Made by a program: the position numbers and the translations under genes. 64,000 nucleotides of DNA from Candidatus Latescibacterota bacterium (lineage in GTDB: Bacteria > Latescibacterota > Latescibacteria > Latescibacterales > Latescibacteraceae). This document shows, one piece after another, positions 1 through 64,000 of this stretch. The DNA is taken from assembly GCA_016927495.1 (NCBI GenBank), contig JAFGMP010000009.1, positions 937 through 64,936 of the forward strand, written 5' to 3'. Under the pieces are notes generated by a model, which was not told the DNA's origin, ran no database searches, and saw only the letters and a list, made by a program, of their open reading frames with translations. How positions within the stretch are numbered: the stretch's first letter is position 1; each line of letters begins with the position of its first letter.

Positions 1-587
1 GTAAGCATGGCAAAGATGTTGTGCTTATGCTGGATTCGATCACACGTCTTGCCATGGCTCAGCGTGAGGTGGGCCTGTCCGCAGGTGAACCGCCGACGAC
101 CAAAGGGTATACGCCCTCGGTCTTTGCGCTTATGCCATCGATCCTCGAACGTGCTGGGACATCGGACAGGGGCACGATCACCGGTTTCTATACCGTGCTT
201 GTTGAGGGGGATGATGTCAACGAACCGGTAAGCGACACCGTGCGATCAATTCTGGATGGCCATATAGTGCTTACCAGGAAGCTTGCCAATCGCGGTCATT
301 ATCCTGCAATCGATATTTTGCAGAGCCTTTCACGTGTTCAAAAGGATGTTGTCGACGCTAACCATTTGCAGATGGTGCGAAAACTGATTGAAATTTATTC
401 CACCTATATTGATTCTGAGGATCTTATCAACATCGGCGCATATCCGACCGGGTCCAGCAAACGTATCGACCGGGCGATTGACAGGATAGATGATATCAAC
501 GCCTTTCTTATGCAGGAAATTACCGAGAGAACTTCTCCCGGAGAGATGCTGAAAATGCTTGAGAAAGCAGTAGGGAGTGAAAAGTGA
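1..587 (+). CDS. fliI: Flagellum-specific ATPase FliI, C-terminal part (N-terminus lies upstream of the window)
   Basis: Translation (LTRKLANRGHYPAIDILQSLSRV, F1/T3SS ATPase C-terminal region) is typical of FliI/YscN. The frame is open to the window edge. Confidence 0.85.
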   Translation, partial: KHGKDVVLMLDSITRLAMAQREVGLSAGEPPTTKGYTPSVFALMPSILERAGTSDRGTITGFYTVLVEGDDVNEPVSDTVRSILDGHIVLTRKLANRGHYPAIDILQSLSRVQKDVVDANHLQMVRKLIEIYSTYIDSEDLINIGAYPTGSSKRIDRAIDRIDDINAFLMQEITERTSPGEMLKMLEKAVGSEK

Positions 588-1030
588 ACCGTTTCAGATT
601 CAGGCTGGCAAGTATTTTACGGCTCCGTGAGGTCCATGAAGACAAAAAGAAACGTGAATTCGGCGCTGCGTTGGGAAAGCTCAATCTTGAGAATAATGAG
701 CTCAATCAGCTAAAAGGATCTCTGCAAGATCACGAGATCGGCATGGAAAAAAGGAGCAGGGGAACCGTGTCAGTTCATCAGTTGCGAAATAATTTCAACT
801 ATGCCCGAGCCCTCGACATGAAAATCGGTGAACAGAAAAAACATGTCAAAGCTGCTGCCGATGTTGTGGAATCGAGACGGGTCGAGCTTGCAGAATCATC
901 GAAAAAGAAAAAAATACTCGAGCATCTTAAAGACCGTGACCGGGAAGAACATAACCATGCGGTTGAAAAGGAAGAGCAGGTTGTTATCGACGAGCTTACC
1001 ACACAGCGTTATAAAAATCACCGGGATTAG
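584..1030 (+). CDS. fliJ: Flagellar export protein FliJ
   Basis: 148-aa coiled-coil protein overlapping the fliI stop by 4 nt. It begins FRFRLASILRLRE, like FliJ, and sits in the fliI-fliJ position. Confidence 0.7.
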   Translation: MNRFRFRLASILRLREVHEDKKKREFGAALGKLNLENNELNQLKGSLQDHEIGMEKRSRGTVSVHQLRNNFNYARALDMKIGEQKKHVKAAADVVESRRVELAESSKKKKILEHLKDRDREEHNHAVEKEEQVVIDELTTQRYKNHRD

Positions 1031-1333
1031 CTGCAGAAATTTCAAAACACATCTTTTTACTTCTCCATATTTTTTCTAAAAGCATTCATGTATTTGAATC
1101 ACAAATTAAAAAATTCGTTTTATTTCCTCGAAAGTTCATAATAGTGGAATACTTTCAATTTTTTCGTTTTGTAATTATTGACATATTTTGCTAAACAGCA
1201 TAAACAATCATATCACATGCGGCAATATTTGCCTGAAAGGAATAAAGTATCTGATGCTCGTACATGGCAGAAGAACGAGTATGCCATGTATAATATGTTG
1301 TATGACAATACAATACATGAATTTTACAATGTT

Positions 1334-1347
1334 GGCATGTATGTTGC
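1334..1347 (+). promoter_or_regulatory. Candidate sigma-54 (-24/-12) promoter TGGCATgtatgTTGCg, about 50 nt upstream of the ylxF-like/fliK/flgD/flgE operon
   Basis: GG at 1334-1335 and GC at 1346-1347 have the exact 12-nt spacing of the TGGCAC-N5-TTGCA consensus. Confidence 0.5.
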
Positions 1348-1398
1348 GGATCTGTTTTTACGGTGATTTGTGCGTACATGTCCGGGAGTTGAGTTGAA

Positions 1399-2001
1399 AT
1401 GAACATCATGAAGGTGCTTAAGTTAGTGCTGGTAATTTTGCCGATGGTAATAATAATCGGATTGGTTTTCTATTTTCAGGGAATAAAGAAATTAGGAACG
1501 CCGGCTGAGTTTAAACAAAAGCAACTGGAATTGATTCAAGCCCGCCTTGATTCGATAAAGAAGGTGGAAAGCAGCAAGCTTTTGCCGGAGAATATTGCGG
1601 ATTCGACCCTTTTCAGTGTCGGAAGGCATACCGGTATTTTTGAGGACAATAAACAATTTGAAGATCAGCTTAAAGCAGCACAGACAACACTGGATTCGCT
1701 TGAAAAAGAAAAAAACACACTTGATGCTAAGGAAAAAAGTATAGATGCAAAGATTAATAATCTCAACACTATCTCTCAACTGGCTGAGGATAAAAATATC
1801 AATAATCTTGCAAAAATATATGATGCCATGAAAACACCACAGGCAGTACCCCTTTTCACCTCCATGGATGATTCACTCGCTGTTGCTATCATATCCCTGA
1901 TGCAGCAGCGGAATGCATCGAAACTTTTGGGAGCGATTGCGGAAAAAGATGTGGAAAAAGCCGCCAGATTAAATAAACTTCTTGCGGAGATAGGAAAGTA
2001 A
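1399..2001 (+). CDS. Flagellar operon protein with MgtE-N-like domain (YlxF/FlbB-like)
   Basis: An N-terminal TM helix, a coiled coil and a C-terminal MgtE_N-like segment (DAMKTPQAVPLFTSMDDSLAVAIISLM). It sits between fliJ and fliK as ylxF does in Bacillus. Confidence 0.55.
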   Translation: MNIMKVLKLVLVILPMVIIIGLVFYFQGIKKLGTPAEFKQKQLELIQARLDSIKKVESSKLLPENIADSTLFSVGRHTGIFEDNKQFEDQLKAAQTTLDSLEKEKNTLDAKEKSIDAKINNLNTISQLAEDKNINNLAKIYDAMKTPQAVPLFTSMDDSLAVAIISLMQQRNASKLLGAIAEKDVEKAARLNKLLAEIGK

Positions 2002-2009
2002 TTAAAGGA

Positions 2010-5000
2010 ATGATTATATGTCCTCAAAATATTGATTTCAGTGGATTAGCCGGATTATTATCGTCCCCCAATGTATCATCCGGTTCAACGGATACATCTG
2101 ATTTCGCTGCCCTGATTATGAGTATGCTCGGTGGTGACACAAATCCGGATATAAATATATATCCCGTTTTGACAGAACCTGAAGAAATTTCGGGTATTTC
2201 CACTGAACTTATCTCCGGTATCGACTCAACGCAAACCATTGAAGCCAAATGTGTAATCAGTACAAAAGACGGTAAAAAAATAATTATTCCGGTTATGCTG
2301 TTAAATGCCGAAAATATTGAATTTAGCAATATGATTTACGATGCAATAATTGAATCGGTAAATTCGCAATCCGAAAATACCGATACTCAAATTGCCGCTT
2401 CAGATAGTGGTATTGAAAAAGATACCGAAAATGCACCAATGTTCGCCCGCCCGCTTCAGACATCGTATGTTCCCAATAATGATAATGTGAATTTTGGGAA
2501 TGTGAATATTACCGGAGATAGCCTGACAGAAAAAGCTTCAGCCGTTGTTGATAAAGCAGTGTCCGAACAACCAACGGTATCGACAGAAAAGCTATCGGGT
2601 ACAAATGAGCCTGGCGAAACTGAAACCGTTACAGATACAGAAACACTTTCAGATAATAGCGCTGAAGAAATCGTAAAATCACATACATCGTTCAAAACTG
2701 ATGAGTTTACCGGTTTGCCACAAACCGAAATCGCCGGGCAAAACAAAGAAAATATTACTATCCCTGATAATAAAGAAAGCCAAATTCAGCATATCGAAAC
2801 AGAAGATATACAGGTCCCCGTTGACAGTGTAATTGAGAAGTCCGACAGTATTATCCGAAATTTCAGGTTTTCGGAGATATCGGATGAATCGGTTCTGTCA
2901 AATACGACCGGTGATGAACAATCGACTCAAGTCACTTTGAAAATTATCGGGGCATCGGATGATAATACTTCGACCGATCAAATATTTTATGTCCAAAATA
3001 AAACAGATAATATGAGCACAGAACAAAAAAGAATCAACATAAAGATCAATGGCTTACTTCAGGAAACGACTCAACAGCCGTTATCGATAATCAGGATCAG
3101 CACATCTTCCGGAGAAATACCGATAATATTGAACTTGCCCGATTCTTCCGGCCAAAATATCTCTGCCGCTGATCTGATAAATGATCTGATTACCGCAGGA
3201 GCAGATGTCGAACTGGTTTTGGACACGATCAGGACAAGCGTGAATACCGAAATTTTGCCGGTTGGCAGAAATACCGATGCTGACGGGAATGTACAGCTTT
3301 TCGAGAATAACGGTTTTTCTACAAAAACAAACCGAACCATATTTATTATTCCCGATGCCATAAACCATGATACTGTGCAAACCTCCGGGTTTCAACCAAA
3401 TACCGGAATTATTCGAAATATCTCAGACACACAAGAGATACGCAATACGGATACTGAAAACACTGGTCAACAAATACAGCATAATGAACAGAAAGTTTCG
3501 GATCAGAACGGTTTAATTGTCTCAGCGGGAAAAACAAGTTACTCAGAGGAACAAGTTGATGAGGAAATTTTACATATTGAAAAAGTAACACCTGATGTTA
3601 ATGTTGATAATGTTTCTCAAAATCGGCAATCGGGGGGAGTTGGCGCGGGTTCAAATCCGACCGACGAACAACGCACCTTCACACGCACCCCAGTAAAGCC
3701 CCCCGATGCCGTTATTAAAGCTCCCGAATCCATACCTATATCGGTGGCCGGGGAAACGGAAACGCTAACCGTTGAGAACACAACATCGGAGGTACAATAT
3801 GCTACCGTAGTGAGTGCGAACCAACCCGAAAAGCCTTTGAGTGTAAGTACAATCGCCGATGATAGTACTCGTGAAATATTGGTAAAGGAAAACATATCAA
3901 TTAAAATTTCAAGTACTATCATACCTGAAACATTCCAAAAATCGACCGCGACATTTTCTAAAATCGATAGTATTGAAAAAAACATGGATTCGGACATAAT
4001 ACCTGATAAGTCAACAGGTGAAGAAATTTCGGTTACTGGAAAAAATGATATGCCGGTTACCGATGCTACACCCACTTTTGAAATGTCGGGTAAAGTGACC
4101 GGAACAGTTGTTTCACGGTTCATCCGTACAGGTTCGGAACACAAATTTCTTGAATCGGGCGAGGAGATAAAAGTCAATGAGCAGATTCAAACTTCACCCG
4201 CATCATCAGTTGTTTCTTCCGGTTCAATTGAAAAAAACGCAGATTTCAATACAACGATGGAAGTAAAGAATATAGAAACGGAAACTCTACAGGTTAAACA
4301 TAACGGCGATACTTCGGTTCAGCAGGGAAACCAAAAAATACAATGGAATGAATCTGTTTCATCCGAAAGTTTTGTACGTCCGAATGATAGTGAAGTAAAA
4401 TCCGGATATGAAAAACCTGTAGTGAGTAAGGCAACGGATGGAGAAAATGTACGACCAGTATTTACTGAGAGACAATCGGAAACGGATGCGAAAATATCTG
4501 TCGACAAACCGACTGACAGTATCAAAAAAACAGCTCATCCCTCATTTACTGTGAATACAGACATACCTGAATATACAGAAAAATCCGAACAAACGGAACA
4601 ACATGACACAAACACATTCACTACCGTAAAGGATTCGGTAAAATCCGGAATTTCTGATATAGCGGGAACCGATCCGTCACCGGGAAACACAATTAATATC
4701 ACTGGCAACGATTCCGAGGACAGCGGAATTACATCTCATCAAAAAGATATGAAAACCGAAGGTGATAAGGATGCGACAATACAATCAAAAACATTTAACG
4801 ATGCGCCTTCGGAGTCTGAAGAAATTAATCCGGAACCTGCGAAGAAAAATGATTCTCAGGTTAAGGCAGCGCATATAACGGAACAAAGAAAACATGACAT
4901 GTCTTCATCTCGGCCAGAGAAAATTACGGTTGTATCGGATAATAAATCAGGTACGGTTAATGCGGTAACTCGATCAGTTGAATCTACTTCAGATAGCGAT

Positions 5001-5876
5001 CTTCCTGTAAATTCATTTTCGGTATATAAAACTACCGAACAGATAACTGTAGCACCTGATGTTGATGCCACTTTGAAATATGCAGAGGGGAAATCTCATC
5101 GGATGTATTCCGAGACGGATAGTTCGGGAAAGCCTTTGGTGGTAAATAATATCGAAGGAGATATTGGAAAGGGCCGTCACCGGTACGGGTCCTCTGAAAG
5201 CGAATTGATGAGTGATCAAAACAGGCAGTTCGGCGCTTCAGGATATGCTGGTGAAAATAAAGTCGGCGATATCGAGGATTTTAGTGCGGTACAGAGTAAA
5301 CTGTTTTCGGATTACGGTGAAAGTGATTCCGATAGGTATGCACTGAATGTTGGACAATCAGATTCGGTTTTGAAAGTGGATACACAATTTGGTGGACGTG
5401 GAATTTTCCAAAATAACGATGCCGGGACAATACATGACATCAAAAATGAAGTTTTGAACACAATAGTAAAAAATGCAAAGTTTATGTTCAATAGCGGGCA
5501 GTCAAGTGCTGTAATAAACCTTGAACCACCGAGCCTGGGTAAACTGAAACTGGAAATAATATCCGATAATTTCAGGATAACCGGTAAAATTACGGTGGAA
5601 TCAAATGAAACAAAAGAAATTATTCAAAGCAAATTAATCGAATTGAAAGAGCAGCTTACTCAAAGTGGTCTTAAGGTTGAATCTTTCGATGTGCAACTTG
5701 GGCATAACAGCGGTACTGATTCCTGGGCTAACCGTGAAAAAATTGAAAATCTTACTCAAAATTTAAGACGTAACATTCGGGAAAACGAAAAAATTGAATC
5801 AGAGTATATTTCAGGAATACAGTCGGTAGGAAGAGGAAAGTCCATGGATTCGGGCTATCTCGATATATTGATGTAG
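2010..5876 (+). CDS. fliK: Giant flagellar hook-length control protein FliK (1288 aa) with low-complexity T/S/E/D/N-rich N-terminal region
   Basis: The C-terminal roughly 150 aa (SAVINLEPPSLGKLKLEIISDNFRITGKITVESNETKEIIQSKLIELKEQLTQSGLKVESFDVQL) match the Flg_hook/FliK C-domain. The gene lies between ylxF and flgD. The exact start is uncertain. Confidence 0.8.
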   Translation: MIICPQNIDFSGLAGLLSSPNVSSGSTDTSDFAALIMSMLGGDTNPDINIYPVLTEPEEISGISTELISGIDSTQTIEAKCVISTKDGKKIIIPVMLLNAENIEFSNMIYDAIIESVNSQSENTDTQIAASDSGIEKDTENAPMFARPLQTSYVPNNDNVNFGNVNITGDSLTEKASAVVDKAVSEQPTVSTEKLSGTNEPGETETVTDTETLSDNSAEEIVKSHTSFKTDEFTGLPQTEIAGQNKENITIPDNKESQIQHIETEDIQVPVDSVIEKSDSIIRNFRFSEISDESVLSNTTGDEQSTQVTLKIIGASDDNTSTDQIFYVQNKTDNMSTEQKRINIKINGLLQETTQQPLSIIRISTSSGEIPIILNLPDSSGQNISAADLINDLITAGADVELVLDTIRTSVNTEILPVGRNTDADGNVQLFENNGFSTKTNRTIFIIPDAINHDTVQTSGFQPNTGIIRNISDTQEIRNTDTENTGQQIQHNEQKVSDQNGLIVSAGKTSYSEEQVDEEILHIEKVTPDVNVDNVSQNRQSGGVGAGSNPTDEQRTFTRTPVKPPDAVIKAPESIPISVAGETETLTVENTTSEVQYATVVSANQPEKPLSVSTIADDSTREILVKENISIKISSTIIPETFQKSTATFSKIDSIEKNMDSDIIPDKSTGEEISVTGKNDMPVTDATPTFEMSGKVTGTVVSRFIRTGSEHKFLESGEEIKVNEQIQTSPASSVVSSGSIEKNADFNTTMEVKNIETETLQVKHNGDTSVQQGNQKIQWNESVSSESFVRPNDSEVKSGYEKPVVSKATDGENVRPVFTERQSETDAKISVDKPTDSIKKTAHPSFTVNTDIPEYTEKSEQTEQHDTNTFTTVKDSVKSGISDIAGTDPSPGNTINITGNDSEDSGITSHQKDMKTEGDKDATIQSKTFNDAPSESEEINPEPAKKNDSQVKAAHITEQRKHDMSSSRPEKITVVSDNKSGTVNAVTRSVESTSDSDLPVNSFSVYKTTEQITVAPDVDATLKYAEGKSHRMYSETDSSGKPLVVNNIEGDIGKGRHRYGSSESELMSDQNRQFGASGYAGENKVGDIEDFSAVQSKLFSDYGESDSDRYALNVGQSDSVLKVDTQFGGRGIFQNNDAGTIHDIKNEVLNTIVKNAKFMFNSGQSSAVINLEPPSLGKLKLEIISDNFRITGKITVESNETKEIIQSKLIELKEQLTQSGLKVESFDVQLGHNSGTDSWANREKIENLTQNLRRNIRENEKIESEYISGIQSVGRGKSMDSGYLDILM

Positions 5877-5944
5877 CTTAAGTGAATTGAAAAGAAACAT
5901 ACAAATATCGAAAACAGATTGTTATTTATAGGAGGAACATAGAT

Positions 5945-6679
5945 ATGGTAAGTGGAATCTCGAACGAAACACAATATTACACTCCGGAAACCTCAGCAAC
6001 ACAAGGTACTATTTGGGGGTCTACCGAAGAAGATGTTGAGACCGCGGCAAGTAAAGATGTATCATCTCTCGGTAAAGATGATTTTCTTAAATTGCTCATT
6101 GCCGAATTACAGAATCAGGATCCCCTGAATCCGGCAGACAATACCGAGTTTATTGCACAGTTGGCCCAATTCAGCTCACTGGAACAGATGACTACAATGA
6201 ACGATAATCTCGAAAAGGTTCTCACATACAATAAGTCTGTTACAGAATCGATCAATAATTCGATGATGGTTAATTTTATCGGTAAAACGGTAACGGCAGT
6301 TTCCGATGAATTTGTATACGATGGACTGAATCCGGTGGAATTGGGTTTCGAGCTTGACCAGGATATATCTCGTGGAACACTTGAGATTTATAACGAAAAT
6401 GAGGTCTTGGTCAAAACGATCTCCCTTGATTCCATGGAAGCCGGTCTTCGAAGCACGGTTTGGGACGGATTTACAGACCTTGGATTACTGGCCGGGGACG
6501 GAATATATACTTATAAAGTTAATTATTATGATATGGTGGAAAATCAGGGGGAAGCAACGACGGTTTTTTCGGGAACAGTCGAAGGCGTATCCTATAAGGA
6601 CGGTATGGCGTATCTTGACATAAACGGTATGCTTGTACCATTTAATGAGATAACACACATAGTTCAGGAAGACGAGTAA
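5945..6679 (+). CDS. flgD: Flagellar hook assembly/capping protein FlgD
   Basis: FlgD N-domain motif ([38 protein letters not shown]) plus a C-terminal FlgD-Ig-like region. A GGAGG RBS precedes it. Confidence 0.9.
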
Positions 6680-6721
6680 ACGTTCAATAATGTTCGGAAT
6701 TTTATTGTCAGGAGGTGAGAA

Positions 6722-7105
6722 ATGATTAAAAACCCGAACATAACAGGTTTTATTGGTACCGTTAACAATACCACAGGCCTTACCAAGGTTATCAGAACCG
6801 GTCAGAATACTTCTTTTTCCGATGTTCTGAAATTACAGCTTGAACGTGAATCAGGTATAACGTTCAGCACCCATGCAATGGACCGTATACAGGCACGTGG
6901 AATTCAACTTGGAACCGATGAATTAAACAGGTTGTCACAGGCAATATCAAAGGCAAAGGATAAAGGCGCTACGGATTCACTAATACTGCTTGATGATATG
7001 GCTTTTATAGTGAGTATAAAGAATAAGACAGTTATTACCGCAATGTCAGGAGAAGCGGTAAAAGAAAATGTGTATACGAACATCGACAGCGCCATAGTAA
7101 CATAA
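6722..7105 (+). CDS. Flagellar operon protein (TIGR02530 family) between flgD and flgE
   Basis: 127-aa protein in the conserved flgD-X-flgE position. The family is typical of Firmicutes/Thermotoga-type loci. Assigned on size, position and sequence character. Confidence 0.5.
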   Translation: MIKNPNITGFIGTVNNTTGLTKVIRTGQNTSFSDVLKLQLERESGITFSTHAMDRIQARGIQLGTDELNRLSQAISKAKDKGATDSLILLDDMAFIVSIKNKTVITAMSGEAVKENVYTNIDSAIVT

Positions 7106-7189
7106 TAAAATTATGGGCCGGACCTCATTGAGGGAGCCCGACACCGTCGATCGATTGACACGGTGCAAATTCAAAAGGAGTTAAGTAAA

Positions 7190-9289
7190 ATGGCAGGCAG
7201 AGCTATGCAGACCGCTGTTAGCGGTATACGTAACCAACAGACATATATGGATGTTATAGCAAATAACATCTCAAACTCGGGCACCATGGGGTACAAAAAG
7301 GGCCGAATAACTTTTGAGGAATCTTTCTATCAACTGCTTCAGGGCGCTTCAAGACCTCCCGGTGACCAGGGCGGTGTTAATCCGCTTCAGATCGGAAACG
7401 GAACATCGGTCGGTTCAATCGATACCTTGTTTACACAGGGCCCAATCGAATCAACAGGGAACCAGAGTGATATTGCGATCCGCGGCGAAGGATTTTTTGT
7501 GGTTGCCGAAGGTAACCAATATTACTATACACGAGCCGGATCATTCCAGTGGGATTCCAATGGGACTATGGTTATACCTTTTAACGGAATGAAAGTACAG
7601 GGAAGAATTGCAAACGAGAATGGAGTTGTCAGTGATGGTAGTCCTATACAGGATATCGTTGTTCCGTTCGGTACGGTTGACCCTGCCAAGACTACGACCG
7701 AGGTTAATTTTGTCGGTAATCTGGATTCCGCCGCAGAACCTTTAGGCAATGTTTTACGTACCGCCCGTATGTATTCACGGGAAGTTGCGGGAAGCACTAC
7801 CGATATCAACGGTTTATATGCAAATGGAGATGCCGACCTTCAGATAACTGGAATGTCTTCACTTTCGACTACTATAACGGTTACAATTACCGACGCTACT
7901 ACCGGTGATCACTCGAAAACTTTCACCTATGTTGCCGAGGATACCGGCCCATCAAGTCTGGATTTTAACACGCTTGATAATCTCGTGGCGGAAATAAACA
8001 GTGAATTCAGTACATACGTAAATGCCGCTGTTAACAACGATGGCGCACTCAGATTTAATAATCTTGGCGCGGCTACGAATACAATTACTTTATCAAGCGT
8101 GAATTCGGTTCTGGATAAAGCCCTGGGTTCAGCTAACGGCATTATCGGTGACAAGACGACAGACCAGTTTTCACATGTTGCGGTAGCTTCGGATAATCTG
8201 ACTACGCTTCGTAATTATCAGGGCGTTAATCTTGGCCTTACATTAGCCAATACAATTACTGTTGACGGACGAGTAGGCGGAACAGCGATTAATACTTCCT
8301 CGATTAATGTTAATGATGGTGAAGGCAATAGTCTTACTTATGGTGAATATGTTAAGCTTATCAAGGATGCATTCGGAATTACCAACACGACGGCAGTTGA
8401 AATCGATTCGACGACCGGTGCGATGATCATCAATGCAGACGGAGGATTGGAAAACGAAATCACCGCAGTAAATATTTCTACCAACTCAAAAACATCGGGA
8501 GGTACAGCACAGGTATTTGACAGTGTTTTCGATGCCACTATCGGCAACTGGAACCAGACGCAGGAAGCTGAGGATGTTACTCATTCTGCCGCAGTACAGG
8601 TATTCGATTCACTGGGTAACACTCATACGCTTACGCTTGAATTTAAGAAGGATGTGACACTTCCCAATCGATGGGAATGGAGTATCACGGTTCCTGAGCC
8701 GGCTGAATTATCGGGTGGATCTTCAGGTTCGGTATCATTTGATTCAAACGGTTTTATTGAATCATTTTCTTATTCTCAGGGTGCGAGTTCTTTAACATTC
8801 GATCCTAAAAATGGCGCTGAAGTCCCTGTGGATATAGTACTTGATTTCGGTACAATCGGAAGCGCAGATGGTATTACCCAATTTGCAAGCACCTCGACGG
8901 CTATTGCCCGTGATCAGAACGGATATTCTGCCGGTACGCTGGACAACGTAGTAGTGGGCCAGAACGGAACTATCACCGGTGTGTTCACGAATGGTAACTC
9001 CAGGACTCTCGCAAGGCTTGTTCTTGCAACGTTTAATAATCCTGCGGGTCTTCTCAGAGTAGGAGATAATACCTTTGATGTTTCATCAAATTCAGGGCTT
9101 CCGATATATGGATTTGCCGATTCATCAATCAATGCCACGCTTACACCCGGAGCTGTCGAAATGTCCAATGTTGATATCGCTGAGGAATTTACCAGTATGA
9201 TAATGGCTCAGCGTTCGTTTCAGGCAAATGCACGAACAGTGACAACATCGGATGAAATTCTGCAGGAGACGGTCAATTTGAAACGTTAA
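7190..9289 (+). CDS. flgE: Flagellar hook protein FlgE (about 700 aa, large central insertion)
   Basis: N-terminal rod/hook motif (AMQTAVSGIRNQQTYMDVIANNISN) and C-terminal Flg_bbr_C (NVDIAEEFTSMIMAQRSFQANARTVTTSDEILQETVNL). An AAGGAG RBS sits at 7175-7180 and the ATG at 7190. The ORF-track start at 7163 is probably too far upstream. Confidence 0.9.
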   Translation: MAGRAMQTAVSGIRNQQTYMDVIANNISNSGTMGYKKGRITFEESFYQLLQGASRPPGDQGGVNPLQIGNGTSVGSIDTLFTQGPIESTGNQSDIAIRGEGFFVVAEGNQYYYTRAGSFQWDSNGTMVIPFNGMKVQGRIANENGVVSDGSPIQDIVVPFGTVDPAKTTTEVNFVGNLDSAAEPLGNVLRTARMYSREVAGSTTDINGLYANGDADLQITGMSSLSTTITVTITDATTGDHSKTFTYVAEDTGPSSLDFNTLDNLVAEINSEFSTYVNAAVNNDGALRFNNLGAATNTITLSSVNSVLDKALGSANGIIGDKTTDQFSHVAVASDNLTTLRNYQGVNLGLTLANTITVDGRVGGTAINTSSINVNDGEGNSLTYGEYVKLIKDAFGITNTTAVEIDSTTGAMIINADGGLENEITAVNISTNSKTSGGTAQVFDSVFDATIGNWNQTQEAEDVTHSAAVQVFDSLGNTHTLTLEFKKDVTLPNRWEWSITVPEPAELSGGSSGSVSFDSNGFIESFSYSQGASSLTFDPKNGAEVPVDIVLDFGTIGSADGITQFASTSTAIARDQNGYSAGTLDNVVVGQNGTITGVFTNGNSRTLARLVLATFNNPAGLLRVGDNTFDVSSNSGLPIYGFADSSINATLTPGAVEMSNVDIAEEFTSMIMAQRSFQANARTVTTSDEILQETVNLKR

Positions 9290-9695
9290 TAGCATAAACT
9301 AAGTATTTTCATTTATTTTTAGTATATTCAGGAATGAGAGGGAGCCCTTTGCTTGATTTGAAAAACAGGGGTGAAGGGCTTCCCGATATATATTCTGGTT
9401 ATATAATATGACAACTTGCCAAAATCCGATATTTAAAATATTTTATATTCAAACCGTTTACATGTATCTTAAGCCTTAAGCGAAGTATCGTTACAGTAGC
9501 CACAATACATAGAAATCTCCGGATATTCAATATTCGTGACTTAGATGAGGGATTAAATTTTACAGGGATGAAACAAAATAAAAAGACTAAATGTCCGAGA
9601 TGTTTTTTCATTTTGGGACAACTTGTCGAATATTATATTAATACCGATGTTATTAAAAAAGGGATGTCGCCCATTATCAAAGATATTATTCTGTT

Positions 9696-9723
9696 TTGAT
9701 ATAAATATTTCAGATGGTATAAT
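9696..9723 (+). promoter_or_regulatory. Possible sigma-70-type promoter (TTGATA-N16-TGGTATAAT) upstream of flbD-motAB
   Basis: -35-like TTGATA at 9696-9701, and an extended -10 TGgTATAAT ending at 9723. It sits in the 490-bp AT-rich flgE-flbD spacer. Whether the host sigma-A uses this consensus is uncertain given its FCB-type RpoD. Confidence 0.3.
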
Positions 9724-9776
9724 TTTTGCAAATATTTTATCGTCGTAATTTGCTTTTAAATCGAGAAAGAAAAAAA

Positions 9777-9974
9777 ATGATTAAACTTACGCGCCTTAAC
9801 GGTTCGATGATAGTATTGAATCCTGATTTGATTGAATATGTCGAAGCAACTCCGGATACAATCATTACGCTTACAACAGGACAGAAAATTCTAATCAGAG
9901 AACCTGTCGATGATGTCATAGAAAAATTTACCGAATACAAACGATGTATTAACACGCGTACGATTGTTGATTAA
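9777..9974 (+). CDS. flbD: Flagellar protein FlbD
   Basis: MIKLTRLNGSMIVLNPDLIEYVEATPDTIITLTTGQKILIREPVDDVIEKF closely resembles the FlbD family. It lies directly upstream of motA. The ORF-track start at 9726 is probably too early. Confidence 0.85.
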   Translation: MIKLTRLNGSMIVLNPDLIEYVEATPDTIITLTTGQKILIREPVDDVIEKFTEYKRCINTRTIVD

Positions 9975-9986
9975 GAAGGAGCGGTA

Positions 9987-10757
9987 ATGGACCTTGCCAC
10001 GATTATAGGGTTGGTCACAGGATTAGGGTTTGTTGTTTTCGGAATCCTTAAAGGTGGAAGCCTGTTACAATTTTATGATTTACCGTCGATTTTAATTGTA
10101 GGAGGTGGAACTATTGGGGCGACTCTGATAAATTATCCGCTTACAGAGATAATAGGAGTCATTAAAGTGGTTAAAAATGCGTTTCTCCATAAAGAAAAGT
10201 CACCTCTTGGGATTATCGAAACTCTTGTCGGTTTTGCCGAAACCGCTCGGCGCGAAGGGATACTTTCGCTTGAACAACAGGCGCAGTCTTTGGAAGATGA
10301 TTTTCTGAAAACCGGTATTAATCTGGCTGTTGACGGTACAGAACCCGAATACATCAAGGATATTATGTCGACTGAATTGGATTATATTGAAGAACGTCAC
10401 AAAGTTGGCGCGGGTATTTTTGATGCCATGGGATCATATGCTCCAGCCTTCGGAATGGTCGGGACATTAATTGGTCTGGTAAATATGCTTGCATCAATGG
10501 ATGATCCGTCGACAATTGGACCCAGTATGGCGGTTGCTCTTATTACAACTTTTTACGGAGCATTGTTGGCAAACCTGGTGTTTCTTCCAATCGCCGGGAA
10601 ACTTAAGCACAGATCTGCAGGTGAATTGCTCTTAAAGCAACTTTGTATTGAGGGAATCATGGCAATCCAGTCCGGAGACAATCCGCGGATTGTTGAAGGT
10701 AAATTGAAAGCTTTTATTGCTCCTTCTCAGAGAGCATCATCTGTATCATCGGAATAA
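9987..10757 (+). CDS. motA: Flagellar motor stator protein MotA
   Basis: 256-aa MotA/TolQ/ExbB-family 4-TM protein, immediately followed by an OmpA-like MotB. Confidence 0.9.
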   Translation: MDLATIIGLVTGLGFVVFGILKGGSLLQFYDLPSILIVGGGTIGATLINYPLTEIIGVIKVVKNAFLHKEKSPLGIIETLVGFAETARREGILSLEQQAQSLEDDFLKTGINLAVDGTEPEYIKDIMSTELDYIEERHKVGAGIFDAMGSYAPAFGMVGTLIGLVNMLASMDDPSTIGPSMAVALITTFYGALLANLVFLPIAGKLKHRSAGELLLKQLCIEGIMAIQSGDNPRIVEGKLKAFIAPSQRASSVSSE

Positions 10758-10763
10758 TGCAAG

Positions 10764-11474
10764 ATGGCAAAGAAAAAAAAAGAGCCTGAAGGTCCGAAAG
10801 GTGCTCCTGCATACATGACAACCTATGGGGACATGATGACTCTGCTGTTATGCTTTTTTGTCCTCTTGGTATCTTTTTCCACCATGGAGATCGAGAAATT
10901 CAAAGCAGCGGCGGCATCACTCAAAGGTGCGTTATCGGTTTTGCCTTATCAGGACAGAGTAATGCCGAATCCTGTACAGATGCAGCGTCCAACAAAAGGT
11001 GAAAAAAAAGAGAAAAACCGTCGGCGTTCACGTGCTGTTGTACAATTACGGAGAATAATACGAGACAGAAATCTTCAAAACATTGTAAGTGTCCGTGAAA
11101 ATGAAGGCGGAGTTCATATTACAATCGGCGATCCGGCGCTTTTTGACAGCGGTAAAACAGATATTAAGCCAGATATTCTGCCAGTTTTGAACCAGATAAC
11201 CGAGATTATTGACACCGGTAACGATTTAATCCGTGTAGAAGGCCATACCGATAATGTTCCGATACATACAGCGCAGTTCAGGGATAATTGGGATTTGTCC
11301 ATCGGCCGTGCGTTGTCTGTTATAAGATATATGAGGTCCCGGCAGGTTAACATTGATCCGAGGAGACTACGTCCTGTCGGGTGCGGTGAGTTTCATGCCA
11401 TTGCTCCAAATGATACACCGGAAGGACGGGCAATGAACCGCAGAGTTGAAATATTTATCGATTTTAATGAGTAG
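10764..11474 (+). CDS. motB: Flagellar motor stator protein MotB (OmpA-like C-terminus)
   Basis: N-terminal TM with conserved Asp (YMTTYGDMMTLLLCFF) and a C-terminal OmpA peptidoglycan-binding domain (IRVEGHTDNVPI...NRRVEI). Confidence 0.9.
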   Translation: MAKKKKEPEGPKGAPAYMTTYGDMMTLLLCFFVLLVSFSTMEIEKFKAAAASLKGALSVLPYQDRVMPNPVQMQRPTKGEKKEKNRRRSRAVVQLRRIIRDRNLQNIVSVRENEGGVHITIGDPALFDSGKTDIKPDILPVLNQITEIIDTGNDLIRVEGHTDNVPIHTAQFRDNWDLSIGRALSVIRYMRSRQVNIDPRRLRPVGCGEFHAIAPNDTPEGRAMNRRVEIFIDFNE

Positions 11475-11546
11475 CTTGGGTATCATAAGTTAGTTAAAAA
11501 CATAAAAATTATTTGTATATGATGTAACAGCTCCGGAGGTTAATCC

Positions 11547-12044
11547 ATGGCGGATGGCAAAAATAAATCTATAATAATGTATGGGGTGATTATTCTTGTC
11601 ATCCTCATTGTTGATATAGTCGGCGGTTATTTCATAGGGAAAAAAGTATTAAATTATGTTTATAATACTGAAGGATTACAGGAAAATGTAAATGGTGAGG
11701 ACACTGAAGACAAACAGGTCAAAGATGACACCGGAGTTCCTGGCACCATGATTACTCTTGAGCCGATAAATCTAAATCCTGCTAATTCCAATGGGGAAAT
11801 TTTTTCATGCGATATAGTACTTGAAGCAAAAGATGCAGTTGTTATTACGGAACTGGGTACAAGGAATGCACAGATAATGGATAAGATATCGACATATTTA
11901 TCTTTAAAAACAGTTCAGGAATTAAACGATGCGAAATTATGGGATGGTTATCGTAAAGAGATGACCGATCTTATTAATTCACTGTTATCCGGTGGTGAAA
12001 TTTCAAATATTTACATAAAACAGAAAATAATTCAGTTTGAGTAG
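11547..12044 (+). CDS. fliL: Flagellar basal body-associated protein FliL
   Basis: Single N-terminal TM and FliL-family size (165 aa). It sits before fliM with a GGAGG RBS. Confidence 0.75.
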   Translation: MADGKNKSIIMYGVIILVILIVDIVGGYFIGKKVLNYVYNTEGLQENVNGEDTEDKQVKDDTGVPGTMITLEPINLNPANSNGEIFSCDIVLEAKDAVVITELGTRNAQIMDKISTYLSLKTVQELNDAKLWDGYRKEMTDLINSLLSGGEISNIYIKQKIIQFE

Positions 12045-12057
12045 GAGGTGATATCCT

Positions 12058-13065
12058 GTGGCGGAAATTCTCTCCCAGGAAGAAATAGATGCGTTGTTAT
12101 CGGCGGTATCGTATGGAGAGGATGTTCAGGTCCAGGCTGAGCCGACAAAGACGGAAAAGTTTATTAACACTTACGATTTCCGTCATCCCGCGCGTGTCAG
12201 TAAAGATCAGTTAAGAACACTCCAAAATCTGCATGATAATTTCGCACGGCTTCTGAGCGCTACATTTTCAACACTTCAGAGAGCTATTATCGAAATCAAT
12301 CTCGTTTCGGTCGATCAGATTACCTACAGCGAGTTTATCATGAGTCTGTCGTCTCCGAGTTGTACCTATACATTCAGGATGGAACCTCTGGAAGGTGTGG
12401 CAATTATTGATTTTAGTCAGTCGGTTGTGTTTAGTTTTGTAGACAGGTTGTTTGGTGGAAGAGGTACTTCGATTATTACGGAGCGGGAAATTACCTGGAT
12501 AGAGAAAAGTGTTATGAACAATATCATCAATCGGACACTGAGAGATCTCGAACGTACATGGGAAAGGATAATACCGCTTGAATGTAATGTTGAAATGCTT
12601 GAAACAAATCCCGAATTTGTACAGGTTGTTCCTGCGTCCGAAACGGTGGTACTCATCTCGTTCGAATTGAAAAGTGAAAATGTCAGCGGACTGATCAATC
12701 TGTGTTATCCATACATAACAATTGAACCTATCGCCCTGAGGTTAGGTGGCCAGAACCTGGTGAGTTCCTCAAAAGAGGTGCCAAGGGACGAACTGGAAAA
12801 AAACCGGAAGAGAATTCAATATTTTGAATCGAAAATTAAAGCCAATCTCGGGCATACATCACTTACTATACGCGACTTACTCGATTTGAAAATTGGTGAT
12901 GTTGTAGTTTTAAATAAGCGTTTGAATGAAAATGTAGATGTATTTGTCGAGGAAGAATTAAAATTTGCGGGAAGAGCCGGTTTGAAAGGCAAATATAAAG
13001 CTGTAGAAATAATATCCCGTCTTGTCCCTGAAGGATTGGATGCGTTTGAGGGAACGGAGGACTAA
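12058..13065 (+). CDS. fliM: Flagellar motor switch protein FliM
   Basis: N-terminal CheY-binding-like motif ([10 protein letters not shown]) and a FliM middle domain plus a C-terminal SpoA-like domain. Confidence 0.9.
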
Positions 13066-13069
13066 TAAT

Positions 13070-13723
13070 ATGGCAGCCGATGAAAATAAAAATACTGTGG
13101 AACAGGAAGAACTGGATAACAGCGAAAGCGCCGAAGAGACTGATGTCGATGAGGCAACTGAAAAGGATACGGAACCTGAAGAGGATGATCTTGAAGCTCA
13201 AATGGCTGCGGCCATGGCTGAAGATAGCGGTGATGATGCTGTTGACGACCTTGAGGCTGAGATGGCCGCAACGATGGCGCTTGAAAGTGAAGAAGATGAT
13301 GGAGATCTTGATCTTGAAGCCCAGATGGCTGCGGCTATGCAGGAAGATGATATGGACAGTATTGACGATGCCTTATCTCTGGGTGATAATCGTCGCCCGG
13401 GTAAAGATATTCCCGTGAAATCTCTTGAATTCCAGCAATTGAGGCCATCCGATGAGATTGTTGAGTCGGATAATATTGACAGGCTTTTGGACGTTTCTTT
13501 GAATATATCAGTGGAACTCGGAAGAAAACAGATGCAGATTAAAGAGATACTTGGGCTTGGCCCCGGAAAAATAATCGAGCTTGATAAACTTGCAGGTGAG
13601 CCTGTCGATCTTCTCGTGAACGGTAAACTTCTTGCTAAGGGTGAAGTTGTCGTCGTGGATGAAAACTTCGGAGTTCGTATAACCGACCTTATTAATCCCC
13701 AGGACCGAATAAAAATGCTTTGA
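13070..13723 (+). CDS. fliN: Flagellar motor switch protein FliN/FliY with N-terminal acidic tandem repeats
   Basis: C-terminal SpoA/FliN domain ([40 protein letters not shown]). GGAGG at 13052 and ATG at 13070. The N-terminus carries three LEAQMAAAM-acidic repeats. Confidence 0.85.
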
Positions 13724-13857
13724 AAATAAGCTGAAATTGATAACACAATAAAAAATGAGTTGATATTATTTTAAAAAAGCTTAAACTTATTGGTAAAATC
13801 GTTACGAATATTTTCGTATGAACGCTTGCTTTTTTTGTTAACATTTCAGATTTTATT

Positions 13858-14409
13858 GTGCATAGTTTATTCGGCAATCGAATCCAATCGATCCCTCAAA
13901 GTGAGAAGATATCAGTGTTGAACAATCTGGTTCGTCAGGTATACGCGAATTTATTTTCAGTGATATCTGCAACAGCGGAAACAGGGGATAGTACGGCTTT
14001 TTTATTGTCGGATACAACACGGTCAAGTGTCAACCTGTTTATACAAACCTTGCAGGTTATTGTTGCGCTTGGTGTTACAGTTGTTCTTCTTATTTGTGCC
14101 CTCTGGATTTTTAAAAGAGTAATAAACCTCAGGAATGTGACCGGTATTGCGGGAAGTTCAATGCGGGTTCTTGAAATACGGCATATTGATCCCAAAAAAT
14201 CAATTATTCTGGTTAAAGTCCTTGACAGGGTATTGATAATCGGTTGTACCGAAAATTCAATAACCGGTCTCGGGGAACTGTCTTCGGATGAGATAAGCAG
14301 ATTAAACATTACAGAACATGCGGAAATAAAAGTCTTTGATGCTATTCTTTCACGGATTACAGGTAAAGCGGGTACAAATTCGCCTGACGGGAACATTAAA
14401 AACAGATAA
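13858..14409 (+). CDS. fliO: Flagellar biosynthesis protein FliO/FliZ-like (start codon uncertain, non-ATG)
   Basis: Single TM (VIVALGVTVVLLICALWIF) and a position between fliN and fliP. There is no in-frame ATG before the TM, so the start is GTG at 13858, or GTG/TTG near 13915. Confidence 0.5.
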   Translation: MHSLFGNRIQSIPQSEKISVLNNLVRQVYANLFSVISATAETGDSTAFLLSDTTRSSVNLFIQTLQVIVALGVTVVLLICALWIFKRVINLRNVTGIAGSSMRVLEIRHIDPKKSIILVKVLDRVLIIGCTENSITGLGELSSDEISRLNITEHAEIKVFDAILSRITGKAGTNSPDGNIKNR

Positions 14410-14451
14410 CTTTCGGTGTTGATTTTAAGTGCTTCGTGGGAACGGAGGAAC

Positions 14452-15201
14452 ATGATACATAGAGTCATTTTTTTGTGTATGGTGTGTCTTTTTATGGTAC
14501 TTGTACCGGAGTATGTTATTGCCCAGCAGCTCCCGGGCATCAATATCAATGTGGGAACAAGCGAATCACCCGAAGATGTAGCTGTCACCATACAGATTAT
14601 ACTGCTCATCACCCTGCTGAGTTTAGCTCCGGCTTTACTTATTCTGCTTACTTCGTTCACAAGGATTATTATTGTATTATCTCTTCTCCGACATGCATTA
14701 AGTACACAACAGATGCCTCCGAACCAGGTACTGATAGGACTTGCACTGTTTTTGACCTTTTTCATTATGATGCCGGTTTTCAATGAAATCAATGACCAGG
14801 CCATTCAACCATACCTTAACAAGGAAATCGGTCAGCGTGAGGCATTCGAACGGGCTGTAGGTCCTCTCAGGATATTTATGTTTAAACAAACCCGCCAGAA
14901 AGATATAGCGCTCTTTCTGCGTGCAGGAGACTATGCCCAACCGGCGACACGGGACGATGTTCCCACAATGGTGCTTATTCCCGCTTTTATAATTTCGGAA
15001 CTGCGAACAGCTTTTCAGATGGGATTTTTGCTGTTTATACCGTTTTTGATTATTGATATGGTGGTTGCAAGCGTGCTCATGAGTATGGGCATGTTGATGC
15101 TTCCTCCAATTATGGTTTCACTGCCGTTCAAAATACTGCTTTTTGTGCTTGTGGACGGCTGGAATCTCATAGTACAATCATTAGTGACAAGTTTTCGGTA
15201 A
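14452..15201 (+). CDS. fliP: Flagellar export apparatus protein FliP
   Basis: FliP signature ([56 protein letters not shown]). GGAGG RBS before the ATG at 14452. Confidence 0.9.
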
Positions 15202-15218
15202 GGTAAAAGGATAGGTAT

Positions 15219-15488
15219 ATGACTCCTGACCAGGCTGTACAGATTGCCCGTGAGGCGATGATAGTTACGTTGCTCCTTTCTGCTCCCATGCTCGGATTCG
15301 GGCTTGTAGTAGGTTTGATAGTTAGTATCTTTCAGGCGGTTACCCAGATTAACGAAATGACACTTACATTTATTCCGAAGATAATAGCGGTTGCTTTGGC
15401 GCTTGCAATTTTTCTTCCCTGGCTTATTCAGACGATTGTTGATTTCACGACGAATTTGTTTCAATCCCTGCCAAATATGACGATGTGA
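15219..15488 (+). CDS. fliQ: Flagellar export apparatus protein FliQ
   Basis: 89-aa two-TM protein with a FliQ-like N-terminus (MTPDQAVQIAREAMIVTLLLSAPMLG). Confidence 0.9.
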   Translation: MTPDQAVQIAREAMIVTLLLSAPMLGFGLVVGLIVSIFQAVTQINEMTLTFIPKIIAVALALAIFLPWLIQTIVDFTTNLFQSLPNMTM

Positions 15489-15498
15489 AAGTCTTATC

Positions 15499-16281
15499 AT
15501 GGATATTTTCAGTATAACGCTTACCGATATATATCATATTTTACTCGTGATGTTCAGAACCGGTGCCCTTCTCATGACGGTACCGTTATTTGGTCATGTC
15601 TCAATTCCGCGGATTTTACGGGTTTGGATTGTACTTATACTCGGTTTCATAATTTATCCTTCGACAGTTCTCAGCGCAGTTCAACCGCCGCCGACTATCG
15701 TGCATTTTACCCTTGCAATCGGAGGTGAAATAGCAATTGGCCTGTTGATAGGATTTGCAGTGATAATCGTATTTTCGGGTGTTCAGTTTGCCGGTCAGCT
15801 AGTGGGTTTGCAGATGGGTCTTGCAGTCGCAAACATCAGTGACCCCCTGGGATCCGGACAGATATCGATCGTCAGCGAGTTTTATTACCTGTTGAGCCTT
15901 CTTATCCTGATAACCATTAACGGGCATCATTTTATTATCGAAGCGCTCATCAAGTGTTTTGATCTTGTACCTGTGGGGGGGGCCGTATTCAAACCCTCGC
16001 TTGCCGAATACTACATTAATCTGAGCAGCATGGTATTTGTGGTTGCGGTCAAGCTTGCGGCGCCTGTCATTATTACCCTATTCATCATCAATGCCGTCCT
16101 TGGTATTATTGCGCGGACAGTTCCGCAGATGAATGTATTTATAGTTGGCTTTCCACTCGCTATCGGTGTGGGATTGGCCATGATCGGTTTGACACTTCCA
16201 GTCTTTTATACCATCATTGAAAAAGTCTTTTATGGGCTTCGAATCAATATTACCGAAATAATAATGATGCTTCGCGGTTGA
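15499..16281 (+). CDS. fliR: Flagellar export apparatus protein FliR
   Basis: 260-aa polytopic membrane protein in the conserved fliP-fliQ-fliR order. Confidence 0.85.
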   Translation: MDIFSITLTDIYHILLVMFRTGALLMTVPLFGHVSIPRILRVWIVLILGFIIYPSTVLSAVQPPPTIVHFTLAIGGEIAIGLLIGFAVIIVFSGVQFAGQLVGLQMGLAVANISDPLGSGQISIVSEFYYLLSLLILITINGHHFIIEALIKCFDLVPVGGAVFKPSLAEYYINLSSMVFVVAVKLAAPVIITLFIINAVLGIIARTVPQMNVFIVGFPLAIGVGLAMIGLTLPVFYTIIEKVFYGLRINITEIIMMLRG

Positions 16282-16420
16282 AATCCTTCCTTAACTTAAT
16301 GTATACCGTTGATTTTAGTTGAAAAATTTTCATATCCGGTATATATTTGAGTTAATCATGAATTATGAATTATTGTATTGATTTTTGATTGATTTTCGTA
16401 CCCCGGGGAGATGAGAGTAT

Positions 16421-17488
16421 ATGCCCGACGATACCGGTCAGGAAAAGACAGAACAGGCAACGCAAAAACGCCGTCAGGAAACACGTCGTAAGGGGCAGGT
16501 AGCCCGCTCTGCCGAAGTTAATTCAGCAGTAATGCTTCTTGCCGGTTTTAGTGTAATTTTGATCTTCAGACAGCATATTTTGATGGGTTTTGAGGGATTT
16601 TTCAACGGTATATTCTCACAGTTGAATGTGTATGACCTGAATATCAACAATACAAACGGGATTCTTCTCCGGACGTTATCTTCATTCTTTTCGATATTAT
16701 TTCCGATTTTTATAGTTATGGCGTTAGTGGGAATACTGGTTAACATTTTACAGGTCGGATTTCTGTTCACTGCAGAACCGATTACCCCGAAATTGGAAAA
16801 GATCAATCCTGTCGAGGGATTAAAACGAATCTTCTCACGAAGGTCTTTGGAAACTCTCATACGGGATATAATAAAAATTGTAATTGTTTTATGGATAGGA
16901 TTATCAGCTATCAAAGGGATTATGAATAATATCATGACGGCTGCGGATTCCGGTGTGGGTGATATTTTTGCCTTTACCGGGAACGCTGTTTTTTCCATCG
17001 CTATGAAAATTCTTATCGGATATTTTGTAATTGCAGCGCTGGATTATGCTTTTCAACGCTGGGATTACGAACGTTCCATGATGATGACCAGGCAGGAAAT
17101 TCGGGAGGAGATGAAACAGACCGAGGGTGATCCCCTGCTCAGGGCCCGTGTACGGTCAGTTCAACGTGAACTTTCACGACGTCGTATGATGGAGGCTGTT
17201 CCCAAGGCTGAGGTTGTGATCACAAACCCAACCCATATTGCAGTCGCTCTGTCCTACGGCGCCGGTATGACAGCTCCGGTTGTCGTGGCAAAAGGGAAAA
17301 ACCTGATAGCGGAGAAGATACGTTCCGTAGCAGAAGAAGCCGGTGTTCCGATTGTGGAAAACATATTGCTTGCGCAATCGCTGTATAAAGCTGTCGATAT
17401 AGGTAACCCTATTCCGGCAGAATTATATACCGCAGTTGCCGAGGTTCTTGCATATGTCTATCGCATATCAGGAAAAAAGGTGGTATAA
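16421..17488 (+). CDS. flhB: Flagellar export switch protein FlhB
   Basis: NPTH autocleavage motif (VVITNPTHIAVALSY) and FlhB N-terminus (KTEQATQKRRQETRRKGQVARS). Confidence 0.9.
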   Translation: MPDDTGQEKTEQATQKRRQETRRKGQVARSAEVNSAVMLLAGFSVILIFRQHILMGFEGFFNGIFSQLNVYDLNINNTNGILLRTLSSFFSILFPIFIVMALVGILVNILQVGFLFTAEPITPKLEKINPVEGLKRIFSRRSLETLIRDIIKIVIVLWIGLSAIKGIMNNIMTAADSGVGDIFAFTGNAVFSIAMKILIGYFVIAALDYAFQRWDYERSMMMTRQEIREEMKQTEGDPLLRARVRSVQRELSRRRMMEAVPKAEVVITNPTHIAVALSYGAGMTAPVVVAKGKNLIAEKIRSVAEEAGVPIVENILLAQSLYKAVDIGNPIPAELYTAVAEVLAYVYRISGKKVV

Positions 17489-17650
17489 TATTCAATGAAA
17501 TGCTATATTTACATGGAATATTCATAATAGAAACCGAAGTCTATTCAGTGTAACAGGGAACAACCGGAAATTGAATTTGTTATTGCAATAAATTCATAGT
17601 GCCATAACGATTCTCTCTATACAAAAATCTATTATCAGGGGAAAATTACA

Positions 17651-19711
17651 TTGGCGGAAGCAGCTCTGGAGAACAGACGGGCGGTTCATTTTTCCGATGC
17701 CATACTTGCCGTTCTGGTAATTTCGATTCTCGGAGTAATTATACTTCCCGTTCCTCCGGCATTATTGGATATTTTAATCAGTTTCAACATTGTTTTCTCC
17801 ATAATAATCCTCCTTGTAACCATGTATATTACCCGTCCGCTCGAGTTATCCGTTTTTCCGGGTCTTCTTCTCATTGCGACGGTGTTCCGGCTCGCTCTAA
17901 ATGTAGCCAGTACACGTATTATACTCGCTACAGCAACTGCCGGGACTGTTATTCCGGCATTTGGCACCTTTGTTGTACAAAGTAATTATGTAGTCGGATT
18001 CATCATTTTTGTCATCATTATTGTCATTCAGTTCGTCGTTATCACACGTGGAGCCAGCCGTATTGCAGAAGTTGCGGCACGTTTTACACTCGATGCGATG
18101 CCGGGGAAACAGATGGCGATAGATGCCGATTTAAATGCCGGACTGGTGAATGAGGATGAAGCGCGCAGACGGCGCTCGGAAATCAGCCGTGAGGCCGATT
18201 TTTACGGCGCTATGGATGGCGCTTCCAAATTCGTGCGTGGTGATGTTATTGCCGGTTTGATAATCACGGCGATCAACATCATAGGAGGTTTTATTATCGG
18301 CAGATTTCAGCAGGGAATGGGGTGGATGGAATCACTTCAAACTTACACCATGCTTACGGTAGGTGATGGCCTGGTAACTCAGATTCCGGCTCTTTTCATG
18401 TCGACTGCAGCGGGTATGCTGGTTACTCGTGCCACATCGGAGTCAAACCTCGGGCAGGATCTCCGTGACCAGATATCGAAAAAACCGATAGCTATTATGA
18501 TATCGGCTGTAATGATTGCTGCATTCGGTATTATACCCGGTCTGCCTACAAAACCGTTTTTACTTCTCGCTGTTGCCACCGGAGGATATGCCGCTTTTCT
18601 GCTCAGAAAAAGCGCTGAGGAAGATCGTATTCGGATTGAAAAAGAAGCAAAGCCTCCGGAAGAACCTCCTGAACGTATCGAGGATTATCTGTCTGTCGAT
18701 CTTCTTGGAATAGAAATCGGTTACGGGCTTATACCTATTGTCGATGAGAAACAGGGCGGTGATTTTCTCGATCGTGTAACTACATTGAGACGGCAGATTG
18801 CGCAGGATATGGGTATTATTGTGCCCCCGGTCAGGATACGTGACAATATTAAGCTCAATTCAAATGATTATATCATTCTTATCAGGGGTAACATCGTTAC
18901 AAAAGGTAAACTTGAACCTAACATGTTTCTTGCGATGAATCCGGGCTTTATCGAGGAAGAGATTGATGGAATAGATACTATTGAGCCTGCATTCGGGCTG
19001 AGCGCCAAATGGATTTCCGCGCAGAATCGTGAAAAAGCCGAACTGAGCGGATATACAGTTGTCGAGTCATCGAGTGTTCTTGCCACGCACCTGTCCGAAA
19101 CGATCAAGAAAAGCGCACATGAAATTATTTCCCGACAGGATGTGAAAACTCTGGTAGATAACATAAAACATGATTACCCTGTTCTAATAGATGATCTGAT
19201 TCCCCAGTCCTTGAATCTTGGAACGCTTCAGAAAATTCTACAGCATCTTCTTAAGGAACGGATTCCGATACGAGATCTTGTTACTATCCTTGAAGCAATC
19301 GGAGATTATGCGGCAACAACGAAAGATGCAAATACTCTTGGTGAATTTGCGCGAGCGGCTCTTTACAGAACCATTACAAAAATGTATATTGATGATAGCG
19401 GCAAACTGACGGTGTTTACCATTGCGCCCAAAGTCGAACGTTTGATTCTGGAAAATATGAAGACAACGCCGCAGGGTATAATGGTAAATATACCGCCTGA
19501 TGTCAGTGAAAAAATATTACACAGCACGAACAAATTGATAGATCAGATGGTTAAGAATGATCAGCAGCCGGTTGCATTGACTTCATCCAGTATCAGGCTG
19601 GCGTTCAAGACTATAACTGAAATCAGTTTCCCGAATCTCGGTGTTGTATCATACAACGAGGTTGCACCTGAAGTCGAAATTTATTCTGTCGGAATGGTGA
19701 AAATAGACTGA
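17651..19711 (+). CDS. flhA: Flagellar export apparatus protein FlhA
   Basis: 686-aa protein with an FHIPEP motif region (MPGKQMAIDADLNAGLV) and TTG start. It overlaps the flhF start by 1 nt. Confidence 0.9.
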   Translation: MAEAALENRRAVHFSDAILAVLVISILGVIILPVPPALLDILISFNIVFSIIILLVTMYITRPLELSVFPGLLLIATVFRLALNVASTRIILATATAGTVIPAFGTFVVQSNYVVGFIIFVIIIVIQFVVITRGASRIAEVAARFTLDAMPGKQMAIDADLNAGLVNEDEARRRRSEISREADFYGAMDGASKFVRGDVIAGLIITAINIIGGFIIGRFQQGMGWMESLQTYTMLTVGDGLVTQIPALFMSTAAGMLVTRATSESNLGQDLRDQISKKPIAIMISAVMIAAFGIIPGLPTKPFLLLAVATGGYAAFLLRKSAEEDRIRIEKEAKPPEEPPERIEDYLSVDLLGIEIGYGLIPIVDEKQGGDFLDRVTTLRRQIAQDMGIIVPPVRIRDNIKLNSNDYIILIRGNIVTKGKLEPNMFLAMNPGFIEEEIDGIDTIEPAFGLSAKWISAQNREKAELSGYTVVESSSVLATHLSETIKKSAHEIISRQDVKTLVDNIKHDYPVLIDDLIPQSLNLGTLQKILQHLLKERIPIRDLVTILEAIGDYAATTKDANTLGEFARAALYRTITKMYIDDSGKLTVFTIAPKVERLILENMKTTPQGIMVNIPPDVSEKILHSTNKLIDQMVKNDQQPVALTSSSIRLAFKTITEISFPNLGVVSYNEVAPEVEIYSVGMVKID

Positions 19712-20820
19712 TGATAATTAAAAAATACACTGCACCAACTCTTGCCCAGGCGCTATCGAATGTTCGTGAGGAACTGGGTACGGATGCGATAATTCTTAAT
19801 ACACGAAATGTTAAAAAGGGTGGTGTTTTGCATCTGCTCGGCAGTTCCGTTTATGAAGTAACTGCTGCGATCGATGATAAACCAACAGGTGAAAGTACTA
19901 TGGATTTACAAACGGGTGCGAGAGATTTGAGTTACCGTGTTCAGGTAGATTATCTAATCGATGATATTAAAGAACTCAAAATGTCGATCAGGGATCTTGC
20001 CGATTCTGCCCTTACAGGTGAAATGGATGGATTGCCGGTACAGCTTGCAGCTTTATTAAAACGGCTTCAGGATACCGGAATGGATGAGAAAATCGCCAAA
20101 AGACTGACACGGCAACTCCTTAACGAACTGGATGGCCGTGAACTAAGCGATCCAAAAATAATCGGCAAACGGGCCACAGAAATTCTTCTTGCAGGCATGG
20201 GAGATGTAAAACCGATTCCTTCCGGCGGTACAAAACCGCGGATTATTGCTTTCGTTGGTCCTACAGGTTCCGGGAAAACAACAACCATAGCCAAGCTTGC
20301 CACCGAAATATCTCTCAATATGGATAAAAAAGTGGCAGTGCTCAATATCGATACAAAACGGGTTGATGCGGTAGGACAACTGAAGGCATATTGCAGAATA
20401 ATTAACATTCCGCTTTATGTAGCATACAGTCCGGATGAAATTCCCGGAATTATGCCGGGAATAATGGAAAACGATATTACGCTTGTGGATACTCCGGGCG
20501 CCGGACCGATGGACAGAACGCAAATGATTGAAATGGTGGAATTCCTCCATAAGCTTGTGCCGCAGGAGGTTCATCTTACCCTGAGCGTTACGACGTCTTT
20601 TATGGAAATGAAACGTATTTTTAATAATTTCGGCGTTATGAAACCAAACCGTATTTTATTTACGAAACTCGATGAGACAGATAGTTACGGCACAATGATT
20701 TCATTTGCGCTGGTGGCAAAAGAGAAATTGTCCTATGTGACATTCGGTCAGAATGTGCCGGGGGATTTTGATATTGCAAATCCGGGAAAAATCATAAGAG
20801 ATACCCTGGCGCTTAAATAA
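19711..20820 (+). CDS. flhF: Flagellar biosynthesis GTPase FlhF (SRP-like)
   Basis: SRP54-type GTPase motifs (IIAFVGPTGSGKTTTIAKLA, DTPG). Confidence 0.85.
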   Translation: MIIKKYTAPTLAQALSNVREELGTDAIILNTRNVKKGGVLHLLGSSVYEVTAAIDDKPTGESTMDLQTGARDLSYRVQVDYLIDDIKELKMSIRDLADSALTGEMDGLPVQLAALLKRLQDTGMDEKIAKRLTRQLLNELDGRELSDPKIIGKRATEILLAGMGDVKPIPSGGTKPRIIAFVGPTGSGKTTTIAKLATEISLNMDKKVAVLNIDTKRVDAVGQLKAYCRIINIPLYVAYSPDEIPGIMPGIMENDITLVDTPGAGPMDRTQMIEMVEFLHKLVPQEVHLTLSVTTSFMEMKRIFNNFGVMKPNRILFTKLDETDSYGTMISFALVAKEKLSYVTFGQNVPGDFDIANPGKIIRDTLALK

Positions 20821-20861
20821 CGGTTATAAATGGTTAAAGCCTAATAAATACAGGTAATTAT

Positions 20862-21668
20862 ATGGCATTGCAAAATAATTTAGATATTAAACACATCAAA
20901 GCGAAAGTATATGCGATTACCAGCGGGAAAGGTGGAGTCGGTAAAACATCACTTGCGGTGAATCTCTCGATTATTCTATCGAAAGCGGGAATGCGGGTGC
21001 TTTTGATAGATGCCGATATGGGGCTGGCTAATGTCGATCTAATGACAGGTGTAATGGCTCCTCATACAATCGAAGAGGTTATCAACGGGAAAGCGAGTAT
21101 TTTTGATGCGCTGGTCGAAGGCCCCGAAGGGTTAACCATATTGCCGGCGAGTTCCGGAGTGGGGCATATCCTCGAAGTCGGCATGGAGAGTGAAGCACAG
21201 TTTCTGAAGGAACTTCTTAAGCTTGAACATGCTTTCGACATAATCTTTATCGATACCGGCGCCGGTATATCCGCAAATGTAATCGATTTTGTCTTCATGG
21301 CCAAAGAGGTTATCGTTATTATGACTCCCGAACCTACCGCTTTTGCTGATGCATATGCCATGGTGAAACTTGTGGCAACGCAAAAACCGGATATGATAAT
21401 CAGTATTGTCGTAAATATTGTCAAAACAGAGGGTGAGGGGACACACATATTTACCAAATTCAATGAAATTGTAGAACGATTTTTAGGGAGAAGCGTTATT
21501 TTCAGGGGATCGATATTTTCCGATGCTGCAGTTTCGCAGGCGGTAATGCGCCAGATTCCGTTGGCGGTGTATGCAGGATCGTCTCCGGCAGTACAATCGA
21601 TGAAAAATATTGCAAAAAATGTGCTGGGTTTAAAAACTGCTAAAAAAAGAACCATCTTCAACCGATAA
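20862..21668 (+). CDS. flhG: MinD-like ATPase FlhG (FleN/YlxH)
   Basis: Deviant Walker A (ITSGKGGVGKTS) and ParA/MinD fold, directly after flhF. Confidence 0.85.
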   Translation: MALQNNLDIKHIKAKVYAITSGKGGVGKTSLAVNLSIILSKAGMRVLLIDADMGLANVDLMTGVMAPHTIEEVINGKASIFDALVEGPEGLTILPASSGVGHILEVGMESEAQFLKELLKLEHAFDIIFIDTGAGISANVIDFVFMAKEVIVIMTPEPTAFADAYAMVKLVATQKPDMIISIVVNIVKTEGEGTHIFTKFNEIVERFLGRSVIFRGSIFSDAAVSQAVMRQIPLAVYAGSSPAVQSMKNIAKNVLGLKTAKKRTIFNR

Positions 21669-21680
21669 ATAGAGTAGAGT

Positions 21681-22550
21681 ATGATGGAAAAACGCAGAGA
21701 TACTGGTGAGAGAAGAATTACCGGCGACCGCAGAAACATATTTGATCGCAGGAGCCACACCGATCGCAGAGCATCGGATGACCGTAGAAATCAAAACGAT
21801 TCGAAAGGCCTGTCAACATATCAAAAGATGTCTGTTGACAAAAAACGTGACGAGATGGTCAAAAACCATCTCAATCTGGTTAATTTCGTTGTTGCACGGT
21901 TATCGATCAGTCTGCCAAACTGGTTAGACAAACGTGATTTGATCAATGCTGGAGTAATAGGACTTATTGATGCGGTTAATCATTATGATCCATCAAAGGG
22001 AGTCAAATTTGAGACCTATGCATCAACCCGTATCAGAGGTGCAATTATCGACGAGTTACGCTCCCTTGATTGGATTCCACGATCGACACGGACGAAATCC
22101 AGGGAGATCGAATCTGCAATTTCGGGTCTGATTCATAAACTGGGACATATCCCAAGTGACGAAGAAGTATCAAAAGAACTTGGATGGGATATTGATAAGT
22201 ATCATAAGGCACTTGAACAGGTATCGGGTACGACACTGTTATCGCTGGATGAATTAATAACGACATCATCGGGAAGCGAACCGGTAAAAAGACTCGATAC
22301 GGTTTCAGGCGATGATGAAAACACTCTCGATACCATAGAGCGCCGTGAACTTGTAGAGAATGTTGTCATAATTCTCGGCACTCTTTCCGAACAGGAAAAA
22401 CTCGCTATTGCACTTTATTATTATGAGGAATTGACACTTAAAGAAATCGGTTTGGTTCTGGAAGTATCGGAATCAAGGGTGTCGCAGATTCATACTGCGG
22501 CAATTTTAAAATTGAGAGCTAAATTGAGGTCGTTGTATTCCGGCTCTTAA
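21681..22550 (+). CDS. fliA: Flagellar sigma factor FliA (sigma-28) with arginine/aspartate-rich N-terminal repeat extension
   Basis: Sigma-70 region 2/3/4 motifs (NLVNFVVARLS..., YYYEELTLKEIGLVLEVSESRVSQIH). Size and position after flhG fit FliA. The N-terminal roughly 45 aa carry DRR-type repeats. Confidence 0.85.
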   Translation: MMEKRRDTGERRITGDRRNIFDRRSHTDRRASDDRRNQNDSKGLSTYQKMSVDKKRDEMVKNHLNLVNFVVARLSISLPNWLDKRDLINAGVIGLIDAVNHYDPSKGVKFETYASTRIRGAIIDELRSLDWIPRSTRTKSREIESAISGLIHKLGHIPSDEEVSKELGWDIDKYHKALEQVSGTTLLSLDELITTSSGSEPVKRLDTVSGDDENTLDTIERRELVENVVIILGTLSEQEKLAIALYYYEELTLKEIGLVLEVSESRVSQIHTAAILKLRAKLRSLYSGS

Positions 22551-22912
22551 TGGGAGATTTACTCATGGTTCGGCCGATAGAACTTACGGATTCACTTTCA
22601 AAGGTCCAGGCTGTCGAGCAAATGCAGCAGGATGCAAAAACTCGTCCCGAAGCATTACATCAATTTCAGAAAACGCTTACTGACAAACAGACTGAACAGT
22701 TGAGAACTTCACCGAATCCGGTGCCTGAAAGCGACCAGGTTGTTATCCATGTTAATGAGCAGGAAAAAGATAAGCATAAAACTGCGGAAGATGAACGTGA
22801 TAGCAAAATGCACAGGGATGGTGAAAAACAAGATCCGAAAGAGAACGGACAAAACGCAAGCAGAAAAAAAGACGGTCATACTTCCCCTGGCCATATTGAC
22901 ATAAAAGCCTGA
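22550..22912 (+). CDS. Hypothetical acidic/basic low-complexity protein, translationally coupled to fliA (TAATGG overlap)
   Basis: 120-aa ORF whose ATG overlaps the fliA stop. No recognisable domain. The C-terminal half is K/E/D-rich and low complexity. Confidence 0.4.
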   Translation: MGDLLMVRPIELTDSLSKVQAVEQMQQDAKTRPEALHQFQKTLTDKQTEQLRTSPNPVPESDQVVIHVNEQEKDKHKTAEDERDSKMHRDGEKQDPKENGQNASRKKDGHTSPGHIDIKA

Positions 22913-23248
22913 TTCGACCTCTTAATCCGGCGGTTATTTTCTCCCGGAATATTTATATCATATTGCATGTTAGTCTGGTACGATATTGGTGCGGTATTTT
23001 GAATGATAATAGAGGGGCTTATGCTCCTTGTTTCAATAATATTTCATTAAAACAATGTATTTTTTTAAAAAAAATTTCGGAACAAAATGATGAATCGGTA
23101 AGCGATGACGGTAATTTACGATCGGTTGCCGGTATATATGAAACGGATAAGGTTATTCTGGAAATTATGACATGCAAATAACAAATTTTTATATGGTTTG
23201 TTATTGATATTTTCTCGATTTTGATAGAAGTATTTCCTGTAAAACAGG

Positions 23249-24868
23249 ATGTGTTCTGTGCGAATAAATCCTCAAAAAATTGCCGAAAACCTTATGATAA
23301 AACAAGTTGAAACAAAAACTGTTACAACTGGAGATTCGGCAAATTCTGTCGAAATAAAAAATATTGGTGAGACTTTGTCCGGCCGATTATTGTCGCTGTT
23401 TGACACAAAAGGCGGTAATGTACCTCGCTCGACAATTCTCGACATTGCATCGAAACTTGCGGCTTTGGATATGAAACCCTCTGATGTTGATGGTGATATC
23501 GCGCTGAAAGCGCTTTTGCTACAACATAATAATATTCCCCTGAGTCGGGAGTTACTTCTGGACAGCTTTGAGAGCGATCCGGCGGTTTTCACAAAATTGA
23601 ACACTCTTGTCGATAGTGTACTCACTGCGTTGAGTGATTCGAGAGTAACCGGTGAGATAAGGACAACGCTTGGTATATTCATTAAAAATCTTGACTCATT
23701 ATTCAGGCCTGAGTCGATGCAGGAAGCTGTCCGAAATACTTTGACCGATCATGTATCGGAATGGTCCCGCTCAATTGAGTTGAAAATTCTTTCACTTCTG
23801 TTAAATAATCCTGAAGCAATTCGAGCCGCACCGATGGAACATGTATCCTCTGCCGAAGTGATGCTTATGCTCTCGGATGCTGCGCAGAAAAATCCTCAGA
23901 TAGACGTATTGATGGAAAAGCTTGGTGACATAACCGGTAAATTATTATCACGGTTATATGAACTCAATCCGGGAACTGATGAATTTAATGTCGGTATCAG
24001 ACAGGCAGTTGCCGTATTATCCAAACATCTGACGGATCTTATCCCGGATATTAACGCAATTTTACAAAACTCGGGTAATCCGATCCTTTCTGATGATGTT
24101 TTAGCCGTTTTTTTCAGTGAACACATACAGTTATTGGAGGAAAAACTGCTCAGCGCACTTGAATCCGTATCTTCGAAAAGCGTGATGAGTGGATCAGTAA
24201 TACGGAGTGAGGTAAATATACCGTTGCACAAAATGTTGAGAAACAGCGGTATGTCGTTTGAATGGCAATTACTGGCATGGTATCGTTCGGGTAAAAATCC
24301 GGAAAGACTTCGCGAGCTTATGCAGCGTGATATTAAGGGCATTCTCGATAAGTTTATGACCGATCTGAACTTATATAGAAAAAAAAGCTCCGGCAAAAGT
24401 ATATTAAAAAACCTCGAACGTGAAGCAAAATCTGTGCTTGACTGTATTACTCAGCGTCAGATTTCCAATATTCTGCAGGATCGTGGAACCGGTGGGAAAG
24501 TATATTTCGAACTGCCGCTCGGCAATCTCCGCGATAAAGATAATGCACGGGTAACTGCAGAAGGTGGTCAAAAATCAGAAGAAAATGGGTTAAATCCGGA
24601 AAATTTCAATCTTTCGTTCGATGTCGAGACTACCGGACTGGGACGATTGTATGTTACTATGAATGTACAGAAAAAAAACATTTCACTCGAGTTTTTAGTG
24701 AGGGATGATAATGTTATCACTCAGGCGCATACAATTGAACATGAGCTTGTCGACTCATTGTTTTCACGGGGATTTTCCGTTAATTCGTTAAGTTTTGATG
24801 TAATCAGAGATAACATCGCGTTCAATAAGAATAAATCGAATAGACGCAGTATGGATATAAAGGGATGA
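23249..24868 (+). CDS. Second FliK-like protein (Flg_hook C-terminal domain)
   Basis: The C-terminus (NFNLSFDVETTGLGRLYVTMNVQKKNISLEFLVRDDNVITQAHTIEHELVDSLFSRGFSV) resembles the FliK/Flg_hook domain. It is paired with an FlhB-CTD-like gene, as in Firmicutes FliK-like/YlqH pairs. The start is uncertain, possibly MIKQVETK at 23294. Confidence 0.55.
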   Translation: MCSVRINPQKIAENLMIKQVETKTVTTGDSANSVEIKNIGETLSGRLLSLFDTKGGNVPRSTILDIASKLAALDMKPSDVDGDIALKALLLQHNNIPLSRELLLDSFESDPAVFTKLNTLVDSVLTALSDSRVTGEIRTTLGIFIKNLDSLFRPESMQEAVRNTLTDHVSEWSRSIELKILSLLLNNPEAIRAAPMEHVSSAEVMLMLSDAAQKNPQIDVLMEKLGDITGKLLSRLYELNPGTDEFNVGIRQAVAVLSKHLTDLIPDINAILQNSGNPILSDDVLAVFFSEHIQLLEEKLLSALESVSSKSVMSGSVIRSEVNIPLHKMLRNSGMSFEWQLLAWYRSGKNPERLRELMQRDIKGILDKFMTDLNLYRKKSSGKSILKNLEREAKSVLDCITQRQISNILQDRGTGGKVYFELPLGNLRDKDNARVTAEGGQKSEENGLNPENFNLSFDVETTGLGRLYVTMNVQKKNISLEFLVRDDNVITQAHTIEHELVDSLFSRGFSVNSLSFDVIRDNIAFNKNKSNRRSMDIKG

Positions 24869-25167
24869 ATAAGAGGCAATCTAAAAAAAATATCGAGGGA
24901 CGAAAAGCCGCTGCAGCTCTTCGTTACAAAATGGATGAAGATGTTGCTCCGAAACTTGTAGCTAAAGGAACAGGTAGAATTGCAGAAAAGATAATCGAAA
25001 CTGCCAGGGAAGCAGGAGTACCTATTTATGAAGATCCGGATCTTATTGCTCTTCTTTTGACTTTGAACATAGGAGAATTTATTCCACCGGAACTGTACAT
25101 TTCTATTGCGGAAGTACTGGCTTTTATATACCGTTTAAACAAGAAATCGTTTGAATCTGTTTATTAG
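24865..25167 (+). CDS. FlhB C-terminal-domain-like protein (YlqH-like)
   Basis: 100-aa protein (KLVAKGTGRIAEKIIETAREAGVPIYEDPDLIALLLTLNIGEFIPPELYISIAEVLAFIY) resembling the soluble C-terminal domain of FlhB/YscU but lacking NPTH. It overlaps the upstream gene by 4 nt. Confidence 0.7.
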   Translation: MNKRQSKKNIEGRKAAAALRYKMDEDVAPKLVAKGTGRIAEKIIETAREAGVPIYEDPDLIALLLTLNIGEFIPPELYISIAEVLAFIYRLNKKSFESVY

Positions 25168-25187
25168 TTTTTTCACAGGGACATATT

Positions 25188-26024
25188 ATGGCTGATTCTT
25201 CGGAAATAATCAAGAACATGCGAGTTCTCTTTGACATAAGCGCCCTTATTCGTACCGACACTAAACTCGAACTGAAGTTTGAACAGGTATTGGAGAAAGT
25301 GAAGGATGCCGCTTGCTGTCAATCGGTAAGTCTTTTTATAGCTGATGACAGCGGAAAACTTGAGGAAATCGCGACAATCGGAACACCGGTAGAACTCATT
25401 AAAACAATTGATTTTGACATGGGAAGCGGATTTAGCGCCTGGGTTGCAAAACAGCGGAAATCGGTGTTAATACCCAATCTCAGAGAAAGCAGGCATAAAC
25501 ATTTCAGGTCATTCGTCTCAACCCCTCTGATTTCCAATGACCGTCTGATAGGTGTTATGAATCTAGGACATGAAGAACCGGATGCTTTTACCGAAGAAAA
25601 TCTGCAACTCTTCGAAATAATTGCTGAACAGCTTGCACTGATGATTGAGCGAACTAATTATGAACAGGAACTGATAAAGAAAAATGAAGCGCTTGTTGAG
25701 GCTCAGGATGAAATTAAAAAACAGAATAAACAAATTATTGAAATGGAAAAATTTCATGTTATGGCACAAATGGCGGCCTCTGTCAACCATGAAATCAACA
25801 ACCCTTTAACATCGGTGATAGGAAATGTTGAACTAATACTTATGTCACGGCAGGATTTGGACGATATTGTCAGGAAAAAGCTAACGGTTGTTCTTGAAGA
25901 AGCGCACCGTATCGGGAAAATTACACAGAAACTGCGTGATATGAAACGGATTGTTGTAGAAGATTACCTGAAGAAAACGGAAGAAAAGATGATCGACCTC
26001 GACTCTTCAAGTTCATTAGATTAA
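25188..26024 (+). CDS. GAF domain plus HisKA (DHp) protein lacking an ATPase (HATPase_c) domain
   Basis: N-terminal GAF-like region (SVSLFIADDSGKLEEIATIG...LIGVMNLGHEE), a coiled coil, then an H-box (MAQMAASVNHEINNPLTSVIGNVELIL). The ORF ends about 60 aa later with no G1/G2 boxes. A terminator follows, so no downstream ATPase ORF exists. Confidence 0.7.
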   Translation: MADSSEIIKNMRVLFDISALIRTDTKLELKFEQVLEKVKDAACCQSVSLFIADDSGKLEEIATIGTPVELIKTIDFDMGSGFSAWVAKQRKSVLIPNLRESRHKHFRSFVSTPLISNDRLIGVMNLGHEEPDAFTEENLQLFEIIAEQLALMIERTNYEQELIKKNEALVEAQDEIKKQNKQIIEMEKFHVMAQMAASVNHEINNPLTSVIGNVELILMSRQDLDDIVRKKLTVVLEEAHRIGKITQKLRDMKRIVVEDYLKKTEEKMIDLDSSSSLD

Positions 26025-26145
26025 ACGGAAAATCTTTCCTGAAAAGGGAATAAACTTCTTTCAGCTTGTGTGAAAAATGATGCCTAATATAAAAATAGAA
26101 TGAGAAATCTTGATGTAAAGCAAATAATATCAATATATTAAGTAG

Positions 26146-26177
26146 ACCGGCGATTAAAAATATCGCCGGTTTTTTTA
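26146..26177 (+). terminator. Rho-independent terminator (ACCGGCGAT-taaaaat-ATCGCCGGT then TTTTTTT)
   Basis: Perfect 9-bp GC-rich stem, 7-nt loop and a 7-T run, about 120 nt after the GAF-DHp gene. Confidence 0.8.
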
Positions 26178-26178
26178 T

Positions 26179-26192
26179 GGCATGACTGTTGC
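26179..26192 (+). promoter_or_regulatory. Candidate sigma-54 (-24/-12) promoter TGGCATgactgTTGCA upstream of flgF-flgG-flgA-flgH-flgI-flgJ
   Basis: GG at 26179-26180 and GC at 26191-26192 with 12-nt spacing. Matches TGGCAC-N5-TTGCA at 10 of 11 conserved positions. It lies about 140 nt upstream of flgF, immediately after the terminator. Confidence 0.55.
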
Positions 26193-26330
26193 AATTGAGT
26201 ATGCTGGAATTAAAATTTGATACATTGAATTCATGTTAACAACTCATACCGGGTCATGACAGACTAATCATATTCATGTATTAATAGGGCTTTGAAAATG
26301 AAACAAAAAAATAAACTGTGGGGAATATAA

Positions 26331-27074
26331 ATGGTAAAAGGGATTTATCTTTCAGCCTATGGTATGATTCCACGAATAAACCAGCAGAACGCCATAGCGA
26401 ATAATCTGGCTAATATGTCGACACAGGGCTTTAAAAAGACCGATATCTTTCTTCGGGAACTTATAACTGCTGACAATGCGCTTGATCATGCCCTTGGGGC
26501 TGATCGGTCACAGGTTGCCGAAGATCCCAGAATTAATTATACCCAGGGCACATTCGAAGTCACTGGTAACGATTTTGATCTTGCATTGAATGGTCCAGGT
26601 TTTCTTAGGGTTCGTGACACCGCCGGTAATATTCTCTACACCCGTAACGGCAGGTTTTATCTGGATAATAACGGATTTATGGTTAACAACGAGGGTATGT
26701 ATCTGTTGAATGACCGTCTTAATCTTATCAATATTCAGGGCGGGGAAGTCATTATTTACGGTAACGGGAATATTTTGGTGGATGGAGAAGATGCGGCTAC
26801 GATCGGCCTCGCCGACTTTGCTCCTGCCGATTATGTTAATTTACAAGCAATAGGCAAGCAACAGTTTCTAAAACCTGCAGCGGTTAATGAAATAAGGCCG
26901 AGTGTAGCGACTGTATTTATGCAGGGGCATCTGGAAGATTCGAATGTGGATTCTATAAAATCGATGGTGGATATGATCGAGACGTTCAGGATGTTCGAAT
27001 TAGGACAGAAATCGATACAAATTCAAGATCAGTCACTGCAGAGAGTCGTTAATGAAGTTGGAATAGTACGGTAA
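26331..27074 (+). CDS. flgF: Flagellar basal-body rod protein FlgF
   Basis: Flg_bb_rod N-terminus (AIANNLANMSTQGFKK) and Flg_bbr_C (DSIKSMVDMIETFRMFELGQKSIQ). Confidence 0.85.
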   Translation: MVKGIYLSAYGMIPRINQQNAIANNLANMSTQGFKKTDIFLRELITADNALDHALGADRSQVAEDPRINYTQGTFEVTGNDFDLALNGPGFLRVRDTAGNILYTRNGRFYLDNNGFMVNNEGMYLLNDRLNLINIQGGEVIIYGNGNILVDGEDAATIGLADFAPADYVNLQAIGKQQFLKPAAVNEIRPSVATVFMQGHLEDSNVDSIKSMVDMIETFRMFELGQKSIQIQDQSLQRVVNEVGIVR

Positions 27075-27089
27075 ATAAGAGGGAAAATT

Positions 27090-27878
27090 ATGATACGAGC
27101 TATGAGAACTGCCGCAAGCGGTATGAATGCCCAGAAATTTAATGTCGATACGATATCGAATAATTTAGCTAATGTCAACACAACAGGATTCAAAAAATCC
27201 AAACTTGAGTTTCAGGATATACTGTATCAGACCTACCGAATGGCTGGAGCAACCTCACAGGTCGGCGCAGAAGTACCTGTCGAATTACAGATCGGTTATG
27301 GCGTCCGTCCAGTGGCTTCACAAAGGATTTTCAGCCAGGGGAATCTGAGCCAGACATATGGTACCCTCGATATAGCAATCGACGGGGACGGTTTTATACC
27401 GGTGGATTTGCCTGATGGTACCGAAGCATACACCCGTGACGGAGCACTGAAACTATCCCGTGAGGGAGAACTGGTTACATCCGACGGTTACCTTCTGACC
27501 GCGGCAATTACAATACCGGCGGAAGCGGTGGATGTTTCGATAGGTGTGGATGGAACCATAACGGTCCGTAATGCAGGTGAAACTGAAGTTACCGATATTG
27601 GCCAGATAACAATTATGAAATTCCTGAATCCCGCCGGTTTGTCTGCTCAGGGACGAAACCTCTATATTCAGACAACGGCCTCAGGCGATCCGATAGAGGG
27701 TATTCCCGGTGAAGACGGTCTTGGCCGTATCAGACAGGGTTTTCTTGAACTGTCGAATGTAGAGACAGTTGAGGAAATGGTTAACTTGATTATTGCCCAA
27801 CGCGCCTATGAAGTCAATTCGAAAGCTATACAGACATCCGAAGAAATGATGCAGATTTCCAATAACCTGAAACGATAA
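27090..27878 (+). CDS. flgG: Flagellar distal rod protein FlgG
   Basis: MIRAMRTAASGMNAQKFNVDTISNNLANVNTTGFKK, with a C-terminal EEMVNLIIAQRAYEVNSKAIQT. Confidence 0.9.
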   Translation: MIRAMRTAASGMNAQKFNVDTISNNLANVNTTGFKKSKLEFQDILYQTYRMAGATSQVGAEVPVELQIGYGVRPVASQRIFSQGNLSQTYGTLDIAIDGDGFIPVDLPDGTEAYTRDGALKLSREGELVTSDGYLLTAAITIPAEAVDVSIGVDGTITVRNAGETEVTDIGQITIMKFLNPAGLSAQGRNLYIQTTASGDPIEGIPGEDGLGRIRQGFLELSNVETVEEMVNLIIAQRAYEVNSKAIQTSEEMMQISNNLKR

Positions 27879-27890
27879 TAGTCTGAAATC

Positions 27891-28610
27891 ATGAAAACTA
27901 TCCTGAATTTTTTATGTATTATACTAGCCGCTTTATTGCTGCGGGCGGCAGATCCAACTATGGTTTACGCTGCGGTGGTGCCTGCTGAAAGAATCCGGGA
28001 CGCTATTATCGACATTCTGATGACACGCGCTGATGCATCCGGTATTGAAATCGAGGTATCAGTGAAAAACATGGTCGATATAGAGGTCAGGAATGTAGAT
28101 TCACCGACTATGAACGTTATAATACCTGAGGATAGTAAAATCGATTCACGTGTTCCCGTCCGGATCGAATTCAGCGACGAATCCGGGGGTATCAGAAAAC
28201 GCTTTCAGGTTATGGCTCAGATAAAAATAATGAAAACAGTTGTTGTAGCCTGTTCCGAAATTAACCGCGGAGAACCTGTGAACATCGATGATGTCGAAAT
28301 GAAAAAAATTGACGTAACGGGTATGAACACATACTTTGAAACGCCATCCTTGCTTGAAGGTATGCAGACAAAAAGATCTGTCAGGCCCGGCATGGTTTTA
28401 AACGATACCAATGTATGTCCGATTCCGGTTGTAAATCGCGGTGATCCTGTTACGATAAAGGTTTTCATCGGGAATATCAGGGCTGTTGCCGAAGGCATTG
28501 CCCGTCAGGACGGTGGAGTCGGTGAGATGATAAAGGTCTATAATGAAATGACCAGAACAACTCTTGATTGTATGATTATCGATGGGAAAACAGTGCGGAC
28601 AGGATTATGA
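27891..28610 (+). CDS. flgA: Flagellar P-ring assembly chaperone FlgA
   Basis: Signal peptide plus SAF-like C-terminal domain (VNRGDPVTIKVFIGNIRAVAEGIARQDGGVGEMIKV), located before flgH/flgI. Confidence 0.75.
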   Translation: MKTILNFLCIILAALLLRAADPTMVYAAVVPAERIRDAIIDILMTRADASGIEIEVSVKNMVDIEVRNVDSPTMNVIIPEDSKIDSRVPVRIEFSDESGGIRKRFQVMAQIKIMKTVVVACSEINRGEPVNIDDVEMKKIDVTGMNTYFETPSLLEGMQTKRSVRPGMVLNDTNVCPIPVVNRGDPVTIKVFIGNIRAVAEGIARQDGGVGEMIKVYNEMTRTTLDCMIIDGKTVRTGL

Positions 28611-28719
28611 TTGTTTTATTCTATTGTTCTCAATGGATTGGTGTTGGTGGTGGAATCCGAAAATATATCAAAGATGTTGAACTATATTAATTTTTAATAA
28701 AAAATAATGTTAGCAGAAG

Positions 28720-29346
28720 TTGAACGATGGGGGTTATATGAGATTATTCTATAATATACTATTTATAATTGTTTTTTCAGCCTGTTTTGCCATATCGGTA
28801 TTTGCTCAATCTCCTTCCGGGAGTGCTTCTGTTCCCGGTTGGTCCTCATCGCTGTATAGTGATGTCAAAGCTTACAAGATAGGAGATGTTTTGTCTGTTA
28901 TTATTGCGGAATCAAACTCGGCTTCCAAAAATTCACAGACATCGACCAAAAAACAAAATAAAACTGCTGCTGACGGCAGTGCAACCACCGGAGCGCTGAG
29001 TGGGCTTTTCCCGGGGATGAGCGGCTCGATTGATGCTTCCAATCAGTTTAACGGACAGGGCTCAACAGTACGAAACGGTAAACTGGACAGCCGTATCACT
29101 GTTAAAGTGATCGATGTATTAGCGAACAATAACCTTCTAATCGAGGGTTCCAAGACTCTGGAACTTAACGAAGACACCGAAGTTGTAACAATATCGGGTG
29201 TTGTCCAGCCGGAATATATTAGTTCCGATAATTCGGTTTACTCATACCAGATAGCCAATGCAAAAATAGTATATAAAGGCAAAGGTTCGGTTTCACAGGG
29301 ACACCGGCCAGGATTCTTAACAAGAATAATCAACTGGATACTCTAA
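28720..29346 (+). CDS. flgH: Flagellar L-ring lipoprotein FlgH
   Basis: Lipoprotein signal (IVFSAC), the FlgH family motif (KAYKIGDVLSVIIAESNSASK) and a C-terminal LLIEGSKTLELNEDTEVVTISGVV. Confidence 0.85.
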   Translation: MNDGGYMRLFYNILFIIVFSACFAISVFAQSPSGSASVPGWSSSLYSDVKAYKIGDVLSVIIAESNSASKNSQTSTKKQNKTAADGSATTGALSGLFPGMSGSIDASNQFNGQGSTVRNGKLDSRITVKVIDVLANNNLLIEGSKTLELNEDTEVVTISGVVQPEYISSDNSVYSYQIANAKIVYKGKGSVSQGHRPGFLTRIINWIL

Positions 29347-29348
29347 GG

Positions 29349-30446
29349 ATGAACAATATGACGAAACGATATATTATCTTCGGTATTAGTCTGTTTTTAC
29401 TATGTACGACCATAACTATCTCTTTTGCTCAGGTGAGATTAAAGGATATGGCGGTTATTCGAGACCAGCGTGAAGTCCAGCTCATCGGATATGGTCTTGT
29501 TGTGGGCCTTAACGGTACCGGTGACGGAAAGAATACACAGTTTACCATACGCATGATAGGAAATATGATGAAACGTATGGGTGTGGAAGTTCCTGCGACG
29601 AGTATAAAGGTAAAAAATGTTGCCGCCGTTATGGTAACCGCTACCGTTTCACCTTATGTAAAGAGCGGCGGCGCTTTTGATGTCACCGTATCATCGCTTG
29701 GTGATGCGTCGAGTCTCGAAGGTGGTACTCTGCTCATGACACAATTAACCGGGCCTGACGGTCTTGTTTATGCATCTGCCCAGGGAGCAATCAGCGTCGG
29801 AGGTTCAAACAGGAATTATGGCGGTGGTGGTATTGTTGAGAACATCGAGCTGGTGGGAAGAGTTTCTGATGGCGGTATTCTTGACCATGAGTTTCCAACC
29901 ATAAGCACGGAAGAGCGAAGTCTTATGGTAAATTTAAGAAGCCCGGATTATACAACGGCTTATCGCGTGGCAACGGCGATCAATGAAACATTTTTACAGA
30001 ATATTGCAAACCCGCGCGATGCCGGCAGTATAATCATCAATGTACCGGAAGAATACGTACAAGCCTCCGGAATTGTCAGGTTTATCTCGGAAATGGAAGC
30101 TATTACGTTTGTTCCTGATGAAAAAGCTAAGGTTATAATAAATGAGCGAACTGGGACGATAGTTGCAGGAAGCAACGTAAGTCTCAGTCCGGTGGCGATA
30201 ATGCACGGCACATTATCGTTGGTAATCGAAGAACCTGGAGCCGCAGGGCAGGCTCAGCAGGCGGCGCCAGGTCTGCCCGGAGCAGAACCGGTCGGGGACC
30301 GTATGGTGACTCTTAACGAAACTGCGAATGTCGGTGAGGTTGCTAAAGCTCTCAATCTTCTCGGCGCAACACCCCGTGACCTGATTGCAATTTTTCAGGC
30401 GCTAAAGAGTGCGGGTTCGCTCAGAGCAGAACTGGTAATTATTTAA
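29349..30446 (+). CDS. flgI: Flagellar P-ring protein FlgI
   Basis: RLKDMAVIRDQREVQLIGYGLVVGLNGTGDG is a near-consensus FlgI N-terminus. 365 aa with a signal peptide. Confidence 0.9.
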   Translation: MNNMTKRYIIFGISLFLLCTTITISFAQVRLKDMAVIRDQREVQLIGYGLVVGLNGTGDGKNTQFTIRMIGNMMKRMGVEVPATSIKVKNVAAVMVTATVSPYVKSGGAFDVTVSSLGDASSLEGGTLLMTQLTGPDGLVYASAQGAISVGGSNRNYGGGGIVENIELVGRVSDGGILDHEFPTISTEERSLMVNLRSPDYTTAYRVATAINETFLQNIANPRDAGSIIINVPEEYVQASGIVRFISEMEAITFVPDEKAKVIINERTGTIVAGSNVSLSPVAIMHGTLSLVIEEPGAAGQAQQAAPGLPGAEPVGDRMVTLNETANVGEVAKALNLLGATPRDLIAIFQALKSAGSLRAELVII

Positions 30447-30458
30447 AAAGAGGTTGGA

Positions 30459-30848
30459 GTGGAACTGAAAACGACTTACGATACGATATCTTTTATGCCT
30501 CTTATGCGAAATACGCGTAACTATATGTCTCTGAAAAATGACTCTGAGATGTATGAATTAAAAAAGCCGGCCACGAAAAAAGATACCGATATTGAGAAAA
30601 TAAAACTTCGCGAGGCTGCCCGTGGATTTGAGGCGATTTTTATAAAAAAACTGTTAAGTTCCATGCGTTCGACAATGTCTGAGGGCAATATGTTCGGAAA
30701 CGGTGTTGCCGGGGATATTTACGGTGAAATTGTTGACACAGCTGTCGCAGAAGAATTGTCGAAAAACAGCATATTGGGTTTAGCCGATAACATGTATCGT
30801 ATTATGGTAAAGAGCATCGATGCAAAGGCGAATCAGATTGACGAGTAA
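30459..30848 (+). CDS. flgJ: Flagellar rod-binding protein (FlgJ N-terminal domain only, no muramidase domain)
   Basis: Rod-binding motif (AARGFEAIFIKKLLSSMRS). 129 aa with no glucosaminidase domain. Confidence 0.75.
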   Translation: MELKTTYDTISFMPLMRNTRNYMSLKNDSEMYELKKPATKKDTDIEKIKLREAARGFEAIFIKKLLSSMRSTMSEGNMFGNGVAGDIYGEIVDTAVAEELSKNSILGLADNMYRIMVKSIDAKANQIDE

Positions 30849-30953
30849 TTTTTGATATTACAGGGCAGTTTGAAAAGACAACAAATAGTTTATCTTGGAT
30901 AGAAAAAGAAACATAACATCAGTACTTTTTGGTGCGGTTAAATAAAATATATC

Positions 30954-30981
30954 TAAAGATTTACGCTTAATTTGACGATAA
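30954..30981 (+). promoter_or_regulatory. Sigma-28 (FliA) promoter TAAAGATT-N12-GACGATAA upstream of flgN-flgK-flgL-fliW
   Basis: TAAA at 30954-30957 and GACGATAA at 30974-30981, with a 16-nt TAAA-to-GNCG spacing. It lies 24 nt before the flgN ATG at 31005. The ORF-track start at 30972 would fall inside the promoter. Confidence 0.55.
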
Positions 30982-31004
30982 TACATAGTAAAGGAGAAAA
31001 TTAT

Positions 31005-31520
31005 ATGGATGTGTCGGAACACATACAGGAGCTTATCCATATATTGAAAAGAGAAATCCAGTCATTCAATGCAATCAGTGAACTTTTAATACTCGAAGAA
31101 AAAAGCCTTATTGAGTTTGATACAAAGTCCCTTACTGATCTGATCGGACGGCAGGAGGATGTTTTTTCAAGTATTGCGTGCCTGGAAAAAAGCAGGCAGG
31201 ATGTGCTCGTGAGGATTGGTGAAATTACCGGGGAAGATCCTAAGACAATGACCGTTTCCCAATTATCGACTATGGTTGATGATCCGGTAAGGAAAAAACT
31301 TATTGAAGCAGGTCATGTACTGGATTCGGTCTATAAGGATATGAAATTGAAAAAATCTTCCAATGCCATGCTTATTAAACAAGGCGTCGTACTTATTGAA
31401 AATGATATCCGCACAATTCTTAAAGCTCTCGGAAAGACACATTCCGATGCTTCCGGTTATACATCTGCCTCACGGCACAATAATGAATCGGGTGGTATTT
31501 GCATAGACGGCAGAATGTGA
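31005..31520 (+). CDS. flgN: Flagellar export chaperone FlgN
   Basis: FlgN-family helical protein preceding flgK. AAAGGAG RBS at 30990. Confidence 0.65.
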   Translation: MDVSEHIQELIHILKREIQSFNAISELLILEEKSLIEFDTKSLTDLIGRQEDVFSSIACLEKSRQDVLVRIGEITGEDPKTMTVSQLSTMVDDPVRKKLIEAGHVLDSVYKDMKLKKSSNAMLIKQGVVLIENDIRTILKALGKTHSDASGYTSASRHNNESGGICIDGRM

Positions 31521-31527
31521 GTTAATA

Positions 31528-32919
31528 ATGTCATCATTGTTTTACGGATTAAATATCGGGAAAAACACACTCGCTGCTCAGACCAGTGTAATCAATACAG
31601 TATCCCATAATGTGGCAAATGCAAATACACCGGGCTATTCCCGTCAAACGGTAAACCTTATAGCTATTTCAGATGATACATCCAACGGCAGATTTGGGGT
31701 AGGACTCAGAATCGGAGGAGGGGCTGATGCGGCATCGGTTACCCGTTCAAGGTTCGGGCTGTATGATCTGATATATAGAAATGAGAGCCAGGATTATAAT
31801 GCATTCAGTAAAATGGAAGAAATGGTTAACCAGATAGAATTATTGTTCGATGAACCTTCGGAGCGTGGGCTGGGCGGTATTTTTAATGATTTCTTTAATG
31901 CATGGCAGGAAGTCGGCAACGATCCTTCGAGTATGGCGGCACGAAACAGTCTTAAAAGTATTGGCGATGAATTAACCAGCCGTATGCACCGTATTTATAA
32001 TCAACTTCTCACCATGCAATTAGATGTCGACAATGAAATAGCCACTACACCTCAACGACTCAATGAAATAGCCAGTGAAATTGCGGATTTAAATGCTTCA
32101 ATTCGAATATCCACCGTTCAGGGACAGGGTGGAAACGATCTGCGTGATAAACGTGATTTGCTTGTTGATGAGATGTCGGAATTTGCTGATGTACGTGTTG
32201 TAGAAAAAAGTGACGGAACCTATACTGTTCTTGTCGGTACCAATGTTGTGGTAGAACGGGATACATATTCCGAATTATCGGTTACTACACAGTCTACCGG
32301 TGGAAGGAATGTTAAAAGAACGGTTATTGTTTCAGCCGATGGTAATGAATATGAGCCGACAAGCGGTAAATTAGGAGCACTCATAGAAATTCGCGATAAT
32401 ATCATACCGGGAATAACCGATGAATTGAATACGATTGCCGATGCTTTGGTTACTTATGTCAATTTTGAACACCGTAACGGCTACGGAGTTGATGGGAAAA
32501 CAAATCGTAACTTTTTCGATCCTACCAGGACCAAGGCATTCAACATATCTCTTTCAACTGATATTGACGATGTATCCAATATTGCTGTTTCCGGTGATGG
32601 TTCCAAAGGTGATAATACTAATGCAATGAATATGGTGCAATTAAAAGACAATAATGTAATTAAAAATAGTTTCACCCTTAGCGAGTATTATAATTCACTG
32701 ATTGCCGACATCGGTATTCTTGGCAGCGAAGCCCGGTCGGGACGTCAAAATGAGGAATTGTTAATAACTCAGGTTGACAATGCACGGGAATCGATCAAAG
32801 GTGTCAGTATCGATGAAGAACTTATTCATTTAATACAGTCACAGCATATTTATCAGAGCGCTTCACGATTAATTGTTACACTGGACGAACTGCTGGATGT
32901 CGTCGTTAATTTGACGTAG
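31528..32919 (+). CDS. flgK: Flagellar hook-associated protein 1 FlgK
   Basis: N-terminal MSSLFYGLNIGKNTLAAQTSVINTVSHNVANANTPGYSRQ and a C-terminal Flg_bbr_C-like region. Confidence 0.9.
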   Translation: MSSLFYGLNIGKNTLAAQTSVINTVSHNVANANTPGYSRQTVNLIAISDDTSNGRFGVGLRIGGGADAASVTRSRFGLYDLIYRNESQDYNAFSKMEEMVNQIELLFDEPSERGLGGIFNDFFNAWQEVGNDPSSMAARNSLKSIGDELTSRMHRIYNQLLTMQLDVDNEIATTPQRLNEIASEIADLNASIRISTVQGQGGNDLRDKRDLLVDEMSEFADVRVVEKSDGTYTVLVGTNVVVERDTYSELSVTTQSTGGRNVKRTVIVSADGNEYEPTSGKLGALIEIRDNIIPGITDELNTIADALVTYVNFEHRNGYGVDGKTNRNFFDPTRTKAFNISLSTDIDDVSNIAVSGDGSKGDNTNAMNMVQLKDNNVIKNSFTLSEYYNSLIADIGILGSEARSGRQNEELLITQVDNARESIKGVSIDEELIHLIQSQHIYQSASRLIVTLDELLDVVVNLT

Positions 32920-32967
32920 AGAATTCAAGTGCACGTGTAATCGAAATAGAGAAGTGAGATTTCCATT

Positions 32968-33870
32968 ATGAGAATCACCGACAGAATTATGCATAACAGC
33001 TTAATCTCTAATCTTTCATTTTCAACGGAACGCCTTTATGAGAGTGAAATGAGAGTATTGACAAACAAAAAACTGAATAAACCATCAGATGGCCCTGTTG
33101 ATGTTCTGAACTCACTTGCTATCAGAGAAAAAATTAGCGAGATTGAACAATACCAGAGGAATATTTCACGGGCCCAAACGATTCTACAAAACACGGAAAC
33201 AATCGTTTCACAGGTTGGCGAGGTGTATCAAAGACTTAACGAATTGACAATTCAGGGAGCTTCCGATTCCTATGGGGCATCTGATAAATTATCGATTTCT
33301 TATGAGGTCAATCAATTGCTTGAACAGTTACTCAATTTTGCCAATAATAAATCGGAAGCCTCATATACATTCGGAGGAACGAACATCGACGCCCAGCCAT
33401 ACCTTGCTATTCGAAATGATGAAGGTGAAATTGTAGAAATAAAAACTTCGGGTACCGGTGGCGATATTAACAGTATGATTGGTGAAAACATAAAGATAAA
33501 AGTTAATGTGAACGGAGAGGACCTGTTCGAAGATAGCATAAATTTATTTGATGTCGTCATTCAGATACGGGATAATCTGAAAGCAAATAATACCGATGGT
33601 GTAAGAGAACAGCTCACCGGTTTGCAGGAAGGTACTGAAAAAATATTGAATCATCAGGCAATTATCGGTTCACGTTTAAACCGTATCAATGCCGCTGAAT
33701 CCCGTGCTGAAAACGATGTGATCAGTTTTACGGAATTTCTTTCGAATACCGAAGATGTAGATGCATCGGAAGCAGTTATGGATTACCAGATGGATCTGCT
33801 TACGCTGCAATATTCACTTCAGGCCGGTTCACGGTTGATGCAGCCAAAACTTGCCGACTTTTTGGGTTAA
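32968..33870 (+). CDS. flgL: Flagellar hook-associated protein 3 FlgL
   Basis: MRITDRIMHNSLISNLSFSTERLYESEMRVLTNKKLNKPSDGPVD, with a flagellin-like N/C terminus. It follows flgK. Confidence 0.85.
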   Translation: MRITDRIMHNSLISNLSFSTERLYESEMRVLTNKKLNKPSDGPVDVLNSLAIREKISEIEQYQRNISRAQTILQNTETIVSQVGEVYQRLNELTIQGASDSYGASDKLSISYEVNQLLEQLLNFANNKSEASYTFGGTNIDAQPYLAIRNDEGEIVEIKTSGTGGDINSMIGENIKIKVNVNGEDLFEDSINLFDVVIQIRDNLKANNTDGVREQLTGLQEGTEKILNHQAIIGSRLNRINAAESRAENDVISFTEFLSNTEDVDASEAVMDYQMDLLTLQYSLQAGSRLMQPKLADFLG

Positions 33871-33913
33871 TACAAAAATAGTATAATTACAATGTGTTAT
33901 AGGAGATAATCCT

Positions 33914-34372
33914 ATGGGGATTCTTTCAGACAACCCGTCCGTTACACTGAAAACATCTCGCGGTATAATCGAAATTGATACAAAGGATGTCATTCATTTT
34001 CCTGAGGGCATTTTGGGTTTTGAGGGATATAATGATTTCGCTATTCTCGATATCACCGATTGCAAACCGTTTAAGAGTATGCTTTCTGTCAAGGAAGGTG
34101 GACCGGATTTTGTTGTCGTCGAACCTCTGCTCATATTTGATGATTATACTCCCCTGGATTCCGCAGGGCCGATACATGATTTAGGATTGGGTGATCCCCT
34201 GAACCTCGTAATATTGTCTATTGTGACACTTTCTGAAAAAACGGAAGACATCACTATCAATCTCAGTGGCCCTATTTTCCTCAATCAGGCGACAGGGTTG
34301 GCCAAACAAGTCGCTCTTCCCGACGAAAAATACCACACAAAAGTCCCCGTTTTTATCGACGACGAAAATTGA
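33914..34372 (+). CDS. fliW: Flagellar assembly factor FliW
   Basis: IEIDTKDVIHFPEGILGFEGYNDFAIL matches the FliW family. 152 aa. Confidence 0.85.
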   Translation: MGILSDNPSVTLKTSRGIIEIDTKDVIHFPEGILGFEGYNDFAILDITDCKPFKSMLSVKEGGPDFVVVEPLLIFDDYTPLDSAGPIHDLGLGDPLNLVILSIVTLSEKTEDITINLSGPIFLNQATGLAKQVALPDEKYHTKVPVFIDDEN

Positions 34373-34525
34373 ACTTTCATTGATTAAAACATAAATATCA
34401 ATATGCAAATATAAATGTCCATGTTGGGGCGGGACTGTATGTTCACCCAAATGATGGATGCCTTATAATTATATTACATGAAGTTGCCGGGGATTGGGAT
34501 TGTTTTACGGGGATGAAAATTGAAG

Positions 34526-35353
34526 CTATTGAGCGGTGAGTTCTTTTAATTTTTCCCGTGCGAGATCAGCCTCTTCAGATTTAGCGTAGCTTTTTATTAC
34601 CTGGTTCAGGGTTGACCGGCCACTTTTGACATCGCCTTTTTCTATCTGGGCAAAACCAATTTTCAACAGCGCCGCCCGCGCTTTGGGGGATTTTGAATAT
34701 TTTTTACGTACGGTTTCAAACTCTTTGATTGCGAGGTCATATTTTTTTTGCGCATAGATTGACTCGGCAAGCCAATATTGTGCATTAGGAGCCAGGGAAT
34801 GATCGGGGAATTGTAGTATAAATGATAAGAAACGGCTTTCAGCAAGAGCAAAATTATTATCCTCAATGTCTGTAAGCGCAGATTCGTATAACTTTTCGGG
34901 ATCAGGTTTAATATTTGTGACCGGAGATGAGTAAGCATTTGTATTATCTGCAGAAGGTTGGGAAGACGGCGCTGACACAGATTTATTCTCTCCGGCTTTT
35001 GATTCCAGTCCTCCATATAACTGGATTGTTTCAAGTTTCGACAGCAGGTTTTTCAACAGATAATTTATATCATCCTGCCGGGCTGTTATCATGGAGATGT
35101 TTTCATTTTGCTCGCGGGATTGTGTGCCGAGTATAGCGCGCATGCTCTGTGATAACATTATTTGTTCATGAATCAGGCTGTCAATCATGGAAACTGAACT
35201 TTCGAGTGCAGACAGGCGTTCGCTGAAATCACGCGCATTGATTTGTGATTCACGGTGCATTTCAGTAAAGTCTGTTTTTGTCGCACAGGAAACAAATATA
35301 ACAGTGCAGCATATTAAACACGCCTGCAACTTCAGGATGCTCATATTCATCAC
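34526..35353 (-). CDS. ybgF: Tol-Pal system protein YbgF/CpoB (TPR repeats)
   Basis: Signal peptide, coiled coil and C-terminal TPR repeats (YQLAESIYAQKKYDLAIKEFETVRKKYSKSPKARAALLKIGFAQIEKGD). It is the last gene of the tol-pal operon. Confidence 0.75.
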   Translation of the reverse strand: MMNMSILKLQACLICCTVIFVSCATKTDFTEMHRESQINARDFSERLSALESSVSMIDSLIHEQIMLSQSMRAILGTQSREQNENISMITARQDDINYLLKNLLSKLETIQLYGGLESKAGENKSVSAPSSQPSADNTNAYSSPVTNIKPDPEKLYESALTDIEDNNFALAESRFLSFILQFPDHSLAPNAQYWLAESIYAQKKYDLAIKEFETVRKKYSKSPKARAALLKIGFAQIEKGDVKSGRSTLNQVIKSYAKSEEADLAREKLKELTAQ

Positions 35354-35502
35354 ATTTCACCTTACCATGATCGATACAATTTTGCCATAAAAAAGACAGT
35401 AGTCAGAAGACTGAAATTTAAACCAATGAATGTGTGCGCATTATCGGGATATCATCTTTTTAAAATCTGTGTTCAGTCTGCTGACTACTGTAGTGAAAAT
35501 AA

Positions 35503-36039
35503 TTATTGCGATGTTATTTTGAACTCGCCCCGACGGTTTTGAGACCATGAGGATTCGTTATGGCCTGATGAAACAGGTCTTTCTTCCCCGTAGGAAATGG
35601 TCGAAATCCGTGAGCTTGAGATGCCGTAATCGATTAAATACTGTTTAATCGCATCGGCGCGCCGCTGTCCGAGTGCCATGTTGTATTCATCGGTACCGCG
35701 TTCGTCGCAATGACCTTCGATTCTGATTCTGATAGTGCTGTTGTCACTGAGAAGCCGTGCATTGTTACTTAAATTACTTCTCTGGTCAGATTTGATATCA
35801 GATTTATCGAAGTCAAAATAAACGGTATTGAACTGAGATTCACTGATAGCGACTTTTTCGACAATTTTACGTTCCGGTTCTTTGACCTGTGGTTTTGGAG
35901 CAGGCTTCTTTTCCTGTACGACAGGCGCCGGTTTTGGAGGTGGTGTCTCCGCTTTCTTTTTTGCACAACCATTAAAGCTTGCGAGTGTCAATAAAAGACC
36001 GAGCACAAATACAACTGCAACGTTCCCTTTTTTGTACAT
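35503..36039 (-). CDS. pal: Peptidoglycan-associated lipoprotein Pal (OmpA family)
   Basis: Lipobox (LASFNGC) and an OmpA-like domain (VYFDFDKSDIK...IRIEGHCDERGTDEYNMALGQRRADAIKQYL). MYKKGN start at 36039 with an AAAGGA RBS. The ORF-track start at 36150 is too far upstream. Confidence 0.9.
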   Translation of the reverse strand: MYKKGNVAVVFVLGLLLTLASFNGCAKKKAETPPPKPAPVVQEKKPAPKPQVKEPERKIVEKVAISESQFNTVYFDFDKSDIKSDQRSNLSNNARLLSDNSTIRIRIEGHCDERGTDEYNMALGQRRADAIKQYLIDYGISSSRISTISYGEERPVSSGHNESSWSQNRRGEFKITSQ

Positions 36040-36076
36040 CTTGTAATCCTTTCTTAAGAGGTTTCGGAACTTTTCC

Positions 36077-37420
36077 CTACCGTCGCGAAGATACGCGTAT
36101 ATCATCTCCAGATGAGGTAGGTGCCCATGCTGGTGATAAACTATTTCCATCTTTTGTTAGGGGACGTATATCAGATCCATCCCAGTTCATGACAAAAAGG
36201 TTTTTCCCTCCCAATCTGTTTGATGTGAACAGAATCTTTAAACCGTCCGGAGACCATTTAGGATTTTCATTTGACCCGCTGCCGTAAGTCAGCATAATCA
36301 TTTCGTCGCCGTTAAGGTTTATCGTTGCTATATCAAAACCATAATCACTCAAAATGACAAATGCAATGAGATTTCCCCGTGGTGACCAGCATGGAGAGTC
36401 TTCATACGTATCGAGCGACGGCGTCAAACGCCGTATTCCCGATCCATCGCTGTTCATGATATAAACTTTAGGCATACCCGACCGGTCGGATGTAAATGCT
36501 ATCTTTGAACCGTCCGGCGACCATGTTGGCGATGAATCTATTCCGAAATGATTTGTCAGTCGTCTCAGGTCTTTTCCGTTCCTGCGACAGGTATATATCT
36601 CAGCGTTTCCATCTCTCGTCGATGTAAACGCGATAATGTCAGGGTTAGTAGGGTTCCATGAAGGAGATGTATTCAATCCGGGCCACTGTGAAATATCGAG
36701 AGTCTGTCCGGTATTGACATTAATCATAACAATAGCCCAGTTTTCGTTATTGAGTGACGAATAGGCTATAGATTCTCCATTGGAAGACCAACTCGGCGAC
36801 AGATTGAGGGTACGTGAAAAAGTCATCTGCCGTCGCCTTCTGCCATCAGGATCCATGAGAAAAAGGTCTTTATATTCACCGTTTGAACGTACAAAAGCAA
36901 TCTGTGAAGCCAAAGATCCGCGTACGCCGTTATATATGCCAATAATATCGTCAGCGATAACATGGGCGGTATACCACGGTCTGTCAGCAATAATCAGATA
37001 CTCTTCTTCGAACAGCGTGACCGCGGTTTTAAGATCTATTGCCTTTACACTGACTGCCGTACTATTCTGTGTTTCGATTCCGTAAATCAAACATGAAGCA
37101 TTTGCGGCCTTCCATATCTCGAACATACTTTGAGACGCACTCTGAAGGCTGTCGGGGATTTCTTTAACCTGGAATAATCCACAGTAATTAAGATCATCGG
37201 CAAGTGTCGACTTAACTTCAGAAATTAGGCCTGAAGTTCCGGTTGTATTAAAACCTTCTATTCCGATTCCAATTAGTTTGGAACCCCCCGCTCTGATAGA
37301 AAGCGTTACTTCCGATTGCGCAGACGCCTCAAAAACCGAACTAACTAATATAATATAATAAAAGAACAGGACATGCAAATAAAACGAATACTTTTTTTGA
37401 AAACAACTATTTTTATTCAT
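36077..37420 (-). CDS. tolB: Tol-Pal system beta-propeller protein TolB
   Basis: Signal peptide, TolB N-domain and WD40-like PD40 repeats (SPSWSSNGESIAYSS, SPSWNPTNPDIIAFTS, SPTWSPDGSKIAFTS). Confidence 0.9.
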   Translation of the reverse strand: MNKNSCFQKKYSFYLHVLFFYYIILVSSVFEASAQSEVTLSIRAGGSKLIGIGIEGFNTTGTSGLISEVKSTLADDLNYCGLFQVKEIPDSLQSASQSMFEIWKAANASCLIYGIETQNSTAVSVKAIDLKTAVTLFEEEYLIIADRPWYTAHVIADDIIGIYNGVRGSLASQIAFVRSNGEYKDLFLMDPDGRRRRQMTFSRTLNLSPSWSSNGESIAYSSLNNENWAIVMINVNTGQTLDISQWPGLNTSPSWNPTNPDIIAFTSTRDGNAEIYTCRRNGKDLRRLTNHFGIDSSPTWSPDGSKIAFTSDRSGMPKVYIMNSDGSGIRRLTPSLDTYEDSPCWSPRGNLIAFVILSDYGFDIATINLNGDEMIMLTYGSGSNENPKWSPDGLKILFTSNRLGGKNLFVMNWDGSDIRPLTKDGNSLSPAWAPTSSGDDIRVSSRR

Positions 37421-37432
37421 ATATTAATTTAC

Positions 37433-38047
37433 CTAAGCCGGATCATAAATAAAGTTTATATGTACACCCAGTCCATCTTCCTTAAACTCATCGGGCAGTG
37501 GAGCGAATGGATTTGATTTATGTATTGCATCGTAAGCCGATCTGTCGAATCTGACGTTGCTTGTTGGTTTTTCGACTTTGATTATACCCTTTATGGTGCC
37601 GTCTTTTGAAATGCGAAAATAAATGGTTGTCGAGTATGATTCATTCAATCTGGGATACGACCAATTGAGAAGGATTCTATCTCTTAAGGCTACAAGATAA
37701 TCAAGATCTACTTCGGCATCCGTTTGAATTCCGGGCAGTTGTGTCCCTTTCTTTTTTTCGCTTTGATTTGTCTGCTGAGTTTCCGTTGTCTTGGCAGTTT
37801 GTTTACGCCGTTTTACTCTATTCGGAATCGCTTCTTCAGGTTTTATCTGAACCTGCGGTATATACCGTTTCGGTTCCTCCTTTACAACCGATTGTTTTAG
37901 CAAGCGCTCAATTTGCTGCGGAGATACGGTGGTTATAGGAACAACTGTTTCCGTAACATGTTTCTTGACGCCAATAAACGAGGTAACAATCAAACCGGTA
38001 AATACGGTTATATGTCCCGCTGCTGAAAATATTATTTCCCGCCACAT
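37433..38047 (-). CDS. tolA: TolA/TonB-like energy transducer (TonB C-terminal domain)
   Basis: N-terminal TM, a K/E/Q-rich linker and a TonB_C-like C-terminus. It sits between tolR and tolB. Confidence 0.7.
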   Translation of the reverse strand: MWREIIFSAAGHITVFTGLIVTSFIGVKKHVTETVVPITTVSPQQIERLLKQSVVKEEPKRYIPQVQIKPEEAIPNRVKRRKQTAKTTETQQTNQSEKKKGTQLPGIQTDAEVDLDYLVALRDRILLNWSYPRLNESYSTTIYFRISKDGTIKGIIKVEKPTSNVRFDRSAYDAIHKSNPFAPLPDEFKEDGLGVHINFIYDPA

Positions 38048-38068
38048 AATGACTCTTCCGGTACGAAA

Positions 38069-38476
38069 TTATTTTTTTGAGGCTTTTGCAGAATCCCTGA
38101 CCACAAGCCCGACATTATCACCGCCGATTTCTTTCACATTGCTGAGAATATCGACAACCGTACCGTATGGAACCTTATCATCGGCATTGATAAACACCGG
38201 TTCTCCCGACCTCTTTTTCCAAACATCCTGAAATTGGCCGGTGAACTCTTCTGCTTTTACCTTTGTTCTGTCGATAAATATGGAGCCATCCTGTTTGACA
38301 GTCACGACAATTCCTTCGGTAATATTGGCTTTCGATGCTTTTCCTTTCGGTAAGTCAACGTCGATCAACTGGTTCATCGCAGGAGCAGTGATCATAAAGA
38401 TTATCAACAACACCAACGTCACATCGATAAGATTTACGAAAGATATCTCTGCCTTTATGGGGATCCGCGGTATCAT
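38069..38476 (-). CDS. tolR: TolR/ExbD biopolymer transport protein
   Basis: ExbD/TolR N-terminus (RIPIKAEISFVNLIDVTLVLLIIFMITAP). 135 aa. Confidence 0.9.
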   Translation of the reverse strand: MIPRIPIKAEISFVNLIDVTLVLLIIFMITAPAMNQLIDVDLPKGKASKANITEGIVVTVKQDGSIFIDRTKVKAEEFTGQFQDVWKKRSGEPVFINADDKVPYGTVVDILSNVKEIGGDNVGLVVRDSAKASKK

Positions 38477-39129
38477 GATTTGGTTCCTTTGGAAAAGAGA
38501 TCTTTCGTAAACTCGCTTATACGTTCGAGTTGATCCAGACAGTTGTTGATTCTCATTGACAGGAAATTATGTCCTGCCGATGCCGGAATCGCGACGCACA
38601 ATCCCGCAATGGTGGTCATGAGAGCTTCTGCAATACCCGGCGCAACCGTCGCAATAGTTGCATTACCCATCTGCTGAATGCTTATGAAAGAATACATTAT
38701 ACCGTAAACCGTTCCGAGAAGGCCTATAAGCGGGCTGGTGCTTGCTGTTGTTGCCAGCAATCCCATCCATTTCTGCAGTCTGTTGAACTCAAACATCACG
38801 GCATTGTTGATAATAGATTCCGGTGACAAAATCTGCCTTCCCTCATTTTGTGATTTGATAAGCTTTAACAGAATTATGGGGACGGTTCGAATTGTGCTGT
38901 TGCTGAAATTATTACAACTCTCCTCAATAAGCTTTATATTTGCCTGTCTGGTTAAAGACGTAACGAAACCTGAAATGGTTGTTTTATACCCTACGATGTA
39001 AAAATATTTATTAAGTATAATTGCCCATGAAATAATTGACAGCGATACAAGAAAAACGAGAATAGCTTTGGTAAAAAGTGTGGAACCGAGAATTAGCTTA
39101 AGCGCAGGTAAGGCTATTGAATTCGACAA
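38473..39129 (-). CDS. tolQ: TolQ/ExbB proton channel protein
   Basis: MotA/TolQ/ExbB 3-TM topology, 218 aa. The first gene of tolQRAB-pal-ybgF and overlaps tolR by 4 nt. Confidence 0.9.
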   Translation of the reverse strand: MSNSIALPALKLILGSTLFTKAILVFLVSLSIISWAIILNKYFYIVGYKTTISGFVTSLTRQANIKLIEESCNNFSNSTIRTVPIILLKLIKSQNEGRQILSPESIINNAVMFEFNRLQKWMGLLATTASTSPLIGLLGTVYGIMYSFISIQQMGNATIATVAPGIAEALMTTIAGLCVAIPASAGHNFLSMRINNCLDQLERISEFTKDLFSKGTKS

Positions 39130-39327
39130 TGAAAAATCCTTATTAAATTTTTAATTTGCTCTTGTAAACCTTAAAGTTATATTATAAACAATATGGAACC
39201 AAACGGCAACAATTCTTTCATTCCTTTACGGGCTAAATATCAATTTCTTATACCTGAATCATACAATATCAAAAAATCGGCATATAAAATACACTTAGTT
39301 GCTTTTTCAAAAGTATGGAGGATTATC

Positions 39328-39591
39328 ATGCTTGTTCTGTCACGGAAAGCAGGGCAGAAAATTCATATAGGTTCGGATATACTGATCACAATTATCGATG
39401 TATCGGGGAAATTCGTAAAAATCGGAATAAACGCACCGGAATCGATTAATGTTTTGCGGAGTGAGATAAAAGAGATGATTGAAAGGGAAAACAAACTTGC
39501 GGCAAAACAAAGCAGCTATATTTATAATTTGAGTAAATTCGGTAATATTTTTTTAAAAAACAAAGACATGCAAAAAAATAAAAAAACATAA
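39328..39591 (+). CDS. csrA: Carbon storage regulator CsrA (with about 30-aa C-terminal extension)
   Basis: MLVLSRKAGQKIHIGSDILITIIDVSGKFVKIGINAPESINVLRSEI is near-identical in pattern to CsrA. GGAGG RBS at 39317. The ORF-track start at 39193 is too far upstream. Confidence 0.9.
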   Translation: MLVLSRKAGQKIHIGSDILITIIDVSGKFVKIGINAPESINVLRSEIKEMIERENKLAAKQSSYIYNLSKFGNIFLKNKDMQKNKKT

Positions 39592-39739
39592 TTATCAGTC
39601 ATCACAGTCTGATTATTGCAAAATCGCCAATATTCCACGTTATATCAAAATTTCATTTGACATATCCTTTTCCCTCTGTATTAGAAATTCATCATTATTG
39701 ATAAATCGTTAATATTTTTTTAAAAATTTCCTTTTTCCC

Positions 39740-39766
39740 TAAAGTTTCTGCGTTCTTAACCGATAA
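39740..39766 (+). promoter_or_regulatory. Sigma-28 promoter TAAAGTTT-N11-aCCGATAA driving fliC, with a leader of about 200 nt
   Basis: TAAAGTTT at 39740-39747 and ACCGATAA at 39759-39766. Spacing is exactly the consensus. Confidence 0.75.
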
Positions 39767-39971
39767 TATAAGCAGGAAAACGAATGAGAAATAATGATAT
39801 AATTAAATAGATATAATAAAACCTTTTTCGTTAATGAAATTAAGGAGGTGATTGATCAGACAACACGATGAAAGCTGAGGTTTTACTTTTTTTAACGTTC
39901 GATATTAAATTTCAATAGCATGACGCATGGATGCGGACCTGATAAAAGGTCGACAAGGAGGTTATTAGACC

Positions 39972-40793
39972 ATGAGTTTAAGAATTAATCATAATATTTC
40001 AGCGATGAATACTCATCGCCAATTGCTTCAGACAGACAGGAAGCTGTCTAACTCGCTCGAAAGGTTATCGAGTGGTTTAAGAATTAACCGTGCGGCAGAT
40101 GACAGTGCCGGTCTTGCAATCTCACAAAGGCTGAGATCGCAGGTTGAAGGTCTTCAGATGGCATCGCAGAATGCCGAACAGGCAAAAAATGTTGTACAGA
40201 CTGCCGAAGGTTATCTTAACGAAATTCACAATATGCTCGGCCGTATGCGTGAGCTGGCAGTTCAGTCTTCATCCGATACCGTCGACAATACAAACCGTGC
40301 ATCTCTGCATGCAGAGTTTTCTTCTCTTCGTGAAGAAATCACGCGTATTGCCAACGCTGCGGAGTACAATAACCAAAAACTGCTCGATGGCTCATTTAAC
40401 GGCACATTTCAGATCGGCGCCAACAACACAACGAATGATGTGATATCATTCACTATCGCAGGTGTGGATGATTCAACTCTTTCAATCGATGCTTCCGACA
40501 TCTCAACCCGTGCCGGCGCAAATACCGCTCTTGACGAATTAACGGCGGCAATTGATGCTGTTTCCACTACCCGTTCCGATTTGGGTACAATTCAGAACAG
40601 GTTGGCATTTACCGTGGCAAGTGTTGACAATGCTTCGGAAAACCTTGCAAGTTCAGAGTCGACAATTAGAGACCTTGATATCTCTAACGAGGTCACTGAG
40701 TTCACAAAATCTCAGATTCTGACTCAGGCCGGTATGTCGATGTTGGCACAGGCAAATGCAGTGCCTCAGAATGTGCTTGCACTCTTCAGGTAA
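39972..40793 (+). CDS. fliC: Flagellin (minimal, 273 aa, D0/D1 only)
   Basis: N-terminus MSLRINHNISAMNTHRQLLQTDRKLSNSLERLSSGLRINRAADDSAGLAISQRL and C-terminus TQAGMSMLAQANAVPQNVLALFR are flagellin N/C domains. Confidence 0.95.
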   Translation: MSLRINHNISAMNTHRQLLQTDRKLSNSLERLSSGLRINRAADDSAGLAISQRLRSQVEGLQMASQNAEQAKNVVQTAEGYLNEIHNMLGRMRELAVQSSSDTVDNTNRASLHAEFSSLREEITRIANAAEYNNQKLLDGSFNGTFQIGANNTTNDVISFTIAGVDDSTLSIDASDISTRAGANTALDELTAAIDAVSTTRSDLGTIQNRLAFTVASVDNASENLASSESTIRDLDISNEVTEFTKSQILTQAGMSMLAQANAVPQNVLALFR

Positions 40794-40837
40794 TTGGTTC
40801 CTTGGTTTAATATTTTTATGTATTTGAGGTGATGACA

Positions 40838-41248
40838 ATGGTAATAGAAAGTCGTGTTCAGGACATAACACAAGAAGTCGCTGCTAAAGAACTTCAGAGT
40901 GGAACTGTTGAACGACAGGGATCAGTCACCTCCAAATCGAATAGTGGTACTACCAGGAAATCAAAAGAATCTGAGACAAAAGCATCAGTCGGGACGAAAA
41001 ATGGATCATTAAATTCAGCACTCGAACCGATTGATGTACATCGTGCAGTCGAGAAACTTAACCAGATTGCAGAATCACAGATGAAAGATGTAAGCTTTTC
41101 TGTTGACGAGGATGCAGATGCCACTGTAATTAAAGTTTTCAAAAGGAAAACTGGGGAGCTGATCAAGCAATTCCCGGCAGAAATGATTTTAGCTATGAAG
41201 GCACGAATTCGTAAAAATACGGGCTGGTTTTATGACAGTAAAATTTAG
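40838..41248 (+). CDS. flaG: Flagellar protein FlaG
   Basis: The C-terminal region (KDVSFSVDEDADATVIKVFKRKTGELIKQFPAEMILAMKARI) matches the FlaG family. It lies between fliC and fliD. Confidence 0.8.
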   Translation: MVIESRVQDITQEVAAKELQSGTVERQGSVTSKSNSGTTRKSKESETKASVGTKNGSLNSALEPIDVHRAVEKLNQIAESQMKDVSFSVDEDADATVIKVFKRKTGELIKQFPAEMILAMKARIRKNTGWFYDSKI

Positions 41249-41307
41249 TATATTTTTTCTGGTAGATTTAATTAACAGAGAAGCCTTTTAATACGAGGTT
41301 AAGCAAC

Positions 41308-44300
41308 ATGGCGAGTACAGGATCAATAAGTTTTGGCGGTTTGGCGAGTGGTTTGGACACAACCCAACTCATTGAAAATCTGATGACGGTTGAATCAAAG
41401 CCCTTAACCAGGCTTGAGAATAAGAAAACGGAACTCGACAGCCAGTATGATACCTATACTACCATGAAGTCGAACCTTAATGAACTAAAAACGCTTGTAT
41501 CCGCGCTTAAAAGTTCGGATACCTTTGGAGTTTTCAGTGCCTCTTCTTCCGATGAAGAGGCACTGACACTCAGTGCTTCAACCTCGGCAAATGAGGGTAC
41601 TTATTCAATTAAAATCCTATCATTGGCTCAGGCTGAAACATTGTCAAGTAACTCATATGCATATACTGAAAACAATCTTAATCTGACAGGCGAAATTCTT
41701 ATAAACGGCAACAGTTTCAGTGTTAGCAGTACCGACTCGTTGATTGATATTCGAAATGGTATTAATGCTTTGGATGCCGGTGTTACGGCGAACATTCTGA
41801 AAGTTTCAAATGGCGACAACCGGCTTATTATATCCTCAGATACTGCGGGTGAAGAAGGTATTTTTATAGCGAATGTCGGCAGTACCGACATTCTTGGTAA
41901 TTTAGGCTTTACAGACGGTACGAAAAGTATACGCGAGTTTTCGAACGGGAGTGTTCTGTCTGCTTCATTTGAGTCTTCTACGGCAACCGTAGGCAGTCTT
42001 TTCGATATCTCGTCCGGTGTTTCCGGTAATGTTGCCATCAGGGATGAATCACTGAGTATCGATCTATCCAAAGACACGTTAAATTCCATCCGTGACAAAA
42101 TCAACAATCTTGGCCTTACCGGTGTAACCGCATCGATAGAATCCCAAACGGAAAATAACGCCACCACCTATCGCCTTGCAATTACAGGAACGGAAGATTT
42201 TACCGACGATAATAATATTCTTGAGACACTCGGTATTTTTGAGGGGGGAAGAAGTGGTATAAGCAAGACGGTTGAGACCGGAGTCTTGTATTCTAATAAT
42301 AGCGAAAATAGTGTAAAATATGCAGACAGCAATACACATTTAAGTCAATTGGGAGCAGAAGTTCAGGGGGGAGAAACCGAGACAATTACCATATCCGGTA
42401 CTAATCTTGATGGTTCGGCCGTTTCCAAAACGATCGAAATTTCATCAAATACAAATATCGATGATATTCTTACCGGTATTGAAGAAGCGTATTCAGGTAA
42501 TGTGACGGCGTCGATTGAAAATGGGAAGATACAGGTGAAGAGCAATGAAACCGGGTCATCTTCGCTTGAATTCAGAATTTTTGCACATAATGAAAATGGA
42601 GGCACACTCGATTTCGGTACAATCAGTACGACCGCAAATGGACGTGAACGATTATTAGCTGAAGGTGGGAATGCGCGAATACTGGTGAATAACATTGAGG
42701 TATCGAGAGACTCGAATGAAGTTAACGATGTGCTTACAGGCCTCAATTTAACCCTGAAAAAGGCTGATCAGGATACTACCTTAAGTATTACGGTGGAACG
42801 CAATACCGACGAAATCAAAGATAAAATTCAGGAATTTATTACTGTTTACAATGAGTTTATCGATTTCGTCGATGAGAATTCACAATATAACGAGGAAGAA
42901 AATGTAGCCGGACCTCTTCTCGGTGATCTGACAACAAGAAGCATTCTTTCCCGGATCAGGGAATCGTTACGGACAAGTGTTTTTGGCGATGATTTGAGTT
43001 ATAATCAACTTGTCCAGATAGGTATAGAGTCGACAGCAGATGGAAAACTGGAACTCGACACCGCAAAACTTATGGATGCAATGGATGAGAATGTGGATTC
43101 AGTAGTTTCTTTATTCTCAGCCACACGTAAGTCGAGTGATAATGACATCTCATTTGTCTATCATTCCGAAAAGACAAAATCGGGCACATACGCTGTAACC
43201 ATTACGCAGGCAGCAGAGCAGGCTGAAGTTATTTCGGATGTTTCACAGGAAGATATTCAATCGGGTACTCTGAAAATAACAGATAACTTTGGATATACTA
43301 TTGAGTTTGGTTATGATTCCGGCATGACGTTTGATGATATTGCAAATGCACTTGCTGTCGAGGCTCAGACTTCTTATAGCGAGATTTTAAGGTCGGATAC
43401 GGGACTATCGCAATCTGCCAATCAGGATCCGGTCACCCAGAATACGGCAATAAGCGAAATAGCCGGTGTTCAAATTAATGAAAACGATACGATTACCATA
43501 AACGGAACAAGCCGAAGCGGTAAAGAATATCAGAGAATCATATCACTTGGCGGAAGTGAAAATGTCACGATGCAGGATATTCTGGATGCGGTAGAAGCTA
43601 TAGCAGATAATGAAGTCAATGCCACAATCGACACCGGAGGCAAAATACTGATCGAAGATACACAGACCGGAACAAACAAATTCTCATTTTCTATCGAAAC
43701 TACTGTGGAAGGTCTGGATTTCGGTACAATTTCTTCGATACAAAAAGGCCGGAACCGTGTAAATATTGAGGCTTCTGTGACCGAAAATAACCGCTTGAGA
43801 ATAAATCATTCATCTTATGGCTCCAACAACACCCTGACAATTTCTGGAGGCAGCGGACTGGGTCTCGCAGATGGTGAATATGCCGGAGTTGATGTTGCCG
43901 GGACGATTAACGGTGTCACCGGTACCGGCAGCGGCCAGTCACTGAGCGCTTCAGCCAGCGATACGAATGCAAGAGGCATTGTAATAAGAACTAAAATTAC
44001 GCCTGAAGAACTCGCATTCGAGGGGCCGTCCCAGGGAACGATAACGTTAATATCGGGGATTGCCGATTTACTGTACAGCGATCTCAATGCCATAACTAAT
44101 CCGGTTGACGGATTCATTCAGGCGAAAATTGACAGTGTTGAGCTTTCGCGGGAAAGTGTCGCAACTCAAATAGATAATACAACAGCTCGTCTCGACCAAA
44201 GACGTCAGATGTATGTCAAAAAATTCACTGAACTCGAACGTGCCATGGCAAGCCTTGAATCGATGCAGCAAAGTTTATCGGCATCTCTTAGCGCACTGCC

Positions 44301-44322
44301 ATCAGCCAGTTTATTTTCTTAA
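41308..44322 (+). CDS. fliD: Flagellar filament cap protein FliD (HAP2), unusually long (1004 aa)
   Basis: N-terminal FliD_N (ISFGGLASGLDTTQLIENLMTVESKPLTRLENKKTELDSQYDTYTTM) and C-terminal FliD_C (DGFIQAKIDSVELSRESVATQIDNTTARLDQRRQMYVKKFTELERAMASLESMQQ). A roughly 600-aa central insertion lies between them. Confidence 0.9.
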   Translation: MASTGSISFGGLASGLDTTQLIENLMTVESKPLTRLENKKTELDSQYDTYTTMKSNLNELKTLVSALKSSDTFGVFSASSSDEEALTLSASTSANEGTYSIKILSLAQAETLSSNSYAYTENNLNLTGEILINGNSFSVSSTDSLIDIRNGINALDAGVTANILKVSNGDNRLIISSDTAGEEGIFIANVGSTDILGNLGFTDGTKSIREFSNGSVLSASFESSTATVGSLFDISSGVSGNVAIRDESLSIDLSKDTLNSIRDKINNLGLTGVTASIESQTENNATTYRLAITGTEDFTDDNNILETLGIFEGGRSGISKTVETGVLYSNNSENSVKYADSNTHLSQLGAEVQGGETETITISGTNLDGSAVSKTIEISSNTNIDDILTGIEEAYSGNVTASIENGKIQVKSNETGSSSLEFRIFAHNENGGTLDFGTISTTANGRERLLAEGGNARILVNNIEVSRDSNEVNDVLTGLNLTLKKADQDTTLSITVERNTDEIKDKIQEFITVYNEFIDFVDENSQYNEEENVAGPLLGDLTTRSILSRIRESLRTSVFGDDLSYNQLVQIGIESTADGKLELDTAKLMDAMDENVDSVVSLFSATRKSSDNDISFVYHSEKTKSGTYAVTITQAAEQAEVISDVSQEDIQSGTLKITDNFGYTIEFGYDSGMTFDDIANALAVEAQTSYSEILRSDTGLSQSANQDPVTQNTAISEIAGVQINENDTITINGTSRSGKEYQRIISLGGSENVTMQDILDAVEAIADNEVNATIDTGGKILIEDTQTGTNKFSFSIETTVEGLDFGTISSIQKGRNRVNIEASVTENNRLRINHSSYGSNNTLTISGGSGLGLADGEYAGVDVAGTINGVTGTGSGQSLSASASDTNARGIVIRTKITPEELAFEGPSQGTITLISGIADLLYSDLNAITNPVDGFIQAKIDSVELSRESVATQIDNTTARLDQRRQMYVKKFTELERAMASLESMQQSLSASLSALPSASLFS

Positions 44323-44325
44323 AAC

Positions 44326-44352
44326 TAAAGTTTGATAAAAACATGCCGATAA
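44326..44352 (+). promoter_or_regulatory. Sigma-28 promoter, perfect consensus TAAAGTTT-N11-GCCGATAA, upstream of fliS-fliT-like-flgM-like
   Basis: TAAAGTTT at 44326-44333 and GCCGATAA at 44345-44352, immediately after the fliD stop. Confidence 0.8.
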
Positions 44353-44454
44353 TATATAATAGCAGTAAGGTTTTCGTGATGAAATAGATTTAGGTATCGA
44401 AAAACATTACGGATTTTCTTTGATAGAAGATATTGTCATGAATGGAAAAAAAAC

Positions 44455-44886
44455 ATGAATAGTGGTTATGCCGCTTATAGGGAAGCTCAGGCTCAGGAAG
44501 TTGATCAGGCAAAACTGATTCTTATGATGTTTTCCGGATCGGTGAATTATTTGAATAAAGCAATTGAATACGCTGAGACTGATCATAAAGAAATGGAACG
44601 ATATATTTCCAGGACAAAGAATATTATTCTTGAACTTATAGCATCATTGAATCTTGAAGACAGCGGAGAAATAGGTGAGTTACTCCTGAAAACATACAGA
44701 GGATTATTTACAAAATTAAATTTGGCATATGTCGAAGAAGATATTGTGAAAGTGACTGACGTGAGAGACTCTCTTATCATGCTTGAAGATTCATGGAAAA
44801 AGGTTTTTCAGAGCCCTGAATACGATCATTTTAAAAACAACAGGGAGCAGTTCGTAAAAAATCAGCAGAAATTGAGAAAGGCATAA
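44455..44886 (+). CDS. fliS: Flagellar export chaperone FliS
   Basis: AAYREAQAQEVDQAKLILMMFSGSVNYLNKAIEYAETDHKEMERYISRTKNIILELIASL matches the FliS four-helix bundle family. Confidence 0.85.
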   Translation: MNSGYAAYREAQAQEVDQAKLILMMFSGSVNYLNKAIEYAETDHKEMERYISRTKNIILELIASLNLEDSGEIGELLLKTYRGLFTKLNLAYVEEDIVKVTDVRDSLIMLEDSWKKVFQSPEYDHFKNNREQFVKNQQKLRKA

Positions 44887-45297
44887 ATGTCGGAGGTTGA
44901 TAAGCTCGAAAGGGCCATTCGCCGTAATATTGTTCTTCATGAACGTTTCTGCGAACTTATCGAAAAAGAAAAAAACCTCTTCGGATATGATGAAATTGAC
45001 GGGATTTCCGCGCAAAGAAAACTGAAGGATGAAATAGAGAGAGAAATTAAAAAAAGTGATGTGGCAATTTCCGAAATGTTCAAACATATCGAAGACGATA
45101 AAATAAAACTTAATGAAACGCAAAAAAAGAAAGTTTCGGTTCTGACAGACAATTATCGTATCCGTATAGATTCGACAATTCAATTGATTGAGCAGACCGG
45201 AAAGGTTTTGCAAAATTATAAAGATGATACGATGAAAGAATTGAAAATGGTCGATAAAAAGAAGAAAGCGCTGAATATTTACAAGGGAAATAAATAG
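44887..45297 (+). CDS. Putative FliT/FlgN-like flagellar chaperone
   Basis: 136-aa all-helical K/E-rich protein directly after fliS, where Bacillus has fliT. No strong motif. Confidence 0.4.
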   Translation: MSEVDKLERAIRRNIVLHERFCELIEKEKNLFGYDEIDGISAQRKLKDEIEREIKKSDVAISEMFKHIEDDKIKLNETQKKKVSVLTDNYRIRIDSTIQLIEQTGKVLQNYKDDTMKELKMVDKKKKALNIYKGNK

Positions 45298-45321
45298 CCC
45301 TGATAATGAAGTGAGTACATT

Positions 45322-45783
45322 ATGAAAATACAAGGTTTACCTCTTAATGACGGCGGTCTGCAGCGGGTTGAAAATAAAAAGGCAGAAAAAATTACCGCCG
45401 GGAATACCCAAAAAGGTGATGTGGTGGAATTGTCACGATCCGTTCGGGGTGGCGATCATGAAATCAGTTCGCACTATGCAATACCCATAGAATTTCTCGA
45501 ACGTACAGAACTGGTTAATGCCATAACTAAAAATATTGCGGATAAGTCATATAATCAACCTGATGTTCAGGTAACAATTGCCGAAAAAATCCTTGAGTCT
45601 GCTGTTTTGAACGATACAATTAGCAGTATCACTGTGGAAAAGAACGGGACACCTGAAATACGTGATGATATAATTAACCGCATAACCGACAAAGTTTCAC
45701 AAAAGTATTATGATCAACCGGAAGTTATGGAGCAGATAGCCGGAAGGATCATTGATGCTTTAGGCGTTTCCGGAGTGCTCTGA
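45322..45783 (+). CDS. flgM: Putative anti-sigma-28 factor FlgM with duplicated C-terminal module
   Basis: N-terminal MKIQ...GDVVELSR and C-terminal R-x-ELVNAITKNIADKSYNQPDVQVTIAEKILE resemble FlgM. The C-terminal module occurs a second time (RDDIINRITDKVSQKYYDQPEVMEQIAGRIIDAL). The gene is expressed from a sigma-28 promoter. Confidence 0.5.
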   Translation: MKIQGLPLNDGGLQRVENKKAEKITAGNTQKGDVVELSRSVRGGDHEISSHYAIPIEFLERTELVNAITKNIADKSYNQPDVQVTIAEKILESAVLNDTISSITVEKNGTPEIRDDIINRITDKVSQKYYDQPEVMEQIAGRIIDALGVSGVL

Positions 45784-45822
45784 GTAAAACAGGCATAGAC
45801 TGAATACTTATCATATATTTAA

Positions 45823-45856
45823 ACGGCACATGAGTATGTTCATGTGCCGTTTTTTA
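45823..45856 (+). terminator. Rho-independent terminator (ACGGCACATG-agtatgtt-CATGTGCCGT then TTTTTTAT)
   Basis: Perfect 10-bp stem followed by a T-run, 40 nt after the flgM-like gene. It marks the end of the flagellar super-locus. Confidence 0.85.
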
Positions 45857-45949
45857 TACCCTGTTGTAATAAAGTATTTTCATTTTTATCAATATAGAGT
45901 AGTTTATAAGATGGTTTGCAGAATATATGCTACAAAGCTATGGGAAAGT

Positions 45950-47338
45950 ATGCACCTTAAAAAGAAACAAGCCTTTGAAATCATCTCAGTTTTGAGAGAA
46001 GCCGGATTTACCGCTTATATAGTCGGCGGCGCTGTAAGGGACATGGTTATGGGCCTTGTGCCGATGGATTATGATATCGCAACCGATGCTTCCTCGTCAG
46101 ATTTGGAATATCTTTTCGGGAAAGTATATCCTGTGGGCAGGCAGTTCGGAGTGAATATGGTTGTGATCGGTCAAAACACTTTCGAAATCGCTCAATTCAG
46201 GGTGGAAGGCATTTATTTTGACGGTAGAAGGCCATCTGCAATAGAACCCGGTAATCCAATCGAAGATGCACGACGACGCGATTTTACCATAAATGCACTT
46301 TTTTATGATCCGGCTGAAAATTCGATAATCGATCATGTCAACGGTATTGCCGATATAAAAAATAAAGTAGTCAGAACTGTCGGCGATCCTGATATTCGCT
46401 TTCGGGAAGACCGTCTACGTATGCTGAGAGCGATACGGTTTGCTACCCGTTTTTCATTTAAACTGGATATCGAAACCGAACTCGCAATTAAACGGCACGC
46501 AGGGGCTGTTCTCTATGTAAGCGCTGAACGAATAGGGGATGAACTGGTAAAAATATTCAGCGGCCCTCATCCCGCATATGCGTTGGTACTGCTCGATAGA
46601 ACGGGATTACTCGATGTTGTGCTTCCTGAAGTTTCCGCCCTGAAAGGTGTTGAACAACCTCCTGAGTTTCATCCTGAGGGAGATGTTTACGAACATACCT
46701 GCCGGATGCTTGAATTATATGACGGAAATTCTGTAACGCTTGCGTTCGGAATACTACTCCATGATATCGCAAAACCGGTGACGATGACGAAAACAGATAG
46801 AATACGGTTCAGCAGGCATGCTGATGTTGGCGCAATAATAGCAGGGCAGATATTGAGACGCCTCCGTATGAAAAATGTGATAATATCGAAAGTTCAGGAA
46901 CTTGTTCGCACCCACATGCATTTTATCAATGTCAGGAAAATGAGACGGGCGAAACTGCTTCGTTTTGTTTTGCAGGATGAATTTGATGAAATGCTCGAGT
47001 TATACCGTATCGATTGCCTATCGAGCCATGGCAAGCTCGATGATTATGAATTTCTTTTGCAAACTGTCGATATGGAAAAACAAAGAAACCGGAAACATCA
47101 GCCACCCTTACTTGACGGACGTGATCTGATTGAACTCGGGTATGAACCGGGGCCGCAGTTCGGGAAAATTCTCAGTGATGTTGAAGATATGCAGCTTGAA
47201 GGCGCTTTGTTAACAAAGGAAGAAGCTAAAAATTTTGTTGTGCGTACGTATTATTTTCAGGCTGATCGGCATAATCAGAAGCGAAAAAATAATCCTCAGG
47301 ATCCACCGGTACACCGTGATGTAAAACCGAATACATAA
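45950..47338 (+). CDS. cca: CCA-adding tRNA nucleotidyltransferase / poly(A) polymerase family with HD domain
   Basis: PolA head motif (YIVGGAVRDMVMGLVPMDYDIATDA) and an HD domain region (LHDIAKP). The start is taken at 45950 (or 45911), because the ORF-track start at 45830 lies inside the terminator hairpin. Confidence 0.85.
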   Translation: MHLKKKQAFEIISVLREAGFTAYIVGGAVRDMVMGLVPMDYDIATDASSSDLEYLFGKVYPVGRQFGVNMVVIGQNTFEIAQFRVEGIYFDGRRPSAIEPGNPIEDARRRDFTINALFYDPAENSIIDHVNGIADIKNKVVRTVGDPDIRFREDRLRMLRAIRFATRFSFKLDIETELAIKRHAGAVLYVSAERIGDELVKIFSGPHPAYALVLLDRTGLLDVVLPEVSALKGVEQPPEFHPEGDVYEHTCRMLELYDGNSVTLAFGILLHDIAKPVTMTKTDRIRFSRHADVGAIIAGQILRRLRMKNVIISKVQELVRTHMHFINVRKMRRAKLLRFVLQDEFDEMLELYRIDCLSSHGKLDDYEFLLQTVDMEKQRNRKHQPPLLDGRDLIELGYEPGPQFGKILSDVEDMQLEGALLTKEEAKNFVVRTYYFQADRHNQKRKNNPQDPPVHRDVKPNT

Positions 47339-48188
47339 TGTGAGGGGGAACAGCAAGAATCGATCCTGTTCCCGTTCTTCCCATACAGGCAATTTGCTGA
47401 CCGCGGGTAACTTGTTCGCCAACTTTTAGCTTAATTTTTTCTTTCATTTGGGCTACCCGCTGCAGATGAGTATATCTCGTTTTATATCCGTTCCCATGGT
47501 CGATTATGATATATCGTCCGAATTCATTGGTAAATGTGTCATCCTCAATAATTCCATCGGCAGTAGCGACAATAGGCGTACCTTCAACATTATTAATATC
47601 AACACCGGGATGCAGTTTTCTTGTGTTTGAAATTCTGTCGAAAGAACGGCCAAATTTCTTCATGATTTCTCCGCTGGCCGGTTTTATCGAAGGTAATGTT
47701 TTTAAGAAATCGCAATTTTTATCACAGAAGTCATACAGTGTGGTATAATTCTGAGTGAATGCATCGCTTTTCTTTTCCATGCGGTCAATAAGATAGAGGA
47801 CGCGTTGAAGTGGCAGTTTCAAACCTGATTCTGCCACCATAACGCTTAAATCTTCGTCGGTTGTTTTTATTTGATTCGGGATTTCGTATTTCTCACCGAT
47901 CAGTTGTTTTATTTTTTCAAGACTATCGAGTTGAGAACTCATAGTTGTTAGTGAAGAATCGAAATATGCGAGATGTTTTTCCAGAATTCTGTTATTATTG
48001 ATTATTTCCCTGGTTTTATCGGCATAGAAAGATTTACCCTCAAATCCCAGAATATAAAAAATCATGATGCCTGTCGTTAAAACGATAGCAATCATGAGTC
48101 CGAATACCAGAGCACGAGGTATTCCTATTTGTTTTATTTCGGACTTCGAATGAGGTATCAAAATAAATGTCAAACGCTTCCACGACAT
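47226..48188 (-). CDS. M23 family metallopeptidase (LytM/NlpD-like) with N-terminal TM and coiled coil
   Basis: HxxxD and HxH region (LHPGVDINNVEGTPIVATADGII...YIIIDHGNGYKTRYTHL). Confidence 0.85.
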   Translation of the reverse strand: MSWKRLTFILIPHSKSEIKQIGIPRALVFGLMIAIVLTTGIMIFYILGFEGKSFYADKTREIINNNRILEKHLAYFDSSLTTMSSQLDSLEKIKQLIGEKYEIPNQIKTTDEDLSVMVAESGLKLPLQRVLYLIDRMEKKSDAFTQNYTTLYDFCDKNCDFLKTLPSIKPASGEIMKKFGRSFDRISNTRKLHPGVDINNVEGTPIVATADGIIEDDTFTNEFGRYIIIDHGNGYKTRYTHLQRVAQMKEKIKLKVGEQVTRGQQIACMGRTGTGSILAVPPHIMYSVLHHGVPVDPEDYFFASDYADQPENNTYAQQNF

Positions 48189-48209
48189 TGTATACGGTCC
48201 TTAATGCTT

Positions 48210-49067
48210 TCAGGAAAGATATGCTTTTAAAGGTTTTGATCGTGATGCATGTCTCAGACGCTTGATCGCTTTTTCCTTGATCTGGCGAACCCTTTCGCGT
48301 GTGAGTTTGAATTTCTCGCCGATTTCCTCGAGTGTTAATGAATGGTCACGGTTAATGCCGAAATAAAGGCTAATAACCTCGGCTTCTCGTTCCGTTAGCG
48401 TAGATAGAGCTTTTTCAATCTCCCGTTTGAGTGAATCTTTCAATAATTTCTGATCAGGCGCGGGCTGGAATTTATCCTCAAGAACATCCAGCAGCCTGTT
48501 ATCTTCACCATCGTTAAACGGTGCGTCCAGCGAAAGATGCCGTGAGGAAATTTTCAGAGTATCCATAACTTCATAAGGACTCATTTCCAGTTCATCAGCA
48601 ATCTCATTTGCCGATGGTTCACGGCCGAATTCCTGTTCGAGACCGCTCGATGTCTTACCGATTTTGTGAAGTGCGCCAACCCTGTTGAGCGGCAGACGGA
48701 CGATACGCGATTGTTCGGCAAGGGCCTGTAAAATCGCCTGACGTATCCACCAGACTGCATAGGAAATGAACTTGAATCCTTTGGTCTCATCAAATCTCTT
48801 GGCAGCTTTTATAAGACCAAGATTTCCTTCATTGATAAGATCGCCCAGGGATAATCCCTGATTCTGATATTGTTTTGCAACACTCACGACAAATCGCAGA
48901 TTAGCTTTTGTCAGTATTTCAAGTGCACGCTGGGAACCCAGCTTAATCTCCTGAGCGAGTTCGACCTCCTGGTTTGCTGAAAGAAGCTCAACCTCACCTA
49001 TTTCCTGCAGATATCTGTCAAGGGATTGATCTTCCCTCGTATAGGGTTTTTTAGCTAATTTTGACAC
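48210..49067 (-). CDS. rpoD: Primary sigma factor RpoD, short (285 aa) Bacteroidetes/FCB-type
   Basis: [74 protein letters not shown] is near-identical in pattern to the roughly 287-aa sigma-A of Bacteroidetes. Regions 2-4 are intact and region 1.1 is absent. Confidence 0.8.
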
Positions 49068-49096
49068 GTATTAATACTCCTGTATCAACAATGAGT

Positions 49097-50596
49097 TTAT
49101 TTGCTTTTTACTGCCACAAATCCTGTCTCGATACGTCCGTTTGAAGAAACACGTTGTTTGAAAATGAGAATAGTTTTGTCTTTTTTGTCAGGGGGACTGA
49201 GATTAGAGATTTTTTCCCGTACTCTTTTGAAATCGCCTGTGTTATTGATTTCCTCGTTTTCGATTTCGTTTATGACGTCCCCGGCACGCAGATTTGCCCG
49301 TGAAGCCGGACTGTCAGGGTCGATACTAATGACTACAACACCTTTTTCAATGTTTCCGAGATTAAAGTCTTTCACTGAGGGATGATCCAGGTCTGTTACA
49401 TTTATACCCCTCCAACTGAATGAATCGGACGGTTTTAATGCTGCGGTTTCAGTATAATCGTTTCTGTCCGCAAGGGTAAGAATAACTTTCTGTTTATCGC
49501 CATTCCTGATAATTTCAAGTTCGACTTCCTCTCCGGGTGAATAGCTGGCGATTTTTAAAAGAAATGCCTGGAAATTTTTGACAGTTTTACCGTTCAGTGT
49601 AATAATGACATCGCCATGTTTAAGGCCGGCTTTGTCTCCCGGAAAACCTTCGACAACTTCGGAAATGAGTACTCCGTCATTACTCGGAAGTCCAAGCGCC
49701 TCCTGTTTTTCTTTGGTAATACCTTCCTCATCGGCTTTAATCCCGACAAATCCGCGTTTAACTTCGCCTGTTGTGATGAGTTGGGTCATGACATTTTTTG
49801 CCAGATTTATGGGAATTGCAAATCCGATACCGGCATATTGGGCAGTGTACATATCATTGATACCGATAACTTTACCGTTGATATCGGCAAGGGCGCCGCC
49901 TGAATTCCCCGGATTGATCTGTGCATCGGTCTGAATAAAATCCTGGAACTGCGGCGATTCTCCTCCCCACACCCTAAAACCATGACGACCCAAAGCGCTT
50001 ACTACACCTACATTGATGGTACGTTCCAGACCTATAGGATTACCTATCGCTATGGCATAATCTCCGGGTCTGAGTGTATCGGAATCACCGAGTTCGGCGA
50101 CATATTCCTCCGGGAGTTGCTTACCCTCGAGCTTTAATTTAACGACAGCCAGATCCGAACCGGGATCTTTTCCGATTACTTCGGCTTCATATGATTCATG
50201 CTCATTAACCTTTACGGAAATTTCCGTTGCATTTGCGATCACGTGATTATTGGTTAAAATATGCCCGTCACGGTCTACAATTACACCCGATCCCATACCG
50301 GGTAATTGACGTTCCTGTTCCCTGTCTTCCTGCGGATCAAAGAAAAAATCCCACGGGCTTCGATTATTACGGGTTCTTTCCTGTGAAACGATCTTTGTAT
50401 CGATTCGTACAACGGTAGGGGATACTTTTTCATATATTACTGTAAATGGGCTTTGCAGCGAGTTACCCTGTCGTATTACGGGTAGTTGCGCTGATGTTGT
50501 TGTGTCTGGTAGTGTTAGTAACAGAATAACAATAAAAAGAAAATAATAATACATAGGGGAGTAAAAACGAGAAATCCTGGTAAACAGGTTGCGCAT
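49097..50596 (-). CDS. htrA: Periplasmic serine endoprotease HtrA/DegP (trypsin domain plus 2 PDZ)
   Basis: Catalytic motifs (HILTNNHV, GNSGGAL) and two PDZ-like regions. It has a signal peptide. Confidence 0.9.
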   Translation of the reverse strand: MRNLFTRISRFYSPMYYYFLFIVILLLTLPDTTTSAQLPVIRQGNSLQSPFTVIYEKVSPTVVRIDTKIVSQERTRNNRSPWDFFFDPQEDREQERQLPGMGSGVIVDRDGHILTNNHVIANATEISVKVNEHESYEAEVIGKDPGSDLAVVKLKLEGKQLPEEYVAELGDSDTLRPGDYAIAIGNPIGLERTINVGVVSALGRHGFRVWGGESPQFQDFIQTDAQINPGNSGGALADINGKVIGINDMYTAQYAGIGFAIPINLAKNVMTQLITTGEVKRGFVGIKADEEGITKEKQEALGLPSNDGVLISEVVEGFPGDKAGLKHGDVIITLNGKTVKNFQAFLLKIASYSPGEEVELEIIRNGDKQKVILTLADRNDYTETAALKPSDSFSWRGINVTDLDHPSVKDFNLGNIEKGVVVISIDPDSPASRANLRAGDVINEIENEEINNTGDFKRVREKISNLSPPDKKDKTILIFKQRVSSNGRIETGFVAVKSK

Positions 50597-50861
50597 ATCT
50601 AACCTCCGAAACGTCCGTAAATTTTACATAAATATTTTTTAAAAGTCAATATTAAATTGACATTTTTTTCATCAAATTTTATTAAAAAATACAAGTTAAA
50701 ATCATAATCGTATTAATATCGGCTCAATAATGCAACCAATACTTTTTTCCTCACAATTTTTTAAAAAAAGGTAAAAAAACCGTTTGTTTCATAATTGCTT
50801 TTTAGTCGCTGTACGCCATCCGTTACATTAAACACGCAAACATTGTGTTGGTTTCAAGAAA

Positions 50862-50905
50862 AACCGGATTATACCTTATTAATTTATATATAATCCGGTT
50901 TAAAT
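50862..50905 (-). terminator. Candidate minus-strand terminator (13-bp perfect inverted repeat AAACCGGATTATA...TATAATCCGGTTT followed by TTCTT)
   Basis: Perfect 13-bp stem with an AT-rich loop. Read on the minus strand it is followed by a T-rich stretch. It lies about 150 nt downstream of the 111-aa ORF. Confidence 0.35.
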
Positions 50906-51048
50906 TGTTGAAGATCAATATGTTCGAAATATGGTATAACCGGCATCAATCGATTAACGGCATAATTCCTTAATTTCTTTTCGCTTAATCATATGCAGAT
51001 CGAGCATGTTTACCGGTTTTGTAAAAGTATACGTAAATTAGTTTTGTT

Positions 51049-51384
51049 TCAAGCTTCTTCAGGTTCTTCTTTCTTTACCATTTCTTCATAATATTTTTCT
51101 TTTGCTTCAAGCTCTGCATCGAGATTGTTCAGTGTTGAAATCAAATCCTTTACCTGGTCGGATTTCAATACGTCCTTTTCGGATTTTTCCTTGATGGATT
51201 CATACATTATACCACCAAGTTCGGTAAAGCTTTTTGAAATTTTACGTTTCAGGTTAAGGATTTCAATCTTTGCTTTTCCGATCTTTGTGTATTCTTCCGT
51301 CTTTTCTGCTGCAATCTGAACACCATCAACAACAGATTTTCTGATTTTTTCCCATAATTCTCCCATGACATCTGCCTTTCGCAA
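51049..51384 (-). CDS. Hypothetical coiled-coil protein
   Basis: 111-aa K/E-rich helical ORF directly downstream (same strand) of the histidine kinase. No recognisable domain. Confidence 0.35.
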   Translation of the reverse strand: MRKADVMGELWEKIRKSVVDGVQIAAEKTEEYTKIGKAKIEILNLKRKISKSFTELGGIMYESIKEKSEKDVLKSDQVKDLISTLNNLDAELEAKEKYYEEMVKKEEPEEA

Positions 51385-51414
51385 AGAGGTTATTCGTTAA
51401 TATAAACTATGTAA

Positions 51415-52692
51415 CTACTTGAAGCCGTCGGCCTTATTTACCTTTTGTTTTTCAATGACCGGCATTTCGATAGTAACAACAGTACCGCTTCTTCCATCAT
51501 TTTCATTATACGACCTAATGAAAATCCGTCCGCCATGTTCTTCAATAATACTTTTACATACAGCCAGTCCGAGACCTACACCGTCAGGTTTTGTGGTATA
51601 AAACGGTTCATAAATTTGATTGATTACTTCACCGGGAATTCCTTTTCCGTTGTCTTTGAACTGAAGAGAAACAATGTCTTTACTTTCGGATTCATGTGTT
51701 ATCACACCGGAACTCACCAGCAACTCGCCGCCATCCGGCATGGCGTCACGGGCGTTCAGAATTATATTGACCAGAACCTGCTTGATTTTGTCACGATCAG
51801 CTAAAACAACTGGCAGCTTCGAAAGCCGTTTGCGAATATTAATTTTTCGGGAATTAAAGTCCTCCGAATGTAAAAGCAAAATATCGTCAATTAACTGATT
51901 AAGTGCAACAGATTCAAAATTTATTTTTCCGGGCCGTGCGAAATTTAACAAATCCTCAACAATGCCGTCCAGACGTTCGATTTCTTCGAGTATCAGATTT
52001 ACAAACTGCTTACGTTCATCTTCCTTGTCCATTTTTCGGGCAAGAAGCTGTGATGCGCCTTTCAGACCTGATAGAGGATTACGAAGCTCGTGAGACAATG
52101 TTGCCGACAATCTTCCGAGAGCAGCCATTTTTCCCGATTCGACTAATCGCTCATGAGTAAGTTCCAGTTCTTTTTTGGCGGTGAGAACACTTTCGTATAA
52201 CCTGCTGTTATGAATTGCTCCCGATACCTGGTGTGCGATGGTTTTAAGAAGGCGGCGTTCATAATTACGGAAAATCCGTGGCATTTTTGTCTGTACATTA
52301 ATAACACCGATAAGTTCTTTTCTGAACCGCAGCGGAACACTGAGCAGCGACTTATACTCGTCCTCTCCGGTAATGGGGAAGTACTTATTGCGACTGTCTT
52401 TTGTAACATCGCTTACTGCCAGGATCCGACCCTGTTTTGCCGCTCTTCCGGTAATACCTTCACCGGGATGAATCCTGACAAAGTCAACAGCATCGTTGCT
52501 GAGCCCTCTGGTCGCCTTAAGAACCAGTGAACCGTCACCGGAATCCCAAAGGTATATGGAACATACGTCGACTTTCATAATATTCGCCGTGATTTCCACC
52601 ACATTTTTCAGTATTTCGGCGGTTTCGAGTGTCATGGTAACCAGTTCACCGATTTTCGAAACAGCCACCATTGTGTCTTTTTGCGTTCTCAT
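51415..52692 (-). CDS. Cytoplasmic GAF-domain sensor histidine kinase (GAF-HisKA-HATPase_c)
   Basis: GAF region, H-box (LSATLSHELRNPLSGL), N/G boxes (ILNARDAMPDGG...GVGLGLAVCKSIIEEHGGRI). It overlaps thiL by 4 nt. Confidence 0.85.
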   Translation of the reverse strand: MRTQKDTMVAVSKIGELVTMTLETAEILKNVVEITANIMKVDVCSIYLWDSGDGSLVLKATRGLSNDAVDFVRIHPGEGITGRAAKQGRILAVSDVTKDSRNKYFPITGEDEYKSLLSVPLRFRKELIGVINVQTKMPRIFRNYERRLLKTIAHQVSGAIHNSRLYESVLTAKKELELTHERLVESGKMAALGRLSATLSHELRNPLSGLKGASQLLARKMDKEDERKQFVNLILEEIERLDGIVEDLLNFARPGKINFESVALNQLIDDILLLHSEDFNSRKINIRKRLSKLPVVLADRDKIKQVLVNIILNARDAMPDGGELLVSSGVITHESESKDIVSLQFKDNGKGIPGEVINQIYEPFYTTKPDGVGLGLAVCKSIIEEHGGRIFIRSYNENDGRSGTVVTIEMPVIEKQKVNKADGFK

Positions 52693-53690
52693 GACCTGAA
52701 ATGCTCGTATCCTTTGACGGTGAGGGTTTTTTTCGTACCATCCTGAAAACAGAGCGAAATAGTCTCTGATGGCTCAGTAACGGTTCCAATTCTTGTAATC
52801 TGGCAGTCCCCATATAAGAAAGTATCGGGTATTGTCGAATCACCGGAAGTAAAAAGGAGTTCAAAATCCTCTCCCGCCGAAATGGAAAAATCTACCGGTT
52901 CAATTTCTTTCTTTTGCATCAGTTCCCGGAATTCACCTGATAATGGCAGATTGACAGTAACGATTTCGGCGCCGACTCCGCTTTCCTCGCAGATGTGCGC
53001 AAGGTCAGACGCAAGCCCGTCCGAAAGGTCGATCATTGCGTTTATACGATGTGATTCCGTCAGATGCCGTGCAATATCGACACGTGCTTCCGGTCTTAGA
53101 AATTTACGTTTTAATGTCCCGTAACCATCTTTTTTTTCACGCAGCGCGGTGAATCCTGCCATTGCATCGCCCAGACAACCTGTCATGTATATGCCATCAC
53201 CCGGCTTTGCTCCCGACCTTTTTATCATTCGGTCAGGTTCAACCCATCCGATTACGGTCACCGTTACGGTCAATGGCCCGGGTGTCGAAGTGGTTTCTCC
53301 GCCGCTTACCGGGCAACCATACTGTTCTGCGGTTGTGTTGAGGCCATCGAACAGTTCAAGCGCATCCTCGAAATACATCTGCGGCGGCATAGAAGCCGAA
53401 ACGAGCGTATAAGCCGGAACACCTGCCATTGCGGCGATGTCGCTTACCGATGCAGCCATACATCTGTGCCCGATGTCATACCAGGAAGAATAGTCGGGAG
53501 TGAAATGCACACTGTCGACAAAGGTATCGATGGTGTGGAGCATCATCCGGTTTTCGAACGATTTCGTCACCAGACAGTCATCACCAGCCGACCGGATGAT
53601 CTCACCGCCGTCACCGGGCATCTTACGGCGTATGCTCCTGATGAATTCAAGTTCGCCGATTTCCGCCATGGTATGTTTGCCGGATTTCAT
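52689..53690 (-). CDS. thiL: Thiamine-monophosphate kinase ThiL (AIR synthase-related fold)
   Basis: EFIRSIRRK...GDDCLV...HTIDTFVDSVHF is the ThiL N-terminal motif set. The start is taken at the internal MKSGKHTMAEIGELEF (53690 or 53669). The ORF-track extension to 53810 is implausible. Confidence 0.8.
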   Translation of the reverse strand: MKSGKHTMAEIGELEFIRSIRRKMPGDGGEIIRSAGDDCLVTKSFENRMMLHTIDTFVDSVHFTPDYSSWYDIGHRCMAASVSDIAAMAGVPAYTLVSASMPPQMYFEDALELFDGLNTTAEQYGCPVSGGETTSTPGPLTVTVTVIGWVEPDRMIKRSGAKPGDGIYMTGCLGDAMAGFTALREKKDGYGTLKRKFLRPEARVDIARHLTESHRINAMIDLSDGLASDLAHICEESGVGAEIVTVNLPLSGEFRELMQKKEIEPVDFSISAGEDFELLFTSGDSTIPDTFLYGDCQITRIGTVTEPSETISLCFQDGTKKTLTVKGYEHFRS

Positions 53691-53796
53691 ACTGAATATT
53701 GTTTCCGTTAAAAGTATTCCGCAATCGTTATTATTCTTAATATACAGATTTCGCCGTACAGTTACTACTATAAATGATTTTATTGGTGAAAAATGA

Positions 53797-53824
53797 AAAA
53801 TATTTGCCACGGATGGACACGGAT
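53797..53824. repeat. 28-bp direct repeat copy A (AAAATATTTGCCACGGATGGACACGGAT)
   Basis: 27/28 identical to 56918-56945. It contains an ACGGAT-N4-ACGGAT iteration. Weaker similarity extends about 10 nt further to the 5' side. Confidence 0.8.
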
Positions 53825-54019
53825 TTTAATTGGATATGTATGTTAGAGGAGGTGAAAATAACCTGAGAACAAAATGCCGGAGGTAACGAATAATTTCTCA
53901 GCAACATATCATTCAACTCCGGAAGAATCTTACTGAAGTGATTCTTCGAGGGTAAAATTGTCTCACTGTCTTTACTATTTCGGTCATTCGACAAAATGAT
54001 GAAACCATCTGAAAAACAA

Positions 54020-54559
54020 CTATATCATATTCTCGATAATAAAGTCTGTAGCAGCTTCAATATTATTAGCAATTATAGTGCCTTCCGGAAGTTCATCTAT
54101 GTGGTGTGTACCATGTCCGGTTAAGACGTATATTCCTTTTGTTCCTGCATTATGAGCCAGTTCAACATCATGTGGATGGTCACCGATTGTATAAGATTTT
54201 TTGAGATCAATATTATATTTCTTAGATGCTTGCAGTAAGAAATATGGCAAAGGTTTAATACATCGGCACATTTCTGATTTATCATGAGGACAAACGTAAA
54301 TTTCTTTTATTATAATACCATTTTCTTTTAATGTGTCACTTATAAAAGTATTGATTGTTTCAACTTCATTCATTGTGATAAGTCGCCGGGATACTCCTGG
54401 TTGATGGGTTACAATGAATAGTACAAAGTGTTTTTGTAGTTTTCGAAGTGACAAAAAAGTTTCCGGATAGAAATGTACTTCGTCTTTTGATCTTAAATGA
54501 CCTCTATCTTCAATAATTGTGCCATCTCTGTCTAAAAAAATCGCCGGAACTTTACCCAC
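54020..54559 (-). CDS. gmhB: D,D-heptose 1,7-bisphosphate phosphatase GmhB-like (HAD-IIIA)
   Basis: FLDRDGTI (HAD motif I), the Zn-binding CPHDKSEMCRCIKP and GD...D motifs. Confidence 0.8.
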   Translation of the reverse strand: MGKVPAIFLDRDGTIIEDRGHLRSKDEVHFYPETFLSLRKLQKHFVLFIVTHQPGVSRRLITMNEVETINTFISDTLKENGIIIKEIYVCPHDKSEMCRCIKPLPYFLLQASKKYNIDLKKSYTIGDHPHDVELAHNAGTKGIYVLTGHGTHHIDELPEGTIIANNIEAATDFIIENMI

Positions 54560-54614
54560 TCTGACCTCATAAATTATTTATATTTACAACTTCTAAAGTA
54601 AATTGAAAATATGC

Positions 54615-56807
54615 CTAAAAACTGATCAAATACGATATTTTTGCTATCCCGGTGCTATAGATTGTCTTGTAATCCCTTTCGCTGTCCAATAGTTGGTTAT
54701 AAACGAGGTAAACATCGTTTCCTATTTTGGGTATGAAGTGTATGAGGAGGTTCATATTCATTTCTTTTGACTCGTTGTTCCATTGTAAAAAAGTTCTCGA
54801 TGTCAGCCGCGGGGAAATATTTACATTGATCCTTCCGCCAAACTCTTTGGTGTCGAATTCTCTCGAGCCGGATTTGATACTGTTGTATTGGATGTCGGAC
54901 GAAAAAGTAAAATGCTGGTTAATCTTAAAGTCGCACTCAAGTTCAACAGCGTCTCTCTGCCCGTTAAAGAAATCTCCCCAAACATAGTTGACATCGAATA
55001 CTACCGGATTGCTGGGATTACTTTCGATGCTTGTCGAATAGCTCCACCATGTATAACTTCCCTGAGGTATGATAACATGCCCGTCTTTATCTTCAAAAAT
55101 CTCGAAATCCTCATCAAGAAATTCATAGGTTTCTTCCATATTGAATCTGAATTCCCATTCTGACATTGTGTTGAATCCGAATGGTGTATACCGAACAGTG
55201 CGGGTGAGCAACCTGTTATGCATGTCGGTGTAGTAATTGAAGTTGATTGGCGATATCCAGAGTTTCCGGATGTATGGTATCCCCGGCCGTGGTGTATAGT
55301 TGACACTACCCGAGTATTGTTTAATGCCGTTACGACGTACATATCCTGTTTCAGGATCGTAATTGTCCCCGACAGCGTGATACAGTAAATTAATTCCTAA
55401 CAGGTCGTTGGGGTAGCTCGCCAGAAACCTTCCGGCTCTTGTACCGTGCTCGACTCCGGTGATGTTGTTTTCCGCGACATATCCTCCGACCACAAGATTT
55501 TTATTTGACAGGAATGTATTTGTGCTGTAGGAAAAATCAGCTCCGAATGCCTGATTTTTGTGTTTGTCGGTGTCATAAAGGTTTGTTGCGATAATTCCGA
55601 CATATGATTGTTTCAGTATATCTTTTTTTACCCGTATGACAGAATAGTTCGACGAGGGCTGGCCTGCTTTGTCGTCGGTCTGCATGTTGAGTATACCGAG
55701 GTTGTAACTGCCGGCTTTGCCGGTAAGCTTTGCTCCGCCGAGAATGGGCACCTGTTCGCCGTCCGGCGCTATGCCGATTCTCCTTGAATAGTACGGTGTC
55801 GTATATGGCGACCCGAAATCGAAGGTTTCAGCGCCCTCGAGGAAAAAATCCCTTTTTTCGGGATAATGAAGGCTGAACCGTGTGAGATTAATCATGTTCT
55901 GGTCGGATTCTACCTGTGCGAAGTCGGTTAGTGTGGTCAGGTCGAGCGTCAGGTCGGATGTCACCGGATATTTTACATCGAACCCGTATTTGAATGTTCT
56001 GTCGAGTTCACTGTTTTCATGCTCCAGACCACCGAGAGCAAAGGGTTTGAATTCAATCTGTTTTCCTCTCTGCACGTCTGTTAAGCCGGTGAGTGTCCCC
56101 GCTTTGGTGAGTTGCATGATACCGTCGTCTCTCTTCCACGAAGACCAGAGCATCTCTTCTTTTTTGCGTGCGATCTCACGTCTGAAGTTTATTCCCCAGT
56201 TCTGTATCCCGTTATTTGTGAATCGCAGGGTTTTAAACGGGATAAGCATTTCGGCGCACCAACCCTGGTCATGAATTTTAGTGGAAACTTCCCATACGCC
56301 GTTCCAGTTCTCATTCACTTCACCATTACCGCCGGTAATTTTACCGTCCAGCCATGCCCCGTTCGGGTTGATTCTGAAAAAAAAGCCGCTTCTTTTATCG
56401 TTGAATGTATCGAGAACCACGGTGAAATTATCGTCATGGTCCAATTCGCCGTCCCGCCGCAGTTCGGTGTGGATGATTTTTTCCGGCTCACTGTCGTAAC
56501 ACATCACCCCGATATACAGATTATGACGGTCATAGAGAATTTTGACCTCGGTTTTCTCCGTAGCAGGATCACCCTCGACAAGTTCCCGCTGGGTAAAATC
56601 CGATACTGATTCGGCACTACTCCAGACAGGTTCGGTCAGTTTACCATCGAGCCTTATGGGAGTGTCTATGGCATAGGCCTGAATCTTTTTGGGGGCTTCT
56701 TCCCGAATATTTTGGCCGTGAGCAGGATTATTGCATACCATTACAGATAAAAAAATTAACGAAATGATGATATTTTGCTGCGCTGTCATGAAACGGGTTA
56801 AGCGCAT
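54615..56807 (-). CDS. Outer-membrane DUF5916-family protein with N-terminal CBM9-like domain
   Basis: Signal peptide (MRLTRFMTAQQNIIISLIFLSVMVCNNPAHGQ), a CBM9-like segment (PIRLDGKLTEPVWSSAESVSDFTQRELVEGDPATEKTEVKILYDRHNLYIGVMCYD), a long beta-rich body and a C-terminal F. The start is taken at M33 of the ORF-track ORF. Confidence 0.5.
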   Translation of the reverse strand: MRLTRFMTAQQNIIISLIFLSVMVCNNPAHGQNIREEAPKKIQAYAIDTPIRLDGKLTEPVWSSAESVSDFTQRELVEGDPATEKTEVKILYDRHNLYIGVMCYDSEPEKIIHTELRRDGELDHDDNFTVVLDTFNDKRSGFFFRINPNGAWLDGKITGGNGEVNENWNGVWEVSTKIHDQGWCAEMLIPFKTLRFTNNGIQNWGINFRREIARKKEEMLWSSWKRDDGIMQLTKAGTLTGLTDVQRGKQIEFKPFALGGLEHENSELDRTFKYGFDVKYPVTSDLTLDLTTLTDFAQVESDQNMINLTRFSLHYPEKRDFFLEGAETFDFGSPYTTPYYSRRIGIAPDGEQVPILGGAKLTGKAGSYNLGILNMQTDDKAGQPSSNYSVIRVKKDILKQSYVGIIATNLYDTDKHKNQAFGADFSYSTNTFLSNKNLVVGGYVAENNITGVEHGTRAGRFLASYPNDLLGINLLYHAVGDNYDPETGYVRRNGIKQYSGSVNYTPRPGIPYIRKLWISPINFNYYTDMHNRLLTRTVRYTPFGFNTMSEWEFRFNMEETYEFLDEDFEIFEDKDGHVIIPQGSYTWWSYSTSIESNPSNPVVFDVNYVWGDFFNGQRDAVELECDFKINQHFTFSSDIQYNSIKSGSREFDTKEFGGRINVNISPRLTSRTFLQWNNESKEMNMNLLIHFIPKIGNDVYLVYNQLLDSERDYKTIYSTGIAKISYLISF

Positions 56808-56916
56808 GACTGAAACTTTCGGCTGTATGTTTATGGGGTAAAAAGACGTAATTATCAATGATTTAACGCTAATATACCAAAAATGTTCCGGGGAAATCAA
56901 CATGAGTCGTGATTAA

Positions 56917-57219
56917 GAAAATATTAGCCACGGATGGACACGGATAAACACGGATAAGAATGAAAAGGAATTATTGGATTCCTTTGAAAAAGATGAATGG
57001 AAATCCGTACCGAATGTTACAAAAAGAAAAACGGAATTGAAAAAATATGCACAGGTGACCATTCGCAAAGACAAAAGGGTAAACATACGAATTTCAGAAC
57101 GTAACCTCTAAGAATTGCAGCGAATTGCCGTTCGGGAAGGTCTGCCCTGTCAGACGCTGATTTCAGATATTCTGCATAAATATGTTAACAAAGTACCCAT
57201 TCCATTGGATACTGTTTAA
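56917..57219 (+). pseudogene. Decayed ribbon-helix-helix antitoxin (BrnA/CopG-like, PYQTLI-type) with no ATG start and an in-frame TAA
   Basis: The frame reads ...EKELLDSFEKDEWKSVPNVTKRKTELKKYAQVTIRKDKRVNIRISERNL*ELQRIAVREGLPCQTLISDILHKYV. This matches the (E)LLDSxExGEWKSV ... VNIRIS ... GxPYQTLIxSxLHKYV antitoxin pattern. The TAA is at 57109-57111 and there is no ATG. No toxin partner is present. Confidence 0.6.
56918..56945. repeat. 28-bp direct repeat copy B (AAAATATTAGCCACGGATGGACACGGAT), followed by a third ACGGATAA unit
   Basis: 27/28 identical to 53797-53824. The copies flank gmhB plus the DUF5916 gene. Confidence 0.8.
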
Positions 57220-57230
57220 ATAATCACTAT

Positions 57231-57252
57231 GAAGATAATGAAGATAATGAAG
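57231..57252. repeat. Short tandem repeat (GAAGATAAT x 2.4)
   Basis: gaagataatgaagataatgaag, read directly from the sequence. Confidence 0.7.
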
Positions 57253-57319
57253 TAAAAACTTCAAATCCTTCATGTTCTTCAGGGTAAAAAATTTATTAAA
57301 AAAATACATTGGTATCCCC

Positions 57320-57462
57320 ACCCAAACTCACCCTCTGACTCTCTCTCTAACCTTTAGAGAGAGGGAATATTTGAAGACTCGAAATTAGTTGACAATATCA
57401 GTTCACAGCCTTCCCCCTCTATCGCGTGCGAGAGAGGGGGATCGAGGGGGTGAGTGAGTAAA
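57320..57462. repeat. GA/CT-rich structured intergenic region with two perfect 9-bp hairpins and a long-range imperfect inverted repeat
   Basis: The first hairpin is CTCTCTCTA-acctt-TAGAGAGAG. The second is TCCCCCTCT-atcgcgtgcgag-AGAGGGGGA, roughly 57410-57450. CACCCAAACTCACCCTC near 57328 is imperfectly complementary to GAGGGGGTGAGTGAG near 57446. A poly-A run follows. Confidence 0.6.
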
Positions 57463-57504
57463 AAAAAATACTTTGTGCTGACTTAACATGATAACCAAAT
57501 AACT

Positions 57505-59013
57505 TCATTTCGGCATTGTTACCCAGTCCGGCAAACTACCGGGATCGATTCCCCATATCACAGGGAGAAAAATCCTGACGAAGATCGTGATCAATATGCC
57601 TCCGATGATGCTCAGTCCCAGACCGGCTTTTACCATCTGGGGGATGGTAATGTACCCGCTGCCGAAAACGATTGCATTGGGCGGTGTTGCAGTGGGCAGA
57701 AGGAACGCATATGATACCGATATTCCTGCCGCTACAATGAGCAGGAACGGGTGAATGGACATCGCAATTGCACTCACACCCATGATAGGGATCAACATGG
57801 TAGCGGTCGCTGTATTCGAGGTAAGATTTGTTAAAAATATCGAAAGGAACACAACGATTAGAACCACTACGAGTATACTTGACCCCTGAAGTATCATAAC
57901 CTGTTTCCCTATCCATTCAGCGAGTCCGGATATCTGCATGGCGTTGGCCAATGATAATCCACCGCCGTACAGAATGATAACTCCCCAGGGAACTTTCAGC
58001 GCCGATTGCCAGTCGAGGAGGAATTCGCCACGTCTGAAATCCACCGGAATCAGAAAGAGCGCAATACCACCGATCATGGCGATAGTAGGATCCTTAACCA
58101 TCCGCAAAGCCTCGATGTTGATAAAACCACGCAGTATCCATGCAAGCGCCACAACACTGAAAACATAGAGGGTATAGCGTTCCGGTCTGGTTATCGGCCC
58201 CAATCGATGGAGTTCATCCCTGATCCATGACCGTCCGCCCGGCAATTCCTTCAGCTTCATCGGGAACAAAAATTTGACAAGATACAGCCAGGTAATGAAC
58301 AGCATGATGAGCGACAGTGGGAATGCCAGCGCAAACCATGTACCGAAACTGATTTCCTGATTGTACATACTTTCCACAAGCCCGACCAGAATTGTGTTCG
58401 GCGGTGTCCCGATGATAGTACTTACTCCTCCGACCGAAGATGCAAAGGCAATACCGATCATCAGGTTTATGCCCAGAACAAAGTGAGTGGGAGTGGTATC
58501 GATATTCGGGATTTTCTGTTTCTCTATGAGATCCCCGGCCTGGCTTATGACCGCAAGCGCAATGGGTACCATCATCATGGTTGTGGCAAGATTGCTGATC
58601 CACATCGACAGCACTGCCGATGCTACCATAAATCCGAGCACGATACGGTTGGGGTTTGTGCCGACTATCCTGATTATGTTGAGAGCGATGCGTTTGTGAA
58701 GGTTCCATTTCTCCATGGTTATGGCGATGAAAAAACCTCCGAGGAACAGATAGATCAGGTGGTTGGCATAGGGTGGAGTAACATCGGCTGACTCCATGAT
58801 GCCAAGCGGGGGAAACAGGGCGATAGGTAATAACGACGTCGCCGGTATCGGTATAGCCTCGGTGATCCACCACACCGACATGAGGAGGGCTACCGCGGCG
58901 GTTTTGAACGATTCGGGACTCATGCCTCCGGGCCTCGGGATAACAAGGCACAGCATAAAGATGCAGGGGCCGAGAAAAAAGCCGATTTTCTGACGCCGTG
59001 TGTACATTATCAC
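57505..59013 (-). CDS. DASS/SLC13-family anion:sodium symporter (ArsB/NhaD permease superfamily)
   Basis: 502-aa polytopic membrane protein. Hallmarks are SVWWITEAIPIPATSLLPIALFP and a C-terminal repeat (TATPPNAIVFGSGY). Confidence 0.7.
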   Translation of the reverse strand: MIMYTRRQKIGFFLGPCIFMLCLVIPRPGGMSPESFKTAAVALLMSVWWITEAIPIPATSLLPIALFPPLGIMESADVTPPYANHLIYLFLGGFFIAITMEKWNLHKRIALNIIRIVGTNPNRIVLGFMVASAVLSMWISNLATTMMMVPIALAVISQAGDLIEKQKIPNIDTTPTHFVLGINLMIGIAFASSVGGVSTIIGTPPNTILVGLVESMYNQEISFGTWFALAFPLSLIMLFITWLYLVKFLFPMKLKELPGGRSWIRDELHRLGPITRPERYTLYVFSVVALAWILRGFINIEALRMVKDPTIAMIGGIALFLIPVDFRRGEFLLDWQSALKVPWGVIILYGGGLSLANAMQISGLAEWIGKQVMILQGSSILVVVLIVVFLSIFLTNLTSNTATATMLIPIMGVSAIAMSIHPFLLIVAAGISVSYAFLLPTATPPNAIVFGSGYITIPQMVKAGLGLSIIGGILITIFVRIFLPVIWGIDPGSLPDWVTMPK

Positions 59014-59241
59014 CTCATGTAATTCATGCCTGCGATAGTGAGATATAATCGATATTGAATTTTTCGACTAATTTATTGAATATTGCTTTTCCCTATTCAT
59101 AAAATCAACAACTTTCTTTTGTGTATACGATATAATATGCTTATAATAAGCTAGTCGACTTAGTATTTCATTTTATTATTATTAGTGATGTTATCTGTTC
59201 TTTTCCGGTTGAAATTTTCACCACATACGGAGGGTGGCATC

Positions 59242-59709
59242 ATGCAAAATATAACCATTGAAAGTACAGCATTCGATGAGGGAGGTATGATTCCTGTTCA
59301 ATATACATGTGACGGGAAAAATGTCTCGCCTCCGATGCAATGGAGCGAACCGCCGGAAGGTACACAGAGTATTGCCCTGATTTGTGACGATCCCGATGCA
59401 GCTTCCGGAGACTGGGTGCACTGGGTAATCTATAATATTCCTGCAGCATCGAGAGGTCTGCCCGGGAATTTTCCATTGATGGCAACACTTCCGGACGGCA
59501 CAGTACAAGGTATGACCGATTTCAGGTCGATCGGTTACGGAGGTCCATGCCCGCCATCGGGCGCGCACCGCTATTATTTCAAAATATATGCACTCGATAC
59601 AAAACTGAGTTACCCTTCGGGGATCACAAAACAACAGCTCTTAAAGGCAATGGAGGGGCATATACTTGCCCAGGGGCAGCTTATGGGAAAATATACCCGT
59701 AGACGATAG
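59242..59709 (+). CDS. YbhB/YbcL-family PEBP (Raf kinase inhibitor-like) protein
   Basis: ALICDDPDAASGDWVHWVIYNIPA...GYGGPCPPSGAHRYYFKIYALD is the PEBP signature. GGAGG RBS before the ATG at 59242. Confidence 0.85.
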   Translation: MQNITIESTAFDEGGMIPVQYTCDGKNVSPPMQWSEPPEGTQSIALICDDPDAASGDWVHWVIYNIPAASRGLPGNFPLMATLPDGTVQGMTDFRSIGYGGPCPPSGAHRYYFKIYALDTKLSYPSGITKQQLLKAMEGHILAQGQLMGKYTRRR

Positions 59710-59794
59710 GGAAGATTCTTCAGGTAAAAAATAATTAACAATTTATCCATAAATCCGTTTGTTTGGCCGGAAAGAGAAAGGGTGGTTTTATTTT

Positions 59795-60973
59795 ATGAAA
59801 AATATCGTGAGTATCAGCATAATTTTAATCATGGTTTTTGGTCTTTCGGCAACTTTTGTTAATAGTGAACTACCGTCCGGTACACCATACGGGGCATGGA
59901 AGAACGGCCCACCGAAAGATCCGGACTATTTCCCGATTGCTGTCTGGCTGCAGGATCCCTCGGATGCCGCCGCATACAAAAAAGCCGGAATCAACCTGTA
60001 TGTGGGTCTCTGGCAGGGGCCAACAGAAGAGCAACTTGCTAAGCTCCGTGAAGCCGGTATGCAGACTATCTGCCACCAGAACGAGGTCGGGCTGAAAAAC
60101 AAAGATGAAAACCTGATAATCGGCTGGATGCATGGCGACGAACCGGATAATGCCCAGCAGCCGGTCATAGATGGCAAATGGAGCCCGCCAGTTCTTCCTG
60201 AAAAAATTCAGGCGGATTACGGGAAAATCAAAGCGACCGATCCGTCACGGCCGGTACTGCTTAATCTGGGGCAGGCGGTCGCCTGGAACAACTATATAGG
60301 CCGTGGGGTACGAAGAAACCATCCCGAGGATTACCCCGAATATGCAAAAGGCAGTGATATCGTCTCATTCGACATCTATCCGGTGGTTCACCGTAACGAG
60401 GAGATAAAAGGTAATCTTTGGTATGTCCCCCGAGGAGTAGAACGTCTCAGGACATGGACCAACAACGAGAAAGTGGTCTGGAACTGTATCGAAACGACCA
60501 GGATACGGGCAGAGCGCCGTGCCACCCCACATGAACTTCGCGCAGAGGTCTGGATGTCGATCATCCACGGTTCTATGGGGCTTATTTACTTCGTCCATGA
60601 ATGGGCGCCGGAATCAGATACACGCAGACTGCTCCATGATCCCGAAATGCTCGAAGCGGTCACCGCTGTCAATAATCAGATTCATTCCCTTGCCCCGGTT
60701 ATCAACAGCCCGACGAATTATTTCGGAACAGAGGTGACAAGTTCCGATCCGGCTGTACCTATCGCTACCATGACCAAACGATACAATGGCGAGACCTATG
60801 TATTCGCTGTCTGCATGCGTAACAACGCCGTAAAAGTTTCCTATCTTGTCAGCGCCCTCCCTGAAACTGCCACCGCAGAAGTTATCGGCGAGGCGAGAAC
60901 GATCGAAGTGGTCAACGGGGCATTCGAGGATAATTTTGTACCTTATGATGTTCATCTGTATCGGATCAGGTGA
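59795..60973 (+). CDS. Secreted hypothetical protein, possibly glycoside-hydrolase-like
   Basis: Signal peptide (MKNIVSISIILIMVFGLSATF). No confidently recognised catalytic motif. Its context with GH127 and PA14 genes suggests carbohydrate metabolism. Confidence 0.3.
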   Translation: MKNIVSISIILIMVFGLSATFVNSELPSGTPYGAWKNGPPKDPDYFPIAVWLQDPSDAAAYKKAGINLYVGLWQGPTEEQLAKLREAGMQTICHQNEVGLKNKDENLIIGWMHGDEPDNAQQPVIDGKWSPPVLPEKIQADYGKIKATDPSRPVLLNLGQAVAWNNYIGRGVRRNHPEDYPEYAKGSDIVSFDIYPVVHRNEEIKGNLWYVPRGVERLRTWTNNEKVVWNCIETTRIRAERRATPHELRAEVWMSIIHGSMGLIYFVHEWAPESDTRRLLHDPEMLEAVTAVNNQIHSLAPVINSPTNYFGTEVTSSDPAVPIATMTKRYNGETYVFAVCMRNNAVKVSYLVSALPETATAEVIGEARTIEVVNGAFEDNFVPYDVHLYRIR

Positions 60974-61473
60974 AAAAAGGCAGCGACAAATTGACAGAAT
61001 TACATATGGGCAACCTCCTGTGTTTGCCCTTGTTATTATTGGTAAAAACGTCTGAACCATGATTTATATGATTTTCTTGATTACGTGAAAAAATCAAAAA
61101 TCATGTTAATCCTTAAATCAGGAAAATCAAGGTTCGGACAGTAAGAAATGGAATAAAACAACTTCTGATGCTTCAGGCAGGGCGTAGAACCGAATGCCCC
61201 TGTAAATAACCTGCAGGGCGTTTGTCATGCCGTAGGAGCAGACCCCTGTGGTTGCCATTGTTATCCGCCACTCCTGATAATCGTCTCGTCCACACTTACA
61301 CCTCCTCTTTGACACAGCCGACTTTCCCATGAATGATTGAATGTGGCGCTCAGCGACCACGGAAAGTAGACTGATTACATGCAGTATTTTAAAAGCATTT
61401 TGTTTCTCCCGGCCAATTCCTCTTGATTTTTATACATATTTAGTAGAAGGAACGAGGGGGTGAGTTCGTTTTT

Positions 61474-63357
61474 TCACTTCTCCGCGACAGGGAACTCTGT
61501 AATCCTCAGTTTGGCCGCTCCATAAGGAATGAGTTCGACTTCTTCGACCGGTCTCGATGAGGTGACCGGGCTTTGCGGGGGAGGAGCCGCAGAAGCGCCG
61601 TCCATATCCCACTCGGGAACCTGACGAGCTTTGGCAGTAATAACCACCGGAGCTTTTATTTCCGAAAAACAGGGCATCTTAACCGATTTTTCCTCTACCT
61701 GCAGCGAGTTTTCGGGCTTTTCGGTGTCCAGAATGAGCGCGTAATTCCAGGGTGTCAGCGGCCTGACCTCGTAATCGGCATGAGGTGTTTCACCTCCGAT
61801 CTGTTTCCACCGTGACCCGATTCTCAGCGAATAGGTTAAAGCGCCGCGCTGTATTGCGACCGAATTGTTGTAACGGCGCGAGACCCTCAGTTTCATCGGA
61901 AACATGATGGTAATCCTGTCCTTATTTTTCCATGTCCGTTTGATACTGTGATAGGTGCCTGCTTTAACCGTTTCGGGTTTGTCCTTGTTTACCACAACCA
62001 TGGCTATGTTGTTGTCGCTGATTTCACCGATCCAGCCGGGAATTCTTAGATACAGCGGGAAATTAACCTGTCCTGAGGTTTTTATTTCCAGTTCGATTTC
62101 ACCTGAAAACGGGTAGTCTGTTTTCTCAGTAATAGTCACCGGTGTTGTGCCGATTGTCTTGCGTACCTCAGATGGGCCGTAGGCGATTGCGACAAGTCCG
62201 CCGTCCGGAGTTCCCATCCACATGTTGCTGACGAATTTAGGCCAGCCCTGGTTGAAATTGGCCGTGCAGCATTTGTAGTTCGGAGCAAGCCCATAAATAT
62301 TAGCATCGGGGCCGTTGGTCCAGTCGCGTTTTTCCACGGTACACAGTACCTGATTTGCCTGCTGGTCGTACTGATGCGCCCACATGTCCGCGGTGAATGT
62401 TCCCGGCAGATTGTTATATGCCAGCGATTCGAGACGGTCGGCATGGGCAGCGTTACCGAAAAGCGAGCTGAGCACTTCGAGCGAATACATATACTCGACT
62501 ACAGCGCAGAGTTCCGTTCCCTGTGAGGGATTGGGGCCCGACAGATGCTCGTCACCGGTAAAGAGCCCTGTCGCACAGCCATGAAAACGGTCGAGCCATT
62601 CCATCGCTTTATCGGACATGCTCCGGTGCTCTTCACTGCCGGAATAGAGGCTGTACAGGCCCGGATATTTGACCGCCATGGCATGATTCACAACATGTGT
62701 GGCAAGATTGGGATGCTGCCTGACTTTATTTTCTATCATAAAATAGTTGAAGTGGTCAATCCAGTTGTAGCCCTGGGAATGTATCAGTTTCGGCAGGTCG
62801 CTGAACACAGGGCACGGCCTTCGTTCACACAGCCACAGCAGTGATACAAGGTATTCGCCCCAGCGGAATTTGCCCCAAACCTTGAGAGGCTTTTCCACAA
62901 GGCTTTTTTGGAGCAGTATGAAGTATGCCGCCATTGCCGGTTCCACACGGCGATCCTGTGTCGCTTCGGCATATTGCGCCAGAACCTTGAGCATTACCGC
63001 ACGGGGCCACCATATATCTTCATGATCGGTATTCGGCCCGATCCAGCCATCCTGCCCAAGGTGTGTCAGCGTCCAGTTGATCCATTTCGACACCTTAGCT
63101 TTCAGCCGTGAGTCCTCAAGCAGGTAAGCGAGCGGAACGAGGCCGTCCAGATAGTAAGGGCCTACCTCCCAGGATTCGCCGCTGCCGCCGAGCCAACCGC
63201 TGTCCGGCCCGAGGTCGGGGAAGACTTCATCGAGATGCCCCGAGAGGCCGTCCGCCTGAATTTGAAGCTGTTCCTTGAGCCATCCGCGGGGAAGAACCGT
63301 ACCGAGAGGCAGGGGATTAAATGTTCTTTTTGGTGCTGTGTTGTCGGTAATTGCCAT
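61474..63357 (-). CDS. Glycoside hydrolase family 127-like (DUF1680, beta-L-arabinofuranosidase-type) protein
   Basis: N-terminus FNPLPLGTVLPRGWLKEQLQIQADGLSGHLDEVFPDLG...WLGGSGESWEVGPYYLDGLVPLAYLL matches the conserved start of GH127/DUF1680 proteins. Conserved Cys-rich segments are present (CCTANFNQGW). Confidence 0.55.
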   Translation of the reverse strand: MAITDNTAPKRTFNPLPLGTVLPRGWLKEQLQIQADGLSGHLDEVFPDLGPDSGWLGGSGESWEVGPYYLDGLVPLAYLLEDSRLKAKVSKWINWTLTHLGQDGWIGPNTDHEDIWWPRAVMLKVLAQYAEATQDRRVEPAMAAYFILLQKSLVEKPLKVWGKFRWGEYLVSLLWLCERRPCPVFSDLPKLIHSQGYNWIDHFNYFMIENKVRQHPNLATHVVNHAMAVKYPGLYSLYSGSEEHRSMSDKAMEWLDRFHGCATGLFTGDEHLSGPNPSQGTELCAVVEYMYSLEVLSSLFGNAAHADRLESLAYNNLPGTFTADMWAHQYDQQANQVLCTVEKRDWTNGPDANIYGLAPNYKCCTANFNQGWPKFVSNMWMGTPDGGLVAIAYGPSEVRKTIGTTPVTITEKTDYPFSGEIELEIKTSGQVNFPLYLRIPGWIGEISDNNIAMVVVNKDKPETVKAGTYHSIKRTWKNKDRITIMFPMKLRVSRRYNNSVAIQRGALTYSLRIGSRWKQIGGETPHADYEVRPLTPWNYALILDTEKPENSLQVEEKSVKMPCFSEIKAPVVITAKARQVPEWDMDGASAAPPPQSPVTSSRPVEEVELIPYGAAKLRITEFPVAEK

Positions 63358-63371
63358 AGGTCTTTCTCCAA

Positions 63372-64000
63372 TCAATGATATAAAACTGAAGCCGGTATCA
63401 ATTCTTTTTCTATGTCCGGTCCTTTCCAGTAAACTTCGAGTCCGAGTCCGCCAGCGCCGTTAAAAAATGTCACCCTGATGCTGTGCTTGCCTTTTTTGAG
63501 CGCCACAAATCCCAGACGCTCCTGCATCCAGTGGCGGCCCCCGTTATCGACAACCTCCTCGCCGTCGATATACAGCATGGAACCGTCATCGGAATAGGTA
63601 TAGAATGCATAAACACCGTCACGGGGGATGTCGATATATCCGGTATAGACAGCGCCGAACAGCTCTGTTGCTTCATGTTTTGGCAGCACGATCTGTTCCG
63701 AGATTCCCGTTTTGGCTTGCTTCACCGATGTGAACATAGGGGATTCATTCCAGCCTGAAGAGTAATACTTCCATGACACACCCGGAGAGACTTTTTTTAC
63801 AGTGACAGGATCGAAAAATGTTAGTTCTTTTTTCGGCAGGGCATCCGTTATTCTTGCTCTGAACTGTTCGAGCGTCTGCCCGCTTTCGTTGAGGTAGATA
63901 ACACCGAACTTCTCGGCGTTACTCAAAAACGCATCGAGTTTTTCCATGTACCCGGTGTTGATACCCGCCGTCCTCGTATTTTGATCGATGTAGTAGGCTT
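63372..64000 (-). CDS. PA14-domain protein, C-terminal part (frame open to the window edge; N-terminus beyond 64000)
   Basis: PA14-like region (YTGYIDIPRDGVYAFYTYSDDGSMLYIDGEEVVDNGG...GLGLEVYWKGPDIEKELIP). The reading frame continues without a stop upstream of the first Met to position 64000. Confidence 0.5.
   Translation of the reverse strand, partial: AYYIDQNTRTAGINTGYMEKLDAFLSNAEKFGVIYLNESGQTLEQFRARITDALPKKELTFFDPVTVKKVSPGVSWKYYSSGWNESPMFTSVKQAKTGISEQIVLPKHEATELFGAVYTGYIDIPRDGVYAFYTYSDDGSMLYIDGEEVVDNGGRHWMQERLGFVALKKGKHSIRVTFFNGAGGLGLEVYWKGPDIEKELIPASVLYH

Follow-up and report, generated by a model that had tools for sequence, protein, structure and literature searches.

We have found that the hook operon of a flagellar gene cluster in Candidatus Latescibacteria (WS3) is preceded, very probably, by a sigma-54 promoter at 1333-1348. 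In our overall reading of the locus, which we consider likely, RpoN promoters are combined with a conserved dyad enhancer and an NtrC-type activator belonging to the cluster, and a palindrome lying in the same spacer takes no part. A sequence-only reading of this DNA had proposed both the promoter and the palindrome as regulatory elements. Its promoter part is confirmed and strengthened by the present analyses, while its palindrome part is not supported.

The window, i.e., the whole stretch of 64,000 nucleotides analysed, is a contig of a metagenome-assembled genome (MAG) with a flagellar cluster, which spans 1-34372 on the + strand according to Pfam scans of the open reading frames. The genes are arranged as follows:

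Start of the cluster, + strand: fliI (3' part) and fliJ by Pfam, then a 368-nt gap
1399-2001, + strand: FlbB/YlxF/MotE-like gene (200 aa), first gene of the hook operon, with weak MgtE_N and weak FlbB matches
Following the flbB-like gene, + strand: fliK, flgD, flgE, flbD, motAB, fliLMN, fliP, flhB, flhA, flhF, flhG and fliA by Pfam
After fliA, + strand: a second FliK-like gene, an ORF with the FlhB C-terminal domain only and a GAF-HisKA protein gene, then a 306-nt gap
Beyond the 306-nt gap, + strand: flgF, flgG, flgA, flgH, flgI, flgJ, flgN, flgK, flgL and fliW
39972-44886: flagellin (gene at 39972), flaG, fliD and fliS, with flagellin and FliS by Pfam

The assignment of fliO, fliQ and fliR is by position only. 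The fliK product is as long as 1288 aa, and the fliA product is a FliA-type sigma factor by Pfam. The product of the gene at 1399-2001 has the same sequence as MBN1290271.1 (JXB48_00405, hypothetical protein, Candidatus Latescibacteria bacterium), which belongs to a 68.5-kb MAG contig, and the 35 homologues of this product are found in flagellar context in every case. Neither rpoN nor a sigma-54 activator gene was detected in the window by Pfam scans of the ORFs or by scans for the GAFTGA and RpoN-box motifs, as the sequence-only reading had already remarked.

Two candidate sigma-54 promoters are located in the window:

1333-1348, + strand: candidate -24/-12 promoter of the hook operon, TGGCATGTATGTTGCG, exact consensus match, with the core TGGCATGTATGTTGC at 1333-1347
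26178-26193, + strand: candidate -24/-12 promoter of the flgF-flgG-flgA-flgH-flgI...flgK-flgL-fliW operon, TGGCATGACTGTTGCA, exact match

As the mark of such a promoter we took TGGCAC-N5-TTGCW with its GG and GC doublets separated by exactly one helical turn, and both elements show this spacing; in the hook element the doublets are at 1334-1335 and 1346-1347, the canonical -24/-12 arrangement. The sequence-only reading had rightly recognised this exact spacing and the second element upstream of flgF, though the elements begin at 1333 rather than 1334 and at 26178 rather than 26179. The window has just two copies of the string TGGCAT-N5-TTGC (1333-1347 and 26178-26192), and these are on the + strand. 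For the more general TGGCAY-N5-TTGC, the two exact matches in 64 kb of both strands compare with an expectation of 0.28, and 3 of 100 shuffles reach two. Both lie on the gene strand, in intergenic gaps immediately 5' of flagellar operons. When one mismatch is allowed, 11 matches are found versus 6.4 expected, and the extra ones are mostly intragenic. It is from these counts, the strand and intergenic placement and the conservation in relatives that the two elements are judged to be beyond chance. For the hook element, transcription would start at about 1359 ± 2, and for the flgF element near 26204; CG(A/G) is conserved ~12 nt after TTGCA. No RNA family of Rfam is found within 1000-1450. A fourth promoter, TGGTAY-N5-TTGCA before flbD, was not counted, as it is kept only in the two closest relatives.

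For the comparison with relatives, 32 homologues of the flbB-like gene were aligned, leading to 16 loci fetched from genome and metagenome collections; four more, fetched via exact protein look-up, bring the hook-operon loci to 20. In total, the related Latescibacteria DNA comprises 25 loci with ~233 kb beyond the window, or ~297 kb with it. In all 20 hook-operon loci, TGGCAY-N5-TTGC is present 66-130 nt upstream of the flbB-like orthologue, with protein identity running from 83% down to 39%. All the exact matches in the ~233 kb are on the flagellar-gene strand and at three orthologous positions, i.e., before the flbB-like gene, flgB and flgF, and the number outside these positions in the ~297 kb is zero. 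The elements before flgB and flgF are:

L001 1893, L002 538, L018 116, L019 350, L021 11873 and L025 10465: candidate sigma-54 elements upstream of flgB
L022 9835, L023 923 and L024 9935: candidate sigma-54 elements upstream of flgF, matching 26178 of the window

Such a distribution is what a real sigma-54 regulon should show, and chance matches would not be expected to produce it. Since the elements occur at only three orthologous positions and persist down to 39% protein identity, the view that they behave like genuine sigma-54 promoters is strongly supported.

A suitable activator is encoded nearby in the relatives. Directly upstream of flgB in one related locus (L001:231-1601), there is a gene for a protein with Response_reg, Sigma54_activat (E = 5.5e-74) and HTH_8 domains. 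The gene order small ORF, PAS-HisKA-HATPase kinase, activator, flgB is seen in L021 (1.08-Mb contig), in a 138.5-kb JGI contig and in L025, the last having an additional 478-aa ORF between kinase and activator. L025 and L024 both come from contig JAJFUH010000049.1, on which the kinase, the activator and the candidate flgB and flgF promoters are found all together. Across Latescibacteria the activator orthologues, several of which are named sigma-54-dependent regulators by NCBI, are 70-89% identical and have the GAFTGA motif, Walker A and a near-identical C-terminal HTH, and the near-identity of the HTH would fit a conserved DNA target. Another orthologue from Latescibacteria, MBN1293077.1 (P0060), is 71% identical; it too has GAFTGA and Walker A, and its C-terminal HTH is nearly unchanged. 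Its accession number is 2,806 above that of the window protein MBN1290271.1, and because of this closeness it may come from the same MAG as the window. Among the NCBIfam models the activator is nearest to AtoC/NtrC, with the FlbD and FlgR models lower and all scores below the equivalog cut-offs. Hence the NtrC-family activator that the sequence-only reading looked for outside the window does exist, at the head of the cluster as seen in relatives. Motif scans of the window and all 25 loci (~297 kb) gave no match to the RpoN box/HTH; rpoN is presumably present in this genome.

We have also considered whether TGGCAT-N5-TTGC may be read by something other than sigma-54, i.e., whether it binds a transcription factor or belongs to a housekeeping-sigma promoter such as the overlapping ATGACA-N17-TACAAT. 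Such a reading could draw on the facts that we only infer rpoN for this genome, that the sigma-70-like match (10/12) ends at 1330, and that canonical TTGACA-N17-TATATT promoters occur in the relatives' cluster. On the other hand, conservation of the sigma-70-like boxes does not extend to L019 or to distant relatives, while the -24/-12 element is invariant. Both sigma-54 blocks match at exact spacing at three separate promoter positions, and a sigma-54-dependent activator with the GAFTGA loop is encoded in the same cluster; to our knowledge, activators with this loop act with sigma-54 only. We therefore regard this alternative as scarcely credible, and keep to sigma-54 promoters in the following.

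The sigma-70-like match itself, ATGACA-N17-TACAAT at 1302-1330 with 10/12 agreement, could add a second start. It overlaps a partly conserved block of the spacer:

1293-1318, no strand assigned: middle block, ..GTTG..CAATACAATAC.., with the imperfect inverted repeat ATATGTTGTAT/ATACAATACAT in the window

In alignment A2, which compares the window with L018, L017, L019 and L005, the CAAT and ATA columns of this block are invariant, and the block is possibly a site for an architectural protein. We make no claim of an IHF site in it, the matches to the E. coli IHF consensus WATCAANNNNTTR being poor by eye. At the flgF promoter the adjoining feature is of another kind:

26146-26177, + strand: intrinsic terminator, 9-bp GC-rich stem plus seven T, MFE -17.4 kcal/mol, z = -5.07

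This terminator ends the upstream operon and abuts the flgF -24 box, and relatives have the same layout.

Further upstream of both promoters we have found a dyad that is a candidate for the enhancer:

1221-1233, + strand: putative enhancer half A, 13-bp dyad GGCAATATTTGCC, perfect palindrome GGCAA-TAT-TTGCC, 112 nt upstream of the -24 box
1239-1251, + strand: putative enhancer half B, GGAATAAAGTATC, 5 nt after half A, family consensus GGAATAAANTTCT
26027-26059, + strand: putative two-part enhancer upstream of flgF, GGAAAATCTTTCC-tgaaaag-GGAATAAACTTCT (N7 gap)

The members of this dyad family are composed of GGNAAWWWWTNCC plus GGAATAAANTTCT and lie 112-152 nt upstream of the -24 box. In all relatives with enough upstream sequence, the 13-mer GGNAAHHHHTNCC precedes the -24 box of the hook operon by 112-126 nt; it also precedes the flgB promoters by 136-145 nt and the flgF promoters by 150-152 nt. 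Half B, next to half A with a gap of 5-8 nt, is conserved at the flgF promoters and usually at the hook-operon promoters; at the flgB promoters half A is present and half B is not clear. The flgF dyad of the window begins 3 nt past the stop codon of the GAF-HisKA gene, and its two-part form recurs in L022, L023 and L024 at 150-152 nt. Away from these promoters, the loose 13-mer pattern has a frequency of about one per 10 kb. A matrix trained on the relatives places the flgF dyad at the top in the window with 37 bits versus 14.5 for the next site, a ranking that is partly circular, as orthologous flgF sites are in the training set; the hook-operon dyad of the window obtains 7.8 bits only from this matrix, which is without GGCAA-type sites.

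In short, the dyad at 1221-1251 shows the dyad symmetry, the position 80-150 bp upstream, the conservation and the sharing among regulon promoters that characterise an enhancer. Given this symmetry, distance and conservation, and the sharing between non-orthologous promoters, we find it reasonably probable that it is the enhancer of the activator. Its assignment to this particular activator would follow from linkage and co-conservation. The distances (112-117, 123-126, 136-145 and 150-152 nt) are too irregular for a claim of helical phasing.

About 40 nt downstream of this dyad there is the palindrome of the sequence-only reading:

1261-1290, no strand assigned: palindrome TACATGGCA-N12-TGCCATGTA, perfect 9-bp arms

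It had been described as CATGGCA-N12-TGCCATG, and is indeed present, but longer than that. In the window, ~13 distinct inverted repeats are perfect over 9 bp or more and have a spacer not exceeding 20 nt. The raw overlapping matches number 26 versus a Markov mean of 7.1, such repeats being nonetheless common in the window, and under the Markov model the probability of at least one 9-bp inverted repeat of this kind in the 368-nt spacer is P = 0.08. The palindrome is not beyond chance. In alignment A2 its columns are the least conserved of the spacer, with conserved blocks on both sides. L017 and L018 have unrelated sequence at this position despite their 82-83% identical flbB-like proteins.

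The proposal that the palindrome is an activator or IHF-like site of the sigma-54 promoter had some appeal. It has perfect 9-bp dyad symmetry, and ATGGCA-N6-20-TGCCAT is expected just 0.03 times per window. At sigma-54 promoters, IHF sites often lie between the promoter and the upstream region, and the centre of the palindrome is ~58 nt upstream of the -24 box, in that range. However, an enhancer should be conserved at orthologous promoters and recur at the other promoters of the regulon. Not only is the palindrome missing in L017 and L018, ATGGCA-N6-20-TGCCAT also has 0 matches in the 21 related loci searched. In the window it is a single copy: no second one appears at the flgF promoter or elsewhere, even with 3 mismatches or variable spacing. 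Inverted repeats of its size are common there, and a separate conserved element shared by the promoters, unlike the palindrome arms in sequence, occupies the usual enhancer distance. The proposal is consequently not supported, and we rate it as very improbable.

A somewhat less improbable, though still doubtful, alternative is that the palindrome is a lineage-specific functional add-on, i.e., a hairpin in fliJ read-through RNA for attenuation or processing, a site for an extra regulator, or a decoy for the sigma-54 holoenzyme. Its RNA would form a hairpin of -13.8 kcal/mol (z = -2.35), while the corresponding stretch in L017 and L018 shows no fold, and at the flgF promoter the equivalent interval is occupied by a true terminator. 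With regard to a decoy, the right arm TGCCATGTAT agrees in all but one base with the -24 box TGGCATGTAT, which is 51 nt downstream, and the minus strand of the palindrome reads TGGCAT-N5-TTCT. Against these points, 6 of 200 shuffles fold equally well, and the terminator scan reports nothing at the palindrome, whose stem has no trailing T run and whose loop is 12 nt, so that it would make a poor intrinsic terminator. A decoy would be without the invariant GC at -12, and the element is a single, non-conserved occurrence. We thus believe that the palindrome rather likely stands outside the conserved machinery, and is probably an incidental feature specific to this genome, arising by chance or within the lineage. 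Since its right arm differs from the -24 box by one mismatch, it is possibly a decayed partial duplication of that box. The element worth experimental attention is therefore the dyad at 1221-1251, not the eye-catching palindrome.

The matching elements, their conserved and position-specific occurrence, the dyad shared between promoters and the linked activator and kinase genes of the relatives are what has been shown; from them we infer the use of sigma-54, the transcription start, the enhancer-binding protein and the presence of rpoN, and the mechanism may be pictured as follows. The promoter at 1333-1348 would start transcription near 1359 and serve the operon of the flbB/ylxF-like gene, fliK, flgD and flgE; that at 26178-26193 would drive flgF and the genes after it, and a third would drive flgB in the relatives. 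Sigma-54 closed complexes need help to open DNA, and the NtrC-family regulator (REC, AAA+ with the GAFTGA loop, Fis-type HTH) would remodel them after phosphorylation by the adjacent PAS histidine kinase of cytoplasmic type. Bound at the putative enhancer, GGNAAWWWWTNCC and GGAATAAANTTCT 5-8 nt on (1221-1251 and 26027-26059), the regulator would contact the polymerase by DNA looping from 112-152 nt upstream of the -24 box.

For the later tier, sigma-28-like boxes are found in the window:

39740-39766, + strand: sigma-28-like promoter, TAAA-N15-CCGATAA, upstream of the flagellin gene (39972)
21641-21668 (before fliA) and 44326-44352 (before fliS): similar sigma-28-like boxes

The three matches to TAAA-N15-CCGATAA compare with 0.75 expected in the window, and they precede fliA, the flagellin gene and fliS; the sequence-only reading had also named three sigma-28 promoters. 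With fliA itself inside a sigma-54-driven operon and sigma-28-type boxes at flagellin and fliS, a two-tier cascade of RpoN then FliA may be envisaged. Since the candidate sigma-54 promoters are conserved and sigma-28-like boxes stand before fliA, flagellin and fliS, the hierarchy suggested earlier is still the best reading. Its description as unexpected for such an organism was too strong in two respects. The sigma-A was called Bacteroidetes-type, yet relatives keep a conserved E. coli-type TTGACA-N17-TATATT just upstream of fliI. In addition, FlhF/FlhG widely co-occur with flagellum-linked two-component systems and sigma-54 (PMC7064773), and the window carries flhF as well as flhG. The polar flagellates surveyed, all Gram-negative, show this co-occurrence for systems by which sigma-54 rod/hook genes are activated (PMC7064773).

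Among known systems, the present one appears most like FlrBC/FleSR and FlbD/ftr. The hallmarks of FlrBC/FleSR/FlgSR-type control are found here, the kinase and the regulator being seen in relatives only. As in FlrBC of Vibrio cholerae and FleSR of Pseudomonas aeruginosa, a PAS histidine kinase and an HTH-bearing NtrC-type regulator are encoded beside flagellar genes, and there are candidate sigma-54 promoters at rod/hook operons, FlhF/FlhG and sigma-28-type late promoters (PMC7064773). Different from them, no FlrA/FleQ-type master activator is seen near the cluster here, and the proteins score best against AtoC/NtrC models, below every NCBIfam equivalog cut-off. Whereas FlrC sites have been reported downstream of the transcription start, the putative enhancer here is upstream. 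A further difference is in the gene classes: fliF and fliG are downstream of the flgB sigma-54 promoter, and flhA, flhB and fliP are downstream of the hook-operon promoter, i.e., the MS-ring, rotor and export genes would not form an earlier class independent of the two-component system. Internal promoters, e.g., the TTGACA-N17-TATATT before fliI in relatives, may exist.

FlbD of Caulobacter crescentus is an NtrC-family protein with a C-terminal HTH, for which a repeated dyad (ftr) lies ~100 bp from the sigma-54 promoters of several flagellar operons (PMC3930126). The likeness consists in one NtrC-family activator with an HTH and a repeated dyad at several sigma-54 flagellar promoters. Unlike the present system, where a kinase gene is adjacent, FlbD is without a cognate kinase, is controlled by FliX and stands under the master regulator CtrA; the FlbD model gives the activator here 398-412 bits, below its 750-bit cut-off. 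FlgSR of Campylobacter jejuni and Helicobacter pylori shares with it a two-component system and sigma-54 for rod/hook genes, followed by sigma-28 late genes. In FlgR, the DNA-binding domain is not needed or is absent, whereas here we see an HTH_8 domain and a conserved putative enhancer, together with a PAS kinase. The FlgS-type kinase is without a PAS domain (PMC7064773). On the FlgR model the activator reaches 320-336 bits only versus a cut-off of 750.

With respect to gene order, the Bacillus subtilis fla/che operon and the spirochaete flgB superoperon show the same arrangement, flgB-flgC-fliE-fliF-fliG-fliH-fliI-fliJ-(ylxF/flbB)-fliK-flgD-flgE-flbD-motAB-fliLMN...flhBAFG-fliA. Those operons are transcribed from sigma-A/sigma-70 and sigma-D promoters, while the gene array here is punctuated by candidate sigma-54 promoters with putative enhancers. 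RpoN control, it would seem from this, is compatible with a flagellar gene order of the Bacillus or spirochaete type. Our literature search gave no paper on the control of flagella by sigma-54 in Latescibacteria or in other FCB phyla with flagella. The analysis offers a testable flagellar regulon map for an uncultured phylum, comprising three promoters, an enhancer motif common to them and candidates for the kinase and the activator, and would extend the link of FlhF/FlhG, two-component systems and sigma-54 beyond the surveyed Gram-negative reference genomes (PMC7064773). None of the current models is overturned.

A bolder joint reading, which we put forward as tentative and on balance unlikely, is that one kinase-activator pair, through a new enhancer of the GGAA-N5-TTCC type, drives every structural flagellar operon via sigma-54, giving one-tier RpoN then FliA control without a separate master regulator, with the palindrome as a recent lineage-specific modulator. 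Genes for the MS-ring, the rotor and the export gate would come under the same control, in Latescibacteria and perhaps in further lineages of the FCB superphylum that have flagella. Such an organisation would contrast with the three- or four-tier schemes known from Proteobacteria, and the palindrome would be seen in it as two inverted near-copies of the -24 box.

In the window, an intrinsic terminator is placed between the likely flgF enhancer, a two-part dyad, and the sigma-54-type promoter of flgF, with its T run adjoining the -24 box. This enhancer-terminator-promoter arrangement is identical in three related Latescibacteria loci (L022-L024), so that in all of them the preceding operon is terminated downstream of the enhancer. 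That operon contains fliA and ends, directly ahead of the enhancer, with a GAF-HisKA gene which is kept in L022 and L024. The encoded protein may serve the flagellar two-component system, i.e., the PAS histidine kinase and NtrC-type sigma-54 activator encoded upstream of flgB in relatives, as a partner in phosphotransfer or regulation. Also kept in L022 and L024 is a gene pair in which the stop of a second FliK-like gene (539 aa, weak Flg_hook match) overlaps the start of a 100-aa ORF matching the C-terminal domain of FlhB only.

Window 23249-25167, second FliK-like gene and FlhB C-terminal-domain ORF
Window 25188-26024, GAF-HisKA protein, 278 aa, without HATPase_c domain
Window 26146-26177, strong intrinsic terminator (z = -5.07)

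A sigma-54-like element, TGGTATAATTTTTGCA, in which T replaces C after GG, is located 47 nt 5' of the flbD ATG (9777).

Window 9715-9730, L017 14260 and L018 18045, flbD sigma-54-like element

Since it is kept in the two closest relatives (L017 and L018) and none is found in L007 or L002, this element may be a fourth promoter that is weaker and lineage-restricted.

Upstream of the hook operon, the palindrome's right arm, TGCCATGTAT (1282-1291), matches the -24 box, TGGCATGTAT (1333-1342), at all but one base, the two lying 51 nt apart. Read on the minus strand, the palindrome gives TGGCAT-N5-TTCT, and it may have arisen by duplication of the hook-operon promoter and then decayed.

In several relatives, fliH and fliI are separated by a gene on the reverse strand that matches FlgD_ig and Por_Secre_tail, the latter being a T9SS-type sorting signal. 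A canonical E. coli-type TTGACA-N17-TATATT, kept in relatives with this split, ends merely 6 nt ahead of the fliI ATG, which suggests that the fliI transcript would be nearly leaderless there. The motif also points to a housekeeping sigma that would recognise -35/-10 boxes of the classical kind and not those of Bacteroidetes type.

L017 2644-3552, L019 6385-7299 and L025 16650-18821, reverse strand, FlgD_ig/Por_Secre_tail gene between fliH and fliI
L017 ~4035-4077, L018 ~7833-7875, L019 ~7500-7542 and L025 ~20140-20180, TTGACA-N17-TATATT before fliI

Three flagellar axial and cap proteins of the window, FliK, FlgE and FliD, are unusually large. As for the flagellin, both fliW and csrA lie close to its gene, which suggests that its translation is controlled by a FliW-CsrA partner switch, like that in Bacillus and Campylobacter.

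Window 2010-5876, FliK, 1288 aa
Window 7163-9289, FlgE, 708 aa
Window 41308-44322, FliD, 1004 aa
Window 33914-34372, fliW
Window 39193-39591, csrA, with an N-terminal extension of ~45 aa

Follow-up and report, generated by a model that had tools for sequence, protein, structure and literature searches.

A giant FliK with a long, predicted disordered N-terminal region in Candidatus Latescibacterota

The 1288-aa product of a single ORF in the window, the 64,000-nucleotide stretch of Candidatus Latescibacterota DNA analysed in this work, is a genuine giant form of FliK that derives from one gene. Its three-fold enlargement is clade-wide, and the relatives that were identified belong to Candidatus Latescibacterota. 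FliK, which is secreted and ends growth of the flagellar hook, is the textbook molecular ruler, and its mechanism is still argued, with a physical ruler and an infrequent terminator as the opposing views. To our knowledge, nearly all FliK data come from one 405-aa protein and its engineered variants of up to 785 aa. The clade described here offers natural FliKs of up to 1479 aa, whose freely drifting spacers keep their length and a few landmarks, and whose partner FlgE barely changes. Both the clade-wide nature of the trait and the conserved islands within the long region go beyond what an earlier preliminary description of this DNA could know.

Identification of a giant FliK

The gene, its functional domain and the flagellar genes considered alongside it are located as follows in the window.

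2010..5876, + strand: fliK, a single ATG-initiated ORF of 1288 aa plus stop codon (ORF list and translation)
5403..5873, + strand: C-terminal FliK switch (T3S4/Flg_hook) domain and tail, aa 1132-1288; Pfam core aa 1155-1234 at nt 5472-5711
1399..2001, + strand: flbB/ylxF-like gene, 200 aa, immediately upstream of fliK; weak FlbB and MgtE_N matches
5945..6679, + strand: flgD (hook cap), 244 aa; Pfam FlgD, FlgD_ig and FlgD_tudor; syntenic in all relatives
7163..9289, + strand: flgE (hook protein), 708 aa; Pfam and NCBIfam FlgE matches
16421..17488, + strand: flhB, 355 aa; NPTH autocleavage motif, residue 269 (translation and motif search; gene order in locus L002)

The C-terminal T3S4 domain identifies the protein as a FliK by sequence family, profile and predicted fold. 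Pfam PF02120 (Flg_hook) is the sole Pfam domain (aa 1155-1234, E 3.5e-17, 62.4 bits against a gathering cut-off of 29.8), and aa 1-1097 gave zero Pfam family matches, even at E<=1. This agrees with the preliminary description, which had assigned only the last ~150 aa to the Flg_hook domain. The clade profile A3 matched PDB 2RRL (Salmonella FliK-C) with E 1e-5 in a profile search; the profile was needed for this match, as a single C-terminal sequence gave none against the PDB sequences. AlphaFold modelled the C-terminal domain with pLDDT 70-89, and Foldseek with this model returned 2RRL (E 4.8e-5) and the PscP SS domain 5CUK (TM 0.72). By prediction, a mostly unfolded N-terminal ruler and a flexible linker precede the switch domain, as expected of a FliK. 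The size of the protein lies outside the ~350-700 aa typical of the family, a range that is descriptive and not defining.

The gene also occupies the position expected of fliK, within a flagellar early-gene operon and beside flgD and flgE. Gene order in the window runs fliI-fliJ-flbB-like-fliK-flgD-flg_new-flgE-flbD-motAB-fliLMN..., and the order from fliI to fliLMN recurs in the relatives' loci L001, L003, L004, L005, L009, L012 and L013. The flbB/ylxF-like protein is 42-73% identical in L001, L003, L004, L005 and L009 and invariably lies just upstream of fliK, while the relatives' FlgE proteins (699-723 aa) are 63-70% identical to that of the window. FlgD is the likely contact partner of the FliK N-terminus, and FlhB, which in this system retains its NPTH autocleavage site, the likely target of the C-terminal domain. 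The large neighbours and the small flagellin pointed out previously proved real: FlgE, put at 700 aa, has 708 aa, FliD has 1004 aa and the flagellin 273 aa.

An injectisome ruler of the SctP/YscP type was considered and rejected. The T3S4 fold is common to YscP, PscP and SctP, as the match to 5CUK illustrates, but all neighbours of the gene are flagellar and it does not lie in an sct cluster. The Pfam Flg_hook assignment and the best sequence match, to FliK-C 2RRL, likewise distinguish the protein from injectisome rulers.

Elsewhere in the window, the clade profile gave no second Flg_hook match. A 539-aa ORF at 23249-24868 has a weak, sub-threshold Pfam Flg_hook match and, as a candidate second FliK, counts against the long-tape interpretation given below; hhalign, a broad FliK HMM and NCBIfam did not confirm it, and a metagenome scan yielded no relatives of it. 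The Rfam scan of the window returned zero matches.

An ORF of this length might be an artefact, whether a pseudogene or a frameshift or misassembly that has run two genes together. Some database relatives are indeed short C-terminal proteins (114-531 aa), and gene callers put spurious antisense ORFs in the L001 region. However, the short proteins lie on 0.7-1.8 kb contigs or beside a scaffold gap (L001), and others come from the long-read contigs L009 and L010, whose flagellar genes are all broken into fragments. One uninterrupted ORF encodes both the N-terminal module and the C-terminal domain in >19 independent sequences, among them MAGs and at least one genome from a single cell, and the N-terminus of the window's FliK aligns with the L001 orthologue from residue 1. 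The preliminary description had named as grounds for doubt a join of two genes by a frameshift or assembly error, shown for example by an internal ribosome-binding site and start, and normal-length FliKs in close relatives. The first is answered by an identical 1288-aa FliK in an independent assembly (Logan, SRR13394437) and by the syntenic giant orthologues; no internal start codon has a strong Shine-Dalgarno sequence, and antisense ORFs gave no family matches; and the same position in relatives holds giant FliKs of 844-1479 aa. We therefore regard an artefact as effectively refuted, with a negligible residual probability.

FliK length among relatives

The syntenic orthologues of 844-1479 aa form ~30 protein clusters, with Latescibacterota MAGs and a single-cell genome among their sources. 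Uninterrupted syntenic ORFs encode proteins of 1378 (L003), 1108 (L004), 996 (L005), 1479 (L012) and 875 aa (L013), and FliK from L001 has ~1370 aa, its sole interruption being a 100-N scaffold gap.

A whole-protein word search found only FliK itself because words of biased composition filled the candidate list, and C-terminal queries were used after this. The length census was an exhaustive search of cluster representatives. Where the C-terminal domain scored at least 95 bits, 30 of the 49 representatives had at least 840 aa, and 26 of the 49 at least 1000 aa. The 77 weakest among the matches listed had a median of 521 aa, and none of them reached 1000 aa. A profile search with 32 C-terminal domains gave short fragments only and no giants, and was left out of the census. 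Each short close match that was inspected in its genomic context proved to be a fragment from a short or error-prone contig. A more distant relative of 576 aa (P0056) carries the N-terminal island A described below.

Candidatus Latescibacterota is an uncultured phylum. We found no paper on giant FliKs or hook dimensions in Latescibacteria; a 2015 Latescibacteria genome paper mentions flagellar genes as present, and no more.

Composition and predicted disorder of the N-terminal region

The T/S/E/D/N/I-rich composition reported previously was confirmed by residue counts over FliK (S 11.8, T 9.7, I 9.1, E 8.6, D 7.3 and N 7.2 %), which give a net charge of -92. Two further descriptions, low complexity and loose internal repetition, did not hold up. 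Only 2.0% of FliK residues fall in 12-residue windows with an entropy of <=2.2 bits, a smaller share than in FlgE (4.1%) or FlhA (15.5%) from the same stretch of DNA. No search for repeats rose above chance: TRF found a single marginal array, of 22 nt, and this only when its score threshold was at the minimum; a repeat search gave only short, chance-like matches of two or three copies; the best Smith-Waterman score between 100-aa segments was 54, against 50.5 +/- 5.3 in block-shuffled controls; and in an iterated HMM search with FliK tiles, no tile recovered a second copy of itself.

The N-terminal ~1130 aa are better described as compositionally biased, acidic, S/T/I/V-rich and mostly predicted disordered. 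FoldIndex is <0 in 59% of 51-aa FliK windows, compared with 4-5% for FlgE and FlhA. Of the 1200 residues in an AlphaFold model in which the C-terminal domain folds, 1026 have pLDDT <50 and lack secondary structure, and pLDDT is <50 for 379 of 450 residues when the first 450 were modelled, although the low values in the spacers may come in part from an uninformative alignment there. Net charge per 100 aa is -8 in the giant FliK and -4 in ordinary FliKs, and the spacer is poor in L/K/Q and predicted to be non-helical. Neither Pfam nor AlphaFold pointed to an additional domain with an enzymatic or adhesive role.

Conserved islands and spacers

Three short islands of conservation divide the pre-domain region into spacers.

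2010..2324, + strand: island A, aa 1-105; helices at aa 10-17 and 30-39, beta-hairpin at aa 76-98
2325..3083, + strand: spacer 1, aa 106-358; non-conserved, predicted disordered, pLDDT <50
3084..3221, + strand: island B, aa 359-404; conserved beta-beta-alpha-beta element, HMM matches in 13 proteins
3222..3614, + strand: spacer 2, aa 405-535; non-conserved, predicted disordered
3615..3731, + strand: island C, aa 536-574; conserved motif GG.g..S......TP....PP.A.I
3732..5402, + strand: spacer 3, aa 575-1131; longest acidic, S/T-rich, predicted disordered stretch, pLDDT <50, no predicted secondary structure

Island A was found at the N-terminus of 20 related proteins by iterated HMM search. Its hairpin is modelled with pLDDT 70-85, and FoldIndex is +0.27 for aa 1-100. 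This module may carry a region that contacts the hook or cap, and also a hook-type export signal, of which its conservation in these relatives is an indirect sign. AlphaFold gave strands and one helix for island B (pLDDT 55-75), more weakly in a second model. Island C has HMM matches in the 5 closest full-length relatives. Both B and C are missing from about half of the giant orthologues. We also asked whether the islands are degenerate T3S4 copies, which hhalign did not support (probabilities against the C-terminal profile of 0.4% for A, 5% for B and 0.1% for C).

Between the islands, the spacer sequence drifts freely, and among relatives its length and the positions of the two small islands are retained. 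No tile of spacer 1 matched the relatives. Spacer 3 can be aligned solely with P0008, the closest fragment. The two spacers are 24-46% identical over ~350 aa, a stretch that contains only five indels, compared with 74-86% identity between the two switch domains. In all 11 proteins whose N-terminus is complete, island B starts at residue 314-361. Islands B and C lie 107-132 aa apart in the five proteins with both, and 502-558 aa separate island C from the C-terminal domain in the four proteins that allow this measurement.

The islands raise the question of an added function, in which the extra ~750 residues of secreted FliK act outside the cell (in adhesion to particles or matrix, or as a glycosylated mucin-like coat) or bind additional components of the flagellum, for instance the enlarged FlgE or the 1004-aa FliD. 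Ordinary FliKs have nothing equivalent to islands B and C of the extension, whose chain is acidic and rich in S/T, and other axial proteins of the locus are enlarged too. Nevertheless, the absence of Pfam family matches in aa 1-1097, an AlphaFold model with only the hairpin and a ~45-aa element and no globular domain, the lack of sequence conservation in >85% of the extension, and the absence of B and C from about half of the giant orthologues all make such a function unlikely.

Comparison with known FliKs and injectisome rulers

FliK of Salmonella enterica has 405 aa, comprising FliK-N (1-207), a linker (208-267) and FliK-C (268-405) (PMC6972891). The giant FliK resembles it in ending with a T3S4/Flg_hook switch domain and a disordered tail, in a pre-domain region that is largely unstructured (here by prediction), in having flgD and flgE as neighbours of fliK, and in the NPTH motif of FlhB. 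It differs in the length of the pre-domain region (~1130 aa against ~267), in the lack of detectable sequence similarity beyond the switch domain, and in an S/T/I/V-rich, acidic, predicted non-helical spacer with three clade-specific islands. Engineered Salmonella FliKs are also comparable, as YscP helical inserts lengthen the tape that links their N-terminal signal to the switch domain. At up to 785 aa, such proteins retain both secretion and control over the hook, which reaches 135 nm (Spoering et al. 2018, PMC6126814). Unlike these constructs, the lengthening described here is natural, 1.6-1.9 times greater (1288-1479 aa), predicted to be non-helical, and fixed in the clade.

Ordinary FliKs of neighbouring lineages are much shorter, at ~490 aa in Spirochaetaceae and 588 aa in Pirellula, with most database matches at 430-700 aa. 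They have the C-terminal domain in common with the giant protein (31-39% identity), and flgD and flgE likewise adjoin fliK at the Spirochaetaceae loci L007 and L008; at the Pirellula locus L006 only fliI and fliJ were seen beside it. The difference lies in the pre-domain region, with a median of 368 aa in ordinary FliKs and 1002 aa in the giant clade, and in islands A to C, which ordinary FliKs lack, bar island A in the 576-aa P0056. The length of the injectisome ruler YscP evolves by internal duplication, and comparable spacer duplications are seen in relatives of the giant FliK.

Implications for hook length

By analogy with Salmonella FliK, the giant protein would be exported intermittently as an early substrate during hook growth, and would end that growth by switching the substrate specificity of flagellar type III export. 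Its N-terminal module, possibly with islands B and C, may touch the FlgD cap and the FlgE channel, and the chain would be stretched or paused only once rod and hook are long enough. The C-terminal domain would then be held at FlhB long enough for export to flip to filament-type substrates. A tape this long would place a much higher ceiling on hook length. On balance, we lean towards this interpretation, in which growth of the pre-domain region from ~370 to ~1130 residues has produced a greatly lengthened ruler or terminator tape. The giant FliK thus predicts, and does not prove, unusually long hooks.

A FliK is characterised by polyhooks on its loss and by a hook whose length changes when its own is altered. 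In Salmonella, engineered FliKs of 363-785 aa give hooks of 42-135 nm, or 0.2 nm per residue, and hooks above wild-type length impair swimming (PMC6126814); maximal hook length is limited by FliK (bioRxiv 10.1101/2020.03.25.007062). If 0.2 nm per residue holds, the ceiling would be ~230 nm for the 1288-aa protein, and would range over 140-270 nm among the orthologues of 844-1479 aa, but this factor is uncertain here because it derives from alpha-helical inserts and the spacer is predicted to be non-helical. A bolder proposal, which we put forward only tentatively, is that Latescibacterota hooks are several times the 55-nm paradigm (~150-270 nm), set by a ~1000-aa acidic, disordered 'graduated' ruler whose docking islands lie at fixed distances and which is matched to a thick hook of 700-aa FlgE and a 1004-aa FliD cap.

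A strictly proportional ruler is weakened by the range of FliK lengths (576-1479 aa) seen while FlgE is near constant, since it would imply hooks differing ~three-fold in close kin. This variation, with a nearly constant FlgD as well, fits a relaxation of constraint, by which a functional FliK spacer has ballooned through duplication and drift and any length above a minimum is tolerated. In that case hook length would depend chiefly on other factors, such as the supply of FlgE, secretion kinetics and contacts of the N-terminal module, and the hook would not be proportionally long. The unconstrained spacer sequence and fresh tandem duplications in relatives (in P0010, in the repeat flanking the L001 scaffold gap and in a TES run in L005) point the same way, as does the view of Guse et al. 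that FliK is a terminator and not a strict physical ruler (bioRxiv 10.1101/2020.03.25.007062). On the other hand, P0056 is the only complete close-clade member below 844 aa, the nearest subclade keeps its island spacing, indels relative to the closest relative are few despite the low identity, and longer FliKs do give longer controlled hooks in Salmonella, up to 785 aa (PMC6126814). Relaxed constraint is a serious possibility, though one that we would not expect to prevail.

Should the graduated-ruler reading be true, the natural 576-1479-aa series with its near-constant FlgE would be a ready-made experiment for deciding between the physical ruler and the growth terminator. If hook length tracks FliK length, the ruler rule would extend three-fold past its tested range and an uncultured phylum would have an unusual flagellar joint; if it does not, this would be strong natural evidence for the terminator view. 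For annotation, a short protein called 'FliK' in these lineages is usually a fragment, and gene callers place spurious antisense ORFs inside the spacer.

A single, uninterrupted fliK gene among flagellar genes

The fliK gene (2010-5876, + strand) is one unbroken ORF with an ATG start, encoding 1288 aa. Flg_hook/FliK (PF02120) is its sole Pfam domain, at aa 1155-1234 (E 3.5e-17, 62.4 bits; gathering score 29.8 bits), and for aa 1-1097 there is no Pfam match even at E<=1. Of the antisense ORFs within the gene, the four longest gave no match in a Pfam family search. The neighbouring genes are as follows.

Flagellar genes around fliK
21-587: fliI, truncated by the window edge
584-1030: fliJ
1399-2001: flbB/ylxF-like gene (200 aa), between fliJ and fliK
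5945-6679: flgD, next after fliK
6722-7105: 'flg_new' gene (TIGR02530)
7163-9289, + strand: flgE (708 aa)
downstream of flgE: flbD, motA, motB, fliL, fliM, fliN, fliO, fliP, fliQ, fliR
16421-17488: flhB, with the NPTH autocleavage motif at residue 269

The P-ring protein FlgI is also encoded in the window, which, from the general architecture of flagella, we take to point to an external flagellum crossing the outer membrane. The stretch separating fliJ from the flbB-like gene (1031-1398, 368 nt) coincides with the lowest G+C of the first 12 kb (0.33, at 1001-1500) and may serve as a promoter inside the operon or as a regulatory region; a gap of similar kind is present in relatives. No Rfam family was found anywhere in the 64-kb window.

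Assignment to the FliK family is based on the domain, the genomic context, the predicted disordered N-terminal part and the presence of the partner FlhB. The clade profile hits 2RRL, the structure determined for the C-terminal domain of Salmonella FliK, with E 1e-5. The folded C-terminal part of the AlphaFold model matches the same structure (E 4.8e-5) as well as 5CUK, the 'SS' (T3S4) domain of PscP, a ruler of the injectisome (TM 0.72, rmsd 2.5 Å), and the extreme C-terminus keeps a '..LD.W.' motif throughout the clade. Identity with injectisome SctP was rejected on account of the flagellar context. That the protein is a FliK is in itself ordinary; the interest lies in its size, its internal spacing and the natural length series to which it belongs.

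A protein of this size could arise artefactually, and fragmented or short 'FliK' calls do occur among its close relatives. On locus L001 nothing but a 100-N scaffold gap, with a repeat on its flanks, parts a 1107-aa ORF from the C-terminal piece, and together they make up ~1370 aa; on L009 and L010 fliK is called as several adjoining same-strand pieces, as on L009 is every flagellar gene; and the remaining short close matches lie on contigs of only 0.7-1.8 kb. The short 'FliK' proteins among the close matches examined in context are thus artefacts. The giant FliK of the preliminary description stands as a single ORF: its 1288 aa are uninterrupted, and an independently assembled Logan contig (run SRR13394437) carries the identical protein in the same gene order. 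No internal start codon lies behind a strong Shine-Dalgarno sequence in fliK, and no close relative has a normal-length FliK at the same position, where giants are found instead. For practical purposes, an artefact is excluded.

Enlargement of FliK across the clade

A profile of the FliK C-terminal domain, scanned over one genome per species, yielded three close loci (L003, L004 and L005). The best-matching loci point to Latescibacterota for the window as well.

FliK lengths in relatives of the window protein
L003, Candidatus Latescibacterota MAG, contig CAXXSC010000003.1: 1378 aa, uninterrupted ORF
L004, Latescibacterota single-cell genome AM-311-I19: 1108 aa, uninterrupted ORF
L005, uncultured MAG: 996 aa, uninterrupted ORF
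L012, GCA_964400815.1: 1479 aa
L013, GCA_000398625.1: 875 aa
Pirellula match: 588 aa
Spirochaetaceae matches: about 490 aa

The gene order fliI-fliJ-flbB-like-fliK-flgD-flg_new-flgE-motAB is kept at every giant-FliK locus placed in context, and the genes beside fliK in relatives show 42-86% identity to their window counterparts. Non-flagellar genes interrupt the otherwise conserved cluster in two relatives: on L012 (3494-4942) a DUF362 gene separates fliJ from the flbB-like gene, and on L001 (2700-3614) a FlgD_ig/Por_Secre_tail gene on the reverse strand has fliH and fliI as its neighbours.

An exhaustive HMMER search with the last 288 aa of the window FliK against 1.84 billion cluster representatives returned 4494 matches. 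Among the matches listed at >=95 bits (n=49), 30 are at least 840 aa and 26 at least 1000 aa, the longest single-domain protein having 1479 aa; those listed below 62 bits (n=77) have a median of 521 aa and all stay under 1000 aa. The giants have a median of 1002 aa in front of the switch domain, versus 368 aa in ordinary FliKs. Compared with the latter, the pre-domain regions of the giants hold more S, T and V and less K, L and Q, and are twice as acidic (net charge per 100 aa of -7.8 versus -4.1). The three-fold enlargement of FliK, together with its defined internal architecture, is a clade-wide trait. P0056, a more distant group member with the clade N-terminal module and the same synteny, has only 576 aa, so that at the margin of the clade not every member shares the expansion. 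The unrelated P0009 (1638 aa), in which a P/A/T-rich repetitive N-terminal half is followed by about 11 tandem Flg_hook/T3S4 copies, is a different and odd route to a giant FliK-like protein.

Predicted disorder and conserved islands ahead of the switch domain

The biased composition previously ascribed to the N-terminal region was borne out (S 11.8, T 9.7, I 9.1, E 8.6, D 7.3 and N 7.2%), and the net charge of the protein is -92. Its description as low-complexity does not hold in the ordinary meaning of the term, nor does that as loosely repetitive. Only 2.0% of residues lie in 12-residue windows with an entropy of <=2.2 bits, compared with 4.1% in FlgE and 15.5% in FlhA of the same window. 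Tandem Repeats Finder reported nothing in fliK beyond a 22-nt blip at the lowest threshold, and a direct-repeat search gave short matches in two or three copies only. Pairwise local alignment of 100-aa segments reached a best score of 54 (block-shuffled, 50.5 +/- 5.3), and no 80-aa tile found a second place in the protein in iterated HMM searches.

The distinguishing feature of the region is instead its predicted disorder, FoldIndex being below 0 in 59% of 51-aa windows, versus 4-5% in FlgE and FlhA. Two AlphaFold2 runs were made, using alignments of 31 and 19 sequences that combined the window fragment with orthologues. For aa 89-1288, 1026 of the 1200 residues had pLDDT <50 and no secondary structure, while in the same run the C-terminal domain (aa 1139-1260) was folded at pLDDT 70-89; the low spacer values are weaker evidence of disorder than they seem, because the spacer alignment is uninformative. 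A small beta-beta-alpha-beta element was modelled at aa 359-406 (pLDDT 55-75), and the only standouts within aa 1-450 were short helices at aa 10-17 and 30-39 and a beta-hairpin at aa 76-98 (pLDDT 70-85).

Iterated HMM searches seeded with the window FliK defined three conserved islands, separated and followed by non-conserved spacers.

Conserved islands of the window FliK
Island A: aa 1-105, N-terminal in 20 related proteins
Island B: aa 359-404, in 13 proteins
Island C: aa 536-574, in the 5 closest proteins

In all 11 proteins whose N-terminus is complete, island B begins within residues 314-361. In the five that carry both B and C, these lie 107-132 aa apart, and in four a further 502-558 aa lead from island C to the C-terminal domain. 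Between the islands, similarity of the window FliK to that of L001 is undetectable; the FliI proteins of the two loci are 86% identical and the FliK C-termini 57%. In P0008, a 531-aa fragment from the closest available relative, the switch domain is 74-86% identical to that of the window FliK and the 350 aa ahead of it 24-46%, with five indels (one of 26 aa, the others of 1-3 aa). Sequence that is free to vary while length and landmarks are retained is what would be expected of a spacer or tape. Islands B and C have no significant similarity to the T3S4 domain; that they are extra contact or pause sites is speculation.

Recent tandem duplications were seen in the spacers of three relatives: one of ~32 aa in P0010, 'PDPDLKPDKVS' on either side of the 100-N scaffold gap on L001 (9787-9885), and a TELTELTESTESTES... 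run on L005 (7451-10441). Such duplications hint at the way in which spacers change their length and at the cause of assembly breaks within them.

Predicted consequences for hook length

In Salmonella, the export signal and the binding of FlgD and FlgE reside in FliK-N (residues 1-207), which constitutes the ruler together with the linker (208-267), and binding of FliK-C to FlhB-C flips export specificity (PMC6972891). With engineered FliKs of 363-785 aa, hook length remained controlled and ran from 42 to 135 nm, each added residue contributing 0.2 nm (PMC6126814), and a later preprint argues that FliK fixes the maximal, not the minimal, hook length (10.1101/2020.03.25.007062). The 1288-aa FliK would act in the same manner, on a tape of roughly four-fold length. 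Extended linearly, the Salmonella rule, 55 + 0.2 x (1288 - 405), would give a hook of about 232 nm, in line with the very long hook proposed in the preliminary description; the same calculation gives about 143-270 nm for FliKs of 844-1479 aa and about 89 nm for the 576-aa relative. The reach per residue could exceed 0.2 nm, because the spacer is predicted to be non-helical, or could be much smaller if the spacer is compact or irrelevant to the measurement.

The main rival to a strict ruler is that expansion of a disordered spacer is tolerated without a proportionally longer hook, since FliK length spans 2.6-fold among relatives while the hook protein and hook cap are nearly invariant, and long hooks are detrimental in Salmonella (PMC6126814). 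The secreted extension could possibly have a second function, as also proposed earlier, but no domain was found in it to support one. The size of FliK, the spacing it retains and the length series found in nature would allow a mechanistic question of long standing to be tested when these cells can be imaged. No description of giant FliKs, or of Latescibacteria hook dimensions, was found in the literature; the Latescibacteria genome paper of 2015 mentions flagellar genes only as present.

Other flagellar proteins of the window

Directly after flhF, flhG and fliA lies a mostly helical 539-aa ORF (23249-24868, + strand) with a sub-threshold Pfam Flg_hook match at aa 448-519 (E 5.7e-4, 20.1 bits; cut-off 29.8). 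The ORF may thus encode a further T3S4-like protein that has diverged strongly; neither hhalign (probability 1%) nor NCBIfam nor a broad FliK HMM confirmed the match, and no relatives of the ORF were found by the metagenome scan.

The 1004-aa FliD and 273-aa flagellin noted previously are both real. FliD (41308-44322, + strand) matches NCBIfam FliD models below all their cut-offs, the alignments covering its two terminal parts with a long insert between them, and adjoins the minimal flagellin (39972-40793, + strand).

FlgE, with 708 aa in the window and 699-723 aa in all relatives, is about 300 aa above Salmonella-type hook proteins, and its C-terminal half matches the epsilonproteobacterial model TIGR02489 below cut-off. 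Extra FlgE domains were described as restricted to Epsilonproteobacteria (Matsunami et al. 2016), and the present lineage may be a second case.

Follow-up and report, generated by a model that had tools for sequence, protein, structure and literature searches.

We have found that the sigma-28 factor encoded in a Candidatus Latescibacteria MAG carries, in front of a canonical core, an N-terminal tail of six (D/E)RRxxx units in exact register, and that its gene is followed by a small gene whose 115-aa product belongs to a conserved family of hypothetical proteins. The best explanation of these observations, to which we give a probability of about one half, is that the repeats would act as a tether array on an otherwise ordinary sigma-28, and that the small protein would be a separate sigma-28-associated factor.

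The fliA locus

In the window, that is, the whole 64-kb stretch of DNA that was analysed, fliA lies behind flhA-flhF-flhG and ahead of a fliK-like gene, flgFGAHI, flgJ, flgN and flgKL. The same flagellar gene order surrounds fliA in two related loci (L001 and L002), and the succession of flhG and fliA is found in these and in a third (L003). The features concerned are:

20862..21668, + strand: flhG, MinD/ParA-type ATPase (Pfam AAA_31, CbiA, ParA)
21641..21668, + strand: possible sigma-28-like promoter element TAAA-N16-ACCGATAA, uncertain, read from the sequence
21684..22550, + strand: fliA, sigma-28 of the FliA/WhiG family, 288 aa (TIGR02479, Pfam r2/r3/r4)
21690..21797, + strand: (D/E)RRxxx array, units KRRDTG, ERRITG, DRRNIF, DRRSHT, DRRASD and DRRNQN, in register and predicted to be disordered
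21855..22529, + strand: conserved sigma-2/sigma-3/sigma-4 core of FliA (TIGR02479, dN/dS, AF2)
22552..22557, + strand: Shine-Dalgarno sequence GGGAGA of the small ORF, 8 nt before its ATG, read from the sequence
22565..22912, + strand: orphan small protein, 115 aa (MVRPIE...GHIDIKA), conserved family with 135 homologue clusters
39740-39766: exact sigma-28 promoter ahead of the flagellin gene at 39972
44326-44352: exact sigma-28 promoter ahead of fliS (44455), fliS operon

The two exact sigma-28 promoters have the form TAAAGTTT-N11-(G/A)CCGATAA (equivalent to TAAAGTTT-N12-CCGATAA), and with them late flagellar genes of the window have cognate promoters (type TAAA-N15-GCCGATAA). The candidate element ahead of fliA itself sits in the 3′ end of flhG, where the same bases code for the FlhG C-terminus, and is also found in L001-L003. 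A weak FlgM-like candidate is encoded elsewhere in the window (45322-45783).

A canonical sigma-28 with an arginine-repeat tail

FliA matched TIGR02479 with 260.6 bits (cutoff 189.6) over aa 59-283 of the 289-aa reading, with Pfam Sigma70 regions at aa 59-131 (r2), 140-194 (r3) and 232-280 (r4). The core was modelled by AF2 with a pLDDT of 75-93, and the closest solved structure is WhiG 6PFV (E 8e-59). Apart from its tail, the FliA of the window is a canonical sigma-28. The ORF 21681-22550 was confirmed; its ATG at 21681 is an alternative start that adds a single Met. Since this first ATG is missing in the closest relative (L001), which has CCTAATGG at that place, and since 288 aa is the length in most gene calls (289 aa at NCBI), the second ATG at 21684 is probably the fliA start.

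The N-terminus reads M(M)EKRRDTGERRITGDRRNIFDRRSHTDRRASDDRRNQND and contains six RR pairs spaced by exactly 6 residues (nt 21690-21797). AF2 gave a pLDDT below 50 and no secondary structure for aa 1-40, and the 41-aa tail (12 R, 2 K, 7 D, 2 E) has the properties of a mixed-charge region, being predicted to be disordered and dominated by Arg and Asp/Glu. Its net charge is just about +5, which we counted against a tethering role. When the 41-aa N-terminus was shuffled 1,000,000 times with its composition preserved, six in-register RR pairs never arose, the maximum being five, reached 6 times. The tail is the sole RR cluster of this kind in a six-frame translation of the 64-kb window, and we found no repeat array other than that of FliA in the Latescibacterota DNA covered (the window plus about 78 kb of fetched loci). 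Statistics on 247 units and 192 RR-to-RR intervals showed a spacing of 6 in 142 of the intervals and an acidic residue before the RR pair in 83% of the units (D in 133, E in 72). The RR pairs are invariant while the three spacer residues drift freely; the sixth position is D in 53 of the 247 units, so that an I-site-like RxxD occurs in about a fifth of them.

The earlier note had described the DNA of this region as gatcgcag iterations that might form a regulatory leader. These iterations are GAY-CGC-AGR codons, i.e. D-R-R. When the window fliA was compared with its L001 orthologue, which is 88% identical, 9 of the 15 D-R-R codons were identical, 5 differed by synonymous changes and one by an E to D replacement, while 11 non-synonymous changes had accumulated in the 15 spacer codons. 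Overall, dN/dS was 0.41 for the tail and about 0.05 for the core. In L002 and L008 the Arg codons of the array are scrambled. From this codon pattern we conclude that the tail is translated and that it is the D/E-R-R residues, rather than the nucleotides, that are under selection. The residues linking the repeats to the core are conserved as well, with a nearly invariant Y46, which likewise marks the extension as real coding sequence, as the earlier note had proposed. A leader did not survive the comparison. Only 15 nt separate the flhG stop from the fliA start at 21684, too few for an RNA or DNA leader. Tandem Repeats Finder returned 0 rows for the array, the predicted RNA fold of 21660-21830 was ordinary relative to shuffled sequence (z = -0.97), Rfam had zero matches across the window, and nucleotide-level conservation of the repeat DNA was not found, the Arg codons varying in L002 and L008. 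We therefore rejected the repeat DNA as an RNA leader or a DNA repeat. The same applies to a better internal start near 21800, which the earlier note had considered: the internal Met49 (nt 21828) is not conserved (L, I, F or V in the orthologues), and the sequence contains no Shine-Dalgarno within 5-10 nt of 21828.

Distribution of the array

In a neighbour-joining (NJ) tree of the FliA core, one clade holds 4-7 units. A second clade contains one independent case of an array, the remaining Latescibacterota FliAs have 0-3 units and outgroup FliAs have none. In this tree the array is thus inherited inside one FliA clade. Unit number ranges from 0 to 7 across orthologues and, because many Latescibacterota FliAs work with 0-2 units, the array is dispensable for the core function of sigma-28.

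The same type of array is found in proteins that are unrelated to FliA, so that it behaves as a portable module of low complexity. A search of 1.84 billion representative proteins with an array profile gave 32 matches at E <= 1e-3; since this search was limited by the HMMER bias filter and the shortness of the profile, the real distribution of the module is poorly known. The unrelated carriers are mostly proteins of 58-124 aa with little besides the repeats, and further ones have PP2C phosphatase (SpoIIE/PP2C), WD40 or TPR domains. Free-standing arrays occur in Deltaproteobacteria-type genomes, one of them next to a receiver-less sigma-54 activator; informative context for stand-alone array proteins came from L011 only, as four of five look-ups gave contigs shorter than 2 kb. 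A variant unit, hydrophobic-P-V-x-x-(D/E)RR, is common to 15 FliA tails and 3 of the 32 unrelated array proteins (shuffles 0.16). Neither Pfam nor NCBIfam holds a family model for the (D/E)RRxxx repeat, and our literature search on bacterial DRR or arginine hexapeptide repeats retrieved nothing relevant.

A conserved small protein encoded after fliA

The ORF downstream of fliA had been read by the earlier note as a 120-aa product translationally coupled to fliA through overlapping stop and start codons. The TAATG overlap is physically present (22548-22552), but its ATG, from which the 120-aa reading starts at 22550, is not a conserved start; it lies out of frame in L001 and is missing from L002 and L003, and we rejected it along with the proposed coupling. 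The MVRPIE start at 22565, on the other hand, fits the lengths and alignments of all listed homologues and is seen directly in about 53 aligned ones, a few longer calls excepted. It is preceded by a Shine-Dalgarno sequence with equivalents in L001 (GGGGGAA), L002 (CGGAGA) and L003 (GGCGG). As this start is conserved, the real product has 115 aa; the ORF begins 14 nt past the fliA stop without overlapping it, and the TAATG overlap is therefore incidental.

Conservation of the ORF and its link to fliA were nevertheless borne out. The family comprises at least 135 homologue clusters, all named hypothetical and none with a Pfam domain. In 9 of 9 relatives with upstream sequence the small ORF starts 12-21 nt after fliA, and this includes repeat-less FliAs; in a MAG labelled Ignavibacteria (L010), too, a homologue of 96 aa is encoded after a repeat-less FliA. 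The 115-aa protein is thus a feature separate from the array and older than it. We consider it most likely, from this gene arrangement, that the small gene is co-transcribed with fliA and that its product is a sigma-28-associated factor (a stabiliser, an anti-sigma factor or an assembly checkpoint); adjacency to fliA alone does not show that the small protein binds FliA.

The protein has a helical N-terminal region, an acidic disordered middle part and an invariant C-terminal HIDIK motif, and the conservation of the family lies in the N-terminal region and this terminal motif. AF2 predicted helices at residues 7-26, 28-48 and 65-74 with low confidence (pLDDT 61, pTM 0.24). A Foldseek search of this model against PDB gave 0 matches, a PDB profile search returned one chance match (E 0.35), and NCBIfam held no significant match. 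We rejected the protein as a FlgM since 0 of 53 members matched PF04316 at E <= 1, and hhalign gave a probability of 0.09 for a relationship with the FlgM-like ORF153 of the window. It was also rejected as a member of the RsiG-like c-di-GMP anti-sigma factors; the motif E-x3-S-x2-R-x3-[Q/H]-x3-D is present in 0 of 120 homologues. Electrostatic pairing of its acidic tail with the DRR array was not supported, as the acidity of the small protein and repeat number gave a rho of 0.22 (p 0.18, n=39 contig-matched pairs), and the presence of the small protein next to repeat-less FliAs counts against such a pairing as well.

What the tail may do

By analogy with the disordered, R/D-rich regions of Rho, the tail most likely serves as an electrostatic tether that is multivalent and based on arginine. 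Its target would be a polyanion such as DNA next to the promoter, nascent RNA or an acidic surface, and this binding would tune the activity, the local concentration or the stability of the sigma-28 holoenzyme, with repeat number as an evolvable dial. The small protein would act independently of the array. An acidic residue conserved ahead of each RR pair is unexpected for simple nucleic-acid binding and could mean that a specific partner or ligand is recognised.

Alternatively, the array could be a neutral low-complexity expansion, produced by replication slippage of a GAY-CGN-AGR unit and tolerated because it lies on a disordered N-terminus. A copy number that varies from none to seven and a dN/dS well above that of the core would be expected in this case. 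In addition, the window and L001 share a bias for CGC-AGA in the array despite CGC being the least used of the Arg codons (9%), which suggests a fairly recent duplication of units. Neutrality is nevertheless difficult to reconcile with RR pairs that are invariant and an acidic residue that is kept through synonymous changes, in orthologues of as little as about 62% identity, whereas the spacers are free to change. It also does not account for an entire clade that keeps 4-7 units, nor for the recurrence of the D/E-R-R register in unrelated proteins, and we regard it as possible but unlikely.

A more far-reaching form of the functional view is offered as speculation that we would not expect to hold. 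According to this, (D/E)RRxxx arrays would be an unrecognised and widespread module of bacterial regulation, with a defined polyanion or a partner as its target. One Latescibacterota clade would have fused it to sigma-28, creating a new input to late flagellar control beside a new fliA-linked small regulator (MVRPIE...HIDIK) unrelated to FlgM and RsiG.

Somewhat more doubtful still is the idea that the array is a regulatory receiver that gates sigma-28 in response to an anionic ligand (c-di-GMP, (p)ppGpp, polyphosphate) or a partner protein, possibly the small protein, in a manner akin to the RsiG-WhiG switch. The conserved Asp and two Arg of each unit resemble the residue types of c-di-GMP sites, the solved protein closest to FliA is WhiG as seen in the complex RsiG-(c-di-GMP)2-WhiG (PMC8325347), the N-terminal part of the small protein is predicted to be helical, and arrays are also carried by signalling-type proteins, e.g. 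the SpoIIE/PP2C phosphatase. Against this stand the absence of the RsiG motif from the small-protein homologues, the occurrence of the small protein beside repeat-less FliAs, the acidity of the small protein, which did not follow repeat number, and the scarcity of I-site-like RxxD among the units.

The tail might also be a degron of the Lon/Clp type or a flagellar type III secretion signal that couples the level of sigma-28 to the state of assembly. It is disordered, N-terminal and rich in arginine, and both routes are known in flagellar systems, FliA being a protease substrate in enterobacteria and FlgM being exported. Such signals are not normally periodic arrays of variable copy number, though, and the same arrays are present in proteins unrelated to flagella, which makes this explanation improbable. 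Finally, an annotation artefact in which Met49 is the true start and the repeat DNA a leader or regulatory element has the usual length of FliA proteins (240-260 aa) as the sole point in its favour and is effectively refuted already by the conservation of Y46 but not of Met49, the missing Shine-Dalgarno, the selection at the protein level, the ordinary RNA fold, the absence of a DNA tandem repeat and the closeness of the flhG stop.

Sigma-28 is among the best understood alternative sigma factors and is known to be controlled via FlgM, or via RsiG in the case of WhiG. Neither an arginine-repeat tail nor a fliA-linked small protein of this kind is known to have been described before. A disordered tail that is conserved, periodic and based on arginine would give sigma-28 a regulatory handle of another kind, with a number of units that evolution could tune, and it would extend to sigma-28 the finding made with Rho that bacterial transcription factors gain function via lineage-specific disordered regions. 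Sigma-28 would also be a tractable carrier for learning the role of a repeat that has no model and is found in many small environmental proteins, and as a new partner of sigma-28 in phyla of the FCB group, the MVRPIE...HIDIK protein is a concrete candidate. Should the tail turn out to be neutral, the correction of two start codons and the removal of a proposed RNA leader would still be useful.

Comparison with known systems

The FliA of the window shares with the FliA/WhiG proteins of known structure (E. coli 6PMI, Aquifex 1RP3, Streptomyces WhiG 6PFV) the sigma-2/3/4 core, with a TIGR02479 score above the cutoff, the place of its gene after flhA-flhF-flhG and the TAAAGTTT-N11-GCCGATAA promoters in the window. 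It differs at the N-terminus. In the solved and model FliAs, 10-35 residues precede region 2; their alignment with the window protein does not begin until aa 40-58, and none of them has a periodic (D/E)RRxxx array; together with the repeat-less outgroups this agrees with the claim that sigma-28 factors outside this lineage lack the extension.

Like the 115-aa protein, SwrB of B. subtilis, whose gene follows sigD, is encoded directly downstream of the sigma-28 gene. SwrB is larger and membrane-anchored, whereas the 115-aa protein is soluble and acidic. FlgM (PF04316) and RsiG resemble it in being small, largely disordered or helical, and in their flagellar or sigma-factor setting. However, the conserved part of FlgM is C-terminal and that of the 115-aa protein N-terminal. 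RsiG is an antiparallel helical hairpin that binds c-di-GMP through the motif mentioned above on a coiled-coil helix (PMC8325347); in the 115-aa protein, helices 7-26 and 28-48 are predicted with low confidence.

[quoted passage not shown] R-MCDs are targeting regions for nuclear bodies, and the likeness is one of composition, without homology. A closer parallel is provided by the insertion regions of Rho, in which R, D, N and G are over-represented; in M. tuberculosis and M. luteus these regions raise the affinity for RNA, and in B. thetaiotaomicron they drive phase separation (PMC11347177, PMC13269538, PMC10284900). In both cases a lineage-specific, R/D-rich disordered region of variable length has been added to a conserved transcription factor, in Rho also within the FCB group. 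Roles in additional nucleic-acid affinity and condensation have been proposed or shown for the Rho insertions. The Rho regions are insertions or extensions and have no strict hexapeptide register, whereas in the FliA tail the register is exact and the carrier is a sigma factor.

An in-register arginine array at the N-terminus of FliA

The gene downstream of flhG encodes a sigma factor of the FliA/WhiG family (TIGR02479, 260.6 bits against a cutoff of 189.6, residues 59-283) in which Pfam finds sigma regions 2, 3 and 4. Together with the small ORF directly 3′ of it, fliA sits within a long flagellar cluster of a Candidatus Latescibacteria (WS3) metagenome-assembled genome with a G+C content of 42%. 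Both products have entries at NCBI with 100% identity (FliA, MBN1290290.1; small ORF, MBN1290291.1, JXB48_00505).

17651-19711, flhA
19711-20820, flhF
20862-21668, flhG
21681/21684-22550, fliA
22550/22565-22912, small ORF
23249-24868, + strand, FliK-like gene, weak Flg_hook match at the C-terminus
24865-25167, + strand, 100-aa protein with the FlhB C-terminal domain and no other part of FlhB
25188-26024, + strand, GAF-HisKA protein

The GAF-HisKA gene is followed in order by flgF, flgG, flgA, flgH, flgI, flgJ (rod-binding domain), flgN, flgK, flgL and fliW, with csrA, flagellin, flaG, fliD and fliS farther along.

FliA begins with six RR pairs at an exact spacing of six residues (nt 21690-21797: KRRDTG, ERRITG, DRRNIF, DRRSHT, DRRASD, DRRNQN). 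In 10^6 composition-preserving shuffles of the 41 N-terminal residues, six RR pairs never fell in register, and no second RR cluster of this kind occurs in any frame of the window. Since alignments to solved sigma-28 and WhiG structures begin only at residues 40-58 and outgroup FliAs (Zixibacteria-like and others) have zero RR units, the extension is unusual for the family. The earlier note had recognized these additional DRR-type repeats, and its observation is real, requiring only small corrections of the coordinates. AlphaFold2, run with a 60-sequence alignment, gives residues 1-40 no secondary structure (pLDDT <50) and predicts with high confidence a helical core. The tail is mixed-charge and modestly positive (12 Arg, 2 Lys, 7 Asp, 2 Glu).

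The array is conserved as a peptide

Translation starts most likely at 21684, the second of two ATGs, giving the 288-aa protein of the majority of gene calls, since the first ATG (21681) is absent in the closest relative, locus L001 (CCTAATGG). The possibility that the true start is an internal Met after the repeats finds no support: orthologues have L, I, F or V in place of Met49 (nt 21828), no Shine–Dalgarno sequence precedes it, and three residues ahead of it stands a nearly invariant Tyr.

We regard as decisive for translation of the tail a codon-by-codon comparison with the 88%-identical L001 orthologue, covering five shared D-R-R triplets and 15 spacer codons. The D-R-R codons are 9 times identical, 5 times synonymous (AGA to CGT, AGA to AGG and GAC to GAT among them) and once changed from E to D, while the 15 spacer codons contain 11 non-synonymous changes. 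Our confidence is high that the tail exists, is translated and is under selection. In the more distant orthologues L002 and L008 the Arg codons are thoroughly mixed, so conservation lies in the peptide motif rather than in the ‘gatcgcag’ DNA. The proposal that this DNA forms a regulatory leader structure was therefore abandoned: only 15 nt separate the flhG stop from the 21684 start (13-16 nt in the related loci L001-L003), leaving no room for a leader, Tandem Repeats Finder reported nothing on the repeat DNA, RNA folding over 21660-21830 is unremarkable (z = -0.97), and Rfam had no match over the whole window.

Among 247 units from FliA orthologues, RR is preceded by Asp in 133 and by Glu in 72; the three residues that follow are variable, the last often being D, G, E or N, and the RR-to-RR spacing is six in 142 of 192 intervals. 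On a neighbour-joining tree of the FliA core only, proteins with 4-7 units, the window included, form one clade (P0001-P0038), with the exception of P0050, an independent 7-unit case outside it; the remaining Latescibacterota FliAs have 0-3. In one sub-clade a 12-residue variant unit, D-(I/V/L)-P-V-E-x-(D/E)-R-R, lies inside the arrays (P0012, P0020, P0027-P0037 and P0042, N-terminal aa 10-25).

Related arrays are not confined to FliA. A six-unit profile matched 32 of 1.84 billion representative proteins at E <= 1e-3, surely an underestimate because the HMMER composition filter penalizes such sequences. The majority are 58-124 residues long with little beyond (D/E)RRxxx units; other carriers have a SpoIIE/PP2C phosphatase, WD40 or TPR domains, or a pseudouridine-synthase-like body. 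The hydrophobic-P-V-x-x-ERR variant unit of FliA tails recurs in three of the 32, all unrelated to FliA (P0248, P0253, P0262), where shuffles expect 0.16; this points to a common module rather than to a simple bias in composition. The array has no model in Pfam or NCBIfam, and a literature search returned no paper on it. One of the 32, from a Deltaproteobacteria MAG (JAFGGA010000054.1, locus L011, 3066-3365), is a 99-aa protein built almost solely of (D/E)RRxxx units. Its gene belongs to an exopolysaccharide export locus and has a PEP-CTERM protein gene on one side and that of a receiver-less 340-residue sigma-54 activator on the other, neighbours that hint at a link between the arrays and transcription regulators.

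Sigma-28 promoters

Two stretches match the enterobacterial sigma-28 consensus TAAAGTTT-N11-(G/A)CCGATAA exactly, and a further element lies close to fliA.

39740-39766, + strand, putative sigma-28 promoter ahead of the flagellin gene (39972)
44326-44352, + strand, putative sigma-28 promoter ahead of fliS (44455)
21641-21668, + strand, TAAA-N16-ACCGATAA element inside the flhG 3′ end, 16 nt before the fliA ATG

From the exact matches, promoter specificity looks fully canonical in this distant phylum. The element near fliA, conserved in L001-L003, may be an autoregulatory sigma-28 promoter whose fliA transcript would have almost no leader or, just as well, nothing more than coding sequence of the FlhG C-terminus (...FNR*).

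The small protein encoded downstream of fliA

The earlier note had described a 120-aa ORF whose ATG overlaps the fliA stop. The TAATG overlap exists but does not mark the conserved start: L001 has this ATG out of frame, and L002 and L003 lack it. Homologues begin at MVRPIE, equivalent to 22565 in the window, 8 nt past GGGAGA, so that the protein has 115 aa and starts 14 nt beyond the fliA stop. Its conservation in relatives was confirmed: the family comprises at least 135 clusters, all called hypothetical and none with a Pfam domain, and the ORF starts 12-21 nt past fliA in all nine loci with upstream sequence. Loci with repeat-less FliAs also have it (L003, L004, L005 and L007 among them); in one such case, a MAG labelled Ignavibacteria, a Zixibacteria-like FliA is followed by a 96-aa homologue retaining MVRPIE and a C-terminal IDIKA. 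The small protein is older and more widespread than the array.

Invariant or nearly so are M1, V2, R3, P4, I5, E6, D9, K13, R19, Q21, Q22, E29, K36, K41, P52, D57, H62 and the terminal H-I-D. Residues 1-48 are neutral and the remainder acidic (mean net charge of the family -9.4, window copy -3). The low-confidence AlphaFold2 model (pLDDT 61) places helices at 7-26, 28-48 and 65-74 and is disordered elsewhere; PDB sequence and fold searches found nothing. Its acidity shows no covariation with how many RR units the neighbouring FliA carries (39 pairs matched by contig; Spearman 0.22, p = 0.18), so the two features are independent. Judged by gene adjacency to fliA, which stays tight across phylum-level divergence, our best guess for the protein is a sigma-28-associated role, as stabilizer, anti-sigma or assembly checkpoint factor. 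In sequence it does not resemble FlgM or RsiG: 0 of 53 members match the FlgM profile even at E <= 1, and the RsiG c-di-GMP motif (PMC8325347) is present in 0 of 120.

A candidate for a divergent, duplicated FlgM is JXB48_00635 (45322-45783, + strand), a 153-aa hypothetical protein in which the segment ...I(T/S)K...Y(N/D)QP(D/E)V...IA..I is internally duplicated and PF04316 matches weakly, below threshold (E 0.04, aa 61-92). It is the third gene of the fliS operon behind the exact consensus promoter, and lowers, without removing, the need for the 115-aa protein as anti-sigma.

Other features of the cluster

The FliK-like and FlhB-C-terminal genes overlap by 4 nt, and the pair is also kept in L001, L002 and a 127-kb JGI contig. 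The GAF-HisKA gene, flanked by the FlhB-C-terminal-like gene and flgF, is conserved in Latescibacterota flagellar clusters (L001 10704-11540, L002 8911-9768); no HATPase domain was detected in its product. From the small ORF to the FliK-like gene the window has a 336-nt spacer (22913-23248), which contains only one 72-aa TTG ORF and no Rfam match. The equivalent spacer measures 70-115 nt in L002 and the JGI contig, and in L001 it is occupied by two inserted genes. For csrA (39193-39591, + strand), the longest-ORF reading gives 132 aa with the CsrA domain confined to aa 46-97; this start is probably mis-set, or an N-terminal extension is present.

Possible role of the array

A canonical sigma-28 with canonical promoters thus carries a selected, disordered, periodic D/E-R-R array of evolving copy number. 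Our proposal, to which we give a probability of about one in three, is that the array serves as a multivalent arginine tether to a polyanion or acidic surface. This may be promoter-flanking DNA, nascent RNA or an acidic protein, and the tether would modulate the activity, local concentration or stability of the holoenzyme. That the array merely grew by neutral slippage seems unlikely to us for a tail that retains its D-R-R triplets. Somewhat less probable is a switch responding to a specific ligand or partner, a reading compatible with the conserved acidic residue ahead of every RR, which plain nucleic-acid binding does not explain. A degron or export signal, as also imagined from the Arg-rich composition, is more doubtful still, and an annotation artefact is very improbable given the codon comparison.

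Both a sigma-28 with a lineage-specific repeat tail and the fliA-linked orphan family are undescribed and cleanly defined, in an uncultured phylum, with the mechanism inferential. The best precedent for the proposed tether is Rho, in which insertions found in particular lineages, rich in Arg, Asp, Asn and Gly, strengthen RNA binding in M. tuberculosis and M. luteus and drive phase separation, of a functional kind, in B. thetaiotaomicron (PMC11347177, PMC13269538, PMC10284900). In composition, the tail also resembles the arginine-enriched mixed-charge domains of eukaryotes (PMC9324279).
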